This document shows positions 1 through 64,000 of a stretch of DNA of 64,000 nt, one piece after another. The position numbers and the translations under genes were made by a program. Within the stretch, counting starts at the first letter, position 1; each line of letters begins with the position of its first letter. The DNA comes from Anaerolineales bacterium (GTDB taxonomy: Bacteria > Chloroflexota > Anaerolineae > Anaerolineales > UBA4823): NCBI GenBank assembly GCA_025057645.1, contig JANXBJ010000005.1, positions 73,676 through 137,675 of the forward strand, read 5' to 3'. The notes under the pieces are model-generated. The model was not told where the DNA came from. It ran no database searches and was given only the letters and a program-made list of their open reading frames with translations.

Positions 1-918
1 AATCCGCCAGACCTTTGTTTTTCGTTGCAATTGAGTCCTCCCTCCGAGGGCGAAATTCAAATTTGGAGACCACAGAAACCTTTCTCGGAGACCGAGAAGC
101 GTTTTCTGCAAATCTTCATTTCTCAAGCCGGTCTGGCGTTAGAACGCCTGCGCTTGAGGCATGCTGAGATTCAAGCCAAAATCTTAGCCGAGAGCGATCG
201 TCTGAAGGCATCGCTGCTCTCGTCTGTATCGCACGAACTGCGCACGCCATTGGCAGCGATCAAGGCTGCTATCTCAAGCTTGAACAGCCCGAGCGTCGAA
301 TTGGATACAGACAGTCGCAAGGAATTGATGGCGATGATCGAAGAAGAAACCGATCACCTGAATCTTCTGGTCGGCAATCTGCTGAATATGTCTAGGTTAG
401 AAGCCGGAGCACTCACCCTCGAGCGTTCGTGGAGCCGTTTAGAGGACATCGTGCGCAGCGCAACGGAGAGGACGCGCGTTTACTCGAAAGACCATCAGGT
501 TGTCGTTCAATTCCCGCCCGGATTGCCCGATCTCTATGTAGATTATCTGCTGATGGAACAGGTCTTGATCAACTTGATTAACAACAGCCTCAAACACTCG
601 CCGGCGGGGAGTAAAGTGGAAATTGTTGTGTTTCCGCCGGAGACTGACCAAGTGAGAGTCGAGGTGCGCAACCAGAGCCCGGCGATTCCGCCCGAATATC
701 TGGAACGCATCTTCGATAAGTTCTTTCGCTTAGAACAACCCCAGCGGGTGCGCGGCATAGGGCTTGGGTTGGCTATTTGCAAAGGGATTATTGAAGCCCA
801 CGGAGGAAAAATTTGGGCAGAGAATCGAGAGCGGGGCATTGCTTTCGTTTTCACTGTACCTTTACAGAGCAACGCAGTGGTTTCTGAAGTGGTTCAGCTA
901 AAAGAGGGCGAGCTTTGA
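1..918 (+). CDS. kdpD: Sensor histidine kinase, C-terminal portion (KdpD-like); 5' end lies outside the window
   Basis: The frame is open from nt 1, with no stop before the listed ORF at 25. H-box SVSHELRTPLAAIKAAI, N-box LINLINNSLKHSP and G-box GIGLGLAICKGIIEAHGG are present. The stop overlaps the TTG start of the KdpE-like regulator (TTGA at 915-918). Confidence 0.8.
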   Translation, partial: NPPDLCFSLQLSPPSEGEIQIWRPQKPFSETEKRFLQIFISQAGLALERLRLRHAEIQAKILAESDRLKASLLSSVSHELRTPLAAIKAAISSLNSPSVELDTDSRKELMAMIEEETDHLNLLVGNLLNMSRLEAGALTLERSWSRLEDIVRSATERTRVYSKDHQVVVQFPPGLPDLYVDYLLMEQVLINLINNSLKHSPAGSKVEIVVFPPETDQVRVEVRNQSPAIPPEYLERIFDKFFRLEQPQRVRGIGLGLAICKGIIEAHGGKIWAENRERGIAFVFTVPLQSNAVVSEVVQLKEGEL

Positions 919-1607
919 ATCCAGAAGTTCATATTCTCGTCATTGATGATGAACCTCAAATCCGTCGCGCCCTGCGCACGATTCTGGCGGCGCATCACTT
1001 TCGAGTGAGTCTGGCGAGCAGCGGCGAAGAAGGCTTGGCGTTGGCAGCCAGCTTACAGCCCGATTTGATCATCCTCGACCTCGGTTTGCCGGATCTGGAT
1101 GGGATTGAGGTGTGTCGGCGATTGCGGGAATGGAGCCAAGTTCCCATTATCGTCCTTTCGGTGCGAGATAGCGAACGGGATAAGGTGATTGCCCTCGATC
1201 GCGGCGCCGATGACTATTTGACCAAGCCGTTTGGGATCGAGGAATTGTTAGCCCGCATTCGCGTTGCCTTACGCCATGCTGCTCAATCGCCCAGAGAGGG
1301 CACAAAAGTGGTGCGCAGCGGTGATGTAGTGATCGACCTCGTCAATCATCGGGTTACCCGGCGGGGTGAGGAAGTTCGGCTAACCTCAACCGAATATAGG
1401 TTGCTGGCTTACCTTGCCCGCCATGCCGGAAAAGTGCTCTCACACCGCACCATCCTTGCCAATGTCTGGGACCCTGCCGATGCCGATCGCCTTGAATACC
1501 TGCGAGTCTACATTCGACAGTTGAGGAAAAAGCTGGAAGAAGACCCCGAAAATCCCAAGATCATCGTCAACGAACCTGGAATCGGCTATCGCCTTTACGC
1601 CGAGTGA
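915..1607 (+). CDS. kdpE: OmpR-family response regulator, KdpE-like
   Basis: Receiver domain (ILVIDDE, DLIILDLGLPDLDG, KPF) plus winged-helix output. The C-terminal block YLRVYIRQLRKKLEEDPENPKIIVNEPGIGYRL closely resembles E. coli KdpE as I remember it. Confidence 0.8.
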   Translation: MNPEVHILVIDDEPQIRRALRTILAAHHFRVSLASSGEEGLALAASLQPDLIILDLGLPDLDGIEVCRRLREWSQVPIIVLSVRDSERDKVIALDRGADDYLTKPFGIEELLARIRVALRHAAQSPREGTKVVRSGDVVIDLVNHRVTRRGEEVRLTSTEYRLLAYLARHAGKVLSHRTILANVWDPADADRLEYLRVYIRQLRKKLEEDPENPKIIVNEPGIGYRLYAE

Positions 1608-1786
1608 ATTTTTATTCTTTTTTTATCCCCTCTCTTCCCCTCTTTATTCATTCTTAATTCCTTTGCGCTATAAGCAGCTAGGATGCAGATCATCCAGACG
1701 GGTTCTCCCTTTTTGAGGGGCCGACGTTTTATCGATTCGAAAGAGTTAGTAAACAAGTTCTCTTCAGTTGATAGAAAGAAGGCGAG

Positions 1787-2881
1787 ATGCTTCATACAAC
1801 TGCAAAACACGACCTGATCTTCCACATCGAGAAGAGCTTTTACATCGAGGGGGAGCAAAAAGGGATGCTTTGGCGCAATCAAACTAAAACCGTTCGGCAA
1901 CAGTTCGTTGCCCAGGCGGAGCAAATTTTGCGGGCGATTCAAGAAAATCGCCCTGTCCTTGAGTTCTCTTTACCCGAAAAAGTGATTCTCATCGATCCCT
2001 TTACCCATGCCTACCGCGAAGAGCCTGTTCCTGTGCGCCATCGTCGCCAGACGATTCGGCGTCGCTTCTTTCGCCGCGGCCGATCGATCCTATCGGACGT
2101 GCTTCAACGCCTGAGCGATCTGCAAAGCTCCTCATATCTGTCCCTTTCTTTGTCCGCAAACATCCTGCGCTATTGGATCGCCCGCCTTTGGCTCAACCAA
2201 ATTCCCGAAGGAGAACCCTTTCCGCAGAGTCCATCGCCACAGTCGCCTTCCGCAACAACAGTTGAGCCTCGAAGAGGTTTCCCGGAGTGGTTGCTTTTCG
2301 ATACCAAGGGAGACCCGCTCTTTTCCACTCCAGAAGAAGTTGAGCAACGCATCCGTGCCATCAAGTCCGCCCTGCAAAGCCTTCTCTCTGTGATGGCTAT
2401 CGATCCAAGCATTGTGGAAGAAGAAGCGTTTCGTTCCCGCTATACAGCTTTAGTGACGCAATGGACGGAACAGGGACGGTTATATTCTGAACATCTCACC
2501 AAAGGGATTATCTCGACCATCCATCAACGCAAAAGTCAACACACTCTGAACCGCGGTTTGTCCATCCATCTTCCCTACTTTGACGATCAATTACTTGAGA
2601 TCGAGTACCTTGATCTGGAGGTAGTACCACCGGGTCGCATCCCCTTTGAGGAGGTTTTCCTCTTTGAAGCCGTCCAAAAAGCTAAACAACAGGTATCCAA
2701 GGATGGGAAGCTAAGCCCAACCACACGCCAACATTTGCTCGCCGAGTTGGAGCTTTTGGAGTCCTCCTGTTCAAGTTGTCCCTCCTACTTACCGGTAGGA
2801 GTTTTATCTCCCTATTATCACTGGGTCAAAGCCTCTCCTTCTAGCGATGTTCTACAAAACAGCTCAAAATCCGACGGTTGA
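1787..2881 (+). CDS. Hypothetical soluble protein, partner of the KimA-like transporter (copy 1); paralog of 49661..50812
   Basis: 364-aa ORF with no TM segments and no domain I recognise. It shares collinear blocks with the 383-aa ORF at 49661..50812 (TLNRGLSIHLPYFDDQ vs NLNRGLTIRLPYFDDQ; LSPTTRQHLLAELELLE vs LNPTTRKYIIKQLKMLEE). The transporter gene follows 24 nt downstream. Confidence 0.7.
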   Translation: MLHTTAKHDLIFHIEKSFYIEGEQKGMLWRNQTKTVRQQFVAQAEQILRAIQENRPVLEFSLPEKVILIDPFTHAYREEPVPVRHRRQTIRRRFFRRGRSILSDVLQRLSDLQSSSYLSLSLSANILRYWIARLWLNQIPEGEPFPQSPSPQSPSATTVEPRRGFPEWLLFDTKGDPLFSTPEEVEQRIRAIKSALQSLLSVMAIDPSIVEEEAFRSRYTALVTQWTEQGRLYSEHLTKGIISTIHQRKSQHTLNRGLSIHLPYFDDQLLEIEYLDLEVVPPGRIPFEEVFLFEAVQKAKQQVSKDGKLSPTTRQHLLAELELLESSCSSCPSYLPVGVLSPYYHWVKASPSSDVLQNSSKSDG

Positions 2882-2905
2882 AACTATATAAACGAGGTAG
2901 GAAAG

Positions 2906-4687
2906 ATGTTGTTCTCCATAGCTCTCTTGTTGCTCTTTGTCTTTCTCTCTCTAAAGGGTGCTCCAAAAGAGCGCGAAGAAGACGCGCATGTTCATGGTGC
3001 GGGCCAAATCGGCGTAATAGCCGCTTTAGCCCTCTTCGGAGTGGATTACTTCACTTCGTTCTATTACGCCACCGGCGAAATGATGAGCGCCTTGCACCCC
3101 TATGGCTTACAAAAGTGGGGCTATATCTCCACGGCGGTTATTGCTTTTGCCAATATTGTGTTTGGACTGCTTTATATGTACTCCTTGGGCATCTTCAATG
3201 AGGGTGGTGGGTCTTACACGGCTTCGATGCGCTATCTCTCCCCCGGCATAAGCCTCGTTGTAGCCGTCTTGCTGATCCAAGATTATATTTTTACGATAGT
3301 CGTCTCCACCCTCTCGGGCGCCGACCAAATGCTCTCGATTTTGAATATGTACAATGTCAATTGGATTTGGCACTTCTTGATCGGCGCCGCCCTTGCCAGT
3401 GTGACTTACTATCTGACCATCCGCGGCCGAGGGGAGTCCGCCCGAGTGGTCTTTACCCTGCTGGGTATCTTCTTCTTCTTGACCCTGACCATGTTGATCG
3501 GGTTGATCATCGCTCACGAGAAAGGTGTCCCCCCTGTGCCCTATCATCAAGAAGTCGAGCAGGTTTCTTTAGGACGCGCCCTGTTTCACCTGCTCACGGC
3601 ATCCATGAAAGGGTTGGTCGCCCTGACAGGGCTAGAAGCTATGTCTAATGGGATCCAATTCGTTAAGAACGAAGATTTTGCATTGGTGCGTTGGGGCAAG
3701 CAAAAACTGCCTCAGTTACGCTCTCTGTGGAACTTTTACAGTGGCAAATCTGGGATTGGGCGGTTCGTCCAAACATCTTTCCTGTTCTATGGCGGGTTGA
3801 CGACCTTGATGCTCACCACCTTCGCTATCCGCTTCAATGTCTTTGACGGGACGTTGGGCAGAACTCTGGTCGGGAACCTGGCGTATATCGGTTTTGGTCA
3901 GCTTCCGGGTGGAATTTTCCTTTTTTGGGTCTACCAAATCTTAGCCGTAGCCATGCTTGCTGCTGCATCAATGACCGCTTTCCAGGACTTGCAAGCGACT
4001 GCTTGGCGAGATGTCGCCATTGGCGAAATCCCTGAAATCGTGGTGTATCGCAATGCCCAAGGAACCTTTACCCGCTCGGTGACGGCCGGCTTTATCGTTG
4101 CGGTGATCATTCAATTGTTAGTGCGCGGCCGCACATCTGCAGCCGTTCCGTATTATGGGATTGGGGTGTTTGTTCCGATCACTGCCATGGGACTGGCGAT
4201 CCGCCGGCATATCCTGAAGAACTACACCGGAAAAGCCCGCACTTGGGGGAGCTTGGGCGCCAGTTTTTCGGTTGTGCTTTCTTTCCTAGTGTTCGTTGGG
4301 CAGATTGTAGGCAAATGGGAGGAAGGCGGTTGGGTTGTCTTGATTTCCTTCTCGGTGTTGATCTTGGTTGCCCACGCGCTCCTCATCTCCCCGATCGGTT
4401 ATCGCTCGCCGCAACAGATTTACCGCATCGTACGCCAAAAGGCGCGCGTACAGGGTGCCATGGCGACCATTGTCGAATGGCAATCGCTGAAAATGCAGGA
4501 ATATCGTTATGCGATCCTGGTCGGCATCACCCGTGCCCTCGAGCTATTCGGCGTTCGCCGGCCGGTTCGCTTTGAACCTCCACCGCCGGCCGGGGATTAC
4601 ATCGAGGCTCTTCATGATGAACAGTCGGGTATCGATATCCTACAACCCTATCTCAATGAATCAAACCTGGCGCCGCTTCCGAAATAG
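2906..4687 (+). CDS. Polytopic APC-superfamily transporter, KimA-like (putative K+/cation transporter), copy 1
   Basis: 593 aa with many hydrophobic helices. Motifs FNEGGGSY, LIQDYIFTIVVSTLSGADQ, LTGLEAMSNG and VPYYGIGVFVPIT resemble what I recall of B. subtilis KimA (GGGAY, LVDYILTVAVSISAG, LTGVEAISN, YAVGVFIPFT). Paralog of 47808..49625. Confidence 0.6.
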   Translation: MLFSIALLLLFVFLSLKGAPKEREEDAHVHGAGQIGVIAALALFGVDYFTSFYYATGEMMSALHPYGLQKWGYISTAVIAFANIVFGLLYMYSLGIFNEGGGSYTASMRYLSPGISLVVAVLLIQDYIFTIVVSTLSGADQMLSILNMYNVNWIWHFLIGAALASVTYYLTIRGRGESARVVFTLLGIFFFLTLTMLIGLIIAHEKGVPPVPYHQEVEQVSLGRALFHLLTASMKGLVALTGLEAMSNGIQFVKNEDFALVRWGKQKLPQLRSLWNFYSGKSGIGRFVQTSFLFYGGLTTLMLTTFAIRFNVFDGTLGRTLVGNLAYIGFGQLPGGIFLFWVYQILAVAMLAAASMTAFQDLQATAWRDVAIGEIPEIVVYRNAQGTFTRSVTAGFIVAVIIQLLVRGRTSAAVPYYGIGVFVPITAMGLAIRRHILKNYTGKARTWGSLGASFSVVLSFLVFVGQIVGKWEEGGWVVLISFSVLILVAHALLISPIGYRSPQQIYRIVRQKARVQGAMATIVEWQSLKMQEYRYAILVGITRALELFGVRRPVRFEPPPPAGDYIEALHDEQSGIDILQPYLNESNLAPLPK

Positions 4688-5000
4688 CCCGAAGTTGGAG
4701 CAAAGCTCGCTCCTAAGCTCGGTGAGGGGTCTGAGAGGTGCAATCTAAAGGCCCCTCACCCCGCCTTTGGAGCAATCTGAGGCGGTGAGCTGTGGCCTAG
4801 TGCTGCATTTTGCGGCGCGTTTGGGTCTCCTCAGAAAGGGAAAGGTAGAGGGGTCAGAAGCTCTAGCGCTCGACCTCCTGGCGTGGGGAACTGGCCAGCA
4901 GGCTGAGAAGTGTAACTGGGGTGCGCCTGACGCTGCGCTGCGGCAAGCAGGGGATGTCAAGAAGCCCCCAAGACTGCTTTCGGCCTTCTAAAAGCTGAGA

Positions 5001-6311
5001 TTAGGAGGCCCCTTGGCTCAGAGCTTTAGCGCGCTCGGCCATTTGGTTGCGCAAGGTGTGGACATCGTGGTCGATGGTGAAAAGCGCACCGATATAGATC
5101 ACGAAGCACAGCAGCCAGGCGGTGGTACAAATGACCAGAATTGCCTGCCCCAGACCGATGGCTACCGCCACTGCACCGGCCAGTGCCGGCGCCAAGGCAG
5201 CACCGCTGTTTTCGATGAAATACTCGACAGCCTGAGCCGTGCTGCGCACTTCGGGAGCGGTGACATCGAACACAGTGGCGATCACATTGGCCGAGGCAAA
5301 CGGCATAAAGACCGCCGTCAGGGCCATCATGACGAAGAACTGACCTCGTGCCTCAACCGGGGTGGTTAAGGCCAGCACTAAAAAGATTGCTCCCATAATC
5401 ACCCCGAACGAGGAGACCAAAATACGCCCCTTATTCGTGCGCTTGAACAGCCAATCACCCAGGGCGCCTCCGATCAAATAGCCCGAAGCTAAAATGAGGA
5501 TCACCGGTGCCATCGTGAACAGCACCGACTCGTTATCGTATCCCCGCTCACGCATGAGGTAGCCGAAGAAGAAGTAGGTGATCACATTCCAAGGGAAGAC
5601 GCCGAAGAAACCTTGAACGAAGATAAACCACATGGTCCGTTTTCTAAAGATCTCCTTGGCTTCCGCCCACGAGAAGCGGAACTGTCCGATCTCCGTCATT
5701 CCTTCAAATTCGGGCTCGGCTTTGCCGCGCGGCATGTCTTTGACGCCGAGGAAGATGGTGAGGGCGATGAGAATCCCTAAGGAGCCGGTGAGGTAGAAGA
5801 CCGAACGCCAGCCGCCGATCGCCGGTGCCACCATCAAGGCGAGGATCATGCCCAGAAGATAGCCCAGCGGCTGGGCGAGTTGCAAAATGCCGTAGATTTT
5901 GCCGCGCAGGTGAGGGCCGAAATAGTCCGCGATCAAACTGTATAAACCCGGGTAGGAGGAGTCGTCAATGCCGGTTGAAGCCCGAGTAGCCAGAAAGGCC
6001 GGATAAGTGCGTACGATGGCACTCAGCCAAGTGGTTGATCCCCAGATCAAGGAGGCCAATGCCAGCAGTTTGTTGCGCGCATAGCGGTCATAGAGATACC
6101 CCCAAATCGGGTAGAGAAGGGTTGCGACCACCAGCGAGCCCGAGTTGATCAGGCCCCATTGGAAGTCGTTTAGTCCAAAGGTTTGGCTAACCGGCAACTG
6201 GAGCGAACCGATCATGAGTTTGTCGGTCTGATGAAGGAGCATAAAGGAGAAGAAAACTAAGACCACGAACCAGCGGTATCGGGCGAACTTCGTGTCCATG
6301 TCCGACCTCAT
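5001..6311 (-). CDS. MFS transporter
   Basis: 436 aa with about 12 hydrophobic helices in a typical MFS layout; a D-R-x-x-R-like loop (YDRYARNK) follows TM2. Confidence 0.7.
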   Translation of the reverse strand: MRSDMDTKFARYRWFVVLVFFSFMLLHQTDKLMIGSLQLPVSQTFGLNDFQWGLINSGSLVVATLLYPIWGYLYDRYARNKLLALASLIWGSTTWLSAIVRTYPAFLATRASTGIDDSSYPGLYSLIADYFGPHLRGKIYGILQLAQPLGYLLGMILALMVAPAIGGWRSVFYLTGSLGILIALTIFLGVKDMPRGKAEPEFEGMTEIGQFRFSWAEAKEIFRKRTMWFIFVQGFFGVFPWNVITYFFFGYLMRERGYDNESVLFTMAPVILILASGYLIGGALGDWLFKRTNKGRILVSSFGVIMGAIFLVLALTTPVEARGQFFVMMALTAVFMPFASANVIATVFDVTAPEVRSTAQAVEYFIENSGAALAPALAGAVAVAIGLGQAILVICTTAWLLCFVIYIGALFTIDHDVHTLRNQMAERAKALSQGAS

Positions 6312-6478
6312 AGATTAGGAATACAGCTAGAGTTTAGTCCAAAACTTAGGGAATGTCAAAGTTGGATCAAGGCGTTTTTTCCGGCGAGCTGCCTTATTAA
6401 GAAGTTGCACAAGAAGCAAGCCCGTGTTAAAATTGCATCCAAACGAGTAAAGTTTTGTTCATCCGTAGGGAAAATCTC

Positions 6479-7066
6479 ATGGCCGAAGAAATGGTTGAGG
6501 TTGTAATTGACAGTATTCGGGTCAGCCTAATGTCTCAGCAGCGGATTGTGATCCTCCGTGAGATCAATGCTGAGCGCTATCTCCCGATTTGGATTGGCGT
6601 GTACGAAGCCGAGGCTATCACGATTGCCTTGCAGGAAGTGGAGGTAGCCCGGCCTCTGACGCACGATCTCCTGAAAAACATATTCCATGTCTTCAATGCG
6701 CGCATCTTACGGGTGGAAGTGGCTGCGCTGAAGGATGACACCTTCTACGGCAACATCGTTGCCGAAATAAACGGGAGAACGGTGCACATTGACGCTCGAC
6801 CTTCGGACGCCCTGAATTTGGCGGTGCGCGCTCGGGTGCCCATCTATGTCGCCAAGTCGGTGATGGACGTTGCCGGTGTCGTTCCGGAAAAAGACCTACA
6901 GCGGGAGACCGAGGAAAGCCTGCCGGCGGCCACTCCCTCCAGCCCTAAGCCGGTTCCAGAAGAGGACCTCACGGATGAACGGTTATCGGTCTTTGAAGAT
7001 TTCTTGGAGAAACTCGACCTGGACAAGGGTCCAGAGGAAGACGATAGCGAGGAAGAAGACAAGTGA
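6479..7066 (+). CDS. Bifunctional nuclease family protein (DUF151/BFN) with acidic C-terminal tail
   Basis: Blocks RIVILREINAERYLPIWIG, EAEAI, RPLTHDL and DARPSDALNLAVR are typical of DUF151. I prefer the ATG at 6479 (MAEEMVEV) over the upstream TTG at 6455. Confidence 0.7.
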   Translation: MAEEMVEVVIDSIRVSLMSQQRIVILREINAERYLPIWIGVYEAEAITIALQEVEVARPLTHDLLKNIFHVFNARILRVEVAALKDDTFYGNIVAEINGRTVHIDARPSDALNLAVRARVPIYVAKSVMDVAGVVPEKDLQRETEESLPAATPSSPKPVPEEDLTDERLSVFEDFLEKLDLDKGPEEDDSEEEDK

Positions 7067-7129
7067 AATCTGGGCCCGATTGTAGAACCTAGCACTTGCT
7101 GAGATCATAGGCAAAAGAGAAGCAAGCCA

Positions 7130-8506
7130 ATGGCCTCTTTTTACCCCTCGGAGGAGACCACCGCTCCCGGTCCTCTGCTTGTCCCTCACAACCGGGAGGC
7201 AGAGGAGGCTGTCTTAGGCTCGGTATTGATCAACCCCGAGGCCTACTTTGAGGTGGCCAGTTTTCTCCGCCCCGAGGATTTTTACCTCATCCGTCATCGC
7301 TGGATTTGGGAGTGCTTCACGCACCTTCACGAAACCCGGACGCCCATCGACTACCTTACCGTGACCGAGGAACTAGCGCGTCGCGGTCAATTGGAGGAAG
7401 TAGGAGGAGCTGCATATCTCTCCTACTTGATCACCAATGTGCCAACCTCCCTGCACGCTCAGGCCTACGCTCGTATTGTCGAGGCCAATTCTATCCGCCG
7501 GCAGATGATGAGTGCTGCCAATGAGATTGCTAAGCTGGCAGTCAAGGAAGACACCACGGTCGAAGACCTGATGGACGCTGCGGAGAAGGCCATTTTTGGC
7601 GTCAGCGAGCGGCGGCTCGAGCGAGACCTGAAGACCCTTCGTGCTGTGTTAGGCGAGTATTACGATCAGCTCGAAGCCATCGTCCTGCGCAGTGAGGAAA
7701 CTGTAGGCATCCCGACCGGCTTTATCGATCTTGACCGTCTGTTGGTGGGACTGCAGCCCTCGGATTTCATTATTGTCGCCGGCCGTCCCGGGATGGGAAA
7801 AACGGCTTTTCTGCTCTCGGTGGCGAAATACGTGGCGCAGGTCAAGCGCAAGCATGTGGCCATCTTTTCGATGGAGATGTCGAACGAGCAATTGGTGCAG
7901 CGGTTGTTGTCTCAGGAGACGGGCATTGACTCCCAGAAGCTGCGCACCGCTCGGTTAAGCGCCGAGGAGTGGCAAGTGTTGACTCAGGCGATCGAATCCC
8001 TGCGCAACGTGCAAATCTTCTTGGATGACACTCCGGCTCTAACGCCACTGCAAATGCGCACCAAATGTCGCCGCCTGCACCTTGAGTTCGGCTTGGACTT
8101 GGTGCTGGTGGACTATCTCCAGCTCATGAGCAGTGGGATGCGCCACGAAAACCGCGTTCAGGAAGTCTCCTATCTTTCGCGCAACATGAAGATCCTTGCT
8201 CGAGAGTTGAATGTGCCGGTGATGGTCGCAGCTCAGCTCTCCCGAGCCGTGGAACAGCGCGCCGATAAGGAGCCACAGCTCTCAGACTTGCGCGAGAGCG
8301 GCAGCTTGGAACAGGACGCCGATGTGGTGATTTTCCTCCATCGGCCTGCGGAGTATAAGAGCGATCCGCTAAGGCAAAACATCGTCGAACTCAAAGTGGC
8401 AAAACATCGCAACGGCCCGGTCGGCAGTTTGGAATTGGTCTTTCGCGAGAAGATCACCAAATTTGAAAACGCCGCCACGCGGGTGATTGACCTAAATCAG
8501 ATTTAG
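7130..8506 (+). CDS. dnaB: Replicative DNA helicase DnaB
   Basis: N-terminal PHNREAEEAVLGSVLINP, Walker A GRPGMGKTAF, Walker B LVLVDYLQLM, and later QLSRAVEQR and EQDADVV. Confidence 0.95.
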   Translation: MASFYPSEETTAPGPLLVPHNREAEEAVLGSVLINPEAYFEVASFLRPEDFYLIRHRWIWECFTHLHETRTPIDYLTVTEELARRGQLEEVGGAAYLSYLITNVPTSLHAQAYARIVEANSIRRQMMSAANEIAKLAVKEDTTVEDLMDAAEKAIFGVSERRLERDLKTLRAVLGEYYDQLEAIVLRSEETVGIPTGFIDLDRLLVGLQPSDFIIVAGRPGMGKTAFLLSVAKYVAQVKRKHVAIFSMEMSNEQLVQRLLSQETGIDSQKLRTARLSAEEWQVLTQAIESLRNVQIFLDDTPALTPLQMRTKCRRLHLEFGLDLVLVDYLQLMSSGMRHENRVQEVSYLSRNMKILARELNVPVMVAAQLSRAVEQRADKEPQLSDLRESGSLEQDADVVIFLHRPAEYKSDPLRQNIVELKVAKHRNGPVGSLELVFREKITKFENAATRVIDLNQI

Positions 8507-8511
8507 ACAAG

Positions 8512-9231
8512 ATGTCAGCCCTTAGAGTGTTCTCCGGTTTTTCCGAGGGCGCACGCCACACAGTCCCTCTGCCGACCGAGTTCTTTCGAGACCTGCTGGC
8601 AGAGGTTGACGATCTCAACGAGCTGAAGGTGATCCTTTACACCTTTTGGTTCTTGCACCGACAGGGTGGGGCGGTCCGTTATATCCGCGCAGTGGATTAT
8701 CAGAGGGATGCTGCTTTTATGGCCGGCCTCCTCTGCGAGGGCAGCCATCCGCAGCGGGCTCTGTCTCGGGCTTTGCAAAGGGCAGTGGAACGCGGGGTTC
8801 TGTTGCGCGGCTTGGTCCGCAGCGGAGAGGACGAGGTAGAGTTATTCTTCTTAAACACTTCCGTGGGTCGAGCAGCGCTTCAGGCGATTCAGGAGGGAAG
8901 ATGGCGCTTCACCGAAAGTCGGGACTATCCGGTCGAGGTCGAGGAGGAACTGCCCAATATTTATCGTCTCTACGAGCAACACATTGCGCCGCTCACGCCG
9001 ATGATCGCCGAGAGGTTGCGAGAAGCAGAGGAGACTTATCCCCCTCAGTGGATTGAGGAAGCCATTCGTATTGCGGTCGAGAACAACGCGCGAAGCTGGC
9101 GGTATGTAGAGGCTATTCTGAGGCGTTGGAAGGAAGAAGGCAAAGGTGAGCGAAAGGCTGGAGCAGATCCTCAAGAAGCTCTCCGAAAGTACTCCGAGCA
9201 GTGGCGAAAGCCGAGTGGAAAAACCCGCTGA
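8512..9231 (+). CDS. DnaD-domain replication protein
   Basis: The C-terminal block IYRLYEQHIAPLTPMIAERLREAEETYPPQWIEEAIRIAVENNARSWRYVEAILRRWKEEG matches the DnaD/DnaB_2 C-terminal domain pattern. The gene lies between dnaB and a DnaC-like loader. Confidence 0.65.
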   Translation: MSALRVFSGFSEGARHTVPLPTEFFRDLLAEVDDLNELKVILYTFWFLHRQGGAVRYIRAVDYQRDAAFMAGLLCEGSHPQRALSRALQRAVERGVLLRGLVRSGEDEVELFFLNTSVGRAALQAIQEGRWRFTESRDYPVEVEEELPNIYRLYEQHIAPLTPMIAERLREAEETYPPQWIEEAIRIAVENNARSWRYVEAILRRWKEEGKGERKAGADPQEALRKYSEQWRKPSGKTR

Positions 9232-10576
9232 GAGCCGAAACGGAGGGGCAGAAGAAAGACACCTCGGGGAGGAGAACTGCCCAATTTGTCAGGGCCTCGG
9301 ATACATCCGCTGGGAAGTGCCTCTAGGGCATCCGAAGTTCGGGAGGGTGGAGGTTTGCGAGTGCCGTGCCTCCCAAAGCCGCCAGCAGATTTTTCAGCGT
9401 CTCTATGCCCACAGCCACCTTGACCACCTCAGTCACCTCACTTTTGAGAACTTCCACCCACGCGGACGGGCCGGCTTGTACCCTCAGGAGGCGAACTCGA
9501 TTGAATTGGCTTACCGGCAGGCGCGCACCTTCGCCGAAACCCTTCAAGGCTGGTTATTCCTGCAAGGGGGATACGGATGTGGGAAAACCCACTTGGCTGC
9601 GGCGATCGCCAACACGGCAGTGCAGCATCACGTCCCCACCTTGTTTCTCACTGTGCCCGACCTCCTGGATGGCCTGCGCTCGACTTTATCCGAGGCAGAG
9701 AACCGCTTTGAAGAGCACTTCGAAGAGATTCGCACTGTTCGCCTGTTAATTTTGGACGATTTTGGTACCCAGAATGCCACTCCGTGGGCACAGGAAAAGT
9801 TGTTCCAAATTATGAATTACCGCTATGTCAATCGGCTACCCACGGTGATCACGACCAACTTGCGCCTCGAGCAGATTGAGGGACGCATCCGCTCACGCCT
9901 GGAGGACCCGGAGTTGGTGACCAAAGTGGTGATCCTTGCGCCGGACTATCGGCGTCCCACCGCTGAATTGGGAATGCACGAATTCGCCATGTTTCCCAAA
10001 TTGCAACGCTGCACCTTCGCCAATTTTGATTTGCGCAAGGACGAGGGGTTGCCCGCCGAGGCCTTGCGCGAGCTGGAAGCTGCTTTTCGGGCGGCGCGCG
10101 AGTTTGCGCAGAACCCCCTTGGTTGGATTGTCTTCAACGGCCCCTCGGGCAGCGGGAAGACCCATCTTGCAGCGGCTATTCACAATTACCGCCGCGATGT
10201 CGGACAGCCCTCGCGCTTCGTGGATGTCGGAGAGTTGCTCAACGCCCTGCGAGCCACCTTTAGCCCTTTCAGCCCGGAGAGTTTGGATGAGCGCTTTGAG
10301 GATGTGCGTCGCGCTCCGCTCTTAATTCTGGACGACCTAGATAGCTATATGAGCTCTCCCTGGAGCATCGAAAAGTTATATCAGATCATCCATTTCCGTT
10401 ATTTAGCCGAGTTGCCCACCGTGATCACCCTGGGCAGGTTGCGCGACCAACTCGAACCGCGTCTGCTAACTCGCATTGAAGACCGGCGACTCTGCCGCAT
10501 TTACCCGCTTTCCGTGCCCTCCTATACTGCAGTTGAGCGTGAACCCATTAAGCCAAGCCGTCGAAGGCAGAAGTAA
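9146..10576 (+). CDS. DnaC/DnaI-like helicase loader with N-terminal Zn-ribbon and two tandem AAA+ loader modules
   Basis: CPICQGLG...VEVCEC Cys4 motif. Module 1: FENFHPR, GGYGCGKTHLAAAIAN, LLILDDFG, TVITTN. Module 2: FANFDLR, GPSGSGKTHLAAAIHN, LLILDDLD, TVITLG. The GTG start at 9146 overlaps the DnaD-domain gene; an in-frame GTG at 9215 is an alternative start. Confidence 0.8.
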   Translation: MSERLEQILKKLSESTPSSGESRVEKPAESRNGGAEERHLGEENCPICQGLGYIRWEVPLGHPKFGRVEVCECRASQSRQQIFQRLYAHSHLDHLSHLTFENFHPRGRAGLYPQEANSIELAYRQARTFAETLQGWLFLQGGYGCGKTHLAAAIANTAVQHHVPTLFLTVPDLLDGLRSTLSEAENRFEEHFEEIRTVRLLILDDFGTQNATPWAQEKLFQIMNYRYVNRLPTVITTNLRLEQIEGRIRSRLEDPELVTKVVILAPDYRRPTAELGMHEFAMFPKLQRCTFANFDLRKDEGLPAEALRELEAAFRAAREFAQNPLGWIVFNGPSGSGKTHLAAAIHNYRRDVGQPSRFVDVGELLNALRATFSPFSPESLDERFEDVRRAPLLILDDLDSYMSSPWSIEKLYQIIHFRYLAELPTVITLGRLRDQLEPRLLTRIEDRRLCRIYPLSVPSYTAVEREPIKPSRRRQK

Positions 10577-10603
10577 GATCATCCTTCCCAGAAGGAGTGT
10601 GTC

Positions 10604-11650
10604 ATGAGTTCAGAATCCCCAGAGGCCGAAGCCTTGCCTTTGCCCCCTTTTTATGACCCTCAGAAGGTCGGCGAAGTGTGGCGTGTACCCTATCAGCAAC
10701 GCGCCGAAGAGGCCCGCCAGTGGGCAGCCCGCCATCATATTGCGCCGGCCCAATGCGATACCTTCAAAATTGCTTTGGTGGCCATTGATGTGCAAAATAC
10801 TTTTTGTATCCCGGAATTTGAGCTGTTTGTCGGTGGACGTTCCGGAATGGGCGCCGTGGAGGATAATCGCCGCCTGTGCGAGTTCCTCTACCGTTACCTT
10901 CATCGCATCACCCGGGTAGTAGTTACGTTAGATACCCACCGCGCTTTCCAAATTTTCCACCCGGTCATGCTGATTAACGAACAGGGTGAACACCCCGGCC
11001 CGGTGACCCTGATCACTTTGCAGGACGTGCAAAGTGGCAAATGGCGGTTCAATCCCCAAGCCGCCTATAGCCTCGGAATTGACGAAGCGTATGGGCAGCA
11101 GCAACTGCTTCATTATGTGGAAGAGCTGGCCAAGAAGGGAAAATACGAGCTGACCATTTGGCCCTATCATGCCATGTTGGGTGGCATCGGTCATGCGCTG
11201 GTGTCTGCCTTCGAGGAGGCGGTCTTCTTTCACACCATTGCCCGCAGTAGCCAGGCTCATTTTGAGATCAAGGGCGATGCTCCTTTGACCGAAAACTACT
11301 CTGCCATTCGGCCGGAGGTGGCGGAAGATATGTGGGGGAGGCCCTTAGCCGAACCTCACCCTTACTTTTTCCAGCTCCTTCAGGATTTCGATGCTATCCT
11401 TGTTGCAGGTCAGGCAAAGAGTCATTGTGTCAACTGGACCGTCGGGGACTGGTTGCAAGAGATTCAACGCATTGACCCTGCTCTGGCTTCCAAAATTTAC
11501 CTCCTTGAAGACTGCATGTCCCCGGTAGTGGTGCCGAACGTCGTTGACTACACCGAGATGGCCGAGGCGGCTTTTGCGCGCTATGCCGAGGCGGGGATGC
11601 ATCGCGTGCGCACTACTGAGCCTATGGACCGTTGGTTAACGACAGATTAG
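10604..11650 (+). CDS. Isochorismatase/nicotinamidase-family cysteine hydrolase (long form)
   Basis: [12 protein letters not shown] is the family signature strand. A later GQAKSHCV block has a Cys in the expected nucleophile position. An AGGAG SD precedes the ATG. Confidence 0.55.
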
Positions 11651-11667
11651 AGCCGAATTGTGCGCTA

Positions 11668-11696
11668 TTGACAAGCCTCGGCTTTTATAGGATACT
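11668..11696 (+). promoter_or_regulatory. Sigma70-like promoter candidate (TTGACA, 17 nt spacer, GATACT)
   Basis: TTGACA at 11668-11673, a 17-nt spacer, then GATACT at 11691-11696. It sits in the intergenic region after the isochorismatase-like gene. Confidence 0.4.
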
Positions 11697-11838
11697 CCAA
11701 ACGGCCATTTCTCGAGAGAGTGGCCTCCCTCCTTCGCTACCCCACCGAAGAGGAGGTGATGTCGATGACAGATAGTAGTACCTTACGAAGCGCTGCGGCA
11801 TCCCTCCTCGGTGTAGGATAGATGACCGCAGCGCGCAG

Positions 11839-11872
11839 GAGACCGTCCGAAACGGCGGTCTCTTGTTTTGTT
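11839..11872 (+). terminator. Intrinsic terminator candidate
   Basis: GAGACCG (11839-11845) pairs with CGGTCTC (11856-11862), with inner CCG/CGG pairs, followed by TTGTTTTGTT. Confidence 0.6.
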
Positions 11873-11919
11873 CGCGGTATAATCAAGGTGTGTCCGTGAT
11901 TGCGGGTCATAGCTAGGAT

Positions 11920-12339
11920 ATGGGGCAGCGAAAAATTCGCGTGTTAATTGCTAAGCCGGGCTTGGACGGTCATGACCGGGGAGCTAAGGTGGTCGCACGA
12001 GCTCTGCGGGATGCCGGCATGGAAGTAATTTACACGGGCTTGCGCCAGACTCCGGAAATGATCGCCGAGGCTGCTTTGCAAGAAGACGTGGACGTGGTCG
12101 GCCTCTCCATCCTCTCCGGGGCGCACATGGCCCTTGTGCCGCGGGTTCTGGAACTCCTACGGGCGCAGGGTCAGGAAAACGTCAAGGTCTTTGTGGGAGG
12201 GATCATCCCCGACGAAGATGTGCCGCGACTGCTGGAAATGGGCGTGGCCGGCGTTTATGGTCCCGGCACCTTGACAGAGCAGATCATCCGAGACATCTAC
12301 GCTGCGGTGGGTGAACTCGATCGGCCACTTCGCTCTTGA
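11920..12339 (+). CDS. Methylmalonyl-CoA mutase small subunit (B12-binding domain)
   Basis: [40 protein letters not shown] contains the DxHxxG cobalamin-binding signature. 139 aa. Confidence 0.9.
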
Positions 12340-12366
12340 GCAACCTGCTAGAGTTCGTGAGGTTGG

Positions 12367-13350
12367 ATGTCTTTAGCGGAATCGGTCTTGCAGGGTAACC
12401 GTTTGGCTTTAGCTCGGCTTCTGAGTCAAGTAGAAAACGAGACGGAAGAGGGGTTGGCGGAGTTAAATCGGCTTTTCCCTTATACTGGCAAGGCCCACCT
12501 TGTCGGAATCACCGGCGCGCCCGGGAGCGGGAAGTCCTCTCTGGTCACTCAACTGGTCTATGCCCTTCGCCACCCCGCTCCGGAGCAAAAGCCTGTCCGC
12601 GTCGCCGTAGTGGCTGTCGATCCATCCAGTCCCTTCAGTGGGGGAGCGATTCTGGGAGATCGAATCCGGATGCGAGAGCTTGCCGGCGACCAGGGTGTTT
12701 TCATTCGTTCGATGGCCTCACGGGGCGCTCTGGGGGGAGTCGCCGCCAGCACTGCTAATCTGGTTAGCGTTCTGGATGCTGCCGGCTTTGAGATCGTCCT
12801 CATCGAGACCGTTGGGGCAGGGCAAACGGAGGTAGAAATTGCCCGTCTTGCCCATACGGTCATTGTGGTTGAGGTGCCCGGTTTGGGAGATGATGTTCAA
12901 GCCATCAAAGCTGGCCTTTTGGAGATCGCCGACATCATCGTCCTCAATAAAGCTGACCAGCCCGGGGTGGAGAATGCCGAGCGCGCCCTGCGTACGATGC
13001 TGGAACTGGCCTCCGCTCGAGGAACGCTTTCCGGAAACGCACAACCTGCCTCGCCGCAATGGACTCCACCGCTCTTGCGCACCGTAGCTACTGAAGGGCG
13101 GGGGGTGCAGGCGGTGGTCGAAGCACTCTACAATCATCGCAACTTTCTGTGCCAGAGTGGTGAGTGGGAACGACGCGAGCGTTTGCGCTTTCAAACACAG
13201 CTAGAAAACTTATTTCAAGCGGCATTGATCAAGCGATTGCACGAGACTGTTTCGGCGACCGAATATGGGCATATTTTAGACCGAATCGTCTCACGTCAAA
13301 TTTCCCCTTGGAAAGCGCTTGAGATTTTGTTGGATGGAGTGGTGCAATGA
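12367..13350 (+). CDS. meaB: Methylmalonyl-CoA mutase accessory GTPase MeaB/ArgK
   Basis: P-loop GITGAPGSGKSSL, then AVDPSSPFSGGAILGDRIRM, IETVGAGQ and NKAD. Confidence 0.9.
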   Translation: MSLAESVLQGNRLALARLLSQVENETEEGLAELNRLFPYTGKAHLVGITGAPGSGKSSLVTQLVYALRHPAPEQKPVRVAVVAVDPSSPFSGGAILGDRIRMRELAGDQGVFIRSMASRGALGGVAASTANLVSVLDAAGFEIVLIETVGAGQTEVEIARLAHTVIVVEVPGLGDDVQAIKAGLLEIADIIVLNKADQPGVENAERALRTMLELASARGTLSGNAQPASPQWTPPLLRTVATEGRGVQAVVEALYNHRNFLCQSGEWERRERLRFQTQLENLFQAALIKRLHETVSATEYGHILDRIVSRQISPWKALEILLDGVVQ

Positions 13351-14339
13351 GAAACCTCCACGGCCACCGCGAAATCAACCTATACGGAGACATCAAGTTG
13401 TTTGCCGGGACCGCTTGTCCAGCCCTAGCGGCGGACATCTCAAACTATTTGGGCATCCCCCTAAGCGGCAGGGATGTGATTCATTTTCCAAACGACAATT
13501 TGTGGGTCAAGCTGCACAAGAGCGTGCGCGGTCAAGATGTCTACGTAATTCAGACCACTTCTGCGCCTGTCCATCAGAACCTAATGGAGCTCTTGATCAT
13601 GTTGCAGACGATGCGTCTCGATTCCGCCGGACGGGTCACAGCGGTTATCCCTTACTTGTGTTATTCTCGTTCGGATAAAAAGGATAAACCGCGCGTTCCG
13701 ATCACCGCTCGCTTGGTCTGCGACATGATCGAAATCGCCGGCGCCGACCGCTATATTACCCTTGACCTCCATGCAGGGCAGATCCAGGGCTTTTTCTCCA
13801 TTCCCGGGGATGTTTTGTCTGCCTTTCACATTCTCACCGCCTACGTGCGGCGCAAGCAGCAACATATGCGAGACCCGGTCGTGGTTGCTGCCGATTTAGG
13901 CTTTGCCAAGAAAGGACGAAATTTTGCCGCCAACCTGGACGTCCCCATTGCTTTTATTGAGAAGCGCCGCACCGGCAAGGAAGACACTCCCGAGGCGTTG
14001 ACCTTAATTGGTGACGTCAAAGACCGTGATGCGATTATCGTCGATGACGAGATCGATACGGGCAGTTCGATGGTCTCGGCTGTGCATCTGGTTAAGTCGA
14101 TGGGGGCCAGAGATGTTTACCTGGTATGCGTTCACCCACTCCTCTCCAAAGATGCCGCAGAACACATCGCAGCTCTGCCGATTAGGGAGTTCATTACCAC
14201 GGACACGATTCCCCTTACGGAGTACAAATACCAGCTTCTCAAGGATAAAATCACCGTGCTCTCTGTTGCGCCTTTGCTTGGCGAAGTGATCCGCCGCGCG
14301 AACCAAGGGCGTAGCGTAGGAGAGATGTTCGACGAATAG
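13347..14339 (+). CDS. prs: Ribose-phosphate pyrophosphokinase
   Basis: KLFAGTACPALA, YLCYSRSDKK, LDLHAGQIQGFF and IVDDEIDTGSS. There is a 4-nt overlap with meaB. Confidence 0.9.
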   Translation: MRNLHGHREINLYGDIKLFAGTACPALAADISNYLGIPLSGRDVIHFPNDNLWVKLHKSVRGQDVYVIQTTSAPVHQNLMELLIMLQTMRLDSAGRVTAVIPYLCYSRSDKKDKPRVPITARLVCDMIEIAGADRYITLDLHAGQIQGFFSIPGDVLSAFHILTAYVRRKQQHMRDPVVVAADLGFAKKGRNFAANLDVPIAFIEKRRTGKEDTPEALTLIGDVKDRDAIIVDDEIDTGSSMVSAVHLVKSMGARDVYLVCVHPLLSKDAAEHIAALPIREFITTDTIPLTEYKYQLLKDKITVLSVAPLLGEVIRRANQGRSVGEMFDE

Positions 14340-14342
14340 CGC

Positions 14343-15167
14343 ATGCCCGAGTTACCCGAAGTCGAATCTATCGCCGCCCGCTTGAGGTCGGGTAACGCCC
14401 AATCTCCACCTTTGCTGGGGGCGCGCATTCTCTCTGCTAGGGTGTTCTGGCAGCGCAGTGTGGCAGAACCCCCGGCCGAAATCTTCGTCCAGAGGCTACA
14501 AGGACAAACGATTTGCGAGATTCGCAGGCGGGGGAAGTTCTTGGTATGCGAGCTTGAGGGCCTGACGCTCCTAGTGCACTTGCGCATGAGCGGGGATTTG
14601 TGGATGGAGCCTTCCTCGCAGCCGGTGGCCGCTCACTGCCGTGTAGCTCTTAGCTTGGACTCGGGCTACCGCCTCACCTTTCACGATCCGCGCAAGTTTG
14701 GCCGGATGTGGTTGCTCGAAGATCCGGAGAGGGTATTAGGAGAATTAGGGCCTGAACCCTTTGACCCTGGGCTGACGTCCGAAGCGTTCTTTGAGAAGCT
14801 CTCCTCCGTCCGTCGTCGGCTCAAGTCTTTGCTACTTGACCAACGTTTTCTCGCCGGTTTGGGCAATATTTACACCGACGAAGCACTACATTGCGCCGGT
14901 TTACATCCCCTTACGCTGTCCGCTCAGGTGAGTCCCAGCCAGGCAGAGCGCTTGTTAGCCTGTATCCGAGCCGTGCTGGCTGAGGGCATTCGTCGCAGCG
15001 GGGCGAGCATCGATTGGGTCTATCGAGGTGGAGATTTCCAGAACTATTTTCGGGTTTATAGGCGCACCGGGCTCCCCTGTCCGACTTGTGGAGCACCGAT
15101 CCGGCGCATCCTGCTCGGTCAGCGCGGGACGCATTTTTGCCCCCAGTGTCAAGTGCTCCCTTCTTAG
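14343..15167 (+). CDS. mutM: Formamidopyrimidine-DNA glycosylase
   Basis: N-terminal MPELPEVE, an H2TH region, and a C-terminal zinc finger CPTCGAPIRRILLGQRGTHFCPQCQ. Confidence 0.9.
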   Translation: MPELPEVESIAARLRSGNAQSPPLLGARILSARVFWQRSVAEPPAEIFVQRLQGQTICEIRRRGKFLVCELEGLTLLVHLRMSGDLWMEPSSQPVAAHCRVALSLDSGYRLTFHDPRKFGRMWLLEDPERVLGELGPEPFDPGLTSEAFFEKLSSVRRRLKSLLLDQRFLAGLGNIYTDEALHCAGLHPLTLSAQVSPSQAERLLACIRAVLAEGIRRSGASIDWVYRGGDFQNYFRVYRRTGLPCPTCGAPIRRILLGQRGTHFCPQCQVLPS

Positions 15168-15979
15168 GCGTCTTGGCTGTAGAGAGCCTCTGACCTTAGG
15201 AGATCTCCTAGCTGTGAGAAAACATAAGTTGGTTCTTCTATCGGCCTGAGCGGCCGAGTATGGGAGGCAACACCGCTGCACACCAGCGCAGTGGGAATGC
15301 CGGCTTGGTTGCCCATGCGAATATCGGTCTCGGGATTGTCCCCGATCAGCAGACACTCCTCAGCCGGGAGACCCATCATTTCGAGGGCGAGCTCAGCCAT
15401 CAGAGTAGCCGGTTTGCCCAGCAAAACATCCAGGTGGCGGGCGGTACAGGCCTCTAGGGCGGCGATGATCGCTCCGGTATCAGGCATTTCTTCGCCGTTT
15501 TGGCTGGGATAGGTGCGGTCGGCATTAGTGGCCAAGAAGACGGCCCCCCGCCGAATGGCGTCAAAGGCAAGCTTGAGCTTGCGGTAGTTGAAACGATGAT
15601 CCGTGCTGACCAAGACCACTTGAACTTGCTTGGGATCGTTACACAACACTAGACCAGCCTCCCTCAATTCCTGGTGCAAATCCCCTTCGCCGATGATCAA
15701 CAGCGGTGACTGAGGGTGATACTGGCGTAGATACTGAACGGCGATATAAGAAGGGTTGAGGATTTCTTCCACCAAGACGGGGATACCCATCTGAAGCAGT
15801 TTTGTCGCAATGCGCTCGCGACGCTGCGAAGCATCATTGGTGAGAAAGAGCAGACGCTTCCCAAGCTCTCTCAGGGTTTGTAGGGTCTCTCTTGCTCCGG
15901 GAAGAGCTTTCTTGCCAAGGTAGACTGTGCCATCCAAATCGATCAGATACGCTTTGTATTCTAGGGGAGGACGCACCAT
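15164..15979 (-). CDS. HAD-IIA family hydrolase (NagD-like)
   Basis: YLIDLDGTVY (DxDGT), FLTNDAS and a GDNPETDI motif IV. Confidence 0.8.
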   Translation of the reverse strand: MVRPPLEYKAYLIDLDGTVYLGKKALPGARETLQTLRELGKRLLFLTNDASQRRERIATKLLQMGIPVLVEEILNPSYIAVQYLRQYHPQSPLLIIGEGDLHQELREAGLVLCNDPKQVQVVLVSTDHRFNYRKLKLAFDAIRRGAVFLATNADRTYPSQNGEEMPDTGAIIAALEACTARHLDVLLGKPATLMAELALEMMGLPAEECLLIGDNPETDIRMGNQAGIPTALVCSGVASHTRPLRPIEEPTYVFSQLGDLLRSEALYSQDA

Positions 15980-16079
15980 ATCACTCGATGGTCGATAAGG
16001 AATTTGGCACTGTAGACCTCAGCCGGCTGGGGGCGTTGACAAATCCCCTTCGAGGCAGCCCTTGTCCCGGTGGCGGGGT

Positions 16080-16751
16080 TCAGTTTTGAGCTTGGGTTTC
16101 GAGAACTCGCTTGAGGTGTTTCACGGCCAAGCGTGGGCTGGTAAGGATGGGAATACGCTTCTCCTCAGGATCGAGTGTGTCGACAGCGCGCGCCATAGAG
16201 GCTTGGGCTAATAAAATAACGTCATTTCTTTCCATCAAGTCGAGTAGGCTCCGGCGCACAATCTCATCGTGGGTTCTTACATCCCCGCTGAACAAGGCTG
16301 CGTAAGCACCCTCGCAGAGTCGGGCCTCCACCTCCACCTCAAGCTGATGAAACGCCGCCCGCCGATAGACGAGGTCCGTGGTTGGCTTTAAGGTCGTGAC
16401 AGCAGTAGCGGCGATGCCAATGCGTTTCCCTAGATGCAAGGCCTCGTCTACCATCGGTTGGTCGATCTTCAATACCGGAATACCGACGAGAGGCTGAGCA
16501 GCATCAACACAAGGGGAGATTGAGGAGCAAGTACATTGAACCGCGCTTGCGCCGTAGCGCTCGGCTGCGATCACGTGGTCGGCAACCCTTTGATAGACGA
16601 AGGGCGAAAGCCCTCCTTGAGCCAGCACAAGCTTTAGCAGCATTTCATCGGCCACATGGGTTGGCTCTACATTCGGAAGCAGCTCTCGAGAGAGCTCGTC
16701 GAACAGTCTCACCAGGGCTGGAACCGTATGGAGGAAAACCACTTTTTTCAT
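16080..16751 (-). CDS. Asp/Glu/hydantoin racemase-family protein
   Basis: 223 aa with a two-lobed pattern. A Cys-containing strand VQCTCSSISP appears in the first half and ILLAQASMA in the second. Family-level call only. Confidence 0.5.
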   Translation of the reverse strand: MKKVVFLHTVPALVRLFDELSRELLPNVEPTHVADEMLLKLVLAQGGLSPFVYQRVADHVIAAERYGASAVQCTCSSISPCVDAAQPLVGIPVLKIDQPMVDEALHLGKRIGIAATAVTTLKPTTDLVYRRAAFHQLEVEVEARLCEGAYAALFSGDVRTHDEIVRRSLLDLMERNDVILLAQASMARAVDTLDPEEKRIPILTSPRLAVKHLKRVLETQAQN

Positions 16752-17052
16752 CAGAATGCTCCGTGCGTTTGCCGAAAACCGGACGTAAAGCTTTCCCTCA
16801 ATTATACCTTCTGAGTGCGATCATCCGCCCTGGGTGGAAAGTTGGACTTTTGAGGGTTCTGAGCAGAGGAGCTCTGTTCTTTGTCTTTGGCCTTAAGAAC
16901 GCAGAGCGTAAGCGATCTCACCGGACAGAACTCGTGGTATCAGGGGGAGTAAGAACAGAGGTTTACGAAGCCTAACCCCAAAACCCTTCTCGAAGGTCGA
17001 ATGAGGCTTTTACCCCCTTGGGCGCAGCCATCCTCATGCCTCGTTCGACCGC

Positions 17053-17955
17053 TTATGGGCCGAGGGGCTTACCTCGGTTTGAGCGCGCTTGGTAGATCAG
17101 GGCGCCGCTGACGATTAAGAGAAACAAAACGACCGTCAGGACCACACCCCCCCAGCCGCTCAGCCAGCTAGGCTGAAAAGGCGGCGTGGGCGTGGGGCGG
17201 AAGGACTCGACAGGCTTGGCTTGACTGAGGATGAAGGCAACCAGATCGTCGATCTCTGCTTCGCTGAGCGGCCCTCCATTCGCTTGACTCCAAGCCGGCA
17301 TCGCCGAACCCTCAATTCCATTGGCGATCACGTTGCGAAGGCTTTGATCGGGACGAATAGAGGGCCAATTCTTCGCCAAGGTCGCTCCGACTCGCCCCTC
17401 CAGATTCGCTCCGTGACAAACTGCACAGTTTTGATCGTAAAGGAGGGCACCCCGATTGGGGTCGCCCTTAACGTCAGGGGGCGGGGTTAGGGGTGGGCGT
17501 GGAACCGGGGTCGGTGTAGGGGGTAGGACTCGCGGCCCGCCACTTTCCCAAGTGAGAATGTAGGCAACAATGGCTTCGATCTCCTCATCGCGCAACGGCC
17601 CTCCTTTGGCCTGACTCCAAGCCGGCATGGCGGAGCCGGGGATGCCGTTGGCGATGATCGAGGCAATTGCCCGATCGGGGCGCAAAGAAGGCCAGTTCTT
17701 GGCCAACCGAGCACCAACACGCCCTTGACCATCCAGTCCATGGCATACCGCACAATTCTCACCGTACAATTTTTTGCCCAGTTCAACGGGATCGTCCAGA
17801 GGGGTTTGTGCCAGCACAGAACTTGGGAGAGCGAGTACCCCAAGCAGCAAGACAACAAAGATCGCCTTAAGCCCGGCGAGCCCGAGAGAGTCTTGACTGC
17901 GCATCCTCCTCTCGAACGAATTTTGAGAGCACCTCGCACTGCGATATCGACTCAT
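17053..17955 (-). CDS. Dihaem c-type cytochrome, internal tandem duplication, C-terminal membrane anchor
   Basis: Two CxxCH sites (CAVCHGLDGQG, CAVCHGANLEG) sit in two roughly 90-aa repeats that align residue for residue (GRVGA.LAKNWPS.RPD...IANGI.GSAMPAWSQA.GGPL). There is an N-terminal signal-like helix and a C-terminal TM (GGVVLTVVLFLLIVSGALIY). Confidence 0.85.
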   Translation of the reverse strand: MSRYRSARCSQNSFERRMRSQDSLGLAGLKAIFVVLLLGVLALPSSVLAQTPLDDPVELGKKLYGENCAVCHGLDGQGRVGARLAKNWPSLRPDRAIASIIANGIPGSAMPAWSQAKGGPLRDEEIEAIVAYILTWESGGPRVLPPTPTPVPRPPLTPPPDVKGDPNRGALLYDQNCAVCHGANLEGRVGATLAKNWPSIRPDQSLRNVIANGIEGSAMPAWSQANGGPLSEAEIDDLVAFILSQAKPVESFRPTPTPPFQPSWLSGWGGVVLTVVLFLLIVSGALIYQARSNRGKPLGP

Positions 17956-17970
17956 GCTTTCCTCGCCATT

Positions 17971-18819
17971 TCACTTGAGGGTCAGAAGGTAGGCGATGAT
18001 GTCGGCCAGTTCTTGATCGGTGAGGGTATCTCCGTAGTTTGCAGGCATCACCCCGGCCTGAAAGCCCGGCACAATGTAGACGTTAGGCAAGACGATCGAC
18101 TCGTGCAAGTATTGCGCAGCCGTTTTGGCGTTGCCGGTATAGTTGGGGTCGGTAAGGATCTCCTCGGCGCGAGTAGCAATGCCGGGCTGGTCTGGGGTTG
18201 CCAACCAAGCCGGGCCTGTAGGTGCGGAGATGTGGCATACGGCACATCCCTTGGCGGCGGCCAGCCCCTGGCCGCGCACCGGGTCGCCTTCGGGAAGTTG
18301 CTTGTTAATATCCGTGCCTGTGGGAGGACCGGCCATTTCTGCCATCTGAGCCGTGCGATCTGGAGCAGTATCTTTCCAGTTCAGGATGAAGGCTGCGAGG
18401 TTACGAATTTGATCATCCCGCAGAGGGCCGCCATACCGCTCTGCCCAGGCCGGCATGACCGGACGGCCCTGACCCGGATAGAGATCGGGGCGAGTTGATA
18501 CCAAGCGCCCGCTCGAAACGGTCGAGATAATATAATCCTCCAGCGTGCCACTCCAACCCACTTCGGTGAGCCGGTTGGTGAAAAAATGGCGGTCGTTTAG
18601 CGGTGGCCAAAGTCCGACCACCCCTTCCCCTTGCGGGCCGTGGCAGCCCTTGCAGTTAATATCATAGAGTTCTGCTCCCACTTCGATGGCTTTGGCGCGC
18701 TGGTGGAGTTCGTATTCTGCCATGCGCTTCGGCTCATTCAGCCCATACCAGATGAGCAGCGCACTAGTGAGTGCAACGAACAGGATTCCCAGGGAAATTT
18801 CAAGCTGAACACGCGACAT
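17971..18819 (-). CDS. Dihaem c-type cytochrome, N-terminally anchored
   Basis: CKGCHGPQGEG and CAVCH haem sites, with an N-terminal TM (ISLGILFVALTSALLIWY). Confidence 0.8.
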   Translation of the reverse strand: MSRVQLEISLGILFVALTSALLIWYGLNEPKRMAEYELHQRAKAIEVGAELYDINCKGCHGPQGEGVVGLWPPLNDRHFFTNRLTEVGWSGTLEDYIISTVSSGRLVSTRPDLYPGQGRPVMPAWAERYGGPLRDDQIRNLAAFILNWKDTAPDRTAQMAEMAGPPTGTDINKQLPEGDPVRGQGLAAAKGCAVCHISAPTGPAWLATPDQPGIATRAEEILTDPNYTGNAKTAAQYLHESIVLPNVYIVPGFQAGVMPANYGDTLTDQELADIIAYLLTLK

Positions 18820-18831
18820 TTCTGCCTCTCC

Positions 18832-20433
18832 TTATTCGTTGCCGCGCAACCGATGGAGGAAGATGTGTCTCTCGTAGGTCTTGCGCTGTTGGGTGTCCGG
18901 ATCATCCCAGAGGATGCGGAAGGTTACTTTGCGCAGATCGGTCTGCCAATCTTCGATGATCAGGAAAGCCTGCCCGTTAGGCAAGCGCTGAATCTTAGGC
19001 AGCGAGGTATCGTTAATTGCGCGATTGACACGGCGGCTGTACTCCGCAAACACGCTGGTCAGCGCCGGGCAACCAAAATCCAAGTTGGGGCACAGGTCGC
19101 GTGGCACAGTCTCCTTAACTTCGTAGGTTCCAGGTTGCAATTGATCGAACGGAACCTGGCGCAATGGCCCCACCCCTTCTTCAGGAGCCAGGTCCTGCAC
19201 GATGCGCGTCGCCGCCGGAGTTTCGATTCCGTAGAGCGGCGTACCCATGTAGCTCAAAACGACCAAGACCAAGAGCGAGAGGATGCCAATTCCGACCGCT
19301 ACCGGGCGTTTATAGAGGCTGCGATAGGGGTTGCGATCAATATAGGGGATTGCGATCAACAATGCCACAACCAAAGTGGGCAGAATGACGCCCATGAGGG
19401 TTTTATCTCCTAACTTGAGCAGCCCTTGCAACCACCAGAAATACCACGGTGCTTTGGTGTCCAAGGGGGTTACCTGAGGATTGGCAATGTTCTCCAGCGG
19501 AGCGCTATATCCGAAGACGATGACGCTGGCGACCAACGCAAAGATCCCTACCGAGGTGAGGAAGACTTCGTGACTCAATAGATCGGGGATGAAGTCGATC
19601 CGCTGTCTGGCGTTCTTCTTCTCTTCGGGGGAGACATCTCCCTCCTCGTATTTTGCCGGAAGCGAAATCCCATGTTCGCGTGACACTTTGTAATAGTGAA
19701 TGCTGATGAGCAGCACGGCCACCGCAGGCAGCAGGACGACATGTAACAGGTAAGCCCTCAGCAGACCGTTGGCGCCAATGTCAGGTCCGCCCCGGAGCAG
19801 CAGGTTCGCCTCACGACCGAACAGGGGTGCTGCTTCTGCCATTCCGGTGCCGATGGTCACTGCCCAGTAAGCTAGTTGGTCCCAGGGCAGCAGGTAACCG
19901 AAAAAGCTCAGGAACAGAGTCACCCCGAGCAAGAGCACCCCGGTGAACCAGGTGAACGAGCGCTCCTTCTTGTAAGAGCCGGTTATAAAGGTGCGCACCA
20001 TGTGTAAGAAGACAAAGATGACCATTGCCTCGGCTCCCAGGCGATGCAAGTCGCGGATTAATTTGCCGAAGGGGACGTTGCTTTCCAAGTTTAGAATCGA
20101 CTGATAGGCCTCCGAAGGAACCGGGCTGTAATAGATCATCAGGATGATGCCTGTGATGGCTTCGACAACGAAGAAGAACATACTGAAGAACCCCAGGCGA
20201 AACGTGTGAGTGAAGATCGTACTCGCCTTCTCGTAGTAGCGGGGACGGATATGAAAGAGAAAGCTGGTGGTATGAACCTTGTAGCGCGGGTTGGGTTTCT
20301 CTTCTGGGGGGTCGCCGCGCAAGACGTTGCGTAACTCGCGGATGTTCAAGCCTGCGGTAATAATCCGCACTCGGTTGTCAATCGCTTGATACAGTTTGGA
20401 TTTGAGGTCTTGGAGGTCAAGAGACTTCAACAT
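18832..20433 (-). CDS. Cytochrome b (fused b6 / subunit IV-type) with about 130-aa C-terminal soluble extension
   Basis: RDLHRLGAEAMVIFVFLHM, LPWDQLAYWAV and KAPWYFWWLQGLLK. After the last TM comes a hydrophilic tail (IETPAATRIV...RLRGNE). Confidence 0.85.
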   Translation of the reverse strand: MLKSLDLQDLKSKLYQAIDNRVRIITAGLNIRELRNVLRGDPPEEKPNPRYKVHTTSFLFHIRPRYYEKASTIFTHTFRLGFFSMFFFVVEAITGIILMIYYSPVPSEAYQSILNLESNVPFGKLIRDLHRLGAEAMVIFVFLHMVRTFITGSYKKERSFTWFTGVLLLGVTLFLSFFGYLLPWDQLAYWAVTIGTGMAEAAPLFGREANLLLRGGPDIGANGLLRAYLLHVVLLPAVAVLLISIHYYKVSREHGISLPAKYEEGDVSPEEKKNARQRIDFIPDLLSHEVFLTSVGIFALVASVIVFGYSAPLENIANPQVTPLDTKAPWYFWWLQGLLKLGDKTLMGVILPTLVVALLIAIPYIDRNPYRSLYKRPVAVGIGILSLLVLVVLSYMGTPLYGIETPAATRIVQDLAPEEGVGPLRQVPFDQLQPGTYEVKETVPRDLCPNLDFGCPALTSVFAEYSRRVNRAINDTSLPKIQRLPNGQAFLIIEDWQTDLRKVTFRILWDDPDTQQRKTYERHIFLHRLRGNE

Positions 20434-20463
20434 AGCCGTTATGCTCCTTGATCTCGGATTTAG

Positions 20464-21021
20464 CTAGCCATGAACTTTGCCGTTGATCCGTTGCCCAGTA
20501 TCGACCCGGACAATCGCATCCGGGTTGTCGGGCACAGGCAGGGGACTGGGCTCGTTGCTCTCGGCGATCACTTCACCGCTGTTCGGATCGACAATTTGAA
20601 TCTTGAACTGGTCTAGAGAGCGCGGAGCCGGCCCCGCTATGAAAGTCCCATCAGGTTGAAATTGCGAACCGTGGCAGGGACAGATGAACTTATTTTCTTG
20701 ATCGTTCCAGTTATACAAGCAACCCAAGTGAGTGCAAACTTTGTAGAGCGCAGAGATGCCCTCTGCGGTTCGGGAGAGCCAGAAACGCACTTTGGGATAG
20801 TTTACCGGGGGAGAGCCGGGGGGAGGAAGCTCCGAAACTTTCCCTACGGTAAAGACCCCGCCAAACTCGCCCTCCTTGAACCTCGGCAAAGCGAATAGAT
20901 AGGTCATTCCCCCGAGATTCAGGACGAGAAACCCCAAGGAGGCTAACCAAGCAAGGTTGAGAAGTTCACGGCGGTTGAGTTTATTTTTTTCTGAGTTAGT
21001 ATCTGGCTTTGCTGCGCTCAT
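20464..21021 (-). CDS. Rieske [2Fe-2S] protein
   Basis: CTHLGC ... CPCHGSQF boxes, and an N-terminal TM/Tat-like segment ([18 protein letters not shown]). Confidence 0.9.
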
Positions 21022-21458
21022 TCAAACCTTCTCCTCGATCTCACTCTAATAGGGTCAGAAAGAGACTGCTTTCACGAAAGGGCTCTGCGCAAGGGAGTTT
21101 TCGTTCCCAAATTAGTGCTTCCTAGACTTTCTAGTTTTGTCCAAAACCACACTCCACTCTAGGGAGTGAGCTTTACACTCCGATAAACTTTAGGTGTTCT
21201 CAGCTTGTGAGTTTACTCAAGGGTCAAAGTTCTTTCTATCCATCCCCTCAAGCCAGAGGTATGATTTTGTTTCAACCGAAGGGGTGATTGCGTGCATCAC
21301 CCTGAAGTGAGTCCCCCGAACGCTTGCCCGAGAAAGTCATCGGAGGCAATTCTCCAGAACGCCTCTAGAAGGGCATAGCCTCATTCAATTCGTGGTATCC
21401 TTAGGGCAGACGCAATACCTTGGTTGCGCATCTATCTTTTCAGTGAGGAACTCCAACG

Positions 21459-21857
21459 ATGACTCTTCAGGAAATCATTTGGGAAGCTCACGCACGTTTG
21501 GGGAATGCCGCTTTTTACTATGCGGCAATTATGACTTTATGGGGTTTCTGGCGCATCCTCAAAAAGCGAGCTGTGGATAGCAACTACTGGGGTGCGATCG
21601 TCATCGCCGAAATCTTGATTTTGCTCCAAGGGGCACTGGGGGTGTATTTATACTTCTTCAGCGAGTTTCGCTTGGCGCGCCAGGTTCACATTCTATATGG
21701 GATCGTCAGCGCCCTTGTGCTACCGGCTGCCTTTGCTTACACTCGTGGCAACCAGGAGCGCCGGGATATGATCATTTACGGGGCGGTTTTCTTGATCTTG
21801 ACCGTCCTGACCGCCCGCGCCCTGATGACTGCCGGCATGGTGATTGTAATCGAGTGA
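21459..21857 (+). CDS. Small integral membrane protein, unknown function
   Basis: 132 aa with four hydrophobic helices. No recognisable motif. Confidence 0.45.
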   Translation: MTLQEIIWEAHARLGNAAFYYAAIMTLWGFWRILKKRAVDSNYWGAIVIAEILILLQGALGVYLYFFSEFRLARQVHILYGIVSALVLPAAFAYTRGNQERRDMIIYGAVFLILTVLTARALMTAGMVIVIE

Positions 21858-21865
21858 AAAAGAGC

Positions 21866-21952
21866 GGAGAGGGTGGGATTCGAACCCACGGAGCCTTGCG
21901 GCTCACGCGCTCTCCAGGCGCGCGCGTTAGGCCAGACTACGCTACCTCTCCG
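21866..21952 (-). tRNA. tRNA-Ser (anticodon GGA)
   Basis: The reverse complement folds as a class II cloverleaf. Acceptor GGAGAGG/CCTCTCC, D stem GCGT/ACGC, anticodon stem CGCGC/GCGCG with loop CTGGAGA, a 17-nt variable arm, and T arm GTGGG-TTCGAAT-CCCAC. No encoded CCA. Confidence 0.9.
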
Positions 21953-22226
21953 TTGAACCGGTTTCCTAGATTGAACTCGACCCCGCTAGTAATTATACCA
22001 GTTTTCGGGAGAGTCTTCAGCGAGTTGCGGAATTGCGGCAGACGGAGGAGCTTCTTTGGCCTCAACCTTGCTCCCGGCGAAGAGACGACTCTTGTGGCTT
22101 CTTTGGTCTAGGTCTAGCGCGGGTTGGGTTTTGGCGCGCAAGCTGCTTGGGTTGGGAATCCGGTATAATTTAGAAGCCCTTGGGAAACGGCGCAGAGAGA
22201 CTTGAGGCACGATCAAAGGAGCAGAG

Positions 22227-23105
22227 ATGGATGGTCCCTCGAGTTGGGTGCAAAGTATAAGGCGCAAACTTGTCCTCTATTGGCCTTTGATTAAGGGCTT
22301 ACAGACATCGCTCCTGATGGTGACCGGCTTAGCCGGATACATGAGTGCACGCTCCCCGATCTCAAATCTCGCCACTCTGGCAGGGTTGAGCGGGAGTCTC
22401 TTTCTCGCTATCAGCGGCGCAACCGTCCTGAATATGTGGTGGGATCGGGATATCGATGCCAAAATGGGGCGCACTCAGAAGCGGCCTCTGCCACGCGGAG
22501 AGCTTTCCTCCCAAGAAACTTTGAGATTGGGGTTGATTCTCTCGGTTCTCGGAATAGGGTGGTCGGCTCTGCTTGCGCCTTTCTATGCCCTGGTCGTTTT
22601 TGCAGGCTGGTTCTTCGATGTCATCGTCTACACCCTCTGGCTCAAACGACGCACTTGTTGGAGTATTGTTTGGGGCGGCATTGCGGGGGGGATGCCCATT
22701 CTGGCGGGTCGGGTGCTGGCTCTCGGTTCGATCGATCTGATCGGGGTTCTGCTTACGCTTGCGGTCTTATTCTGGATTCCCACCCACACCCTCACTTATG
22801 CGATGCGCTTTTACTCGGACTACCAGAATGCCGGTGTGCCCACCTTCCCTTCCTGTTATGGCTTCCCGGTGACTCGGGCTACGATCGCTGCCTCAAGTGT
22901 GCTAGCCGCTTGTGCTATTGCGACTGCCAGCGTTTTGGTCGGTGTGCAATGGGGGTTTGTGCGTCTGCTGATTGTCCTTTCCAGCGGATTGTTGCTGCTT
23001 GCCATCAGCAGTTTGCTGCGCCCTAATGAACGCCTCAATTTTGGTTTGTTTAAATACGCTTCCCTTTACATGCTCGCTTCGATGGTTTTGCTCTCTATTC
23101 GATGA
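22227..23105 (+). CDS. ctaB: Protohaem IX farnesyltransferase (haem O synthase)
   Basis: UbiA-family motif NMWWDRDIDAKMGRTQKRPLPRGEL in a polytopic protein. Confidence 0.85.
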   Translation: MDGPSSWVQSIRRKLVLYWPLIKGLQTSLLMVTGLAGYMSARSPISNLATLAGLSGSLFLAISGATVLNMWWDRDIDAKMGRTQKRPLPRGELSSQETLRLGLILSVLGIGWSALLAPFYALVVFAGWFFDVIVYTLWLKRRTCWSIVWGGIAGGMPILAGRVLALGSIDLIGVLLTLAVLFWIPTHTLTYAMRFYSDYQNAGVPTFPSCYGFPVTRATIAASSVLAACAIATASVLVGVQWGFVRLLIVLSSGLLLLAISSLLRPNERLNFGLFKYASLYMLASMVLLSIR

Positions 23106-23707
23106 AAGTCTCTCTTGTCGATCGATTGCTCTTCTTGATGACGGCAATCGTTGCCTCTTATCAGATCGCTATTGGGATCGAAGGGTTAGGCAGTATCCCA
23201 ACGCTGGCCTACACCGTTGGCTTCGGAGCACTGTTAGTCGCAGGCTTACTCATTCTGATTTTGGGCTTTGAAGTTTTGCAAAGCCCGGTCGTGGTGGTTG
23301 TAGCGACACTGATTCCGCTGAGTTTGGCCATCGGAATGGTATGGGAATACCTGCCCGGTTGGCGAGAAGCCTACGTTCTCTACGCCGGGGTAGGGCTTCT
23401 GGCCATCGGCTTGACCCGCTTCATTCGCACATCCCGTCAGATAGCGACATTAGTTCTTGCTGTCGTGCACGGAGTAGCGGGCTTGACCATTATGCTTCTG
23501 CCTCTGGGAGCGGTCATGGCTCAAAGGGCGAACCCTGCCTTTCTGTTCGTCAGCTTGGGTGGAGCGTTGATCGGTTTGATGGGACTACTGCTCTCTTTTC
23601 TGCGCATGGGGTCACTGGCCCTTGGCCAGGAAAAACTGCTAAGAGCTTTTACACTGCTCTTCTTCGGGGTTACTGTGGTACACGTATTGGGATTCGTTTG
23701 GCGTTGA
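23102..23707 (+). CDS. Integral membrane protein, unknown function
   Basis: 201 aa with six hydrophobic helices. A 4-nt overlap with ctaB suggests co-translation. Confidence 0.5.
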   Translation: MKVSLVDRLLFLMTAIVASYQIAIGIEGLGSIPTLAYTVGFGALLVAGLLILILGFEVLQSPVVVVVATLIPLSLAIGMVWEYLPGWREAYVLYAGVGLLAIGLTRFIRTSRQIATLVLAVVHGVAGLTIMLLPLGAVMAQRANPAFLFVSLGGALIGLMGLLLSFLRMGSLALGQEKLLRAFTLLFFGVTVVHVLGFVWR

Positions 23708-23710
23708 GCC

Positions 23711-23732
23711 GAGGGGAAGCCCTCTGATTTTT
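23711..23732 (+). terminator. Weak intrinsic terminator candidate
   Basis: GAGGG-GAAG-CCCTC hairpin (5 bp) followed by TGATTTTT, directly after the stop at 23705-23707. Confidence 0.35.
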
Positions 23733-23975
23733 CACGAGCGGATCGAAACCCCGCTATAGATCTCGGCAGAGGAAAGGTGTCCGCCTTCCGACCGGGGCGT
23801 CCTTGCCGAAAGTCTGGTGAAGTTTGCAGGCATCCTCACTGCGAGTGTAGCGGATAGAGGGCGCACCGTCCGAATGGGATGTCCTTGCCGGCAAAGAGGG
23901 CGGACGGAGATGTGCGCTCTGGACCGATGGGCTGAAGACCCTGTTTGAAGAGCGCAGGCAAAGCCAACGACCTCT

Positions 23976-24407
23976 TCAAACCTCTTCATTCTCCCAATCT
24001 TGCTTCCGGCGCAGGGCTTTGATCTGGCTGCGCCTCCGCTTGGCGTTCAGCCGTGCTTGGCGGGCAGCGGCACTGGGTTGAGTTGGGTGGCGCAGCTTTG
24101 GCTTTTGCGCCGCCTTTTGCAAAAGCAGGATCAAGCGCTCGAGGGCTTCTCGGCGGTTTTGCTCTTGGGTGCGATGGCGATGGGCTTGCACGATCAGTTC
24201 GCCTTCGGAATTGACCCGCTTCCCTGCCAAGTGAATTAGGCGTTCCTTCACCTCGGGGGGCAAGCTTTCGCTCTGGAGGACATGGAAGCGCAATTGAACT
24301 GCGCTGGAAACCTTGTTGACATTTTGTCCTCCGGGACCGCCGGCGCGCACGAAATCCCATTCGATTTCTTCTTCATCTATTGAGATTTGAGGAGTGATGC
24401 GGATCAT
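23976..24407 (-). CDS. arfB: Alternative ribosome-rescue factor ArfB (peptidyl-tRNA hydrolase, GGQ domain)
   Basis: GPGGQNVNKVSSAVQLRF followed by a basic C-terminal tail. 143 aa. Confidence 0.9.
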   Translation of the reverse strand: MIRITPQISIDEEEIEWDFVRAGGPGGQNVNKVSSAVQLRFHVLQSESLPPEVKERLIHLAGKRVNSEGELIVQAHRHRTQEQNRREALERLILLLQKAAQKPKLRHPTQPSAAARQARLNAKRRRSQIKALRRKQDWENEEV

Positions 24408-24832
24408 AAGCCAAGTGTATCACCGATCTGAGGACGCGCCTCAGAATCATTTTGGAGTTTGAGAGTAAAAGCCCTCTGACGACCGTCGAGAAGCCAAGTC
24501 GAGAGTTTGCCGGCAAGACTGCCGGCAGAGGCACAGTGTCGGAAATGCCAAAAGAGCTATGGAAGTGCTGCGAAGAGACCAAAAGTTAGCGCCTGCCAGC
24601 CCCCAAAAGCGGCAAACCGTTGCGCTCACCATTCCGCCACCTAACCGATTTGTAAAGCAAATGCAGGAGGAAATTTAGTTATACTCTCGAGAGAACTTAG
24701 GTGATCGTGTCAATATCCGCGCTGATCTGTGGGATTATCCCCGGGCTGCGCCTAAGACGTTGAAACAATGGACGGGAGAAATCCCACTCGATATCTATAG
24801 GCCTACGACACATAATCCGATGAGAAGCGATC

Positions 24833-27022
24833 GTGACCCGGCTTATCCCCTCTGCTCTGGTGCTCTCTACTCCCGGGCATGCTGATGGAGAGATGGAGAT
24901 AGAGAGGTTTTATTTGGAGCACCGCTTATTTTTCAACACCCTCTTTGAGAACGCTCGGGATGCGATCTTCGTCAAGAATGCTTCATTGCGCTATGTCCTC
25001 GTCAATCCGGCGATGGAACGCCTCCTAGGTCGATCGCAAGAGACCATCCTCGGCAAAACTGATTGGGAGTTGCTGGACGAAGCAGTTGCCCAACGCAGTG
25101 CGTTAGTGGACCGGCGTGTGCTTCAAGGAGAACGATCGGTCGAAGAGGAAAGCTTCGAAAGCGGAGGCAAGGTCCGGGTTTTCAGCGTGGTTAGAACCCC
25201 GGTACGCAACTCGGAAGGCAAGGTCATCGGCATTTGCGGCATTGCCCGCGAAATCACTCCCTACAGGAGCCTGCGGAGCACCCTGCAGGAAAGCGAATCT
25301 CGTTTTCAGGAGCTCTTTGAGAATGCCCCCGATCTCATTCAGGCGATCGCTCCAGATGGACGGTTTCTTTATGTCAACCGCGCTTGGCGAGAAACCCTTG
25401 GCTACACGTCGGCAGAAGTAGCTCAGATTTCCCTCGCCGATATCCTTGCGCCGGAGTGCCGCGAGCATTGCCTGAAGCTTTTTCATCGCATCTCAGCCGG
25501 TGAGTCGATCGAGCTGGTGACCGCTACTTTTCTAACCAAAGACCGACAGCGGGTGGAAGTGGAAGGCTCGATCGGCAGGTGGCATCTGAACGGAGAGAAG
25601 ATCGCCACAGTCGGGATCTACCGCGATCTGCGCCGGCGTCAACAGCTCGAGAACGCATTGCGCCAAAGTGAAGAGCGCTACCGCAATATTTTTGAAACGG
25701 CGGCGGTGTCCATTTGGGAAGAGGACTTCTCGGCGGTCAAGGCGGCGATCGAGGAACTTCGCACCCAGGGAATCACTGACTTCCGGAGCTATTTAGACTC
25801 CCATCCCCAATTCGTCAGGTTGGCGGCGCAGAAGATCTTCGTTCGCGATGTGAATACCACAACCTTGCAAATGTTTGGAGCAAAAAGCAAGGCAGAGCTG
25901 CTGAGCAACTTGACCCGGATCATCCCTGAAGACGCGCTGGATGTGCTGAAAGAGGAGATTTTAGCCATCGCCGAAGGCAAAACTTTCTTCGCTAGCGAAA
26001 CGGTGAACTGCGCTTTGGATGGCAGGCGCATTGAGGTACTCTTGACCATTCGCTTTCCCCCTCCGGAGCATAGAGAAGCTTTCCGGAACGTGCTGGTTAC
26101 CCTGATGGACATTACAGACCGGAAGCAAATAGCGCGCGAAGCGGAGAGGCAGCGCGTCTATTTTCAACAACTGTTCGAAAACACTCCGGTTGCCATTGCG
26201 ATGCTGGATACGCAAGACCGTTTTCTGGGCGTAAACCGTGCCTTCGAGAAGCTGTTCGGATACGCCGAAGACGAACTGAAAGGACACCCAATCAACGAGC
26301 GGATTATCCCTCCTGAACTCACAGAAGAAGCCAGTGGACTTTCTATGGCGGTCTTCTCCGGCGCAGTTGTCGAAAAAGAAACCGTGCGCATGCGCAAGGA
26401 TGGCAGCCTCGTCCCCGTTCAGGTCTATGCTGCACCTATTCAAGTGGGTGAGGAAATTGTTGGGGGGTATGCAATGTATGTCGATCTGACCGACCGCAAA
26501 CTTAGAGAGCAAAAATTGGAGTATCTCAGCAGTCACGATGTTCTCACCGGTCTGCGTAATCGCGCTTACTTTGAGCATATCCTCTCGCAAACCGAGCGAG
26601 AGGGTATTTTGCCGGTCAGCATTTTAGTGGCTGACGTTGATGGACTAAAGCGGATAAACGATGAATGGGGACACAGCGCAGGAGATAGTTTGCTGCGCAG
26701 CGCAGCCGAGATCCTGCGTGCCTGTTTTCGCTCTACCGATGTGGTGGCACGAATCGGTGGAGATGAATTCGCTGTATTACTCCCCCTGGCCGATGAAAAG
26801 ACCGCTGAGCAACTCCTGCGCCGGCTTGCCTCCAACTTGAGACGCTATAACCTCTCCCACCCTCAGTCGCCGGTGCACTTGTCTTATGGCATTGCCACTG
26901 CCCTCCAGCCAACTTCTCTTGCTCAACTCTTAAGCCAAGCGGATCGCAAGATGTACGAGCACAAAGCACGCAGGCGCCCGCAAAGAAAAGCCCCGCGCTC
27001 CAGTAAGCCGACGGAGAACTAA
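24833..27022 (+). CDS. Multi-PAS sensor diguanylate cyclase (GGDEF)
   Basis: Repeated PAS blocks ([38 protein letters not shown]) and a C-terminal GGDEF domain ([11 protein letters not shown]) with an upstream RxxD-like site. No EAL or HD-GYP domain. The start is uncertain (GTG at 24833 or an internal Met). Confidence 0.85.
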
Positions 27023-27981
27023 TACTCTTGCATCAAGTCCATCCCCTCGTATAAATGGGCAACCTCTTCAGCATAGCCGTTGAACATCAAGGTGGGCCGG
27101 CGGCCGCTCTCTCCGATGCGCCGCTCCGTAGCTTGTGACCAGCGCGGGTGGGGCTTGTTCGGATTTACGTTCGAGTAAAAACCATACTCATGGGGGGCTA
27201 TTAAGTTCCAGAAGGTAGGCGGTTGTTGTTCGGTCAGTTCGATCTTGACGATCGCCTTGGCGCTTTTGAAACCGTACTTCCACGGCACGACCAATCTCAA
27301 AGGAGCCCCGTTCTGATTGGGCAGCAATTCTCCGTAGAGTCCGGTGGCTAGGATGGTTAGAGGATGGAGTGCCTCGTCCAAGCGTAAACCTTCCCGATAG
27401 GGCCAAGGGTAGAAGCCGGAACGCATTCCTGGCATTTCCTCCGGGCGGGAGACCGAGACGAAGCTGACGTAGCGAGCAGAGCCCAAAGGCTCAACCTCCT
27501 TTAGCAGCTTAGCGAGAGGGAATCCGAGCCACGGAATGACCATTGACCAGCCCTCAACGCAGCGCAAGCGGTAGATGCGTTCCTCTTGGGGGTACTTTTT
27601 CAGCAGATCGTCAATGTCGAAACGGCGCGGCTTGGCCACCAACCCACTTACCTCAACCGTCCACGGGCGAGTCTGAAAGTTCTTAGCCAGGCGGGCAACG
27701 GCTTCCTTATCCGCCGAGAATTCATAATAGTTGTTGTAATTGGTGATGGCTTCGTATGGAGTCACCGGATCTCCGTACTCATCTCTTCCGGGCTGAGGCG
27801 TCTGACGTGGAGGGAGAGTTGCGGTTGGTGTTGGGCCTTGCGAAGCACCGCAGGCTGCAACTACTGCTGCGGCTGCTGCAATAGCCCCCACCTTCAGGAA
27901 TTCTCGCCGTCGCAAATAAATGTCCTTGGGGGTGATTTCAGAAGGACGAACCGGAACGCTTTTCCAGAGTTTCTCGCTCAT
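27019..27981 (-). CDS. msrP: Molybdopterin-dependent protein-methionine-sulfoxide reductase MsrP/YedY-like
   Basis: Tat motif [17 protein letters not shown] and a sulfite-oxidase-fold block [20 protein letters not shown] chose the ATG at 27981 because GAGGTG lies 5 nt upstream; the ORF extends to 27996. Confidence 0.8.
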
Positions 27982-28299
27982 TTTGCACCTCGTCATTGCG
28001 CTGACCTAGGGAAATTAGGAATGCTAGGTCTTCTTCGCCTGCTGAACAATCCCAAGTGGAAATGAAGCCCCGACTCTTGGACTCTGGTTGTTGGATTAAG
28101 GGGCCTACTTAGACTATATTACCCCTAATCATCGTCTTTGAGCGTTAACGTTTGATCAGAGATTCATGGCCGAGTGGCAGGAAATTGCCTGGGCCGGATA
28201 GATCGCTAAAGCGCTGCTCGACAAGCAACCTCTCGATAACTCCCCGGCTATCTCATCGGTAACCTTTTCCAATTCGCCTTTCTCGGTCATAATAGGGTT

Positions 28300-29865
28300 A
28301 TGCATACTCTCTCCCTTCCCGCGCATGGAGCTTCGCCTCAGCGTTTCTCTGCCAATTCCTGCCTGTTGGAACTCCCTCACAAGCCCTGGCGCTTCTTTCG
28401 CCATGGCTGGCAATCCTGGGCGTTTAGCAGTTGGGTTGACCCTCAGGCCCCTGCTGTGCCGATTCGTGCAGCGCAGTTTCGCGCCAAGGACGAGGACCCT
28501 CTCTATGCCCTGGCCCAAAAACACACCAGTGCTTGGGTGGCTGCGGTTCAGTTGGATGTGGATGACATCGTACTAATCGGAGGGATGGACTGGGGGGCGC
28601 GTGTGCAGTTCGAGGAAAACCGCCTCAGAGCCTTCTACGAGTCGGGCGAGGGCGAGTGGCTGCTCGTGCGCAGCACCGAATCCGAGGCGTTTTCCTACTA
28701 CACCCAAGCCCTGCTGGAAAGGTATCCTCGCTCTTCGCCCAGAAAAACGCCGCGGGTGTGGTGTTCTTGGTATAGCTTGTATCGCTTTATCCGGGAAGAG
28801 AGCCTCCACCACGTGCTGCGCGAGTTGGGCGATTTGCCCTTTGATGTCTTCCAAATCGATGATGGCTGGCAGATCAGCACCGGGGATTGGGAAGCTAATC
28901 CGAGGTTTCCAAGCGGCATGGCAGACCTAGCCGAGCGGATTCGGGCAAGTGGGCGTCAGGCGGGGTTGTGGCTTTCGCCTTTCATTGTGACCCCCGACTC
29001 TACGATTTACCGCAAATCTCCGGAGTGGTTGCTGCGTGACTCGGAGGGGAAGCCCGTCTTTGCCGGGAGAAATTGGAGCGGGATGACCTATGCGCTCGAC
29101 GTGACCCACCCTGCAGTTTTAGAGTGGCTGGAAGAGACCATTCGACGCGTCATCGGTTGGGGATATTCCTACCTGAAGCTAGACTTTCTTTATGCCGCAG
29201 CCTTGCCCGGACGGCGTTACCGAGAGATGCCTCGTGAGACCGCTTACCGCCAGGCGCTAGCGGTTATTCGCGCAGCAGCGCCTGAGGCCTATCTCCTCGC
29301 CTGCGGTGCTCCGATCCTACCGAGCCTTGGGTTGTGCGACGGTATCCGCATCGGCCCCGATGTCACCCCGTTTTGGTTGAACCGTGCTCTGAGTGTATGG
29401 CTCAGCAATCCCAATCACCCCAGCACCCAGAATGCGCTCCGTACCTCTTTGCACCGTCTGTGGCTAAAGCCTCTGATCGATATCGATCCGGACGTGGTCT
29501 ACTTTCGCTCTAGGCATAATGCCCTGACCCCAGAACAGCGCCGATGGATGGCCGATCTAGCTTCGATCTGCGGCTTCCGCAGCACTTCGGATCCACCCCA
29601 TTGGCTGACCGCCTCGGAACGCGAGCAGTTGCGCTCCTTTCTTGAGCAAGAGATGTGTGTTGAGCCTTTGGGCGAGTATCGCTTTCGTCTGGACGGACGC
29701 GAAGTCGATTTTCGCCCGATACTTCCTTTGCCCTCCCCGCAGAGGGTGCCTCTCTGGTTTGCTACCTCTCTGGGCTTTCTTCAGATGGGGGTTTATGAAG
29801 TGCTGCCGGCTTTGTGGGAATCGTTGCGCATCCGAACGGGGCGCAATTTGAAGCGGGGGGAGTAG
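28300..29865 (+). CDS. GH36/GH27-like alpha-galactosidase family glycoside hydrolase
   Basis: CSWYSLY, FQIDDGWQ and YLKLDFLYAA (KxD nucleophile context). Confidence 0.6.
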   Translation: MHTLSLPAHGASPQRFSANSCLLELPHKPWRFFRHGWQSWAFSSWVDPQAPAVPIRAAQFRAKDEDPLYALAQKHTSAWVAAVQLDVDDIVLIGGMDWGARVQFEENRLRAFYESGEGEWLLVRSTESEAFSYYTQALLERYPRSSPRKTPRVWCSWYSLYRFIREESLHHVLRELGDLPFDVFQIDDGWQISTGDWEANPRFPSGMADLAERIRASGRQAGLWLSPFIVTPDSTIYRKSPEWLLRDSEGKPVFAGRNWSGMTYALDVTHPAVLEWLEETIRRVIGWGYSYLKLDFLYAAALPGRRYREMPRETAYRQALAVIRAAAPEAYLLACGAPILPSLGLCDGIRIGPDVTPFWLNRALSVWLSNPNHPSTQNALRTSLHRLWLKPLIDIDPDVVYFRSRHNALTPEQRRWMADLASICGFRSTSDPPHWLTASEREQLRSFLEQEMCVEPLGEYRFRLDGREVDFRPILPLPSPQRVPLWFATSLGFLQMGVYEVLPALWESLRIRTGRNLKRGE

Positions 29866-29904
29866 GGCTGAGACACCCGGAGCAGCCGCTGTGGAGAAAG
29901 CGGC

Positions 29905-30591
29905 TCAGCGGTTGCGGAGGCGTGTCCCGCCGAGGTAAGCGGCTTTGACATGCTCGTTTTCGCGCAGTTCCGCTGCCGTACCCTGAATGGCAATTTTGCC
30001 GGTCTCTAGAATATAGCCGTAGTTGGCGATTGAAAGGGCCTTGCGAGCATTTTGTTCGACTAATAAAATGGAAACCTTCTCCTCTTCGTGGATCTGCCTG
30101 ATCACCCGGAAGATCTCCTGAACCAAAATCGGCGCTAGTCCTAGCGAGGGCTCGTCTAGGAGCAAAATCTTGGGCTTGGAGATCAGCCCGCGTCCGATGG
30201 CAAGCATTTGCTGCTCGCCGCCGGATAAAGTGCCGGCAAGCTGCTTCCGCCGCTCTCTGAGGATAGGAAATAGAGTGAAAATCCATTCCTTGGTCTCTCG
30301 TATCTGTCTCTCGCTCAGTTTGTGGCGCACTCCCCAGGTGCCGAGGTTCAGGTTTTCTTCTACGGTGAGGGTAGCAAAAACGCGTCGTCCTTCGGGAATA
30401 TGGGCCATTCCCAGCGCAGCCAATTGATGCGGTAGGTACTTGCTCAAGTCCTGACCCATCAGTCGCACCACCCCGCTCTTGATCGGCACCAAGCCTGAGA
30501 TGACTTTCAAAAGGGTGGTCTTGCCGGCTCCGTTGGCGCCTAGCACGGCAATGATCTCCCCTTCTTGAAGCTGCAAAGAGATGCCCTTCAA
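29905..30591 (-). CDS. livF: Branched-chain amino-acid-type ABC transporter ATP-binding protein (LivF-like)
   Basis: GANGAGKTT, LSGGEQQMLAIGRGL and LLLDEPSLGLAP. Confidence 0.85.
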   Translation of the reverse strand: MKGISLQLQEGEIIAVLGANGAGKTTLLKVISGLVPIKSGVVRLMGQDLSKYLPHQLAALGMAHIPEGRRVFATLTVEENLNLGTWGVRHKLSERQIRETKEWIFTLFPILRERRKQLAGTLSGGEQQMLAIGRGLISKPKILLLDEPSLGLAPILVQEIFRVIRQIHEEEKVSILLVEQNARKALSIANYGYILETGKIAIQGTAAELRENEHVKAAYLGGTRLRNR

Positions 30592-30651
30592 AGCTTCAAC
30601 TGCGCCGTAAGCAACAACCAGATTCTCAACCGAAAGCAGGGCCTCTATAGC

Positions 30652-32535
30652 CTAATCCTCCTTTCCCAGATAAGCCTCGATGACGCGGGGGTTCTGATAG
30701 ATTTCGGAGGGCAATCCTTCGGCGATCTTCGAGCCCATGTCCATCACCGTCACCCAATCCGAGATGCCCATGACCACGTTCATGTCATGCTCAATCAAAA
30801 AGAGCGTGAGGCCCTCGGCCACAAGAGTTTTGAGGAACTCCATCAGCTCTTCTGTTTCCTTCTCGTTTAGCCCCGAGGAGGGCTCGTCAAGGACAAGCAA
30901 GCTCGGGTTGGTGGCTAGCGCCCGCGCAATTTCCAGCAAACGCTGCTTTCCGTAGGGTAGGTTTTTCGCCAGCTCGTTGCGAAATTCCCACAGCCCGACC
31001 TGATGTAGGCGATAGGAAGCAATTTCTAGGATTTGCCGCTCTTCCCGCTGTTGGTGTGGCGTTCGGAAAATCGAGGCCCACGTGCCGCTCCGAGCATGAC
31101 AGTGCGGTCCGGACATCACATTCTCGATGCAGGTCAAGGAGGGGAAGAGGCGAATATTCTGAAAGGTACGGGCAATTCCCTTGCTGACCACTGCGTGGGG
31201 CTTGAGGTTGGTGATATCCTCTCCCCTAAAGATCACCTTGCCGGCGGTGGGGCGATAAATGCCGGTGATCACGTTGAAAAGGGTGGTTTTCCCGGCGCCG
31301 TTCGGCCCGATCAAAGCAGTGATCTGACCGGCACGAATCTGAAGGTCAAACGCATTGACCGCCACCAGCCCACCGAATTGCATGGTCAGGTTTTGAGTTT
31401 CCAACACTACGCCGTTTGTCGCCGGCGCCGGGTTAGCCCTGAGCGTTGTCAGGGTCTTGCCTTCGCTTGACTTTTGGACCACTCCCACGATGAAGATGTT
31501 TTCGTCTTCAGGCACGCCCCCGATTCCTAAACTGTGGAGGCCTATCCCTTCGCGGCGGCGGGGCAAGATGCCTCCCGGACGGAAGATCATCATCATCACC
31601 AAAGCTGCACCAAAGAAGAGCAAGCGGTAGCTGGCGAACTGGCGGAAGATTTCCGGAAAGACCACAATGATCGCTGCGCCCAAAATATTGCCGGGAATCG
31701 ACCCTAATCCCCCGAGCAAAACGATCACGAAGAAGAGGGCTGAGTCCATGAAAGTGAAGTTTGCAGGGGAGATGATCATCATCTTCGAAGCGTAGATGTT
31801 CCCCGCCAAACCGGCCAGCGCAGCCCCCGAGACAAAGGCGATCAGCTTATAGTAACGCACATCTATGCCGTTGGCTTCGGCAGCGATTTCATCTTCGCGG
31901 ATGAAGTTCCAGGCCCGTCCGACACGCGACCGCTGCAGATTGACTAAACCGAGGATCACCAAGGCGACAATAATCCATACATAGAAATAAAACTCAGTCG
32001 GAGTGCGCAGGGCGAAAAGTCCGAAGTCCGGATTGCCGATGCCGGTGATCCCATTGGCGCCATTGGTCAAGCCGAAAGGGTTGTTCAAGGCGGCTAGGCG
32101 GACGATCTCGCCGATGCCAATTGTGACGATGCACAGGTAATCTCCGCGCAAGTGAATGATGGGGGAAGTAACCAAATAGGCGAACAGTCCTGCCGCCAAG
32201 GCGCTTAGAGGCAACAGCACTACGATGGGAATATTCCAGCGAGTGTAAAGGATTGCGGTGGTATACGCGCCAATGGCATAAAAAGCCGCATGCCCTAAAT
32301 CAAACAGTCCAACTTCACCTAAGACAATGTTCAAGCTCAGCCCCAGCAGGACATAGATTCCTACAAAGAAGCCTACGTCGATCCAGTAGTTATTGACGAA
32401 AGGCAGGAAAGGATAGACAAGCAGCAAGAGAATGATCAGACCAACCCAAAGCTTTGTTGAGCGTGCTGAGCGCACTCTGCCTTCTTGCTGCGCCTTCCAT
32501 AAGCGTTGGGTGAGTTTCTTGGTAAGGTCGATCAT
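30652..32535 (-). CDS. Fused LivM-like permease + LivG-like ATPase
   Basis: The N-terminal roughly 330 aa are polytopic and LivM-like (GHAAFYAIGAYT). The C-terminal half is an ABC ATPase (GPNGAGKTTLFN, LPYGKQRLLEIARAL, LVLDEPSSGL). Confidence 0.85.
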   Translation of the reverse strand: MIDLTKKLTQRLWKAQQEGRVRSARSTKLWVGLIILLLLVYPFLPFVNNYWIDVGFFVGIYVLLGLSLNIVLGEVGLFDLGHAAFYAIGAYTTAILYTRWNIPIVVLLPLSALAAGLFAYLVTSPIIHLRGDYLCIVTIGIGEIVRLAALNNPFGLTNGANGITGIGNPDFGLFALRTPTEFYFYVWIIVALVILGLVNLQRSRVGRAWNFIREDEIAAEANGIDVRYYKLIAFVSGAALAGLAGNIYASKMMIISPANFTFMDSALFFVIVLLGGLGSIPGNILGAAIIVVFPEIFRQFASYRLLFFGAALVMMMIFRPGGILPRRREGIGLHSLGIGGVPEDENIFIVGVVQKSSEGKTLTTLRANPAPATNGVVLETQNLTMQFGGLVAVNAFDLQIRAGQITALIGPNGAGKTTLFNVITGIYRPTAGKVIFRGEDITNLKPHAVVSKGIARTFQNIRLFPSLTCIENVMSGPHCHARSGTWASIFRTPHQQREERQILEIASYRLHQVGLWEFRNELAKNLPYGKQRLLEIARALATNPSLLVLDEPSSGLNEKETEELMEFLKTLVAEGLTLFLIEHDMNVVMGISDWVTVMDMGSKIAEGLPSEIYQNPRVIEAYLGKED

Positions 32536-32538
32536 CCC

Positions 32539-33453
32539 TTATACTTTTTCGGCTACTTTTTCTCCGATCAGTCCGGTGGGACGCACGATAAGAATGACAA
32601 TCAGAATGAGAAACACAAACACGTTCTTCCATGCCCCGGAGACAAACCCCTCAAAGAGCGATTCGAGCAGGCCGAGCAGCAGGCCCCCGACCATTGCTCC
32701 GGGGATGTTGCCGATGCCTCCGATAATGGTGGCGGTGAAGGCCTTGAGTCCGTATCCCCATCCCATATTAAAAATGATGCGGCTGTAGTTCAAGCCGGCG
32801 AACACTCCTGCTAGAGCACCAAGAGCCGGACCAACCGAGAAGACAAAGAGAATAATGGAACGGAAGTTGATCCCCATCAGGGTAGCCGTCTCACGATCCA
32901 AAGCCGTAGCCCGAACCGCAGCTCCGAAAAGGGTCTTTTCGACAATGAAATAAATCACCGCCATTAGGGTCAGCGAAACCAGTAGGGTGACCAGTTTGAT
33001 GTCCGGGATATAAATCTCCCCAAACAGGCGCAGTGTGCCGGAGGGGATGCCGGTTTGGGGGTAGGCTTGAAAACGAGGGCCCCAAACGGCCATAATTCCG
33101 TTCGAGATAAAGATCGAAGCTCCCAACGCCGAAACCACTAAGGGCAGACGTCCGGCTTTATACACCGGGCGGTAAGCGACCCGTTCCACCAAGAGACCCC
33201 CCAAGGCCAACCCCAACATTGCCCCTAGAATGGCCAACGCAATTCCACCCCATAGACCGAAAGTGCGCGTTACCCAGCCAGAGCCGATCACCAGGATGGT
33301 ATAGCCCAGGTAGCTGCCCAAGGTGAAGAAATCGCCATGGGCAAAGTTGATCAGCTTCATCACCCCGTAGACCATAGAGTACCCCATGGCAACCAGCGCA
33401 TAGAAAGAGCCAATGGTCAAACCGTTGGTGAGCTGCTCGAGGAGCAATTGCAT
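32539..33453 (-). CDS. livH: LivH-like ABC permease
   Basis: MQLLLEQLTNGLTIGSFYALVAMGYSMVYGVMKLINFAHGD is the canonical LivH N-terminus. Confidence 0.85.
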   Translation of the reverse strand: MQLLLEQLTNGLTIGSFYALVAMGYSMVYGVMKLINFAHGDFFTLGSYLGYTILVIGSGWVTRTFGLWGGIALAILGAMLGLALGGLLVERVAYRPVYKAGRLPLVVSALGASIFISNGIMAVWGPRFQAYPQTGIPSGTLRLFGEIYIPDIKLVTLLVSLTLMAVIYFIVEKTLFGAAVRATALDRETATLMGINFRSIILFVFSVGPALGALAGVFAGLNYSRIIFNMGWGYGLKAFTATIIGGIGNIPGAMVGGLLLGLLESLFEGFVSGAWKNVFVFLILIVILIVRPTGLIGEKVAEKV

Positions 33454-33537
33454 CGGAAGCCTCCTAGTTCCTCATCGAGGGGGGCCCCTCTCCCGCACTG
33501 GGAGAGGGGAAAAGGAACGCAAGAATCCACTCGCAGT

Positions 33538-34701
33538 TTACTTGGGATAATATAGCTCCAATTGCCCCTGATCGTTGTAGATGTAGGCGTAGTAAGGGAT
33601 GTTCTTGCGGTCGCCGCGCTCGGTGAACATCAGCGGGCCGGTAATTCCCTTAACATCGGTCATAGTGCGCATGGTTTGGGCGATCGCATCCGGATCGAGT
33701 GCCCCGGCCTTTTGGATGGCCGCAGCTAGGGCATTTAGAGCGTCTGCGGCGTAGACTGCCCAAATGGATCCGGGGAGCTCGTTGTACTTCGCCTTATAGG
33801 CTTCCATGAACTCAATTGACTCTGGGTAGTTTAAGAATTGGGGCATAGGCTCGTTGAGGTGGATGGAGCCTTTGATCACATCGATGCCGGCGATCTTCTC
33901 GAACTCGGGGGTTGGCACAGAGTTGTTGCCCACAAAGAGCCCGGTGTAGCCGGCCTGGCGGGCCTGTTTGAGCAACAACGCGGCTTCTGGGTAATAAGCA
34001 GTGAAGAACCAGACATCGGGGTTGATCTCCTTGATCTGGCTGACCACAGCAGAGTAGTCACTCTCCCCCGGGGTAATGGCATCGTAATAGACCAATTCTA
34101 CTTGTCCTGCATCAATGTAAGGTTGGAGAAACTTCTTGGCGTCCTCCGCTACGCCGCGACCGTAGTCTTGGTTGTCGTGCATAATGGCGATGCGTTTGGC
34201 GCCCAGCACTTCTACGGCGAATTTGGCGAAGAACTCGGACTGGGTGTCATCTCGACCCGAGGTGCGGAAGAAATAGGGGCGTTGCTTCTCCATGGTCAGA
34301 CGTACAGCGGTGCAACCGTAACCGACGGAGACCACCTTGTTGGCATCGTAGAGGTCGGCTGCGGGAGCGGTCACCGAGGAACCGTAAGAGGCAATGACCG
34401 CTTTCAAGCCTTGGGAGATCAACTTTTGCGCTGCTAGGGCGCTATCTTTGGGGTTGGAAGCGTCGTCGGCGACGATAATTTCAATCTGCTTGCCTAGCAC
34501 TCCTCCCTTCTTATTGAGCAGCTCTTTTGCCACCTCCACCGATTGCACCGCCCATTGGCCTTCAGCGGCGAAGTCTCCCGTTAGAGGGGCTTGCAAGCCG
34601 ATTTGGATGGTTTGGGGTTCTGCAGGTTTTGGCTGGCAAGCTGCCAAGGCCAATGAAAGGGTTAAGACAAGCACAAGGATGACGCCGGGGATTCTCTTCA
34701 T
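33538..34701 (-). CDS. LivJ/K-type periplasmic-binding lipoprotein
   Basis: Lipobox LALAAC, then IQIGLQAPLTGDFAAEG, typical of the type I PBP Leu/Ile/Val-binding family. Confidence 0.8.
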   Translation of the reverse strand: MKRIPGVILVLVLTLSLALAACQPKPAEPQTIQIGLQAPLTGDFAAEGQWAVQSVEVAKELLNKKGGVLGKQIEIIVADDASNPKDSALAAQKLISQGLKAVIASYGSSVTAPAADLYDANKVVSVGYGCTAVRLTMEKQRPYFFRTSGRDDTQSEFFAKFAVEVLGAKRIAIMHDNQDYGRGVAEDAKKFLQPYIDAGQVELVYYDAITPGESDYSAVVSQIKEINPDVWFFTAYYPEAALLLKQARQAGYTGLFVGNNSVPTPEFEKIAGIDVIKGSIHLNEPMPQFLNYPESIEFMEAYKAKYNELPGSIWAVYAADALNALAAAIQKAGALDPDAIAQTMRTMTDVKGITGPLMFTERGDRKNIPYYAYIYNDQGQLELYYPK

Positions 34702-34763
34702 TTCCTTTTTCCTCCTCCTAAGGGTTTAGGATCAGATGAGTGGGTTCATCTTGCTCAAAAAAC

Positions 34764-35792
34764 CTAGCGAAGGATGAAACCGTGCTGCAGAGGATCTTGG
34801 GGGTCGATCAACCACTCGCCCAGCCCCACAATCGAAGCGCTGCCCGAAACCTCCGGAATGACTGCTTCGTAAGGACCGTATTGAAGCGTTTGAACTACCT
34901 TGCCGGTGAAGGTTGTGCCGAGGATGCTCTCGATGATGATCGGTTGCCCGAAGGTGATTTCTTTCCGAGCATAATGAAGGGCCAAGCGGGCGCTCACGCC
35001 AGTGCCGGTGGGCGAACGGTCCACCTCTCCTTCGGCAAAGATGCACACATTGCGGCTGTGGTGCCCTTCCTGAAGTGCTCTTCCGACAAAGATAGTGCCG
35101 TATAAGAAGCTTAGGTCTTCCTCGAAAGGGTGCCTAATCGGCACAGCTTCCATAACGGCACGCTTGATGCGCATGCCGAGGTCGATCAGGGTGCGGAAGT
35201 CTTCGGCTTCTAAACCCACTCCAACCTCCTCGGCTTGCACCAAGGCATAGAAGGCACCACCAAAAGCAATGTCGAAGCGCACCTCCCCCACACCCGGCAC
35301 GGGCACTCTTTGGTCGGCGAGGTAGACAAAAGAAGGTACATTGTGAAAGGCCACTCGGCGCACACGGCCATTTTGGCGATAAGCGTAGGCTGTGATTAGG
35401 CCGGCCGGCGTTTCGATCTTGATTACTGCCGGCTCCCCATCCTTTTGAAGCAGACCACAGTCCAGTAGGACCACCCCTAGCCCAATGATCCCATGACCGC
35501 ACATTGTGCTGTAGCCCTCGTTGTGCATAAAGATTACCCCCACATCATTCTCAGCGGAGGCTGGCTCGGTGAGCAGCGCACCGTACATATCGGCGTGACC
35601 GCGCGGCTCCCACATTAGGGCAGTGCGCAGGTAGTCAAGATTCTCTTTGAGGTAACGGCGTTTCTCGAGAATGGTGCCTTTAGGCAGGGGAGGAAATCCT
35701 TCGAGGATCACTCGCAAGGGCTCGCCGGCGGTATGGGCTTCAATGGTCTTAATCCGCATCCAGTCTGCAGGGGGAGTCCAATCGAAACTCAT
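34764..35792 (-). CDS. Proline racemase-superfamily enzyme with Cys/Thr catalytic pair (trans-3-hydroxy-L-proline dehydratase-like)
   Basis: AHTAGEP, STMCGHG (first catalytic Cys) and DRSPTGTG, where Thr replaces the second Cys of true racemases/epimerases. Confidence 0.7.
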   Translation of the reverse strand: MSFDWTPPADWMRIKTIEAHTAGEPLRVILEGFPPLPKGTILEKRRYLKENLDYLRTALMWEPRGHADMYGALLTEPASAENDVGVIFMHNEGYSTMCGHGIIGLGVVLLDCGLLQKDGEPAVIKIETPAGLITAYAYRQNGRVRRVAFHNVPSFVYLADQRVPVPGVGEVRFDIAFGGAFYALVQAEEVGVGLEAEDFRTLIDLGMRIKRAVMEAVPIRHPFEEDLSFLYGTIFVGRALQEGHHSRNVCIFAEGEVDRSPTGTGVSARLALHYARKEITFGQPIIIESILGTTFTGKVVQTLQYGPYEAVIPEVSGSASIVGLGEWLIDPQDPLQHGFILR

Positions 35793-36160
35793 CGGGCGGT
35801 GCTCAGTGGCGAAGGAAACTTCCCTTATCGGTTGAGAGTCCTCTGCTCACCAACCTTGGCTTTGCGGCAAGACGAACGGGGATGGCAAGAAGAACGACAG
35901 CTCTGCTGTCAGAAGAAAAGAAATTGGAGAGTCCAAAGGCTTGTTTGCCGATTTGAAACTTTGCCTCCTTTCCTCTGTTTGTGCGGTTTCTTTCAGAGAG
36001 GCTGCTGCGTTACCCGAGCCTAGTTAATCCACCTTACGCGCTCCTGCTTCCTCCCCAACGGTGATGCAACCTTCTGTACACAGCATATTTTCACACAATT
36101 GCAGGCATCTGTCAATAAACGAGGGTGTGGATTTCCCAGAAAAATCAGCGCAATGGCTTC

Positions 36161-38326
36161 TCAGATCCGCCCGCGTGGTTGGGGTGCCGGTCGCCCAGCC
36201 AGCTCTTCGGGGCGAGCTTTGGTGATGCGCACCACGGCGGCTTTGTATTCGGGGATCTTCGCCAGAGGATCCAATTGATCGTGGGTAAGCAAGTTGGCCG
36301 CCGCTTCGTGGAAATGAAAGGGGATAAAGACCACACCGCGGTTGGTCTTCTCGGTGACCCGAGCGCGGAGGACGATTGAAGCCCTGCGTGACGTCACGCG
36401 CACGGCGTCGCCGTCCTCGATGCCTAAGGTGCTGGCATCATGGGGGTGGATTTCCACGAGGGGCTCCGGATAGAGATCGTCCACCCAGGAATGGCGGGTC
36501 ATCGTTCCTCCATGCCAGTGTTCCAAGACCCGCCCCGTGCTCAATACCAACGGATACTCCTCATCGGGCATTTCGGCATTAGGTACGTAATCCAAGGGAT
36601 GAAACTTGCCCCTGCCGCGCGGGAAGGTCTCGGCGAATAAGTAGGGGGTGCCGGGATGTTTCTCATCCCACACCGGGGTTTGCAAACCGCCTTCTCGATC
36701 TAGGCGCTCGTAGGTGATTCCACCGTATTCCGGAACGCCGCGCCGAATTTCTTCCATGATCTCGGCAGGGTGCGAATAGTCCCAATAGGCACTTTGTCTC
36801 CGCCCCAGTTTGCGCTCGATCCGCTTTGCCAGGTCGCAGAGGATTTCCCAATCCGCCCGCGACTGGCCGCGCGGTGGGATGGCGCGGCGCACGCGCTGGA
36901 CGCGCCGGTCGGTGTTGGTGAACGTCCCATCCTTTTCTGCCCACGAAACCGCAGGCAGAAAAACGTCCGCAAAGGCACCGGATTCGTTGATGAACAGGTC
37001 CTGAGCGACCAGGAACTCCAACTCGCTCATCTTTTGACGCGTATGATTGAGATCCGGCTCCGACATCATCGGGTTTTCCCCCATGATATACAGGGCGCGC
37101 ACGCCGTGAGGGCCGACCGCGCTGAGGATCTCGGTTGTAGTCAAGCCGCGGCGACGGTTCAAACCACCCGGCTCGACATTCCATAATCTCTCCCAGCGTT
37201 GGGCGTTTTCCTCGTGATCCACTCGCTGATAACCGGGATAGTGCCATGGCATGGCACCCATGTCGGAGGCACCTTGGACGTTGTTTTGACCGCGCAGCGG
37301 ATTCAGGCCGGTGCCACGCCGCCCAATGTGACCGGTAAGCAAGGCAAGGTTAATCAGGCTCAGCGCATTTGCGGTGCCGTGTGTTGACTCGGGGATGCCC
37401 AATGCCCAGTAGATCGCTGCATTGCGCGCCGTGGCATACATGCGGGCCGCTTCGATAATCAGATGGCGTGGCACACCGCTGATTTCCTCTGCCACTTCGG
37501 GGGTGAATTTTTCCATTGAAGCTGCGAAGGCTTCAAAGTTTTCGGTGCGCTGTTCGATGAATTCGCGGTTATACAAACCCTCCTTGAGGATCACATGCGC
37601 CATTGCCGAAAAGACGGGCACATCGGTGCCCGGCTTGAGGGGCAGATACAGGGTGGCATAATCGACCATCTCGATGCGTCGCGGGTCGACCACAATTAAT
37701 TTTGCTCCGTATTTGCGCACCGCCGCTTTCATCTGCAGGGCAATGATCGGGTGATTCTCAGTAGGGTTGGAGCCGGTGAGGATAAAGACGTCGTTTTCAA
37801 TCACTTCGGCGGCTGTATTGCTCATCGCCGAAGAGCCGATCGCCATCTGTAAGGCGACCACGCTGGCGGCATGACAGAGGCGGGTACAATGATCAACGTT
37901 ATTGGTGCGGAAGAGGGCGCGATAAAGCTTCTGAAGCAGGTAGTTATCCTCATTGGTGGCCTTAGCGCAGCAGTAGACCGCCATTGCATCCGGGCCGTAA
38001 TTGCGGTAAATCTCCACCAAGCGGTCGGCGACAAAATCCAAAGCCTCGTCCCATGAAACTTCCCGCCACTCCTCAAGGTCAAAGGCCTGGGTGCGCTCGC
38101 CGGGCTTTTGAGGTTTTCTGCGCAGCAGGGGTCGGGTTATCCGTTTAGGATGGTAGAGAAAATCTGTCCCGAAACGGCCCTTGACGCATAGATTTCCGTG
38201 GTTGACCGGCGAGTCGAACGGCGCCGAGACGTGGTAGATGAAGTTATCTTTGATGTGCAACTGCATGTTGCAACCGACACCACAGAAGGGACAGACGGTG
38301 GAGACAATTCGATCCGGGGTGAGCAT
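36161..38326 (-). CDS. Molybdopterin (bis-MGD) formate dehydrogenase catalytic subunit
   Basis: 4Fe-4S Mo/W motif CPFCGVGCNM...C, then NNVDHCTRLCHAAS (Cys ligand, no in-frame TGA) and a C-terminal beta-barrel region. I chose the ATG at 38326: GAGGAGG lies 6 nt upstream and overlaps the stop of the preceding gene. The ORF extends to 38374. Confidence 0.85.
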   Translation of the reverse strand: MLTPDRIVSTVCPFCGVGCNMQLHIKDNFIYHVSAPFDSPVNHGNLCVKGRFGTDFLYHPKRITRPLLRRKPQKPGERTQAFDLEEWREVSWDEALDFVADRLVEIYRNYGPDAMAVYCCAKATNEDNYLLQKLYRALFRTNNVDHCTRLCHAASVVALQMAIGSSAMSNTAAEVIENDVFILTGSNPTENHPIIALQMKAAVRKYGAKLIVVDPRRIEMVDYATLYLPLKPGTDVPVFSAMAHVILKEGLYNREFIEQRTENFEAFAASMEKFTPEVAEEISGVPRHLIIEAARMYATARNAAIYWALGIPESTHGTANALSLINLALLTGHIGRRGTGLNPLRGQNNVQGASDMGAMPWHYPGYQRVDHEENAQRWERLWNVEPGGLNRRRGLTTTEILSAVGPHGVRALYIMGENPMMSEPDLNHTRQKMSELEFLVAQDLFINESGAFADVFLPAVSWAEKDGTFTNTDRRVQRVRRAIPPRGQSRADWEILCDLAKRIERKLGRRQSAYWDYSHPAEIMEEIRRGVPEYGGITYERLDREGGLQTPVWDEKHPGTPYLFAETFPRGRGKFHPLDYVPNAEMPDEEYPLVLSTGRVLEHWHGGTMTRHSWVDDLYPEPLVEIHPHDASTLGIEDGDAVRVTSRRASIVLRARVTEKTNRGVVFIPFHFHEAAANLLTHDQLDPLAKIPEYKAAVVRITKARPEELAGRPAPQPRGRI

Positions 38327-38336
38327 AGAGACCTCC

Positions 38337-39056
38337 TCATGCGCTGCGCTCGGCTCGGCGGCGGCGCCCGCCACGTTCCGAACGCGTCATCTGCAGGATT
38401 TCCTCGATGGCATAGCCGATCTCTAAGAGATATTGGCGCTTGAACTTCAACGCCCCGGTGGGGCAAACGCCGATGCATTGCCCACAAAAGACACACGTCG
38501 ATTCGGGCATGGGCACTTCGTAGAAAGTGCTGATTTGCGTCTCGTAACCACGCCCTTTGAAATTGATGGCGTAAGTATATTGGGCATCCTCGGCGCACAC
38601 CTGCACGCAACGCCAGCACAGAATGCATTTGGCATAGTCGCGAACGTACATCGGGTTATCGTCAATCAGCGGCGGACGACGCGGTTCAGCTTGAGGGAAG
38701 CGCTGACAATCAACGTCATAAGCTGCAGCCATGGCTTCAATTTCCGGGGCTTCGGACAAGTCTACGGTGGAGTAGAGCATCTCTAAGATCACGCGTCGCG
38801 CCCGTTGGACGCGTTCGCTCTGTGTGTGAATCTCCATGCCGTCCTGAACGGTCGCCGTGCAAGCCGGCACCAGAACCCGTGCCCCCTTAACCTCGACAAC
38901 ACAAATGCGGCAAAGGGCATTCGCCGTGCAGTAATCGTGATAGCAGATGGTGGGGATAGCTATGCCCAGTTGCTGTGCGGCTTTGAGGATGGTTGTGCCC
39001 GCCGGGGCTTGAGCGGGGGTTCCATCAAGGGTGAATTGGACAAGATTGGCGGTCAT
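38337..39056 (-). CDS. NuoG-N-terminal-like Fe-S subunit (2Fe-2S + 4Fe-4S clusters)
   Basis: Starting at [40 protein letters not shown], followed by CRICVVEV and two ferredoxin-type CxxCxxCxxxCP blocks ([23 protein letters not shown]). AAGGAG lies upstream of the ATG at 39056. The 127-aa Arg/Pro-rich extension in the ORF track is rejected. Confidence 0.8.
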
Positions 39057-39217
39057 GGCAGTCTGCTCCTTAGGAGGGTGGAGGTGGCGTCCCCGGAGTG
39101 GGGGCATCTTGCTCGGAGTTCTAGGCCTCCTCGCCCGCAAGTCGGGGGGTAGAGAGATCTGCCCCCGATGTCGAGAGTCATCTCCCCTCTCTCCCGGGTC
39201 AGTCGGGGGAGGGGAGT

Positions 39218-40948
39218 TTATCTTCGTTCTGCTGCCGGTTGAAACAACTCCGGCCAATGCTTCATTGCGCTTAAGATCGCCGAAGCCGCCGTCTGCCCCA
39301 AGCCACAGATCGAAGCATCGGTCATCGTCCAGCCTACGTCCTGTAGGCGTTCCCAGTCGCCGGGCAATGGTCGGCCTTCTAGCACGCGCTCCATGATTTC
39401 TAGCTGACGCTGGGTGCCGATCTGACAGGGGTAACACTTCCCACAGGACTCTTCGGCAAAGAATCGTGCCAAGCGGTAAAGTGGATCGCGCAGGTCGCGA
39501 GTCGAGTCGAACACCGTGACCACTCCTGCGCCGAGGGGGATGCCCGCTGCGCGCAAGCCCTCAAAACTTAGCGGAGTGTCTAGGTGTTCGGGCGTGGCGA
39601 AAGCTCCCGCTGCCCCGCCAATCAGTGCGGCTTGGAAAGGAGCGTCGTTGCGCATCCCTTGGCCTAAGTCCTCGATTAGGTGCCGCAAGGGCACTCCCAG
39701 TGGCACCTCATACAAGCCGGGACGCTTTACGTCCCCAGAGAGGCAAAACAACTTCGGGCCTGGGGATTGCGGGGTACCGAGACGGCGGTATTCTTCGGCG
39801 CCGAGCCGCAGGATCAGCGGGACGTTGGCCAGCGTTTCTACATTGTTGATTACAGTTGGCTTGCCGAACAGACCGTGGGTGGTTGGGAAGGGTGGTTTGA
39901 GACGCGGAAAGCCGCGCTTGCCTTCGATAGACTCAAAGAGAGCCGTCTCCTCGCCGCAGATATAGGCTCCGGCCCCACGGCGGATTTCGATTTCGAAGCA
40001 AAAGTCACTGCCGAGAATGCGCTCACCGAGCAAGCCGGCTGCTTGGGCTTCTTCAACCGCCCGTTGCATCACCCGGTAGGGCAACATGTACTCACCGCGA
40101 ATGTAAATGTAGCCTTTGGCAGCGCCGATCGCATAGGCGGCGATGAGCATCCCCTCCAGAATGGCATGGGGGTTGTCTTCCATTAGCACTCGATCCTTGA
40201 AGGCGCCCGGCTCCGCTTCGTCGGCGTTGCACACCACGTATTTTGGACTGCCCGGCGCCTGAGCGGCGCTCTGCCACTTGATCCCGGTGGGGAAGGCTGC
40301 TCCGCCGCGTCCGACCAACCCCGAGGCTTTGACTTCTTCAATGACCGCTTCGGGAGGACTTTGCAGAGCTTGCTCGAGGGCACGATACCCTTCGTGTCGG
40401 CGGTATTCGTCTAGGCGCACAGTGGTATGTCGTCCGCAGAGGGCGGTCAACAGGCGCACATCCCCGTCCACGTAAGTTAAGGGGCGGGTTGCTGTCGCTG
40501 CTACCAACTCCTGCCAGGTCTGGGCCGGCGAGGCCTTGACCGGCAAGCTCTGTACCAATACGGCTGGAGCGTGATCGCACAGCCCTAAGCAAGGCGACTT
40601 TTCTACCCGCACCTTTGTGGAAACCCCTTCTCCGGCCGCCGACTCTGCGGTTTGAAAGACGATTTGCTTATACACTGTGTCTGCCCCAGCCAAAGCGCAA
40701 GCCGGGTCATTGCAAACGTGCAATAGCACCTCCCCCACCGGATGACGGTGGAAGAGGGTATAAAATTCCACCACCCCAAACACCTCAGCCAAGGGCACGC
40801 CTAAGGCTTTGCCGATTTGGGCAGCCACTTGGTCGGAAATATAGCCGAAGGTTTCTTGGGCAGCGTGGAGAGCCGGCAGAAGAGCCGTGCGTCCTTGGGG
40901 GGCAAGAGAGGTCAAGAGAGCTTCAAAGGAGGAGGAAGACTGGGCCAT
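39218..40948 (-). CDS. Fused NuoE-like (2Fe-2S) + NuoF-like (FMN/NAD-binding, 4Fe-4S) subunit
   Basis: The N-terminal part [16 protein letters not shown]...[12 protein letters not shown] is NuoE-like. [16 protein letters not shown], the FMN/NADH site and [12 protein letters not shown] are NuoF-like. I chose the ATG at 40948 (SD GGCGAGG upstream); the ORF-track start at 40984 is a TTG. Confidence 0.85.
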
Positions 40949-41004
40949 CGCGACCTCGCCTTTCGGATCGGGGAGTGCAGCCAAACCTAACTTAGAGTAT
41001 CGAA

Positions 41005-41013
41005 ATTATAGCA
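41005..41013 (-). promoter_or_regulatory. Extended -10 promoter candidate (TGcTATAAT) for the formate dehydrogenase operon
   Basis: The minus strand reads TGCTATAAT. It lies about 55 nt upstream of the ATG at 40948. Confidence 0.4.
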
Positions 41014-41595
41014 ATAAACGCTCAAAGGTGGGGGGTGATTTTTGCCTTGGGCAACGGATTTCTCGGGCTGACTCTCAAGGCGGTGGATCACTCGGGGGAA
41101 AGGCATCCGTGCAGGGCAATCGGGGTGGGATCACCCCGAAAACAAACCCGTTGAGAGCGCCGAAGAAGACAAACCAAGTCGATCGAGCCCGCTCAGCTTT
41201 TGGTTTGCCCGAGCGGGGCGGCAAAAAAGATCGCTCTGTTCAGCAAGGCGGGCGCTATGGGGCTGCGAGCGGCACATTCGCTCGCCCGGAGCAAGTGCCC
41301 CAAAGAAGGACTTCTTCAGCGGCGGTCTGTTTTTGAGAGAGAGGCTTTCTTCGGGTTCGTCTCCCGAGACAAGTGCAGAGACCGTCTCTCTCCCGCTGGC
41401 TCTGCCTCGCCTCGATAACTTCGGGCAGTCGGACTTCTTTTGATTGCTATTCTGGTCAAGCATGTTCCAAACCGTCCCCGAGACTAACCCACTTTGCAGC
41501 CGGGAGTTGAAGAGCAACCACCGGAGTAACCCCTTTCTTAGGTATAATCCTTCCAGCCGCGTTTGCGCAGAAGAATACCAACCTTGGAGGTAAAG

Positions 41596-41883
41596 ATGTT
41601 CAAAGCCATATGGAACGGTCAGGTGATCGCTGAAAGTGAACAAACGGTTTTGCTCGAGGGCAACCATTACTTTCCCGCCGAATCGGTTCGCAAGGAGTTC
41701 TTGCTCCCCAGTGATACTCATACCACCTGTCCATGGAAAGGCGTAGCCAGTTACTATCACATCAAGGTGGGCGATCAGATCAATCGCGACGCTGCTTGGT
41801 ATTACCCTGAACCGAGCGAAGCGGCTCAACAGATCAAGGGGCACATTGCCTTCTGGAAAGGGGTGCAAGTGGTCGAAAGCTAG
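41596..41883 (+). CDS. DUF427 domain protein
   Basis: MFKAIWNGQVIAES...NHYFP...CPWKGVASYYH...AAWYYPEP...IAFWKGV matches the DUF427 pattern. GGAGG lies upstream of the ATG at 41596. Confidence 0.75.
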   Translation: MFKAIWNGQVIAESEQTVLLEGNHYFPAESVRKEFLLPSDTHTTCPWKGVASYYHIKVGDQINRDAAWYYPEPSEAAQQIKGHIAFWKGVQVVES

Positions 41884-41884
41884 A

Positions 41885-43630
41885 ATGGCAAACTTCCACC
41901 GTTTCTCGAATCGCCAACTTGCCCAGATCTTTGAGCAGATTGCCGATCTCTCCGAAATCAAGGGCGAGGTAATCTATAAGGTGCTTGCCTATCGCAGGGC
42001 AGCCGAGTCCTTGGCGGAACTCAACCGCGAGGCGTTCGACATTTGGCAATCGGGGAAGCTGACCGAAATCCCAGGGGTGGGCAAGGCGATCGCCGAGAAA
42101 ATCGAAGAACTGTTCACCACCGGCAGGTTGGGTTTTTTAGAGAAGCTCACCGCTGAAGTACCGCCCAGCTTAGCGGAATTGCTGGCTGTGCCCGATCTGG
42201 GACCGAAGAAGATCGCCTTGTTCTGGAAGGAACTGGGGATTACCACCCTGGCCGAGCTAGAGGAGGCCGCTCGTACCGGTAAGCTGCGCACTTTGCCCGG
42301 GATGGGCGAGAAATCCGAAGCGCGCGTTCTAGCCGGCATCGAGGCTTATAAGCGCCGCTCGGAGCGCATTCCTATCGGGCGTGCCTATCCCTTTGCCCAA
42401 CGGTTGATCGCCCGCCTCCAAGCAATACCCGGTGTGCAGCGGGTTGAAATGGCCGGCAGCTTGCGCCGCGGTCGTTCCACTGTGGGCGATATCGATCTCT
42501 TAGCTGCAGCGGCGGACTCGAGTTCAGTGATGGAGGCCTTTCTCTCCGATCCGGAGGTGGTGCGGGTGACTGCCAGTGGGGAGACCAAGAGCAGTGTAGA
42601 ATACTCCCACGGCCTGCGCGCCCAGCTCTGGGTGCATCCCCCTGAGCGCTTCGGCACGGCTTGGCAATATGCTACCGGTTCCAAGGAGCACAACGTTCGT
42701 TTGCGGGAGCTGGCTCTTAAGCAGGGCTGGTCTCTATCCGAACACGCCCTGAGCCGCAAGGACGGAAGCGAAGTTCTCTGCAGCCAAGAGGAAGAGGTCT
42801 ATGCGGCTCTGGGATTGCCGTGGATTCCACCCGAGCTGCGCGAGGACCGCGGCGAAATCCAAGCCGCTTTGGAGGGAAAGCTACCACGTCTAATTCAACT
42901 AAGTGAGATTCGCAGTGAGCTTCATGCCCATACGACCTGGAGTGATGGCAAGCTCACCATCGCCGAGCTGGCCGAAGCGGCCCGCAAGCGAGGCCTAGAG
43001 GTGCTGGTGATTAGCGATCACTCGGCCAGCTTGGCGATCACCGGGGGTCTGACGGCGGAGGCAGCGCTAGAACAACGGCGTGAAATCCAGAGGGTGCAAG
43101 AACAACTGGGCGACTCAATTCGCTTGCTCCACGGGATCGAGGTCGAAATCCGCGCCGATGGCAGCTTGGACTTCCCCGATGAAGTGCTGGCCGGCTTCGA
43201 TCTTGTCACCGCCTCGATGCACACTGCTTTGCGTCAACCCCGTCAGCAAGTCACCGAGCGGTTGCTCAAGGTGCTCCGCAATCCCCATGTCGATATCCTC
43301 GGTCACCCCACTGGAAGAATGTTCCCCAACCGGGAAGGGGCAGACTTGGACATGGAAGCCGTTCTGCGCGCTGCACGAGAGCACAACGTGGTTTTAGAGA
43401 TTAATGCTCATCCCTCGCGCTTGGACTTGGACGATCTCTATGCCCGTCGCTACGCTGAAATGGGCGGCTTATTGGCGATCAATACCGATGCTCACGCTGA
43501 GAGCGATTTCGACCTGTTGCACTTTGGCGTCACGATTGCCCGGCGCGCCTGGGTTGAGGCCGAGTCGGTTATCAACACTTGGCCTCTTGCACGTTTGTTA
43601 GCATGGTTGGGAGCGCGGCATAAGGGTTGA
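41885..43630 (+). CDS. polX: DNA polymerase X family protein with C-terminal PHP domain
   Basis: N-terminal HhH region (NRQLAQIFEQIADL, IPGVGKAIAEKI, LPGMGEKS), the polymerase core GSLRRGRSTVGDIDLL, and PHP motifs ELHAHTTWSDG and INTDAH. The ATG lies 1 nt after the DUF427 stop. Confidence 0.9.
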   Translation: MANFHRFSNRQLAQIFEQIADLSEIKGEVIYKVLAYRRAAESLAELNREAFDIWQSGKLTEIPGVGKAIAEKIEELFTTGRLGFLEKLTAEVPPSLAELLAVPDLGPKKIALFWKELGITTLAELEEAARTGKLRTLPGMGEKSEARVLAGIEAYKRRSERIPIGRAYPFAQRLIARLQAIPGVQRVEMAGSLRRGRSTVGDIDLLAAAADSSSVMEAFLSDPEVVRVTASGETKSSVEYSHGLRAQLWVHPPERFGTAWQYATGSKEHNVRLRELALKQGWSLSEHALSRKDGSEVLCSQEEEVYAALGLPWIPPELREDRGEIQAALEGKLPRLIQLSEIRSELHAHTTWSDGKLTIAELAEAARKRGLEVLVISDHSASLAITGGLTAEAALEQRREIQRVQEQLGDSIRLLHGIEVEIRADGSLDFPDEVLAGFDLVTASMHTALRQPRQQVTERLLKVLRNPHVDILGHPTGRMFPNREGADLDMEAVLRAAREHNVVLEINAHPSRLDLDDLYARRYAEMGGLLAINTDAHAESDFDLLHFGVTIARRAWVEAESVINTWPLARLLAWLGARHKG

Positions 43631-43635
43631 TGTTC

Positions 43636-44313
43636 CTAGCCGGGTGCGCCGAATAGCTTCGCCAATTGCCCAATCTGTTGGGTATGGGCAATGGCGATCA
43701 CCTCATCATAGGGTTGAAAAACTGTCTCCCCTTTAGGGATGATCAACTGATCGTTGCGGAAGATGCCGACCAAGGTGCAGTCCTTGGGGAATTGGATTTC
43801 TTTAACTGCTTTTTGAACCACCAAGGCTTGTGGGTCAACCCGTTCCTCTACGATTGAATATTCCCCGCTGCGCAAGCGCAGGAGGATCATCATATCTCCT
43901 AGGGACATCTCTTCAACAATCAGTTTGGCCATGATGTCGGTTTGATCCACGGCGATGTCCACTCCCATCTCTTGATTGAACAACCAAGCGTTCTTAGGAT
44001 TATTCACGCGGGCAATCGTCCTAGGGACGTGGAACTCGAAGCGTCCGAGGGTGGTAATCACCAAGTTGGTTTCGTCTTCTCCAGTAACCGCTGCGAGGAC
44101 ATTGGCTTCGCGGATGCCTGCCTTTTCGAGCATGCTTGGAGAGCTGCCATCACCTAGTAGAACCACCTCAGGCTCGAGCTCGCGTCGCAGACGTTCAACG
44201 ATGGTTGGCCGATTTTCGATCAGGCACACTCGATGTCCAAGTTGAAGCAAATGTCCGGCCAAAAAAGAGCCGGTCTTGCCTCCACCAACGATGATCACAA
44301 ACATTCTCAACAC
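43636..44313 (-). CDS. TrkA/KtrA-type RCK protein (TrkA-N + TrkA-C)
   Basis: Rossmann motif IIVGGGKTGSFLAGHL and a C-terminal TrkA-C-like domain. 225 aa. Confidence 0.8.
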   Translation of the reverse strand: MLRMFVIIVGGGKTGSFLAGHLLQLGHRVCLIENRPTIVERLRRELEPEVVLLGDGSSPSMLEKAGIREANVLAAVTGEDETNLVITTLGRFEFHVPRTIARVNNPKNAWLFNQEMGVDIAVDQTDIMAKLIVEEMSLGDMMILLRLRSGEYSIVEERVDPQALVVQKAVKEIQFPKDCTLVGIFRNDQLIIPKGETVFQPYDEVIAIAHTQQIGQLAKLFGAPG

Positions 44314-44316
44314 TCC

Positions 44317-44973
44317 TTATGCGTAACCTATGAGTGCTTTCAAGCGCTCGAGTGCCGACGTGTGCACGGCGATATAGATCAGATCTCGGTTGCGGATTAT
44401 AGTGCCTTGGAGGGGGAGAATAGCTTGGCCTTGCCGAGAGATCGCAATGACATGAATTTCACCCGGCACGGTCAGGTCGCGCACCTGCTTTCTATCTAAG
44501 AGGGGAGAAGCTTCGAGGTTGACCAAAGCTACCTCCCCGCTGCCAAAGGTCATCATCGGCTCCAATTCTTGATAGGTCAGTAGCTCGCGCACCCGCTCGG
44601 CCCCGAGTGCGGTAGAGGAAAAGGTAAGCAAGCCGAGGCGGCGGTAAATTTCTGCCCGCCGCGGGTCATAAACGCTGGCTACCACCTTGGGCACGTGGAA
44701 GATATTGCGAGCGATGCGCGCAGCAATGATATTGGCGTTGTCGGAATTGCTGGTGGCAGCAAAGGCTTCGGCTCGTTCAATGCCCGCTTGGATCAGGACT
44801 TGGCGGTCGAAGCCTACTCCGAGGATCACTTTGCCGCCAAACCCCTGTCTCATCCGCTCCAGCGCTGCCTCATCCGTATCCACAACCGTCACATCGTGCC
44901 CTTCAGCGTCCATCAGCCGGGCAAACTGCTCGCCCACTCGGCCGCATCCCATTACGATAATTTTCATCCTCAA
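44317..44973 (-). CDS. TrkA/KtrA-type RCK protein (TrkA-N + TrkA-C)
   Basis: MKIIVMGCGRVGEQFARL Rossmann motif. 218 aa. A 3-nt gap separates it from the next RCK gene. Confidence 0.8.
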   Translation of the reverse strand: MRMKIIVMGCGRVGEQFARLMDAEGHDVTVVDTDEAALERMRQGFGGKVILGVGFDRQVLIQAGIERAEAFAATSNSDNANIIAARIARNIFHVPKVVASVYDPRRAEIYRRLGLLTFSSTALGAERVRELLTYQELEPMMTFGSGEVALVNLEASPLLDRKQVRDLTVPGEIHVIAISRQGQAILPLQGTIIRNRDLIYIAVHTSALERLKALIGYA

Positions 44974-44979
44974 TCCTCC

Positions 44980-47811
44980 TCAAAAGGACTCAGTCTCTGT
45001 CGGGCTTTCCCGACTGGTCTTCAACCACTGGAAGAAGTGGAGCAGTTGTTTGCGCACTCGATCGAAACCATAAAGGAGGGGACCGAACAGCGCAAGTGGG
45101 AACCAGTATTCGAGCGGCAAAGGCTGGTGATCGAACATCTCCGCCAGAGGCGGCACGTAGATTAAAGTTAATATTAATGCAATTTCCCCCAAAATGCCCA
45201 ACCAAATTAGCGGATTGGAGAACCATCCCACTTCACTGACCCGTAGGCGTTCCGAACGGCAGGCTAGAACATTGCCGACTTGGGCCATCACCACTCCGGC
45301 GTGAAACATGGTTACTGCTAAGACGTGAACGTGGGGCGGCACGGTGTGAAGCAGCTCCGGGAGAGCCCGCCCCGCAGCTAACAACTCATCCAAACGAATG
45401 TTGTAGGCTCGGGCGTAAATGTAGAAGAACCCTAGGTAGCACAGCGCCGTTTCGATCATCCCCAGCCAGGCAAAAGAGCGCATGAGAAGCGAGCGCTCGA
45501 TAAGCGGTAAGCCGCGCTTGCGAGGAGGACGACTCATGATATCCGGTTCGGGTTTCTCGGCCCCCAATGCCAGAGCCGGCAAAAGGTCGGTGCCCATGTC
45601 GATGGCCAAAATTTGGCGCACGGTCAGCGCTAGGGGAATCTGGAAAATTGCCGAGACCACAAAGGGCACTAACTCGGGCACGTTACTGGTGAAGATGTAG
45701 GTGATAAACTTGCGGATGTTGTCGTAAATAGCCCGTCCCTCTTGGATGGCGTCGACAATGGTGCTGAAGTTGTCTTGGGTCAAAATTACATCTGCAGCCT
45801 CGCGGGCAACATCGGTGCCGATAATGCCCATTGCTACACCCACATCGGCCTTGCGCAAAGCCGGAGCGTCGTTGACGCCATCGCCGGTGACCGCAACCAC
45901 TTCACCTTTGGCCTGCAGGGCTGCCACAAGGCGCAGTTTATGCTCCGGCGCCATGCGTGCATAGATGACCTCCTTCTCCAGGAGGTTCTGCAATTGCACA
46001 TCGTTCATCTCTTCTAGCTCGGCTCCGGTCACAATCATCGGATTAGGCGTGCTTAACATCCCGATGCGCCGAGCAATGCTTTCTGCGGTCAGGCCGTAGT
46101 CGCCGGTTACCATAATGATGCGAATACCTGCCTGACGACAGATTTCCACTGCGCGGGCAACCTCAGGCCGAGGGGGATCATGCATGGCCATCAAACCCAA
46201 AAAGATCAACTCGCATTCCACATTTTGTTCGGCGTAGCTGCTCCGCGGAGGCAACAGGCGGTAGGCAAAAGCTAGGACGCGCAAAGCGTTACGAGCATAA
46301 TCGTCATTGGCGGCGAGAATCTGGTTGCGAGTCGAGTCCTCCAACTGCAGGACTTGGTTGTTGCATTGCCAGAAACGGCACAAGTGCAACACCTCGCGCG
46401 GTGCGCCTTTGACAAAAGCAATTTCTTCCTGACCCCAGCGGTGAATGGTGGTCATGCGTTTGCGCCGTGCTTCGAAGGGAATCTCGTGCAATCGAGGGTA
46501 TTGACTGAGAACCTCCTCTTCGGAGAGCCCTCCCTTACGGGCGACCACTCGTAGCGCAGCCTCGGTCGAATCGCCAAGCGCTGACCAATAGGGATGATCT
46601 GCAGTAGGCGGAATCAAACGCGAGTTGTTGCACAGGGTGGCGGCGGTCAACAGAAGTTCCAGCTCAGACTCTAGGTTTAGGGAGCGAGGGTCTGGGGTGA
46701 TTTCCCCCTGAGGTTCGTAGCCAATTCCGCTCACGCTGAGCTTCTTGCCACCCACCCAAATCTCGCGGACGGTCATCTGGTTTTGGGTGAGCGTCCCACT
46801 CTTATCGGTGCAGATGACTGAGATGTTTCCCAGCGTCTCCACCATCGCCAGCTTCTTGACCAAGACACCGCGCTGCGCTAGGCGCTGCACAGCCATAGCC
46901 AGTGAAAGCGAGAGAGTGGCCGGCAAGCCTTCGGGAACAACAGCCACTAAAATTCCCAAGGCAAAGATGAACGCTTGCACCAACCGATCCTGAGGGTCGA
47001 ATAATTCGACTTCCGGATCGAAGGCACCAACTAGAAAGACAACTATGCCAATTCCCAAACCAATAACTGATAAGCGACGGGTGAGATGAATGATCTCCTG
47101 CTGAAGCGCTGAGGGTTGTTCACTGACCCTTCCGGTCAGATGGGCGATGCGTCCGAATTGGGTGAGCATCCCGGTAGCGTAGACCACGGCTTTTGCGGTG
47201 CCGCTGAACACAGAAGTGCCGGCAAAGACCAGGTTAGGCCGCTCCAGTTCGCTAATCCCCTCGCGCAGGGAAGCATCAGAGGTCTTGCGCGCCGGCATGG
47301 CTTCTCCGGTGAGTATGGCTTGGTTAACACGCAGGCCATACTCCTGCACCACCCGGGCGTCGGCGGGGATATTATCGCCCTCGGCGAGGATGAGAATATC
47401 TCCCGGAACGATTTCCGGCGTGGGCACGAGGATTTCCCGACCTTCACGCAGCACGCGGCTATAGGAAGGCAAGATCTCTTTCAAACCGGCAACGGCCACC
47501 GTAGCGCGATACTCCCGCCAAAAAGAAAAAGCCGCATTGACAAGAATCACCGACCAGATAACAAGAGCAAGGCTAATTTCGCCGACAATCAAAGCCAAGA
47601 TGCCCGCAACCCATAAGAGGATAGCCATGGGGTGGACGATATGCACCAGAAATTTGCTCCACCAGGGCGGTGGCGTCGGCTCTTGAATCACATTTCTTCC
47701 GTAGAGCGACAGACGCTCTGCTACCTGCTCCGCAGTAAGCCCCTGCGGAGAGGTTTCCAGAGCGCTGTAGACCTCCGTAGCGCGTAAACGGTAAATCGGT
47801 TGTGAGGTCAT
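44980..47811 (-). CDS. Type II cation-transporting P-type ATPase
   Basis: N-terminal cation-ATPase domain (GLTAEQVAERLSLYGRNVI), TGEA, PEGLPATLS, ICTDKSGTLTQN and VTGDGVNDAPAL. The start overlaps the stop of the KimA-like gene (47808-47811). Confidence 0.9.
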   Translation of the reverse strand: MTSQPIYRLRATEVYSALETSPQGLTAEQVAERLSLYGRNVIQEPTPPPWWSKFLVHIVHPMAILLWVAGILALIVGEISLALVIWSVILVNAAFSFWREYRATVAVAGLKEILPSYSRVLREGREILVPTPEIVPGDILILAEGDNIPADARVVQEYGLRVNQAILTGEAMPARKTSDASLREGISELERPNLVFAGTSVFSGTAKAVVYATGMLTQFGRIAHLTGRVSEQPSALQQEIIHLTRRLSVIGLGIGIVVFLVGAFDPEVELFDPQDRLVQAFIFALGILVAVVPEGLPATLSLSLAMAVQRLAQRGVLVKKLAMVETLGNISVICTDKSGTLTQNQMTVREIWVGGKKLSVSGIGYEPQGEITPDPRSLNLESELELLLTAATLCNNSRLIPPTADHPYWSALGDSTEAALRVVARKGGLSEEEVLSQYPRLHEIPFEARRKRMTTIHRWGQEEIAFVKGAPREVLHLCRFWQCNNQVLQLEDSTRNQILAANDDYARNALRVLAFAYRLLPPRSSYAEQNVECELIFLGLMAMHDPPRPEVARAVEICRQAGIRIIMVTGDYGLTAESIARRIGMLSTPNPMIVTGAELEEMNDVQLQNLLEKEVIYARMAPEHKLRLVAALQAKGEVVAVTGDGVNDAPALRKADVGVAMGIIGTDVAREAADVILTQDNFSTIVDAIQEGRAIYDNIRKFITYIFTSNVPELVPFVVSAIFQIPLALTVRQILAIDMGTDLLPALALGAEKPEPDIMSRPPRKRGLPLIERSLLMRSFAWLGMIETALCYLGFFYIYARAYNIRLDELLAAGRALPELLHTVPPHVHVLAVTMFHAGVVMAQVGNVLACRSERLRVSEVGWFSNPLIWLGILGEIALILTLIYVPPLAEMFDHQPLPLEYWFPLALFGPLLYGFDRVRKQLLHFFQWLKTSRESPTETESF

Positions 47812-49625
47812 GAGGGTGGGTTAGCGGAAGGCTCTTCCTTAGCGGGTGGCGTCTGGGGGTTGGAAGCTGGATTTTGGCTGAGATAAGGTTCGAGGTAGGA
47901 GTGGCGCGTATGACCGACTTCTACAGCCTCTTCAAATTCGCCTGCGGCTATAGGCGGTTCGAAGCGAACCGGACGACGAACCCCAAAAAGCTCCCAGAAT
48001 TTAGCGATAGCGATCAGTAACTGATAGCGGTATTCTTGCACTTTGAGCGATTGCCACTCGACGATAGCTCCCATCGGACCCTCGACGCGGGATTTTACGC
48101 GCACGATCCGGTAAATCTGGTCGGGGTCGCGATAGCCGATGGGAGAAATCAGAATTGCATGAGCCATGAGGACGACCAGGATTAATACAATCAGTACCAA
48201 CCAACCGCCTTCAAACCATTTCCCGGCGATTTGGCCGACAAAGACAAACGAGGAAAGCGCAATGGAGAAGTTAACGCCGAGGAGGGCGAGGGTGCGTTTT
48301 CGACCTGTCTCGTGCAGTTGCACGTGGCGGCGCATGGCAAGCCCCATGGCAGTAATGGGCAAGAACACCCCAACGCCGTAGTAAGGCACTGCGTGACCTG
48401 TGTCCCCCCGCACCAGAAATTGGATGATCACAGCGGCGATAAAGGCGGCCGTCACCGGGCGGGTGAAGGTGCCTTTCGGGTTGCGATAGACTACGATTTC
48501 GGGAATCTCGCCGATAGCCACATTGCGCCAAGTAACGGATTGCATGTCCTGATAGGCGGTCATAGAGGCGGCCGAGAGCAGAGCGACGGCAAGGAACTGG
48601 TAGAACCAGTAGAGGATAATCCCTCCGGGGAATTGATCGAAGCCGATGTAGGCCAGATTACCGACCAGCGTGCGCCCAAAAGTGCCGTCAAAGACGTTGA
48701 AGCGCAGTGAGAAGATCGTTAGGAATAGGGTCGTCAGTCCACCGTAGAACAGAAAAGCAGTCTGAACCGTCCTGCCGATGCCCGATTTACCGCTGTAAAA
48801 ATTCCACAGCCAATTTAACCGGGGCAGGTGCTTCTTCCCCCACCGAATCAGAGCATAATCTTCGTCAATCACAAATTGCATGCCGTTGGACATTGCCTCC
48901 AACCCGGTTAGAGCCACCATTCCCTTCATGCTCGCCGTCAGCATGTGGTATAGCGCTTGCGCAAGCGTTGTCGGTTGAGGAGGCTCAGAGGGTGCAGGGG
49001 GCACGCCCCTGAGGTGGGCGAGGATCAGACCTACGGACATAGTCAATGTCAGGCCGGCAAACAAGCCGAGGAGTGTGAAGACAACCTGGGCCGACTCGCC
49101 CCGGCCGCGGATGGTCAGATACCAGGTTGTGAATGCCAAGGCGGCCCCGATGAGGAAGTGCCAGAACCAGTTGACATTGTATGCTCCGATAATCGAGAGC
49201 AACTGATCGCTCCCGGAGAGCGTAGAAACAACGATGGTCAGGACGTAGTCTTGGACCAGAACAACGGCGACGATCAAACTCAGCGAGGGACCTAAATAGC
49301 GCATTGCGGCCGTGAACGCCCCCCCTCCTTCATTGAACACCCCTAGTGAATACATATATAACGCACCAAAGACAAAGTTGGCTAGCGCGATAACGGCCAC
49401 ACAAATGAAAGCATACTTCTCTAGGCCGTAGGGATGCAAAGCATGCATCATTTCGCCGGTAGCATAGTAGTAGGAAGTAAAGTAGTCTACCCCGAAGAGA
49501 GCTAAGGCTGCAAGCATCCCCACTTGGCCTGCGCCGTGCACCAAAGCATCCTCTTGGCGTTCGCGCGGGGCGAGGCGATAGGAGACAAAGAAAAGGACGA
49601 TCAGTAAGCCAATGGCGAACAACAT
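47808..49625 (-). CDS. Polytopic APC-superfamily transporter, KimA-like (putative K+/cation transporter), copy 2
   Basis: 605 aa, collinear with 2906..4687. In an ungapped hand alignment, 72 of the first 100 residues are identical. The same FNEGGG, LTGLEAMSNG, AIGEIPEIVVYRN, VPYYG.GVF.PITAMGLA and ELFGVRRPVRFEPP blocks are present. Confidence 0.6.
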   Translation of the reverse strand: MLFAIGLLIVLFFVSYRLAPRERQEDALVHGAGQVGMLAALALFGVDYFTSYYYATGEMMHALHPYGLEKYAFICVAVIALANFVFGALYMYSLGVFNEGGGAFTAAMRYLGPSLSLIVAVVLVQDYVLTIVVSTLSGSDQLLSIIGAYNVNWFWHFLIGAALAFTTWYLTIRGRGESAQVVFTLLGLFAGLTLTMSVGLILAHLRGVPPAPSEPPQPTTLAQALYHMLTASMKGMVALTGLEAMSNGMQFVIDEDYALIRWGKKHLPRLNWLWNFYSGKSGIGRTVQTAFLFYGGLTTLFLTIFSLRFNVFDGTFGRTLVGNLAYIGFDQFPGGIILYWFYQFLAVALLSAASMTAYQDMQSVTWRNVAIGEIPEIVVYRNPKGTFTRPVTAAFIAAVIIQFLVRGDTGHAVPYYGVGVFLPITAMGLAMRRHVQLHETGRKRTLALLGVNFSIALSSFVFVGQIAGKWFEGGWLVLIVLILVVLMAHAILISPIGYRDPDQIYRIVRVKSRVEGPMGAIVEWQSLKVQEYRYQLLIAIAKFWELFGVRRPVRFEPPIAAGEFEEAVEVGHTRHSYLEPYLSQNPASNPQTPPAKEEPSANPPS

Positions 49626-49660
49626 ATTAACTCAACCTCGGCGTATAGTCTTGGGGAGAA

Positions 49661-50812
49661 TTAGGGGCTTCGCAGGGAGAAGTTCAAGAAGGCTTCTTCA
49701 AGCATCTTGAGCTGCTTGATAATGTACTTGCGCGTGGTGGGGTTCAGGCGCGTGTCCTGAGCAACTTTGGCTTCTTCTTCGCGCACAGCCCGCACTACAA
49801 AGGCGGGGACAAACATGATCCGCCCCGCTGGGATGACCACGAAGGGATAGATCTTCATGGTCAAGTCCTGATCATCAAAATAGGGGAGGCGGATGGTCAA
49901 TCCGCGGTTCAGATTTTGGGCGCGTGCCCGCCTTTTGATCGTCTCGATGATTTGACGGGTTTGGTAGATCGCCAAGGCTCGCCCCTGGTTGACCAACTGG
50001 CCTAGCATGCCATAGCGTTTCTGTTGATAGACCTCGTCCACGATAATACACGGGGAAAAGGCGGCAGCATAGTGGAGCAAGCGCAGATAGCGCTGCATGG
50101 AAGCAATGTGTGATTCGGCCTCTTGGACGCTGGAGAGCAGTAACTCGCCGTTTTCGTCAAAAGCTACCCACTGAGGCAAGAAAAAGCGCCGTGCGTAGGG
50201 CACGAAAGGAACGAGCAGCTCACCCCGCTCGGTTTCCTCGCTTCTCTCCTCTGCAATGGCGTCGGTTGGGGCTGTCAAGGCCGACTCGACCTGTTCCTCC
50301 TCAACCGGAATGCTGGGGATTGTTTCCCCTTCTTCGGCAAGATAGTGCACCGAGCGGCCGGCGGGCAACAAATTATAGACGATGTGCACGGCAGTAGTAT
50401 GACGCAACAGACGTGAAGCTTCTCGGATGCCTTGATTTTCGCTTTGCTCAAGCTCGGTCAAACGCTGTTTGGCTAACACCCGTAACTCGATGCGACGCAG
50501 ACGGGTCGCCCATCCGCCAATGCGGTATTCACGTTGTTCCGGTGGAATGCTCACCGTCTGAAAACCGTCAGCCGGGGCAGGGACGAGCACTCGATCCGGG
50601 AGCATGAAGCGCGCTTCAGGGACATTGGCGATTATGGCATCGGCCAGACTCGCAGCTTGAGACTCAATGAAGCGTTGGACCATCAGGGGTTGGGCTGCAA
50701 AGAGCTGACGAACTTCTTCCAACTCGCATTGTAAAGGTTCGGTCAACTCTGCAGGAGGCTGGAGGAGCGAGCTCGCTTCCTGAACAGAAACTCGGCTGGC
50801 TGGCTCGGGCAT
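49661..50812 (-). CDS. Hypothetical soluble protein, partner of the KimA-like transporter (copy 2); paralog of 1787..2881
   Basis: 383 aa with no TM. It shares collinear blocks with 1787..2881. AAGGAAG SD lies upstream of the ATG. It is the first gene of a five-gene minus-strand operon. Confidence 0.7.
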   Translation of the reverse strand: MPEPASRVSVQEASSLLQPPAELTEPLQCELEEVRQLFAAQPLMVQRFIESQAASLADAIIANVPEARFMLPDRVLVPAPADGFQTVSIPPEQREYRIGGWATRLRRIELRVLAKQRLTELEQSENQGIREASRLLRHTTAVHIVYNLLPAGRSVHYLAEEGETIPSIPVEEEQVESALTAPTDAIAEERSEETERGELLVPFVPYARRFFLPQWVAFDENGELLLSSVQEAESHIASMQRYLRLLHYAAAFSPCIIVDEVYQQKRYGMLGQLVNQGRALAIYQTRQIIETIKRRARAQNLNRGLTIRLPYFDDQDLTMKIYPFVVIPAGRIMFVPAFVVRAVREEEAKVAQDTRLNPTTRKYIIKQLKMLEEAFLNFSLRSP

Positions 50813-50843
50813 AAGCGCTTCCTTATATGGGAAAACTAACGTT

Positions 50844-50852
50844 TATTCTATC
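50844..50852 (-). promoter_or_regulatory. Extended -10 promoter candidate (TGaTAGAAT)
   Basis: The minus strand reads TGATAGAAT, about 32 nt upstream of the ATG at 50812. Confidence 0.35.
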
Positions 50853-51062
50853 ACAATATACTTGCCTTCCGTCTCCCAAATTTTCGATCCCGTCCGCCCC
50901 CCTGCTTTGGAAAAAGGTGAGGGATACGGATGCTGTGCTTGGCCGATAAGGGTCTGCGCTATGCAAGTCGGTCGATCGTGTCTTTACTCGGCTATGGCTT
51001 GCCCCTCATTTCGCTCTTCCGAAGAGTTAACGGGAGAAAGCGGCGCAACAGACCTTAAGACC

Positions 51063-51088
51063 TGCGGGCAGGCATATGCGCCCGCCCG
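51063..51088. terminator. GC-rich hairpin, possible terminator after osmC
   Basis: GCGGGC (51063-51068) pairs with GCCCGC (51083-51088) around a GCATATGC palindrome. A T-rich run follows on the plus strand only. It lies about 85 nt downstream of the osmC stop. Confidence 0.3.
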
Positions 51089-51173
51089 CTGCCTTGTTTA
51101 TGTAGTGAATAGGATGTATCGCTAAGGGTCCGGAGTCACCGGCTATTCGGAGCCGACGGACGGATTGGGCTCT

Positions 51174-51572
51174 TCACGCCGGTTGGACCACTTGGGTATA
51201 TACCTCGAATTTGGGGGGTTGCTCCATGTGCTTCTTGACCGCACACAGCTCGGCCGCCCGTACTAGGGAGTCGCGATACTTTTCCGGGAATGTGGGAGGA
51301 ACTTGAATCTCTAAGTCGATTTTGCCTACCATCCCTGTGAAGGGATTGGTGTGCATGCGCTGAACGATGCGAATGCCCTCGGTGGACAGGCCACGCTGGC
51401 GGCAGAAGCCCAGCACATAAATCCCCGCGCAAGTGCCGATAGAGGCTAGAAACGTCGCAAAAGGGGTCGGAGCCGTGGCCGAAGGGGGTTGGTCCGTCCT
51501 TACTGTAAACTTGCCAAAATGCGCATCCACTCGCTCCCCACCGGGGAAATCGATGATCATTTCCATAGTCAA
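51174..51572 (-). CDS. OsmC/Ohr-family protein
   Basis: 132 aa. The PFATFLASIGTCAGIYV and AELCAVKKH Cys-containing blocks are typical of the OsmC fold. Confidence 0.7.
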   Translation of the reverse strand: MTMEMIIDFPGGERVDAHFGKFTVRTDQPPSATAPTPFATFLASIGTCAGIYVLGFCRQRGLSTEGIRIVQRMHTNPFTGMVGKIDLEIQVPPTFPEKYRDSLVRAAELCAVKKHMEQPPKFEVYTQVVQPA

Positions 51573-51784
51573 CCTCCGTGAGCAGAATTCACTCTAAACT
51601 CTCTTAGGGTGATCGCACTGTTGATTGGATGCGGTAGCTCTGGAAAGGTTACAGTGTTCTTGGCCTTGATGGGGGGACAAAAAGATTGGACGGGGAGTTC
51701 GGCGACCGGGACCCCGACCCCTAGAGCGGGTTGTGGAAGGAAAAGGACGCTTAAGGACACAAGGTTTTGTTGTAAAATTCAAGT

Positions 51785-52390
51785 ATGCGATCGTTAGTGG
51801 TACAGGCCGGCGGCGAGTCCAAGCGAATGGGCAGGGATAAAGCGCTGCTGCCCTTCCTAGGCAAGCCGCTGATCCAGCGCATCCTCGAGCGGCTGATCCC
51901 GGTCGTGGACGAGGCCCTGGTTACCACCAATCATCCGGAGAGATACGCTTTCCTAAACGTGCCTCTGGTTGAGGATATCTTTCCCGGTCGCGGGGCTTTA
52001 GGGGGGCTGTATACGGCTTTGCGCAGCGCGCACTATAGCCTTGTGGCCGTAGTGGCCTGTGATATGCCCTTTGCCAGCCCGGAGTTGCTCGAAGTTCTCT
52101 TTCGCGTCCTTGAGGAGAGCAAGACCGATGCTGTGATCCCTCAGACAGCCAGCGGCAACGAACCCTTCCATGCCGTCTATCGGCGGGAGAACTGCTTGCC
52201 GTTGGTGCGCCAAGCTTTGGAAGATGGCCATTGGCGCGCCGATGCATGGTTCTGGCAGGCTAATCTGCGCTTTTTTAGCCCTGAGGAGATCAGTATCTTC
52301 GATCCGTTGGGATTGGCCTTTCAAAACGTCAACACGCCGGAAGAGTTGGCTGCTGCCGAGGACCTGGCCCGCCAACTGGAACAGGGCTAA
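51785..52390 (+). CDS. mobA: Molybdenum cofactor guanylyltransferase
   Basis: LVVQAGGESKRMGRDKALLPFLGKPLI, then a VACDMPF block. Confidence 0.85.
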   Translation: MRSLVVQAGGESKRMGRDKALLPFLGKPLIQRILERLIPVVDEALVTTNHPERYAFLNVPLVEDIFPGRGALGGLYTALRSAHYSLVAVVACDMPFASPELLEVLFRVLEESKTDAVIPQTASGNEPFHAVYRRENCLPLVRQALEDGHWRADAWFWQANLRFFSPEEISIFDPLGLAFQNVNTPEELAAAEDLARQLEQG

Positions 52391-53157
52391 TTCTCGCTGC
52401 GTTCGCCGGGGATAAGGTATTGAATTCTACAAAAAGGCTTGACTTGATCCCACACCTCATCTTTGAGGATGTTTCCCGAGACGTGCATCAAGGTGTCGCT
52501 GAAATCGCTATCGACCCCCATGCTGGCGAGACAAGGGTAGTGGTGATGAAGTAATCCGGCTTTTTCTTGGGCTTCTTCCACTGCAACCCCCACCAGCCCT
52601 TGAGCCACAAAGTGGGCGCAGCCACAGACAGCATCGCGATTCACTGCGACAGCTAGGACCAGGCGAGTCTGAGGATCCACGGTAAAGGTGAAAGACGGCC
52701 GTCCGAAATAGCGAGCAAACTCAGCAATCTCGGGACTGCGATAGGGGAGGCGTTGGCGGCGGGAGATCCAATAATCCCGCTCGGTTAGCGAGCACAGCGG
52801 TTTCGGCGTGGCGCAGGCGACCCCGAGGTCTTCCAGCCAATTGCGCAACTGACGTGCCAAGCCACGCGGCAACCAATCTTCGTTATCAATCGGAGCGAGC
52901 ACGGCCTTCGCCCCGCTGCGACGAGCCAGGTCGGGCAGCAGTTCGGCCACCCCTTTCACTTCGGCAAAGGAGAGGATGAGGTCAGAAGGGGGCACCTCTG
53001 ATGGAAGAAAGTCCTCTGGGTCATCGATCACCGGAGGAAAATGGGAGACTGCCCGCCAACTGTTGACTTCCCAATGGGCAGGAGCTCGTGCAAGCAGATT
53101 TTTCAGGTGGCGTTGTCCGTACTCGCCTGTGTAAATCACCAAAAGACGCATTCCCAC
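52387..53157 (-). CDS. Hypothetical protein (possibly DUF166-like)
   Basis: 256 aa and Cys/His-rich (CGCAHFV, HHHYPC). The DUF166 resemblance is from memory only. Confidence 0.35.
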   Translation of the reverse strand: MGMRLLVIYTGEYGQRHLKNLLARAPAHWEVNSWRAVSHFPPVIDDPEDFLPSEVPPSDLILSFAEVKGVAELLPDLARRSGAKAVLAPIDNEDWLPRGLARQLRNWLEDLGVACATPKPLCSLTERDYWISRRQRLPYRSPEIAEFARYFGRPSFTFTVDPQTRLVLAVAVNRDAVCGCAHFVAQGLVGVAVEEAQEKAGLLHHHYPCLASMGVDSDFSDTLMHVSGNILKDEVWDQVKPFCRIQYLIPGERSEN

Positions 53158-53229
53158 CTAAATTTTACCTGAGATCGGGGAGATTTTTCCAACTTTTACA
53201 GTATAATTGCTCCCAGCACGGAAAGTGAG

Positions 53230-53469
53230 GTGAAAGTGACCGAGAACAAAACCCGCACTCAAAAGTCGTTCGAGGCGTGTATTCCAGAAGAGACGCGACA
53301 GCACTTGCGCGCAGCCGGCGAGGAGTTACGCAAGAGCGTGCAGGCTTTATTGCCCGAGGGTTTTGTCACTCATCAAAAACGTGCCCAAAAGGAATTCTTG
53401 CTCGCCTGGCGCAGTTTGATCGATGCCGCAATAGATCGCCTCGAAAAGAGTGAGAGCAAAGCCGCTTAG
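53230..53469 (+). CDS. Small hypothetical protein
   Basis: 79-aa helical, charged ORF with a GAGGTG-like SD before the GTG start. No recognisable motif. Confidence 0.35.
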   Translation: MKVTENKTRTQKSFEACIPEETRQHLRAAGEELRKSVQALLPEGFVTHQKRAQKEFLLAWRSLIDAAIDRLEKSESKAA

Positions 53470-53542
53470 AGTGCCTCTCTTATGGACGAGGAGTGCCATC
53501 TGCTCCTCCAAAGAGAGGGGCCTCAAAGCTGCGCTTTGGAGC

Positions 53543-55210
53543 TTATCTAACCAAAGACCCGAGGAGAATTAGCGCGGCGAGGGCCAGGCATAGCGCGCCT
53601 GCGGCTTCTTTTCCGCCGAGCAGCAATAGGATACCGCCGAGGAAGAAAACTCCGCCTATCCAAGCGAAGTATAGGCGATCTAGGGCTTTTTCCATGCGGC
53701 GGAATTGTTCTTCCAAACGCGGTGCCTGAACATTTAGTTTACCGTTCTCTGCCAGTTGTAGCACGCGGTCGGCGCGCGAAGGTAGGGAAAGTAAGAGGCG
53801 CAGCCGCTCTCCGGCCTCGTTCAGCCAATCTTGCCAGCGCGAAGCTGCCTCATCTGCGATCAGCTTTTCGGCATAGGGCTGAAGCTGAAACCAGACATTG
53901 AAGTTGGGGTCCAATCCGGTGCACATTCCCGAAAGGATGGCCACGGTGCGCCCAAGCAGCAGCAAATTGTGGGGGATTTGAAAGGGCATATCGTAAAGCA
54001 GTTGGCGGAACTGCAAGGCAAAGCGCATCACCTCGGCATGGCTGACCTGAGTTAGTTCGCGCATGTTCATCCCCCAAAAACGTTCAAACAATTGGGCTTC
54101 GGCCTGTTCGATCAGTGCTAAGTCGGCGCCGGGCAGCAAGACATTGAGGGTTTGGTAGGCACGCACCACGCGAGCAGCATCCCGGGTGCCGACAGCGATC
54201 AGCAACTCCCGCAAGCCGTGACGCAGATTGTCGGGCACTACCCCCACCATGCCGAAGTCGACGAACGTCAAACGCCAAGTTAAGCCTTCTTCCGTAGGCG
54301 AAGCCAGAGGGGTGACGAAAAGGTTACCCGGGTGGGGATCGGCATGGAAAAAGCCGTCTTCGAAGATTTGCTTCAAGTAGGTGTCCAGTAATTCCTTGGC
54401 CACCTCACCGGTGTCGATCCCTGCTTGGCGGATCGACTCGTAATCGGTGATCTTAATTGCGTATACGTCCTCGAGAGTTAGGACTTTCGAGGTGGTCAAC
54501 TCCCACACCACGCGGGGAACGTGGACTCGCTTGCGTTGACGGAAATTGGCGGCAAAGGTCTCGGCATTGCGACCCTCGGCAAGGTAGTCGATCTCCTGGC
54601 GCACGGTTGCGGCGAATTCCTCGACCAGAGCGGGCACATTTGCGCGTCGGCGGATAGGCTCATAGCGATGTAACCAGCCGCCGAAGCGACGTAGAGCGCT
54701 CAAGTCGACTTCGATCAGGCGTTCGATATAAGGGCGCTGAACTTTTACCACTACCCGGCGAAATTCTGCGGCGCACGAAGCATCCGCAGACAAGAGAGCT
54801 CGGTGCACCTGACCCAGCGAGGCGGCCGCAAGCGGGATGGGGTCGAACTCTGCGAACAATTCCGAGAGCGGGGCGCCTAACTCGTGTTCTGCCAGTTGAC
54901 GAATGATGTTGAAGTCTTCTGCAGGCACTTCGTCCTGTAAACCGGCTAGTTCTTCGGTTGCCTCCGGGGGGAGGATATCCAGCCGTGAGGAAAGGAACTG
55001 CCCGACCTTGATCATGACTCCGCCCAATTGGATGGCTAGGGCACGGAACTGCCGCGCAGCACCCCGGATGCGCTTGGGGCGCGTGCGCCGGGTGAGGATG
55101 CGCAGGCCGAGACGCGGCAGTAAGATTTCCCAAAAGATAAAGCGCAAGGTCAAGTGGGCAAAAAACATCATAATACGACGGTAGCGGGCTTGTAGGCGGC
55201 GTTCATCCAT
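53543..55210 (-). CDS. ubiB: ABC1/UbiB-family atypical kinase with C-terminal TM helices
   Basis: LGGVMIKVGQFLSSR, AAASLGQVHRA, VVKVQRP, HADPHPGNL and VDFGMVG. Confidence 0.85.
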   Translation of the reverse strand: MDERRLQARYRRIMMFFAHLTLRFIFWEILLPRLGLRILTRRTRPKRIRGAARQFRALAIQLGGVMIKVGQFLSSRLDILPPEATEELAGLQDEVPAEDFNIIRQLAEHELGAPLSELFAEFDPIPLAAASLGQVHRALLSADASCAAEFRRVVVKVQRPYIERLIEVDLSALRRFGGWLHRYEPIRRRANVPALVEEFAATVRQEIDYLAEGRNAETFAANFRQRKRVHVPRVVWELTTSKVLTLEDVYAIKITDYESIRQAGIDTGEVAKELLDTYLKQIFEDGFFHADPHPGNLFVTPLASPTEEGLTWRLTFVDFGMVGVVPDNLRHGLRELLIAVGTRDAARVVRAYQTLNVLLPGADLALIEQAEAQLFERFWGMNMRELTQVSHAEVMRFALQFRQLLYDMPFQIPHNLLLLGRTVAILSGMCTGLDPNFNVWFQLQPYAEKLIADEAASRWQDWLNEAGERLRLLLSLPSRADRVLQLAENGKLNVQAPRLEEQFRRMEKALDRLYFAWIGGVFFLGGILLLLGGKEAAGALCLALAALILLGSLVR

Positions 55211-55216
55211 GGCCTG

Positions 55217-57568
55217 TCAATCCGTCTTAAGGCGGTTTGCTTCTCCGCTTAGGAGGATGCGCAAACCTTCTAGAGAACAAGTGCGGTAATGATGGCGGAA
55301 AGCGCGGCTTTCTTCCAGATGGCGCTGCAGCTCGACGAGGAGCGCTGCTGCGGTCGAACCCGGTCTGCCCGGCTTGAGTTGGAAGGTGAAGCCTTGGTCA
55401 TCGGCGGCGAGAATTTCCAGTCCCCCTCGTTCCGCCAACACCTGCACTGCAAGGCGGACAGCCCCGACTCGTTGGCAGGTAGCCGCAGCCAACCACGTCC
55501 AGGTCGTCTGTCCGTGGTGACGAACTGAGATGAATTTGAGTAAACCGCTTATGCGTTCCATTAGGCGATGGAGATCGTCCATCTGCGGGTCGACCGCAAA
55601 GAAAGAGATGCGCTTTGGACGCACCAGCCGCAAGGCTCGGCGTAGTTCGCCGGCGCTTGGTGGAATCGTCCAGACCACCAAGTGAGGATGGGGGGCAAGC
55701 TCGGTGCGGTCTTTGCCCTGAACTGCGGTGCGCTCGCCAGCTTCGGCCCAGATGAGTAGTTCCCCTTCGTTTCCTAGCGCCCGTAGGCGTTCGAGGGGAA
55801 AGCTCTCTCCGCGGTAATCCAGTAGGGCGATCTCTTCGGTGGCCGTAAGTTCAACAGAGGGCTGCATACGGGGGCGAAAATCCACCCATTCGAATTGCAA
55901 GCGGCGTTCACCGTTATAAGTCCGCCCACGCAAGCGATAGGCGAGGTCAAATTTGCCCTTGGGGAGCGGCCAACTAGAGCCTTGCCACCAAATAAGCCGA
56001 TAGCCATTTCCCTGCTCGTCTTCCACGTCTAGGAGCAAGTGTTCGTTCTGTCTCCCGATTTCGGAATAGCCGATCAGGGTCAGATTCTGGGCGGCAAAGA
56101 TCGGCGCCGGGTTGCCTGCTCCGAAAGGCGCTAGGCGTTCGAGTTGCTCGGCCAGCGACCAATCCGCCTGCTCCAGCGGCAGATAGGCACTTAATTGCAG
56201 TTGGGCTTCCGGCGAGCGTCCGCCGAACATCTTCTGAACCGTGTAGCCGATGGCCTGACGGAAGCGAGCGATGCGTTCGGGTAAGTCGGCGGCAGGGGCA
56301 AAGGTTAAACCGGCAGCCATGGGGTGACCGCCAAAGCTGCTCAGCATCGCTGCATGGACGGCGATGGCCTGAGTGATGTTCACGCCTTCCACAGAACGCG
56401 CCGAGCCGCGCGCGCCTTTCTCCTTTTCCCCGCAAAGCAGGATCGCCGGCTTTCCAAAGTGTTCAACCAAGCGACTGGCAACGATCCCTACCACACCGGG
56501 GTGCCATTGCGGGTGGTATAGCACTAGGACAGGGTGCTCGAGCAGCGAACGGTCTTGCTCCAACTGACTTAAGGCTGCCTGAAAGACCTCTTCGGTCAGG
56601 CGCTTGCGCATTTCGTTAAAGCCCTCGATTTCAAAAGCCAGGCGCTGGGCCAAGCCTTGATCGGGTGTAGTGAGGAACTCAACCATGGGGTTAGCATCGG
56701 CCAGACGGCCGACCGCATTTAGGCGCGGCGCTAGGCCGAAGGAAATCTGTTCTTCGGTCAAGTCGGCAGCCGACATTTCGGCATTTTCCAACAGCAAACG
56801 CAAGCCGAGGCGAGTGTGTTGGCGCAGTTGCTCGATCCCGAGCTGGGCAAGATAGCGAGTGTCTCCGCGGAGCGGAGCGACATCGGCAATAGTCCCCAAG
56901 GCAACCAAGTCGAGAAACTGAGTCAGGGCTTCTTCGCATCCTAAGGCTCGATAGAGAGCTTCCACCACCTTATAAGCTACACCTACCCCGCACAAACCGT
57001 TCAGCGGATGATCAGGCGGCAAGAGCTTCGGACTGGCAATGGCGGTTGCTGGTGGCAATTCGGCCGGCAGTTCGTGGTGATCGGTGATCAGAAAATCGAT
57101 CCCCCATTCTCGGGCGGCCTGCGCAGCAGCGTAGGCCGAGATACCGGTATCGCAGGTGAGAAACAAGCGTGCTCCTCGGCGGGCGAGGCTTTCTAAGTAG
57201 GGTAGATTAACCCCGTGGCCCTCGCTTTCTCGGACCGGGATGTGATAGATGACCCGTCCTCCCAAACGGCGCAGCGCCGAAACTAGGAGCGCAGTTGCCG
57301 TCTGACCGTCCACATCGAAGTCTCCCCATACGGCGATAATCTCCTCCATCCTTAGGGCGCGCTGTAATCGATACACGATCGCTTCCACCCCGGGCAATTC
57401 CTCCGGCGGAGTGGGTTGGTAGAGGTTTGCATCGAGAAAGGCGCAAGCAACTTGCGGATCGGTCAGACCGCGTTGCACCAGGGTTTGTAACAAGATCGGA
57501 TGGCCGTCAATTGCTGCGGCTAATTCGTGAGGGATCTGAACCGGAAGGGGTTCCAGCCAAATCGTCAT
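55217..57568 (-). CDS. recJ: Single-stranded-DNA-specific exonuclease RecJ (long form)
   Basis: DHH motifs VWGDFDVDGQT, TCDTG and ITDHH; DHHA1 GGHPMAAG; extended C-terminal region. Confidence 0.9.
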   Translation of the reverse strand: MTIWLEPLPVQIPHELAAAIDGHPILLQTLVQRGLTDPQVACAFLDANLYQPTPPEELPGVEAIVYRLQRALRMEEIIAVWGDFDVDGQTATALLVSALRRLGGRVIYHIPVRESEGHGVNLPYLESLARRGARLFLTCDTGISAYAAAQAAREWGIDFLITDHHELPAELPPATAIASPKLLPPDHPLNGLCGVGVAYKVVEALYRALGCEEALTQFLDLVALGTIADVAPLRGDTRYLAQLGIEQLRQHTRLGLRLLLENAEMSAADLTEEQISFGLAPRLNAVGRLADANPMVEFLTTPDQGLAQRLAFEIEGFNEMRKRLTEEVFQAALSQLEQDRSLLEHPVLVLYHPQWHPGVVGIVASRLVEHFGKPAILLCGEKEKGARGSARSVEGVNITQAIAVHAAMLSSFGGHPMAAGLTFAPAADLPERIARFRQAIGYTVQKMFGGRSPEAQLQLSAYLPLEQADWSLAEQLERLAPFGAGNPAPIFAAQNLTLIGYSEIGRQNEHLLLDVEDEQGNGYRLIWWQGSSWPLPKGKFDLAYRLRGRTYNGERRLQFEWVDFRPRMQPSVELTATEEIALLDYRGESFPLERLRALGNEGELLIWAEAGERTAVQGKDRTELAPHPHLVVWTIPPSAGELRRALRLVRPKRISFFAVDPQMDDLHRLMERISGLLKFISVRHHGQTTWTWLAAATCQRVGAVRLAVQVLAERGGLEILAADDQGFTFQLKPGRPGSTAAALLVELQRHLEESRAFRHHYRTCSLEGLRILLSGEANRLKTD

Positions 57569-57571
57569 CGG

Positions 57572-58420
57572 CTAATACTCGATTTCCCCGACTTGTTCCC
57601 AGTCCTGAGGGAGAGAAAGCCTGAGAAGTTCGATTCCGGTCTCGACATCGTACTCTTCCGGAGCGAGGAAAGCGCGCTCGCAATAGGTGCGATAGGGGCA
57701 ATAGGCACAAGCGCGTTCATCGGCGGTAAGCTCGAACTCCGTTTCTTGGCGACCGAGGATTTCGGCCATAAGGTGGGAGAGATAATCTTCGTCAGCTTGA
57801 AATTGGGCTCTGGAATAGAAGAGGGTCTCCGGGCGGTCAGGGTCGTTGGCAAACCAGTAGACCATCCTCACCTGTTCGGGTTCGATCGCAGCTCCCTCGT
57901 TGAGACTCGTTCCGGCGCGCACAAGGAGATAAGGATACAAGCGGGACTGAATCAAGGCCTTTATAGCACTTGGCGCAGGCTTTTGCCGGGTTGTCTTCCA
58001 ATCCACGATACTCCAACGTCCGTCGGGATGGGCGACCAGCAAATCGTATTTGGCAATCAAACGGGCATTGTCCAGCGCAGCCGTAAGAACCAATTCGGAA
58101 TAGCGTTTGCCGAGCAGGATGCCCTCCTGTTCCGTTTGCCAAAACCGGCCGAGCTGTGTCCACCAGTCGAACAGCTCGGCGGAATGCTCTCTAACGAAGG
58201 GTTCAAGCAGCTCATCGGCAATTCCCAGTGCTTTCTGATGGGCCAGATGGTGAAAATCTTGGGCTAGGGTCAGGCGTCGTTCCCATTCGAAAGCTTCGCC
58301 ACCCGCTGCCGAGGGCCAGGCCAGGCGGCGTATATAGCGCAGATAAAACCTTCTCGGGCAGATGAGGAAATCTTGCAAATTGGCTTGGCTGAAGATAAAG
58401 TCAAACGGCAGATCGGGCAT
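57572..58420 (-). CDS. Stand-alone PD-(D/E)XK nuclease with Cas4/AddB-type Fe-S Cys cluster
   Basis: N-terminal Cys (LICPRRFYLRY), nuclease core YDLLVAHPDGRWSIVDWKT, QxxxY (IQSRLYPY), and C-terminal CAYCPYRTYC (C-x2-C-x5-C). Confidence 0.8.
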   Translation of the reverse strand: MPDLPFDFIFSQANLQDFLICPRRFYLRYIRRLAWPSAAGGEAFEWERRLTLAQDFHHLAHQKALGIADELLEPFVREHSAELFDWWTQLGRFWQTEQEGILLGKRYSELVLTAALDNARLIAKYDLLVAHPDGRWSIVDWKTTRQKPAPSAIKALIQSRLYPYLLVRAGTSLNEGAAIEPEQVRMVYWFANDPDRPETLFYSRAQFQADEDYLSHLMAEILGRQETEFELTADERACAYCPYRTYCERAFLAPEEYDVETGIELLRLSLPQDWEQVGEIEY

Positions 58421-60677
58421 GGGTTTTCTCCCAGTAGTCCTTCAGGGCTAGCAAGGCTAGGGCGGGCACTTTATCCTCGCGGCGGCCGCTGTTGGAGGTA
58501 ATGATTAGCTCGCGCTTGGCACGGGTGATACCTACATAGAGCAAGCGCAGGCGTTCGCGCACATAATCTAGACGGGCTTGCACTGTGGGCATCCCCTCTT
58601 CAGGGAAGTCGGATTCGGCGGGGGAGAGCAACCATTCCAATTGGGCTAAGGCTTCGGCTTGCAAATTGAGCCGCCCTCGCAGGAACCAACGTTCAGGCTT
58701 ATAGGTGTCGTAAGCTGCCCCGGAGGGATAGTCGTAGTTGTTGACCGAGATCAGGTATACCCGATCCCATTCCAATCCTTTGGCTTTGTGCACTGTCGAA
58801 ACCACCACCCGTCCGGGATAGGCTTGGGGATCAAAACCGCTTTCCTCGCGACTGAAGTTGAGCAGGCGTCGATCGTTGTTGGAGATCAGCGTAAGTTCTT
58901 GGGCTAATTCCTGCAACCGCCATCTTGGGTTGGCATCGCTGGCTTGGCGAAGAATTAGGGCAAGCTTGTGGCTTAGGGCCAGTTCAGCCGGTTCGCGGAA
59001 CAGATCGCCCTGCAGGGTCAGGATGAGTTGATCGATAGGTAGGAGCACTGCACTTTGCCAGCGGTGCATCCTCTTGCGAAAGTGCGCCAAGCGGTAGTAG
59101 GTCTCCTGTTCACTGATCGGAGCTGCAGGGTTCTCTGCACCTCGAGGCGGGCAAACCTCCATAAGCCAATCAAAGGAAGAGGAAGGATAAAGGTAGGCTT
59201 CAATTTGGGGGCAACGTTGGATCAGGGCTTGGTCACCGATTACCTGAGCGTGCAGGACCGGGTCTTCGAGGTCGTCTAATCGCCAAGCGCCGTAAGCAGT
59301 GGCCAGCTTTTGGGCTGAAAGAGGATCGGCGAGAGCATGGAGGATGTCACACAATCGTTGTGCAGCGCGGCGTGTCGAAGCGCTGGAGCGCAGAAGGGAA
59401 TCTTCAAAGGGGATATTCTCTCTTTTCAAAGCCTCGACAACCTTAATTGCCAACTCATGGGTCGGTGCTAACACGGCTACCGTCCTGTCGGGATGATCCT
59501 TGAGCCAGTTCTTCAGCGAGCGGGTGACCTTCTTGATCTCCTCGGATACCCTGAGTTTTTTGGTGTAGAGCACGACCTTAGAAGGATCATCCGGGGGATT
59601 GGGGTATGGGTCGTCAGCCGGGACGGGGGTGATGAAGGGGGGGCCTTGCAGGCTGTCGCGCACTTCGGCAAGGGGGTGGTGCTCCATCGTCCAGCGCACT
59701 AAATGATTGGCAAGCTCCATGATGCTCCGAGTGGAGCGGTTCGAGTCGGGCAGATCGCGCTGGATGACACCCTCCTCCCGAACAAACTGACGAAGGTATT
59801 TCGGATTGGCAGTTGTGAAGGTCTCATAGATGGCTTGGTTAGGATCGCCAACGCGCACCCAGTTGCCGCTCTCCCCGACCAGCGCCCGCAGAATCTGCTC
59901 TTGGATATAGCTGGAATCCTGGGCTTCATCTTCGAGAATGTATGGCCAGCGATAGCGCAAACGTTCGAGGAGTTGCGGCTCCCATTGCAACACCTCATAA
60001 GCGAGACGGACGAGGTCGTCAAAGTCTACGGCGCCGCGGTAATTGAGCGCGCGTTGGTAGTCAGCATAGATAGCTGTGCCCATCTCCAGTAAGGGCAATG
60101 GGAACGGTAATTGGTCGAGCCGATGGCGTAGTTGAGCGGGAGTCAGACGTCGGTCCTTAGCGACGCGGATAAAGGCGGCGGCAATTTCGCGCACTAGGGT
60201 CGGGAATTCTTTGCGGCGGACTTTTTGGACCTGATACGCATCTAAGTCTTCGGCGAGGTAACCTGACAAGAGATCGCTGTGGTTATGCAGCCAGCTCTTC
60301 ACCGCGCTCTCTAAAATGCGGTTACACTCGCCTTCGTCTAAAATCACGAAGCGTTCGTCCAATCCAACTACTTCGGGGCGTTCACGCAGGATGTCGTTGG
60401 CGAGGCCGTGCAAGGTGCGCACGCGAAAATTGAGGGGCAAGAAGCCGCGCGCTTCCAAGAGAGTTCGAATGCGCTGGGTGAAGAGATCGACAGCCGAGTT
60501 GACCAAGGTGACGATCAGAATCTCTTGCCCCCGTCGCAAGGTTGTGTGGGTGAGCAGTTCGGCTGCCAAATAAGCAAGGGTCAACGTCTTGCCGCTGCCG
60601 GGCACGGCTAGCACCCCCATCTTTCCGCTGCGGTAAGCTACGACCTCTGCCTGAGCAGGACGAAGTTGGAAGTTCAT
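58401..60677 (-). CDS. UvrD/PcrA/AddA-type SF1 helicase (no nuclease domain)
   Basis: Walker A AVPGSGKTLTL, motif II YILEDEAQDS, motif VI VSTVHKAKGLEWDRVYL, and LLYVGITRAKREL. Confidence 0.85.
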   Translation of the reverse strand: MNFQLRPAQAEVVAYRSGKMGVLAVPGSGKTLTLAYLAAELLTHTTLRRGQEILIVTLVNSAVDLFTQRIRTLLEARGFLPLNFRVRTLHGLANDILRERPEVVGLDERFVILDEGECNRILESAVKSWLHNHSDLLSGYLAEDLDAYQVQKVRRKEFPTLVREIAAAFIRVAKDRRLTPAQLRHRLDQLPFPLPLLEMGTAIYADYQRALNYRGAVDFDDLVRLAYEVLQWEPQLLERLRYRWPYILEDEAQDSSYIQEQILRALVGESGNWVRVGDPNQAIYETFTTANPKYLRQFVREEGVIQRDLPDSNRSTRSIMELANHLVRWTMEHHPLAEVRDSLQGPPFITPVPADDPYPNPPDDPSKVVLYTKKLRVSEEIKKVTRSLKNWLKDHPDRTVAVLAPTHELAIKVVEALKRENIPFEDSLLRSSASTRRAAQRLCDILHALADPLSAQKLATAYGAWRLDDLEDPVLHAQVIGDQALIQRCPQIEAYLYPSSSFDWLMEVCPPRGAENPAAPISEQETYYRLAHFRKRMHRWQSAVLLPIDQLILTLQGDLFREPAELALSHKLALILRQASDANPRWRLQELAQELTLISNNDRRLLNFSREESGFDPQAYPGRVVVSTVHKAKGLEWDRVYLISVNNYDYPSGAAYDTYKPERWFLRGRLNLQAEALAQLEWLLSPAESDFPEEGMPTVQARLDYVRERLRLLYVGITRAKRELIITSNSGRREDKVPALALLALKDYWEKTHARSAV

Positions 60678-62809
60678 CCTTCCCCCGTGCGACCAGAATT
60701 ACCCCATGAAGTTCCCCTGGCCATCATTTCTAGGCTGTCCTGCAGAACGCGCAGCAAATCGCCGCGCTGCTCGTAGCCCCCAACGCTGTATTCGGAATAA
60801 CCGAGGTAAATTCGCCTACGACACCGGCGCACCAATCCCAGGGTGATCCGGCGGAGGTTCTCTTCGGCTGCTTGAGCTTCCTCCGCTGCAGTCCAAACTC
60901 GGCCCTTCGACCAACGCCGACTCAGGACATAGGGTTGAGTTAGGGGTTGAAACAGGCGTTCGTACCATCCGGAACTGCCGATGTCCAACCAGAACTGTAC
61001 TTCAACGGGACGATTGCTTAGCAGATAAGTGTAAGCTGGGCTGAGTAGAACCGCTTCTTCGTCCTCGGCTTGCCAACTGCGGAGATACTGGGCTGCGATT
61101 ACGCCCTCGCTTACCAGGCGCAAGTATTCGCGGTTGCGCTCCTCTGTGTTCACATTCATACTCTCCCGGAAAACCTGGCGGAATTTGCGTGCCGACTCGA
61201 CTAAATTTGCTGTCAGTTCTCCGGCCTGTTCATTGCGGTAGAAACCGTATCCCCGCTGAGAGAGAAGCTCATCGAACAAGCGGACAAAGAAGACTTCCAA
61301 TTCTTCAGGGGCAGTAGCCCGTGCGTCTTCGAGCCAGCGCCGTAAGCGCTCGTAGCGTTCGCCGATGCGGTAGGTGATGCGCTCCTGCGTTTCGGCCTGA
61401 ATTTGTTCGAAGGAGGACAAGGTGGGCAAGCCGTTCTCCTTGCGCAAAACGATCGCCGTCAATAGGCGGGCACGGACTAGGTCCAGACCCTCGATCGCTT
61501 GCAAGAGAGCTGTAGTCAGATCGAACTCCCGAAGCAAATCCGGCGGCAGGCCCTCCGGATAGGCCAAAGCGGCTAGGGTCAGGAGGCAGCGGATTACCGG
61601 TTCTTCCCGCAAGGCTCGCGAAGGACGGTGAGAACGCACCCGAACCCGGCGCCTTTCTAACAGCTCGGCAAGGGCGAACCGCAAAGCATCCGTGAGGTAG
61701 GGAGTGAGGACCACGATTTGGGCAGGAGAAATGCCCTCTTCGTCGATGCAGCGGGCGACCTCCTCTGCCACACGTTCTAACATTTGCGGATAGAAACGCT
61801 CAAAAAGGGGAAAGATCGCAGGCGCTCCGGTTTCGGCCTCGGACGGAAGAGGCTGGGCTCCGAAGGTCCACAACAGGGTTCGTTCGAATCGTTGTAGGGG
61901 GGGATCGGTGACAAAAGAGGTGTCAAATAGGCGCTGAATGTTGCAGGCCTGTTTGAGAGAATAAGCGGAGACCGGGTCTGCGCCGAGAAACACGCGGTAG
62001 CCGCCGTCATGATCGTAAATCAACAATGCCGAGTCAAAGCCAGGCAGCCACTCCCGCAGGAGATCGTGTGAAACCGGTGCATCCTCTTCGAGATTGTCCG
62101 CAATGAGGTGGCGATATTGACTCTGGAGAGTCTGACGAACCAAGGGATGCGGCCAGAGATAGCGAACAAAGACCTCCACTTGCAGGGAGAAATCGAGGAG
62201 GTTGTGCTCCAAACAAAATTGGCGAAAGAGGTTGGCACACGTTTGGACGTCCTCATAGACACGCAACTGTCCGGGGCTGCCATTCCAGGCGCTCTTCAGC
62301 CGTTCGCCGATCTCGGTGTGAGGAAAACCGATCAGGGCTGCCTTGTTCAAGTTGTCCAGAATTTGGCTGTATAAGCGGTTGGGAGGGAGGTTGACCGAAG
62401 CAAAGAAGCCCTGTTCAAGGAGCGGCCGCACCAGTTTGGCCATAAAATATTGTGCCGTCTCCAAGGTGAGGAAAATTGGCCACTCGCGGGGCTGTCCGAA
62501 TCCAGCCTGTTCCACCACCAGCGGCCAGAAGGTCTCAATAGTGCGCTTTGCCAGTCCACCTAGGGTTAGGATGGTCACCGCACCGCCTGCCATCACTCCC
62601 GGCACCGCCAGGGCTTGCTGATAAGGTCTTGCCAAGGTCCGCTGGGGAAGATAGATGAGAATTTGGTGAGCAGGCACTCCTGCTTCCATAAGGTAGAGCA
62701 CTCTTTCAACAGCAGTGCTCGTTTTGCCGCAGCCGACTTTGCCTTCCAAAAAGCAACGTTCTCCAAGAGGACGGTAAATGACCTCCAACTGTTGACTGGT
62801 GAGTAACAT
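60674..62809 (-). CDS. Degenerate SF1 helicase-like protein (AddB helicase-lobe-like)
   Basis: Walker A GKVGCGKTST is present. Motif II is degenerate (LIADNLEED) and I see no clear motif VI. I chose the ATG at 62809 (MLLTSQQLEVI), which sits 9 nt after a TTGGCA-18-TATAAT promoter. The ORF stays open to 62953. ATGA overlap with the next gene. Confidence 0.65.
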   Translation of the reverse strand: MLLTSQQLEVIYRPLGERCFLEGKVGCGKTSTAVERVLYLMEAGVPAHQILIYLPQRTLARPYQQALAVPGVMAGGAVTILTLGGLAKRTIETFWPLVVEQAGFGQPREWPIFLTLETAQYFMAKLVRPLLEQGFFASVNLPPNRLYSQILDNLNKAALIGFPHTEIGERLKSAWNGSPGQLRVYEDVQTCANLFRQFCLEHNLLDFSLQVEVFVRYLWPHPLVRQTLQSQYRHLIADNLEEDAPVSHDLLREWLPGFDSALLIYDHDGGYRVFLGADPVSAYSLKQACNIQRLFDTSFVTDPPLQRFERTLLWTFGAQPLPSEAETGAPAIFPLFERFYPQMLERVAEEVARCIDEEGISPAQIVVLTPYLTDALRFALAELLERRRVRVRSHRPSRALREEPVIRCLLTLAALAYPEGLPPDLLREFDLTTALLQAIEGLDLVRARLLTAIVLRKENGLPTLSSFEQIQAETQERITYRIGERYERLRRWLEDARATAPEELEVFFVRLFDELLSQRGYGFYRNEQAGELTANLVESARKFRQVFRESMNVNTEERNREYLRLVSEGVIAAQYLRSWQAEDEEAVLLSPAYTYLLSNRPVEVQFWLDIGSSGWYERLFQPLTQPYVLSRRWSKGRVWTAAEEAQAAEENLRRITLGLVRRCRRRIYLGYSEYSVGGYEQRGDLLRVLQDSLEMMARGTSWGNSGRTGEG

Positions 62810-62818
62810 CGTATGCGA

Positions 62819-62848
62819 ATTATAATGTCCTTCGCCTACGAGTGCCAA
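62819..62848 (-). promoter_or_regulatory. Sigma70-like promoter (TTGGCA, 18 nt spacer, TATAAT), near-leaderless
   Basis: On the minus strand, TTGGCA occupies 62848-62843 and TATAAT 62824-62819. The ATG at 62809 starts 9 nt after the -10 box. Confidence 0.5.
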
Positions 62849-62952
62849 AATAGGCTGATAAAATGACCGAAGAGACCTTTCGGCAAGCTGTCTCTGCAAC
62901 CGAGCTATGGTATGCAACCCCTGCTCAATAAAATCGTCTCTTGGAGTTGACA

Positions 62953-63399
62953 ATGAAGAAGACCGCCTTGATGCTTGTCCTTCTGAGCTTGGTTAGTATA
63001 ACCTGGCTCACCGCTTTTGAGCCTTCCCCGCGCGCTCAAGTGACAATCGTTAACAAGTCGGGAGTCAAGCTAGGCATCCAACTGATTGACCCTCAGGATA
63101 AAGACAATCTTTACTTTCTGACCATCGAAAAGGGAAATCGCGAGCAGCCAAGAGAGAAAACCTTCGAGCTCAAACCGGCTACCTACTCGATGATCGTATA
63201 TTATATGGAAACGTGGGATCCGGTGTACGGTTTCCCGACCTGTGGCGGCTTGGTGTTGAAATCCCGGCTATGGGCGAGGGGGAAACAACGCGTGGTGTTC
63301 ACCCGGTGTGGGGTGATCCCTGTAAACCCCGGCGAGCCGAAGATGATGAAATTCTGGCTTTACACGCCTTTCTTTTACCCCTATCGGTTTGTGTACTGA
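62953..63399 (+). CDS. Small secreted/exported hypothetical protein
   Basis: Signal-peptide-like MKKTALMLVLLSLVSITWLTA, then a beta-rich sequence. No recognisable domain. Confidence 0.5.
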   Translation: MKKTALMLVLLSLVSITWLTAFEPSPRAQVTIVNKSGVKLGIQLIDPQDKDNLYFLTIEKGNREQPREKTFELKPATYSMIVYYMETWDPVYGFPTCGGLVLKSRLWARGKQRVVFTRCGVIPVNPGEPKMMKFWLYTPFFYPYRFVY

Positions 63400-63478
63400 G
63401 CTTGGGCCGCAAGCTTTTGGCCGGAAAGGGTAGGAAACGTGCGAGATGACATCCCAATGGGTATAATATGGGGGCAAG

Positions 63479-64000
63479 ATGTCGGTAATCGATGAGATCA
63501 AGTCACGGATAGATATTGTCGACCTGATTTCTGAGAGCGTGAGCTTGCGGCGGTCGGGAAAGAATTATCTCGGCTTTTGCCCATTTCACACCAACACGCG
63601 CACGCCGGCCTTTGTAGTCTTTCCCGAGAGCGGCACTTGGCGTTGTTTTGGGCAGTGCAACGAGGGCGGTGATGTTTTTGCCTTTGTCATGAAGAAGGAG
63701 GGGGTGGATTTCGCCCAAGCCCTGCAAATCCTCGCCCAGAAGGCCGGGGTAGTGCTCAAGCCTCTTACTGCTCAAGAGACGGCGGAGCGTCAAGAACACG
63801 AAACCTGGCGAGCACTGCTGGAAGATGCGGTGACTTTTTATCGCCATCAATTGCTGAACACCGAAGCCGGCAAACAAGCCTTGGAATATCTCTCCGGGAG
63901 AGGGTTGCGTGCCGAAACCTTAGAGGCTTTTGGGATCGGCTACGCTCCGAACCGCTGGGACGCTTTGCTTCAACACCTCACCGCGAAGGGAGCTTCGATC
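63479..64000 (+). CDS. dnaG: DNA primase DnaG, N-terminal part (continues beyond window)
   Basis: My own translation gives MSVIDEIKSRIDIVDLISESVSLRRSGKNYLGFCPFHTNTRTPAFVVFPESGTWRCFGQCNEGGDVFAFVMK, a CHC2 zinc finger. The frame is open to nt 64000. The ORF is absent from the track because no stop is reached. Confidence 0.9.
   Translation, partial: MSVIDEIKSRIDIVDLISESVSLRRSGKNYLGFCPFHTNTRTPAFVVFPESGTWRCFGQCNEGGDVFAFVMKKEGVDFAQALQILAQKAGVVLKPLTAQETAERQEHETWRALLEDAVTFYRHQLLNTEAGKQALEYLSGRGLRAETLEAFGIGYAPNRWDALLQHLTAKGASI

Follow-up and report, generated by a model that had tools for sequence, protein, structure and literature searches.

A soluble orphan protein encoded beside KimA-type transporters is probably an undescribed helper of potassium uptake in Anaerolineae

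The window analysed here, a stretch of 64,000 nucleotides from an Anaerolineales bacterium, carries two copies of a two-gene cassette in which a soluble protein without any recognised relative (P) is encoded just ahead of a polytopic membrane protein (K), and it raises the question of what such a protein does next to a transporter gene. KimA/KUP transporters are major K+ importers of bacteria, fungi and plants, and to our knowledge only two ways of regulating them are understood, c-di-AMP in Firmicutes and phosphorylation in plants. The four cassette genes are the following.

1787-2881, + strand: P1, soluble orphan partner protein of 364 aa, of a fast-evolving subtype without the acidic loop
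2906-4687, + strand: K1, homologue of the KimA-type K+/H+ symporter, 593 aa
50812-49661, - strand: P2, soluble orphan partner protein of 383 aa, of the major subtype, whose acidic disordered loop is conserved
49625-47808, - strand: K2, KimA-type transporter paralogue of K1, 605 aa

A preliminary description of this DNA had reported a 364-aa ORF followed 24 nt later by a 593-aa polytopic protein, and a second such pair on the opposite strand. Our analysis confirms these P-K cassettes with exact coordinates, the gap being 24 nt between P1 and K1 and 35 nt between P2 and K2. A tblastn search of the whole window recovered exactly two copies of P and two of K, and no remnant of either. K1 and K2 are collinear and 69% identical across 593 aa with 2 gaps (the earlier ungapped hand count of 72 identities among the first 100 residues was exact), and the P copies are more diverged, as had been observed, at 30% identity (E 5e-40). 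The K motifs listed at that time (DY..T..VS...G, LTGLEAMSN, YYG.GVF.PIT and GGGSY) were all found, the last one reading GGGAF in K2. The blocks quoted for P needed slight correction: LNRGL[ST]I.LPYFDDQ is present in both copies, but the leading N belongs to P2 only, P1 reading TLNRGL, and L.PTTR is likewise present in P1 and P2, but the spacing given for the residues behind it ('....L..LE') was inexact.

The identity of K could be approached from both sequence and fold. KimA is the sole match of K1 in a phmmer search against the PDB (E 1.2e-17), and it spans K1 residues 31-493 in two stretches, 31-256 and 320-493. The AF2 model of K1, of moderate confidence (pLDDT 70.9), has as its first three Foldseek matches the KimA structures 8b71, 8b70 and 6s3k (E 1e-13 to 4e-12, TM ~0.6), with the amino-acid APC transporters AdiC and ApcT ranking behind at 5e-9 or worse, that is about four orders of magnitude in KimA's favour. 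The membrane protein is thus KimA-like, as its motifs had suggested, and does not group with amino-acid permeases over KimA. With E values of up to 1 allowed, neither K1 nor K2 gave a Pfam or NCBIfam family, and neither protein reached the gathering threshold of AA_permease_2 (PF13520) or K_trans (PF02705); a precomputed PF13520 match is present in a minority of K homologues. K is a 13-helix protein.

In KimA the K+ site and gates (D36, Y43, T121, S125 and Y377), the H+-coupling residue E233 and the trans-inhibition residue D117 were defined experimentally (PMC6994465). The first five correspond to K1 D47, Y54, T130, S134 and Y417, which are invariant in 23 homologues and are also found in K2; E233 and D117 correspond to E244 and D126, both invariant in the same 23 homologues, and the KimA pair Y118/N237 is kept as Y127/N248. 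Judged by its sequence, K belongs, within the KUP/APC family, to the KimA branch, with the full set of K+-binding, gating and H+-coupling residues, and it would be expected to transport K+.

K lacks the C-terminal PPAT-like domain of KimA, the dimer-swapped cytosolic domain that binds c-di-AMP. The phmmer alignment stops at K1 493 (KimA 451), and in the same AF2 model the K1 tail beyond the core consists of two helices, not of an alpha/beta domain. In KimA, R337 is the contact of the TM domain to c-di-AMP (PMC10284832); counted by columns in the phmmer alignment, it aligns with K1 E377, which is invariant in K. Three cytoplasmic elements are specific to K and highly conserved: the TM6-7 loop, which is enlarged, the TM8-9 loop, which is acidic and invariant ('AIGEIPE'), and the basic two-helix C-tail. 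Set against KimA (YdaO of Bacillus subtilis; PDB 6S3K, 8B70, 8B71), K thus has the LeuT/APC-fold core in common, at about 20% sequence identity, and a low-K+ response is expected of both proteins. In contrast, K adds an N-terminal helix, also seen in the K1 model, and a conserved TM6-7 cytoplasmic region larger by about 25 residues, carries the short basic tail instead of the PPAT-like domain and an invariant Glu instead of R337, and is nearly always paired with P, whereas no paper that we found describes a partner of KimA. Ahead of the first cassette there is a KdpE-type operator-like repeat instead of the ydaO riboswitch, neither this riboswitch nor any other Rfam element having been found near either cassette.

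P is soluble, with a negative GRAVY and no hydrophobic segment of transmembrane quality. The preliminary description had recognised no domain in it, and this held in every library searched: there was no family match in Pfam, NCBIfam, PADLOC or PHROGs, and none in the PDB by sequence and profile searches. The AF2 model of P2 is confident (pLDDT 80.8, pTM 0.77), and its fold has no match in the PDB (Foldseek best E 1.3, TM below 0.2) or in BFVD, so that neither profile nor fold searches led to a well-known unrelated family. A detached PPAT-like domain of KimA was considered and rejected, since the KimA chains of the PDB library were matched by neither the P model nor the P profile. An origin as an RCK/KTN, KefF/KefG or KdpC/KdpF protein was also rejected, no domain or fold being shared with these in Pfam, NCBIfam, the PDB sequence and profile searches or Foldseek.

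P is nevertheless a real conserved protein, whose family and fold have not been described before. It occurs in 338 species genomes, the best 80 of which are all Chloroflexota. Clustering at 90% identity divides the P2-type family into at least 3622 clusters, each annotated 'hypothetical', and P1, which has only about 11 close relatives, is homologous to this large family. At 50% identity the P family forms 370 clusters, all of stand-alone proteins, with no natural P-K fusion among the 370 representatives. In architecture P is a two-lobed protein of about 370 aa. Its most conserved motifs (LNRGLxIxLPYFDDQ, IPAGRIxF and PTTR) are loop motifs with many Arg, Asp and Gln residues, and they could equally be read as a small-molecule or catalytic site. 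P2-type proteins also have an acidic loop at about residues 150-228 that is conserved in sequence and predicted to be disordered, and that is missing in P1-type proteins.

The genetic link between P and K is firm in both directions. The gene directly after P (n=95) is K in 85 cases and a P-type ATPase in 8, the remaining two being another P and a contig end; in metagenome loci that were selected by K, a P gene comes before 79 of the 87 K genes, and when either side is considered, P is adjacent to 169 of 175 K genes (97%). Co-localisation of the partner with KimA-like genes, on which the earlier interpretation depended, is therefore tight and reciprocal over hundreds of genomes and metagenome contigs, and the opposite outcome, a partner placed apart from such genes in other genomes, is not what these counts give. 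The arrangement lies far beyond chance, this adjacency being repeated in 160 independent loci. From the stop of P to the start of K the median distance is 21 nt, with several overlaps of 1-4 nt, and P is probably translationally coupled with K. The pair is also found in tandem arrays (PKPK, PKPKPK), and there are K-P-K arrays in which one P apparently serves two K genes, compatible with a subunit or a chaperone model. About 20 K genes have no upstream P of their own, and no sequence signature separates them from paired K. P can persist without an adjacent K, which is absent within reach of P in about five loci (L007, L030, L055, L062 and L076, with K 4 kb off in L076). Among homologues, P identities range over 30-60% and those of K over 62-93%, P being the faster evolving of the two, and the distances of P and K correlate weakly (r = 0.14), which probably reflects near-saturation of K at such identities.

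These linkage data bear on two explanations in which P would not be part of a working transporter. P could be unrelated to transport and share only the operon, as an enzyme or stress protein useful in the same K+-limited or osmotic conditions; this would agree with the fact that no homology, fold match or fusion links P to any transporter component, and the conserved polar loop motifs could be catalytic. However, reciprocal adjacency of about 90% over 160 loci, together with the P-K tandems, exceeds what is typical of condition-based operon sharing, and in none of the 80 best genome loci did P occur apart from this cluster, which makes this explanation quite improbable in our view. In the second, P would serve the biogenesis of K, helping it to assemble or to remain stable, as a dedicated chaperone or as an aid to membrane insertion. 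The tight upstream position with its probable translational coupling, the extra N-terminal helix specific to the K family and the faster evolution of P, frequent for chaperone-like partners, all point that way, but a two-lobed protein of 370 aa with invariant loop motifs seems too elaborate for a dedicated chaperone, and we know of no assembly factor required by KimA, Kup or other APC transporters. To a chaperone role we likewise give very little weight.

Downstream of K2, the cassette continues into further genes of ion homeostasis.

44980-47811, - strand: P2-type cation P-type ATPase of 943 aa (Pfam Cation_ATPase_N, E1-E2_ATPase and Cation_ATPase_C)
44317-44973, - strand: first of two RCK proteins (TrkA_N and TrkA_C)
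43636-44313, - strand: second of two RCK proteins (TrkA_N and TrkA_C), at the operon end, with a convergent PolX gene beyond

The end of K2 and the beginning of the ATPase gene share 4 nt. This ATPase is about equally similar to bacterial Ca2+-ATPase and to Na,K-ATPase alpha and scores below every NCBIfam equivalog cutoff, and no TrkH/KtrB gene was found in the RCK operon or among the window's large ORFs. In other genomes the usual layout, on one strand, is KdpD-like, KdpE-like, one to three P-K pairs, P2-type ATPase, RCK, RCK. If D and E stand for the KdpD-like and KdpE-like genes, A for the P2-type ATPase and T for RCK, the commonest layout is PKATT, in which P heads a five-gene operon, and the RCK pair after the ATPase is conserved across loci. 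In every locus scored, the full-length ATPase comes after K or, in a minority of loci, after P (59 cases versus 8). Downstream of the P1-type cassettes, in DEPK loci, there are neither ATPase nor RCK genes, and PATT loci are without a K in the vicinity. Together, the two loci of our window represent one Anaerolineae K+-homeostasis cluster in split form; the cassettes had been called an inverted paralogous pair, which is right for two opposite-strand copies, but a better description is the division of one cluster whose genes lie side by side on the same strand in relatives.

Given this layout, P might be a regulator or sensor of the whole cluster, serving the ATPase and/or the RCK pair in addition to K, or mainly the ATPase, for example as a cytoplasmic sensor of K+, nucleotide or osmotic state. 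The 8 of 95 cases in which P directly precedes the ATPase without K between, the PATT loci and the place of P at the head of PKATT are all consistent with such a role, as are the invariant loop motifs, which resemble a ligand site. The acidic loop of P2-type proteins is conserved in spite of its predicted disorder, as would be expected of a binding motif, and it is P1-type proteins, with no ATPase or RCK genes behind their DEPK cassettes, that are without it. On the other hand, the P-K tandem unit is independent of the ATPase (PKPK, PKPKPK, and DEPK without ATPase), the 97% of K genes with an adjacent P stand against an ATPase that is far more often preceded by K than by P, and the E-proximal P in DEPKPKA, which is not next to the ATPase, is still P2-like (L018_1, 380 aa). 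We consider a sensor of the whole cluster rather unlikely.

Upstream of P1, the window opens with a two-component system and a putative operator.

25-918, + strand: C-terminal part of a KdpD-like sensor histidine kinase (HisKA and HATPase_c), with its N-terminus outside the window
915-1607, + strand: KdpE-like response regulator of the OmpR family (Response_reg and Trans_reg_C), with a 4-nt overlap with the kinase gene
1609-1631, + strand: KdpE-operator-like direct repeat TTTTTATTCTTTTTTTATCCCCT, with half-sites TTTATT and TTTATC and a 5-bp spacer, about 160 nt upstream of P1

The first cassette had been placed after kdpD-kdpE. The pair is there, but since the best NCBIfam matches, KdpD for the kinase (183 bits against a cutoff of 1123, with only the C-terminal part in the window) and KdpE for the regulator (256.6 bits against 325), are both below the curated cutoffs, 'KdpDE-like' seems the accurate label. 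The kinases of two related loci, L002 and L023, are short (498 and 509 aa), with DUF4118, HisKA and HATPase_c, an additional sub-threshold GAF match in L023, and neither the KdpD N-terminal domain (PF02702) nor Usp. It had also been expected that kdpFABC would lie just upstream of the window, which now appears unlikely: it was not found upstream of the cassette in these two loci, where the genes ahead of the kinase are a DNA methylase and an HNH gene in L002 (the closest locus with an upstream flank) and a divergent FHA/DUF11 gene in L023.

The half-site core of the repeat, TTTATTCTTTTTTTATC, starts at 1611, and the pattern TTTAY-N6-TTTAY has a single match in the window over both strands, with 0.15 expected by shuffling. 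The repeat is identical to the E. coli KdpE footprint at 19 of 23 positions, with equal half-site architecture, and it is conserved in L001-L004 and also in the more distant L012, L015 and L031. Relative to a background of 0.5%, it is enriched in front of the cassette gene that first follows KdpE; in its strict form it lies upstream of 9 of the 51 P genes that come after KdpE, and it is absent upstream of P2. In a more distant locus, L161, the cassette sits between KdpC and full-length KdpD/KdpE, i.e. inside a genuine kdp locus. The K+ context that had been proposed for the cassettes is thus borne out by the KdpDE-like pair, the putative KdpE-type operator, the RCK proteins and the kdp locus of L161, and P1-K1 may well be under KdpE control. 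As in the E. coli KdpD/KdpE-kdpFABC system, the regulator genes lie beside their presumptive target and TTTAYN half-sites are separated by a 5-bp spacer, but here this target would be a KimA-type secondary transporter with P, not the KdpFABC pump, and the kinase is of the short form in this lineage (L002 and L023).

Overall, the reading that we favour, at slightly better than even odds, is that P serves K, a K+/H+ symporter induced by K+ limitation, as an accessory or regulatory subunit in the cytoplasm. This is close to the subunit role put forward in the preliminary description, an interpretation that our data partly support. Each cassette would be a two-protein K+ uptake unit: K, from the KimA branch, would import K+ in a proton-coupled manner, and P, cytoplasmic and co-transcribed with K, would bind to the cytoplasmic face of K as an ancillary subunit, and we infer both this physical binding and a regulatory role of P. 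P would take over the regulatory and/or dimer-scaffolding job of the c-di-AMP-binding domain of KimA, and import by K would be gated by the K+ or energy state of the cell through P. The promoter of copy 1 would be under the adjacent short KdpD-like/KdpE-like system via the KdpE-type operator, and induction under K+ limitation would therefore be expected, while copy 2 heads an operon with the P2-type ATPase and the two RCK proteins. A bolder version, which we hold as a tentative idea with somewhat less than an even chance, is that P founds a new fold and is a stoichiometric subunit of K, forming the first heteromeric K+ uptake system of the KUP/KimA family, in which a separately encoded sensor replaces the c-di-AMP domain as off-switch and dimer scaffold and a short KdpDE-type system drives a secondary transporter and not KdpFABC.

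A subunit of this kind would have parallels among known systems. TrkA, KtrA and KtrC (with TrkH/KtrB) and KefF/KefG (with KefC/KefB) are also separate cytoplasmic proteins encoded beside a K+ transporter and co-transcribed with it, and RCK/KTN and KefF/KefG subunits gate or activate their partner K+ transporters. P differs from them: its fold is not of the RCK, Rossmann or flavodoxin-like kind, it resembles none of them in sequence or structure, and its presumed partner is of the APC/KUP superfamily. Heteromeric amino-acid transporters (SLC7 with SLC3, as in LAT1-4F2hc) are a precedent for an APC-fold transporter that needs a non-homologous accessory subunit, and structures of this type are among the Foldseek matches of K1. 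However, the SLC3 subunit is a single-pass, extracellular, disulfide-linked glycoprotein, whereas P is soluble and would be cytoplasmic, and the substrates differ.

P is probably an undescribed helper or regulator of K+ uptake in Anaerolineae, switched on by a KdpE-type regulator. The K branch, widespread in one phylum, has kept the transport machinery and dropped the c-di-AMP module, and nearly always occurs with P; a transport core retained without that module and travelling with P points to an alternative control of KUP-type K+ uptake. Our results also give a functional handle on the P family, thousands of sequences without annotation, Pfam entry or structural relative. Sediments, wastewater sludge and hot springs are rich in Chloroflexota, and the cassettes suggest that KdpDE-type systems are able to control K+ transporters besides KdpFABC, a wider reach that would be relevant when K+ physiology is read from Chloroflexota genomes.

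The window carries a two-gene cassette in two copies, each consisting of a gene for a soluble protein (P) and, on the same strand, a gene for a KimA-like membrane protein (K):

1787-2881, + strand: P1, ORF of 364 aa
2906-4687, + strand: K1, ORF of 593 aa, starting 24 nt after P1
50812-49661, - strand: P2, ORF of 383 aa
49625-47808, - strand: K2, ORF of 605 aa, starting 35 nt after P2

The ORF positions reported in the preliminary description were exact on re-check, as was its figure of 72 identical residues among the first 100 of K. K1 and K2 are collinear and 69% identical; P1 and P2 share 30% identity (E 5e-40), with the blocks LNRGL[ST]I.LPYFDDQ and L.PTTR common to both. In nucleotide sequence, identity between the K genes is 68%, and the P genes have just a 45-nt island in common. 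The window contains exactly two P and two K genes, and no remnants of either.

Pfam and NCBIfam searches reported no family for K1 or K2. When all PDB sequences were searched with phmmer, B. subtilis KimA was the sole protein matched (E 1.2e-17, K1 residues 31-493), and KimA also took the first three places (E 1e-13 to 4e-12, TM about 0.6) among the structural matches of a K1 AlphaFold model computed from 23 homologues (pLDDT 70.9, pTM 0.73), the amino-acid transporters AdiC and ApcT ranking behind at 5e-9 or worse. KimA cannot do without D36 and Y43 for K+ binding and the outer gate, its affinity depends on T121, S125 and Y377, E233 is the essential proton-coupling residue and D117 is a trans-inhibition site (PMC6994465). 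Through the phmmer alignment, D36, Y43, T121, S125, Y377, E233 and D117 correspond to K1 D47, Y54, T130, S134, Y417, E244 and D126, none of which varies among the 23 aligned K sequences; K2 has them as well. Since these functional residues are invariant, K has all that KimA-type K+/H+ symport is known to require, and the earlier view of the membrane protein as KimA-like holds on sequence, fold and residues alike.

Binding of c-di-AMP to KimA takes place in a PPAT-like, dimer-swapped domain at the C terminus, with R337 of the TM8-9 loop as a further contact (PMC10284832). By phmmer, however, the homology of K to KimA ends at K1 residue 493, and AlphaFold predicts two helices in the very conserved, basic C-tail of about 100 residues. 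A column count on the same alignment places K1 E377, invariant and within the 'AIGEIPE' loop, at the position of KimA R337. The c-di-AMP regulatory module of KimA is missing from K. Because K shares the transport core of KimA but lacks its c-di-AMP-binding domain, we place it in the KimA subfamily as a separate branch. The AlphaFold model of K shows an additional hydrophobic helix at the N terminus, and the TM6-7 region, between KimA-homologous stretches, is about 25 residues longer in K, with many invariant positions. No ydaO (c-di-AMP) riboswitch or other Rfam element was found upstream of either cassette, the sole Rfam match in the window being one tRNA gene at 21865-21951 (-).

We then considered related loci from other genomes and metagenomes (160 in all, designated by L-numbers), whose layouts are written with P, K, D (KdpD-like kinase), E (KdpE-like regulator), A (P2-type ATPase) and T (RCK, TrkA_N + TrkA_C). 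In 80 genome loci selected by P, the next gene, always on the same strand, was K in 85 cases, a P-type ATPase in 8, another P in 1 and the contig end in 1. Since this sample is biased towards P, 80 metagenome loci were retrieved by a K-based query; there, 87 K genes with enough upstream sequence were preceded by P (79), KdpE (5), K (2) or another gene (1). P and K are genetically linked: 169 of 175 K genes adjoin a P, and most of those without their own upstream P have one immediately after. Such 'orphan' K genes (14 of 20 with P next) do not form a clade, and no specificity-determining positions set them apart from the K genes that do have a P of their own upstream. The distance from P stop to K start has a median of 21 nt, with several overlaps of 1-4 nt, and the unit is tandemly repeated in some loci (PKPK, PKPKPK). 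That P is co-regulated with K and mechanistically unrelated to it could account for such an arrangement, but we think this improbable. A mirror-tree comparison gave a Pearson r of 0.14, reached in 0 of 999 permutations, and is uninformative, since identity is 62-93% throughout K but 30-60% in P. In PATT, PA and PAATTK loci (L007, L055, L062, L030, L076), P is followed immediately by the ATPase and not by K, an arrangement consistent with P acting on the whole cluster or chiefly on the ATPase, a reading that we consider unlikely.

P is soluble, and neither P1 nor P2 has a significant match in Pfam, NCBIfam, PADLOC or PHROGs; nor does P in PDB sequences, searched with a single sequence or a 47-sequence profile. 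Among all 47 members of the P alignment there was no recurrent weak Pfam match, and a weak hint of HrpE/FliH/V-ATPase subunit E in P1 (E 0.17) was dropped, being present in 2 of 47 members only and without fold support. P is encoded in 338 species-level genomes, the best 80 all Chloroflexota and mostly Anaerolineae or Anaerolineales. At 90% identity the family comprises at least 3622 clusters, each labelled 'hypothetical protein'; at 50% identity, searching 1.84 billion representatives exhaustively with a profile gave 370 clusters. The best 150 of these 370 representatives stand alone and do not exceed 422 aa (full-length forms about 320-420 aa, shorter ones being fragments), with no fused domains among them and hence no natural P-K fusion. 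In L066 a stop codon interrupts what might be taken for a 1006-aa P-K fusion. The confident AlphaFold model of P (pLDDT 80.8, pTM 0.77) comprises, by residue:

21-61: helical hairpin
66-99: four strands
110-148: helices
150-228: acidic loop (pI 4.2), disordered yet conserved in sequence
229-297: long helices
305-327: beta-hairpin
336-376: helices

Foldseek found no match to this model, the best scores being E 1.3 with TM below 0.2 for the PDB and E 0.13 for BFVD; P is therefore neither a cytosolic domain split off from KimA nor an RCK domain, and it is not KefF-like either. A defence-system or phage origin was set aside, PADLOC and PHROGs being negative and BFVD giving no fold match, and so was an internal duplication suggested by the repeated helix-hairpin/beta/helix pattern (hhalign probability of N-half vs C-half 0.05). 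P proteins fall into two subtypes, of which the P2 type predominates, with a highly acidic loop (~150-228, pLDDT below 50) in which …EGEEIPxIP…ESAITAxTDAIAEE…GRGELLVPYVPxARRFYLPQWVAFD is strongly conserved, and which looks like a motif that folds upon binding. The P1 type occurs only among close relatives of the window (about 11 proteins); here the acidic loop is largely lost and identity falls to 30%.

Taken together, we lean towards a reading in which K would be a KimA-type K+/H+ symporter and P its cytoplasmic ancillary subunit, to which the regulatory and/or dimerising job of the missing c-di-AMP domain would have passed. P would dock on conserved cytoplasmic parts of K, namely the insertion in TM6-7, the acidic loop of TM8-9 and the basic C-tail; the linkage of the genes, the conserved residues and the loss of the domain are established, and from there on we infer both the binding and the regulatory role. 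P could instead be a biogenesis factor for K, although we give this little credence.

The commonest layouts are PKATT (22 loci), DEPKATT (7), DEKPKATT (7) and DEPKPKA (4). The window has D-E-P1-K1 at 25-4687 (+) and P2-K2-A-T-T at 50812-43636 (-) and, since the common layouts are single clusters, it carries a split version of one cluster. In the copy 2 operon, K2 and the ATPase gene overlap by 4 nt, with gaps of 6 nt from ATPase to RCK and 3 nt between the RCK genes; this ATPase-RCK-RCK trio (43636-47811, -) is a conserved feature of the Anaerolineae loci. In sequence, the P2-type cation ATPase stands about as close to bacterial Ca2+-ATPases as to Na,K-ATPase alpha subunits, and it scores under every equivalog cutoff. 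No TrkH/KtrB for the RCK pair was found in the operon, among the window's large ORFs or downstream in L023, so that the target of regulation by the pair may be the ATPase or else the KimA-like transporter, and not a Trk/Ktr channel. The more distant L161 (JAUQXA010000064.1, 306 kb, labelled Planctomycetaceae) has at 1-17821 a complex kdp locus in the order KdpC, DUF4118 protein, AA_permease_2 protein, KdpE-like, K, KdpE-like, P, K, full-length KdpD, KdpE, followed on the opposite strand by RCK-RCK-ATPase; three KdpE paralogues are thus interleaved with KimA-like genes. Its label may be a binning error, because every other locus is from Chloroflexota. The position of the cassette between KdpC and full-length KdpD/KdpE ties the family firmly to K+ homeostasis.

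In regards to upstream control, the 180-nt spacer between kdpE and P1 contains one candidate site:

1609-1631: KdpE-operator-like repeat, TTTTTATTCTTTTTTTATCCCCT

In E. coli, KdpE has the operator CATTTTTATACTTTTTTTACACCCC, in which 5 bp separate the half-sites TTTATA and TTTACA (PMC3264566); the window repeat has the same architecture and is identical at 19 of 23 positions. On both strands of the 64-kb window, TTTAY-N6-TTTAY occurs only at this repeat (0.15 expected by shuffling). Among the 160 loci it lies upstream of 9/16 K genes following KdpE, 9/51 P genes following KdpE, 6/51 P genes following K and 0/118 ATPase genes following K, as compared with 0.5% of background windows, and it is also present in lineages with unrelated flanking sequence (L012, L015, L031). 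The copy 2 cassette has no such repeat. Judged from these sites, copy 1 would be a KdpE-type operon induced by K+ limitation. Within 1400-5200, a sigma-70 scan gave no promoter-like site and terminator-like sites were no more than background. Where P follows KdpE closely, with spacers of about 80 nt (L018, L028, L033, L037, L043, L052, L066, L075, L094, L099, L116, L120), another conserved upstream element, TAGAGTAGAGTACAATTA, which includes the -10-like hexamer TACAAT, replaces the repeat and suggests a second mode of cassette transcription.

About 15 loci (L021, L023, L027, L040, L051, L068, L071 and about eight others) have a conserved gene 'X' between KdpE and P, of about 140-250 aa with C-terminal hydrophobic helices in the longer forms (e.g. 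L023:7488-7916); it is missing from the window's 180-nt spacer, and its identification as Usp-like found no match in Pfam. The expectation of kdpFABC just upstream of the window is made unlikely by L002 and L023, related loci with upstream flank, which carry other genes there. In L002, the closest such relative, a DNA methylase and an HNH gene precede the kinase (5700-7196; 498 aa, DUF4118 + HisKA + HATPase_c); in L023 a divergent FHA/DUF11 gene precedes a similar kinase (5122-6651; 509 aa, sub-threshold GAF match), and both kinases are without the KdpD N-terminal and Usp domains. The KdpD-like kinase of this lineage (window 25-918; L002, L023) is a short form of about 500 aa with a DUF4118 membrane domain, not beside kdpFABC. 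The window also encodes, at 24833-27022 (+) and unrelated to the P-K cassettes, a 729-aa triple-PAS + GGDEF diguanylate cyclase, a gene that is evidence of c-di-GMP signalling in the organism.

Soluble ancillary subunits of K+ transporters are already a known kind, as in TrkA/KtrA and KefF/G, but P is unlike any of them in sequence or fold. Literature searches on KimA/KUP ancillary subunits gave none, in agreement with the earlier remark that no such partner was known for KimA; it is the P family itself that is new, and not the concept of a soluble subunit. Although it is confined to one phylum and inferential in its central mechanistic claim, the P-K case is clean, widespread and directly testable.

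Follow-up and report, generated by a model that had tools for sequence, protein, structure and literature searches.

Five genes are tightly packed on the minus strand of the window (the whole 64,000-nucleotide stretch of DNA that was analysed), encoding an orphan protein (U), a KimA-like transporter, a P-type ATPase and two small RCK proteins (R1 and R2). The coordinates and spacings in the ORF list were exactly those claimed in the preliminary description (Table 1), with gaps, in gene order, of 35, -4 (ATGA overlap), 6 and 3 nt. The start codon region of the ATPase shares 4 nt with the stop codon of the KimA-like gene. The listed start codons of R1 and R2 are TTG and GTG, and an in-frame ATG lies 2-3 codons into these genes; if used, the last two gaps would be ~12 nt. 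The extended -10 sequence proposed for the operon, TGaTAGAAT, is present but had no support beyond chance. A promoter/terminator scan of the operon region showed nothing exceeding shuffled controls, and the sequence is therefore a candidate only.

Table 1. Features of the five-gene operon and of the distant KdpDE-like region, in coordinates of the window.
Feature	Positions	Strand	Basis or remark
U, 383 aa	49661..50812	-	ORF list; first gene of cluster
KimA-like (KUP-family) transporter, 605 aa	47808..49625	-	ORF list and homology
P-type ATPase, 943 aa	44980..47811	-	ORF list and Pfam
R1, 218 aa, TrkA_N and TrkA_C	44317..44973	-	ORF list and Pfam
R2, 225 aa, TrkA_N and TrkA_C	43636..44313	-	ORF list and Pfam
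Extended -10 candidate TGaTAGAAT	50845..50853	-	32 nt 5' of U start codon; read from sequence
KdpD-like histidine kinase, C-terminal part, cut by window start	25..918	+	HisKA and HATPase_c
KdpE-like OmpR-family response regulator	915..1607	+	Response_reg and Trans_reg_C
KdpE-operator-like site TTTTTATTCTTTTTTTATCC	1609..1628	+	site match
U paralogue, 364 aa	1787..2881	+	30% identity to the 383-aa U, E=5e-40
KimA-like paralogue, 593 aa	2906..4687	+	69% identity to the 605-aa protein, full length

A second U and KimA-like pair, together with a KdpDE-like system, lies 43 kb from the operon in the same window (25-4687) and had been missed in the preliminary description. Neither paralogue matched a Pfam family. 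No ATPase or RCK gene comes after the second KimA-like copy, whose next neighbour, on the other strand, encodes an MFS transporter. Full-length kinase orthologues (L050, L003 and L077) contained DUF4118, HisKA and HATPase_c, and their best NCBIfam match was the C-terminal half of KdpD; the kinase differs from KdpD in having neither its N-terminal nor its Usp domain. The regulator's L050 orthologue, 93% identical, scored highest in NCBIfam with KdpE, reaching 254.7 bits where the cut-off is 325.

The operator-like site TTTTTATTCTTTTTTTATCC was the sole match in the window, where 0 were expected by chance, and is identical in 17 of 20 bases to TTTTTATACTTTTTTTACAC, the site 82 nt 5' of E. coli kdpF. 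The region 5' of the five-gene operon (50813-51173) showed no match to the KdpE box. Across the genome loci described below, 13 of the 16 KdpE-operator-like matches were directly 5' of U or KimA-like genes. The KdpDE-like system was found directly 5' of the cluster in many loci, and in several loci kdpA and a kinase gene of KdpD length were near a U-KimA-like module. The likeness to KdpFABC/KdpDE consists of the KdpD- and KdpE-like proteins and the kdp-type operator near the second U-KimA-like module, with an ATP-driven K+ pump as the likely output. The pump here, however, is a single-chain P2-type ATPase and not KdpB with KdpA and KdpC.

Similarity of the encoded proteins to known systems

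The sole PDB sequence match of the 605-aa transporter was B. subtilis KimA (6s3k, E=1.2e-17, phmmer), and the earlier label of KimA-like therefore stands. No Pfam family, AA_permease_2 and K_trans included, matched it even at E<10 and no NCBIfam match was found, while a few of its orthologues have a precomputed match to PF13520. An hhalign comparison with bona fide KimA gave a probability of 99% over 415 columns, within residues 34-489 only, and a bona fide KimA from its own lineage shared only ~28% identity. Residues D47, Y54, D126, T130, S134, E243 and Y416 correspond to KimA D36, Y43, D117, T121, S125, E233 and Y377, and all seven columns were invariant in the alignment of KimA-like proteins (A1). 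In KimA, D36, Y43, T121 and Y377 act in K+ binding or gating and E233 in H+ coupling (PMC6994465).

The c-di-AMP-binding C-terminal domain of KimA is absent from the KimA-like protein. Alignments ended at residue 489-491, and the 115-aa tail showed no alignment to KimA residues 486-645. The protein has ~10 predicted TM segments, and its AF2 model (built from 12 close sequences) was all-helical with a pLDDT of 51, too poor for a fold search. It is thus homologous to KimA (YdaO) in the LeuT-type TM core (6s3k; PMC6994465, PMC10284832), but differs in its shorter, unrelated tail, in its pairing with U and in having no ydaO riboswitch found with its gene. By homology it is assigned as a divergent KUP-family K+/H+ symporter of an Anaerolineae subfamily.

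Pfam found Cation_ATPase_N, E1-E2_ATPase, Hydrolase and Cation_ATPase_C in the ATPase, with five type II domains counted. Both motifs of the previous type II assignment, PEGL (residue 293) and DKSGT (residue 336), were located, as were TGEA and GDGVNDAPAL; DKSGT was invariant in the close clade and mostly DKTGT in the divergent clade. The best PDB match over the whole length was the Listeria Ca2+-ATPase LMCA1. For TM5-10, the Na,K-/H,K-ATPase alpha subunit scored best (3e-55), followed by SERCA (4e-43) and LMCA1 (7e-35). The ATPase scored 568 bits with TIGR01106 (ATPase-IIC_X-K), whose cut-off is 946.1, and fell short of every other NCBIfam subfamily cut-off too.

Residues E294, S709, N710, E713, D738, D742 and Q844 correspond to Na,K-ATPase E327, S775, N776, E779, D804, D808 and Q923, while D926 of the third Na+ site is replaced by N847 in nearly all members. 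The cation site matches K+-countertransporting pumps at 7 of 8 residues and is unlike Ca2+ pumps at the TM6 Asp. These residues were kept in 47 genome and ~77 metagenome orthologues, divergent clade included, with rare single substitutions. The ATPase shares TM5 TSNVPE, TM6 IDMGTD and the TM8 Gln with Na,K-/H,K-ATPase alpha, but it is prokaryotic, is encoded with RCK proteins, and has Asn for D926, DKSGT for DKTGT and TGEA for TGES. There is no beta subunit gene; the cluster contains no gene for a single-pass membrane protein and its gaps are too small for one. The cation site can be described from sequence as P2C-like (Na,K-/H,K-ATPase-like). Judged from the site residues only, the ATPase most likely pumps K+ inward in exchange for Na+ or H+.

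Both small proteins contained TrkA_N and TrkA_C, in agreement with their description as RCK (TrkA-type) proteins. The best full-length PDB match of R1 was residues 1-213 of TrkA (4j9u, 2.7e-23), with KtrA reaching only 8.5e-6, and that of R2 was TrkA residues 235-437 (6.8e-32). R1 and R2 are 27% identical to each other, and the GxGxxG motif was found in 46 of 51 R1 orthologues and is conserved in R2 too. Together they make up a split TrkA, R1 standing for the N-half and R2 for the C-half. The published c-di-AMP signature (PMC10117811) was found neither in R1 and R2 nor in the KtrA of the lineage, and so does not tell them apart. Compared with TrkAH of V. parahaemolyticus and E. coli (4j9u, 6v4j), R1 and R2 represent the two TrkA halves with their Rossmann GxGxxG, and an octameric nucleotide-gated ring is their expected assembly. 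However, TrkA is here divided between two genes, TrkH is missing from the operon and window, the conserved neighbour is a P-type ATPase, and the TrkH of the lineage goes with a KtrA-type RCK.

U had no match in Pfam, NCBIfam or PDB sequence searches. Over 3600 homologues were counted, almost all without a name, or called "hypothetical protein" where the source gives one. Among 1.84 billion representatives, 411 clusters at the 50% identity level matched U, and the best 150 of them were stand-alone proteins no longer than 422 aa. The AF2 model (pLDDT 76.6, pTM 0.71) showed an acidic disordered loop at 151-209 and gave no Foldseek match in the PDB at E<=0.001. A crude hydropathy count showed at most one borderline hydrophobic stretch. 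U is a soluble/cytoplasmic orphan with neither a family nor a fold match. It was the gene directly 5' of KimA-like in 70 of 98 cases, and in some loci it was directly 5' of the ATPase (U-ATPase-R1-R2). This recurrence across genome and metagenome loci agrees with the suggestion that U is an additional component of the cluster. It is probably an accessory or regulatory subunit of the KimA-like symporter, or of the entire cluster.

Gene order in relatives and the search for TrkH/KtrB

We compared a genome set of 80 loci selected via the KimA-like gene (1.34 Mb of flanks) and a metagenome set selected via the ATPase (57 loci with enough flank). The order U-KimA-like-ATPase-R1-R2 was present in ~50 of the 80 genome loci. 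All 50 ATPase orthologues in this set came after the KimA-like gene, and 42 of the 44 with enough flank were followed by R1 and R2. In the ATPase-selected set, R1 and R2 followed the ATPase in 52 of 57 loci (41 of 44 at ATPase identities of at least 55%, 11 of 13 below 55%). Dozens of independent genomes and metagenome contigs share the five-gene order, which therefore goes beyond chance. The cluster is thus real, tight and strongly conserved in synteny, including the linkage whose conservation had been proposed as a check; the outcome that had been named as refuting it did not occur. Over the genome loci the median gaps were -4 nt for ATPase-R1 and 2 nt for R1-R2, and a 32-kb contig of the divergent clade also showed a 4-nt ATPase/R1 overlap.

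This divergent clade includes contigs on which R1 and R2 cluster with MCX6697507 and MCX6697506 (NCBI), labelled Methanoregula sp. The assignment of these members to Archaea comes from the MAG label and one archaeal-type DUF. The conserved core of the cluster is ATPase-R1-R2, and among the partners of the RCK pair the ATPase, and not the KimA-like transporter, is the most conserved.

The absence of TrkH/KtrB from the operon and window was borne out by Pfam on the other multi-TM ORFs and by tblastn with E. coli TrkH and Anaerolineae KtrB, which were both empty; Pfam assigned no family to two of these ORFs, a 201-aa one and the KimA-like paralogue. The same tblastn queries on the genome-locus flanks found only one KtrB-like gene, after U-KimA-like at L017, and Pfam found no TrkH among ten representative multi-TM ORFs of these flanks. 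At L087, KtrB and KtrA follow U-KimA-like in the slot taken by ATPase, R1 and R2 in the window. In each of the five Anaerolineae TrkH contexts examined, one KtrA-type RCK gene lay next to TrkH. The KtrB-adjacent KtrA of the lineage is ~20% identical to R1/R2 and belongs to a separate clade, so in these contexts TrkH/KtrB was not the conserved partner of the pair.

Bona fide KimA is the neighbour of the nearest R1 and R2 relatives, in both Chloroflexota and Actinomycetota (L077, L037, Nonomuraea and Streptomyces). With bona fide KimA or this ATPase as neighbours, the relatives adjoin non-Trk transporters, which supports the idea that these RCK proteins have a non-canonical partner. The premise that gating of TrkH/KtrB is the normal role of RCK proteins is too narrow, because CPA2 antiporters, KhtTU and CpeAB among them, are under RCK control as well (PMC10117811). 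As in KtrAB, KhtTU and CpeAB, a cytoplasmic RCK encoded beside its membrane partner would control K+ flux. Each of those systems has one RCK gene, against two here, and their partners are channels or antiporters and not a pump.

CeoB/CeoC of M. tuberculosis resemble R1/R2 as two adjacent TrkA-type genes of ~220 aa. In other Actinomycetota, R1-R2 are divergent from KimA, and a linked P-type ATPase was seen in none of the actinobacterial loci inspected. Rv2690c of M. tuberculosis is putatively KimA-like. This membrane gene adjoins the pair and has phenotypes in common with ceoB (PMC12216072), and no TrkH has been named for the M. tuberculosis "Trk" in the literature through 2026 (PMC13163235, PMC8358298).

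Proposed control of the pump and alternative explanations

We propose, with a confidence slightly better than even, that the operon is a K+-acquisition cluster typical of Anaerolineae (Chloroflexota), with a pump controlled by a TrkA-like RCK ring. The core unit would be the ATPase, taking K+ in against Na+ or H+ and translationally coupled to R1 and R2. These two may form a hetero-octameric ring similar to that of TrkA, with ATP/ADP or NAD(H) as the bound nucleotide. By analogy with the action of TrkA on TrkH, docking of this ring would switch the pump in response to cell energy or K+ status. The upstream unit, U with the KimA-like K+/H+ symporter, would provide a second uptake route, the symporter having lost the c-di-AMP-binding domain and kept all KimA transport residues. 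Against control of the pump by the ring, P-type ATPases are usually monomers, whereas known RCK rings have dimeric partners. To our knowledge no P-type ATPase has been described as RCK-regulated, and no description of an RCK-linked P-type ATPase cluster was found in the literature searched.

The ring could instead regulate the KimA-like symporter, or symporter and pump together, with the ATPase an inserted passenger in this lineage; in a wider form, R1/R2-type pairs would be dedicated regulators of KimA/KUP-family transporters. R1 and R2 are 39-43% and 50-53% identical, respectively, to the pairs directly 3' of bona fide KimA (L077, L037). In Nonomuraea, KimA and R1-R2 are divergent over 125 bp, with a similar arrangement in Streptomyces, and the S. 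venezuelae genes Vnz_27465 (KimA-like) and Vnz_27460 (RCK_C) are consecutive by locus-tag numbering (PMC10117811). The KimA-like gene is 5' of the ATPase in 37 of 43 Anaerolineae cases, and its product has no KimA regulatory domain of its own. However, neither U nor KimA-like was 5' of the ATPase in 7 of the 10 divergent-clade loci with room, where ATPase-R1-R2 stands with no KimA-like gene nearby, and the U-ATPase-R1-R2 order occurs too. Where 4.5 kb or more of flank was available past the last KimA-like gene (52 loci), the ATPase was absent in 10, and none of these U-KimA-like modules had the RCK pair (0/10). The ATPase-adjacent KimA-like copies do not form their own clade, and plasmid-borne KimA genes had an RCK neighbour in 0 of 5 cases. 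We regard regulation of the symporter as unlikely.

It is improbable that R1 and R2 are an ordinary split TrkA gating a TrkH/KtrB encoded elsewhere, their operon site reflecting co-regulation only. TrkA is by far the best solved-protein match of both, TrkH-family genes are common in Anaerolineales, and one MAG contains both a U-KimA-like-KtrB locus (L017) and an ATPase-R1-R2 locus (L060). A distant partner needs no adjacency, as the fused trkA of E. coli is unlinked to trkH. Against this, the five Anaerolineae TrkH contexts examined have their own RCK, and apart from the L017 KtrB-like gene no TrkH was found in the 1.34 Mb around the 80 loci. The 4-nt ATPase/R1 overlap and the conservation of the triad from Chloroflexota to the Methanoregula-labelled MAG argue for a dedicated ATPase-RCK pairing. 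The least probable reading is that of independent transporters and soluble nucleotide-binding proteins merely co-expressed, with no RCK-transporter complex and perhaps a Ca2+ or Na+ efflux pump. The overall best match of the ATPase to a Listeria Ca2+-ATPase, and its scores below every NCBIfam equivalog cut-off, would fit such a pump. The match of its site to K+-countertransporting pumps, the gene order and translational coupling kept across very distant lineages, and the K+-specific context of KimA residues, KdpDE and KdpE box speak against it.

Control of the pump by the R1/R2 ring, the reading we prefer, points to an undescribed mode of K+ pump control. More tentatively, and at somewhat less than even confidence, ATPase, R1 and R2 may constitute an unrecognised type of K+ pump, single-chain, Na,K-ATPase-like and gated by an RCK ring, extending from Chloroflexota to methanogenic Archaea. 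More broadly on this reading, split-TrkA pairs, for example the "orphan" CeoB/CeoC, would regulate non-channel K+ transporters, namely KimA/KUP symporters and P-type pumps, and not TrkH, and in U there would be an accessory subunit of a kind not seen before, its fold novel too.

Layout and components of the cluster

The ORF listing reproduced the five minus-strand genes of the preliminary description, with matching coordinates and spacings of 35, -4, 6 and 3 nt; alternative ATG starts of the R1 and R2 genes would bring the last two gaps to ~12 nt. The genes encode an orphan protein (U, 383 aa), a homologue of the K+/H+ symporter KimA (KimA-like, 605 aa), a P-type ATPase (943 aa) and two small RCK proteins (R1, 218 aa; R2, 225 aa). 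Pfam and NCBIfam agreed with the assignment of the ATPase to type II, its PEGL motif being at residue 293 and its DKSGT motif at residue 336, and both found TrkA_N and TrkA_C in each RCK protein. For the 605-aa membrane protein, Pfam and NCBIfam gave no match even when hits up to E<10 were allowed. Its only match among all PDB sequences was B. subtilis KimA (E=1.2e-17), which bears out its label.

The extended -10 element proposed for the operon is present (Table) but stays a candidate. A scan of 43300-51800 for sigma-70 promoters and intrinsic terminators gave nothing above shuffled controls, so that only spacing and synteny define the operon boundaries. The Rfam search of the whole window returned one tRNA only and no ydaO/c-di-AMP riboswitch before the KimA-like genes. 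A PolX gene is convergent with the operon end, and the same neighbour was seen in the closest relatives (loci L001, L002 and L100).

Coordinates of features in the window and in loci of relatives (L handles)
Feature	Position	Strand	Remark
Five-gene cluster	43636-50812	-	U, KimA-like, ATPase, R1, R2
Extended -10 candidate	50845-50853		TGaTAGAAT
PolX-family DNA polymerase gene	41846-43630	+	with PHP domain
Truncated KdpD-like histidine kinase	25-918	+	cut by window edge
KdpE-like OmpR-type regulator	915-1607	+	
KdpE-operator-like site TTTTTATTCTTTTTTTATCC	1609-1628	+	between regulator and U paralogue
U paralogue	1787-2881	+	30% identical to U, E=5e-40
KimA-like paralogue, 593 aa	2906-4687	+	69% identical to the KimA-like protein
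201-aa ORF	23102-23707	+	~7 predicted TM segments, no Pfam match; directly after UbiA-family prenyltransferase gene
627-aa ORF	30652-32535	-	branched-chain amino-acid ABC permease domain (BPD_transp_2) fused to ABC ATPase domain
Separate permease gene	32539-33453		adjoins the 627-aa fused ORF
Bona fide KimA beside R1/R2-like pairs (Anaerolineae, Nonomuraea, Streptomyces)	L077 1956-5233; L037 16420-19759; L097 2290-5651; L096		
HK-RR-U-KimA-like-KtrB-KtrA variant	L087 1-8803		also L017, L088, L089; order read in L087

U had no relatives in Pfam, NCBIfam, PDB sequences or Foldseek/PDB. Its AF2 model, of moderate confidence (pLDDT 76.6), contains an acidic disordered loop, and Foldseek found no structural neighbour for it in the PDB. 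The U profile, run against 1.84 billion representatives, turned up neither a known relative nor a domain fusion; the family was small in this search and the members listed were stand-alone proteins. Homologues of U and of the KimA-like protein each number in the thousands, nearly all unnamed or 'hypothetical protein', and the few names giving an organism were mostly Anaerolineae/Chloroflexota MAGs.

Pump, transporter and split-TrkA proteins

An hhalign alignment of the KimA-like protein with a bona fide KimA from its own lineage (as distinct from the divergent Anaerolineae KimA-like subfamily) covered residues 34-489 only. All KimA residues with a demonstrated role in K+ binding, gating or H+ coupling (PMC6994465) were invariant in the KimA-like protein. 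Unlike KimA, it lacks the C-terminal c-di-AMP-binding domain. Its AF2 model had a pLDDT of 51, too low for a fold search.

For the whole ATPase, the top PDB matches were Listeria LMCA1 and Na,K-/H,K-ATPases with similar scores. The membrane half (TM5-10) clearly resembled Na,K-/H,K-ATPase alpha most (3e-55), with SERCA at 4e-43 and LMCA1 at 7e-35. YIFTSNVPE in TM5, IDMGTD in TM6 and Q844 in TM8 align with YTLTSNIPE, IDLGTD and Q923 of the Na,K-ATPase, and N847 replaces D926, a loss which suggests that this pump lacks the third Na+ site. The cation-site residues were kept, with rare single substitutions, in both the clade of at least 55% identity and the clade below 55%. The top overall PDB match suggested a Ca2+-ATPase; given the TM6 Asp and the likeness of TM5-10 to K+ pumps, we did not adopt this as the leading reading. 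The ATPase would carry out K+ counter-transport, with K+ moving inward and Na+ or H+ outward.

PDB sequence matches aligned R1 to TrkA residues 1-213 and R2 to residues 235-437, and the two together are therefore a split TrkA, with GxGxxG conserved in both. The c-di-AMP RCK_C signature (PMC10117811) matched neither R1/R2 nor the KtrA of the lineage, so its absence carries no weight here. The pairs that immediately follow bona fide KimA in loci L077 and L037 share 39-53% identity with R1 and R2 (the L077 KimA protein matches KimA at E=2e-136), and similar pairs adjoin KimA in Nonomuraea and Streptomyces too. Five KimA genes on plasmids (Leptolinea, Chroococcidiopsis, Streptomyces, Rhodococcus and Rhizobium) lacked an RCK neighbour, so the KimA-RCK linkage is recurrent, not general.

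Published descriptions of the M. tuberculosis 'Trk system' (ceoB/ceoC) give it two TrkA proteins but no membrane subunit (PMC13163235, PMC8358298); its genes adjoin Rv2690c (PMC12216072). The pairs beside KimA in Nonomuraea and Streptomyces echo this arrangement. Judged from the loci that combine bona fide KimA with a split TrkA, Rv2690c may be the missing membrane partner of CeoB/CeoC.

Gene order among relatives and the second module

Scanning one genome per species gave 80 loci selected by KimA-like genes. The linkage put forward in the preliminary description is conserved: the order U - KimA-like - ATPase - R1 - R2 recurred in ~50 of the 80, down to 55-60% identity. A KdpDE-like pair often came before it, as did additional U/KimA-like copies in some loci. 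Of 44 ATPase genes whose flank was long enough, 42 were followed by both RCK genes, at median gaps of -4 nt (ATPase-R1) and 2 nt (R1-R2). U-KimA-like modules without the ATPase were found in 10 of 52 loci, none of which had RCK genes; in some of them kdpA was near the module, and genes for a KdpD-length kinase and a second regulator came after it.

The reciprocal, ATPase-selected set came from a metagenome scan with the family-specific patterns DKSGTLTQ and M[IV]TGDYGL. At 55% identity or above, R1 and R2 followed the ATPase in 41 of 44 cases, and the gene directly upstream was KimA-like in 37, U in 5 and neither in 1. Below 55%, they followed in 11 of 13, with neither U nor KimA-like upstream in seven of the ten with room. 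Variants of this divergent clade included HK-RR-ATPase-R1 (HK-RR, histidine kinase and response regulator; locus L178) and ATPase-ATPase-R1-R2 (L169). R1 and R2 of one divergent locus clustered with consecutive NCBI proteins labelled Methanoregula sp.; the contig of this locus reads ATPase-R1-R2. In a 32-kb relative, with an archaeal-type DUF2115 nearby, the ATPase (939 aa) overlaps R1 by 4 nt and R2 follows, with no U or KimA-like gene. From both locus sets, including triads without U and KimA-like, ATPase-R1-R2 is therefore the invariant unit.

Several other arrangements were seen. U came immediately before the ATPase, without an intervening KimA-like gene, in L130, L131, L137, L139, L149, L150, L152 and L156, so U is not strictly a partner of the KimA-like protein. 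The Methanoregula-attributed (Archaea) contigs L179 and L180 (and L176, L177) carry ATPase-R1-R2 without U/KimA-like, and have polyphosphate kinase and Ppx genes upstream. kdpA was close to the U-KimA-like module in L034, L044, L070 and L072, and in L048, L070, L072 and L079 the module had a response-regulator gene on one side and a gene for a KdpD-length kinase on the other.

The window holds a second, paralogous K+ module at 25-4687 (+), with no ATPase or RCK genes after it. Full-length orthologues of its kinase have a DUF4118-HisKA-HATPase_c architecture and score best against KdpD, and the regulator orthologue scores best against KdpE. The TTTTTATTCTTTTTTTATCC site is the sole one of its kind in the window (0 expected by chance) and is identical at 17 of 20 positions to TTTTTATACTTTTTTTACAC, 82 nt upstream of E. 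coli kdpF (position verified), which we take to be the KdpE operator of E. coli. Among related loci, 13 of 16 such sites were directly upstream of U or KimA-like genes; none was found upstream of the five-gene operon in the window. The match and its recurrence in relatives suggest that the KdpE operator is conserved between Proteobacteria and Chloroflexota.

Proposed partners of R1 and R2 and their meaning

We propose, with moderate confidence, that the ATPase pump and a ring of R1/R2 would form a single regulated K+-uptake unit, that U and the KimA-like protein would provide a second, proton-coupled route, and that in many genomes the whole ensemble would be part of a low-K+ response of the KdpDE type. 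The main rival has R1/R2 acting on the KimA-like protein. Loci reading KimA-R1-R2 speak for it, but triads exist without a KimA-like gene, U-KimA-like modules exist without RCK genes, and the ATPase-adjacent KimA-like copies did not form a separate clade by neighbour-joining; we consider it unlikely.

As the preliminary description had said, the window contains no TrkH/KtrB: Pfam on the other multi-TM ORFs and tblastn with E. coli TrkH and Anaerolineae KtrB both found none. TrkH/KtrB proteins are common in Anaerolineales, and a distant TrkH could be the partner of R1/R2. We regard this as quite improbable; TrkH/KtrB did not appear as a conserved partner, having its own adjacent single RCK gene in all five Anaerolineae contexts examined, and the KtrA proteins of those contexts were 56-77% identical mutually and only ~20% identical to R1/R2. 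By this distance and their kinship with KimA-adjacent pairs, R1/R2-type pairs make up an RCK class tied to non-channel K+ transporters. In L087, one of the five contexts, a KtrB channel and its RCK gene fill the exact slot of the ATPase and R1/R2 here. A weak tblastn match to KtrB in L075 was discarded, there being no real gene there. That the genes are merely co-expressed seems to us the least probable of the rival readings.

RCK proteins regulate K+ channels, Trk/Ktr transporters and CPA2 antiporters, and we know of no case of RCK control of a P-type ATPase. In the open-access literature we found no P-type ATPase encoded alongside TrkA-type RCK proteins or under their control, and nothing relevant on Anaerolineae Trk systems or prokaryotic P2C pumps. 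All the components fall within known superfamilies; the U family and the KimA-like subfamily are uncharacterised. If a TrkA-type ring controls a primary pump, P-type ATPases would be shown to be regulated in a new way, and mechanistic studies would gain a prokaryotic relative of Na,K-/H,K-ATPases that has no beta subunit.

The comparisons suggest that split TrkA has KimA-family transporters and P-type pumps for partners, and offer a testable answer to the CeoB/CeoC puzzle of two TrkA proteins whose membrane subunit is unnamed (PMC13163235). They would also place U and the Anaerolineae KimA-like subfamily, each of thousands of sequences, in K+ homeostasis. Sediments, hot springs and wastewater systems are rich in Anaerolineae, and the cluster is therefore probably one of the major routes by which K+ is taken up in such communities.
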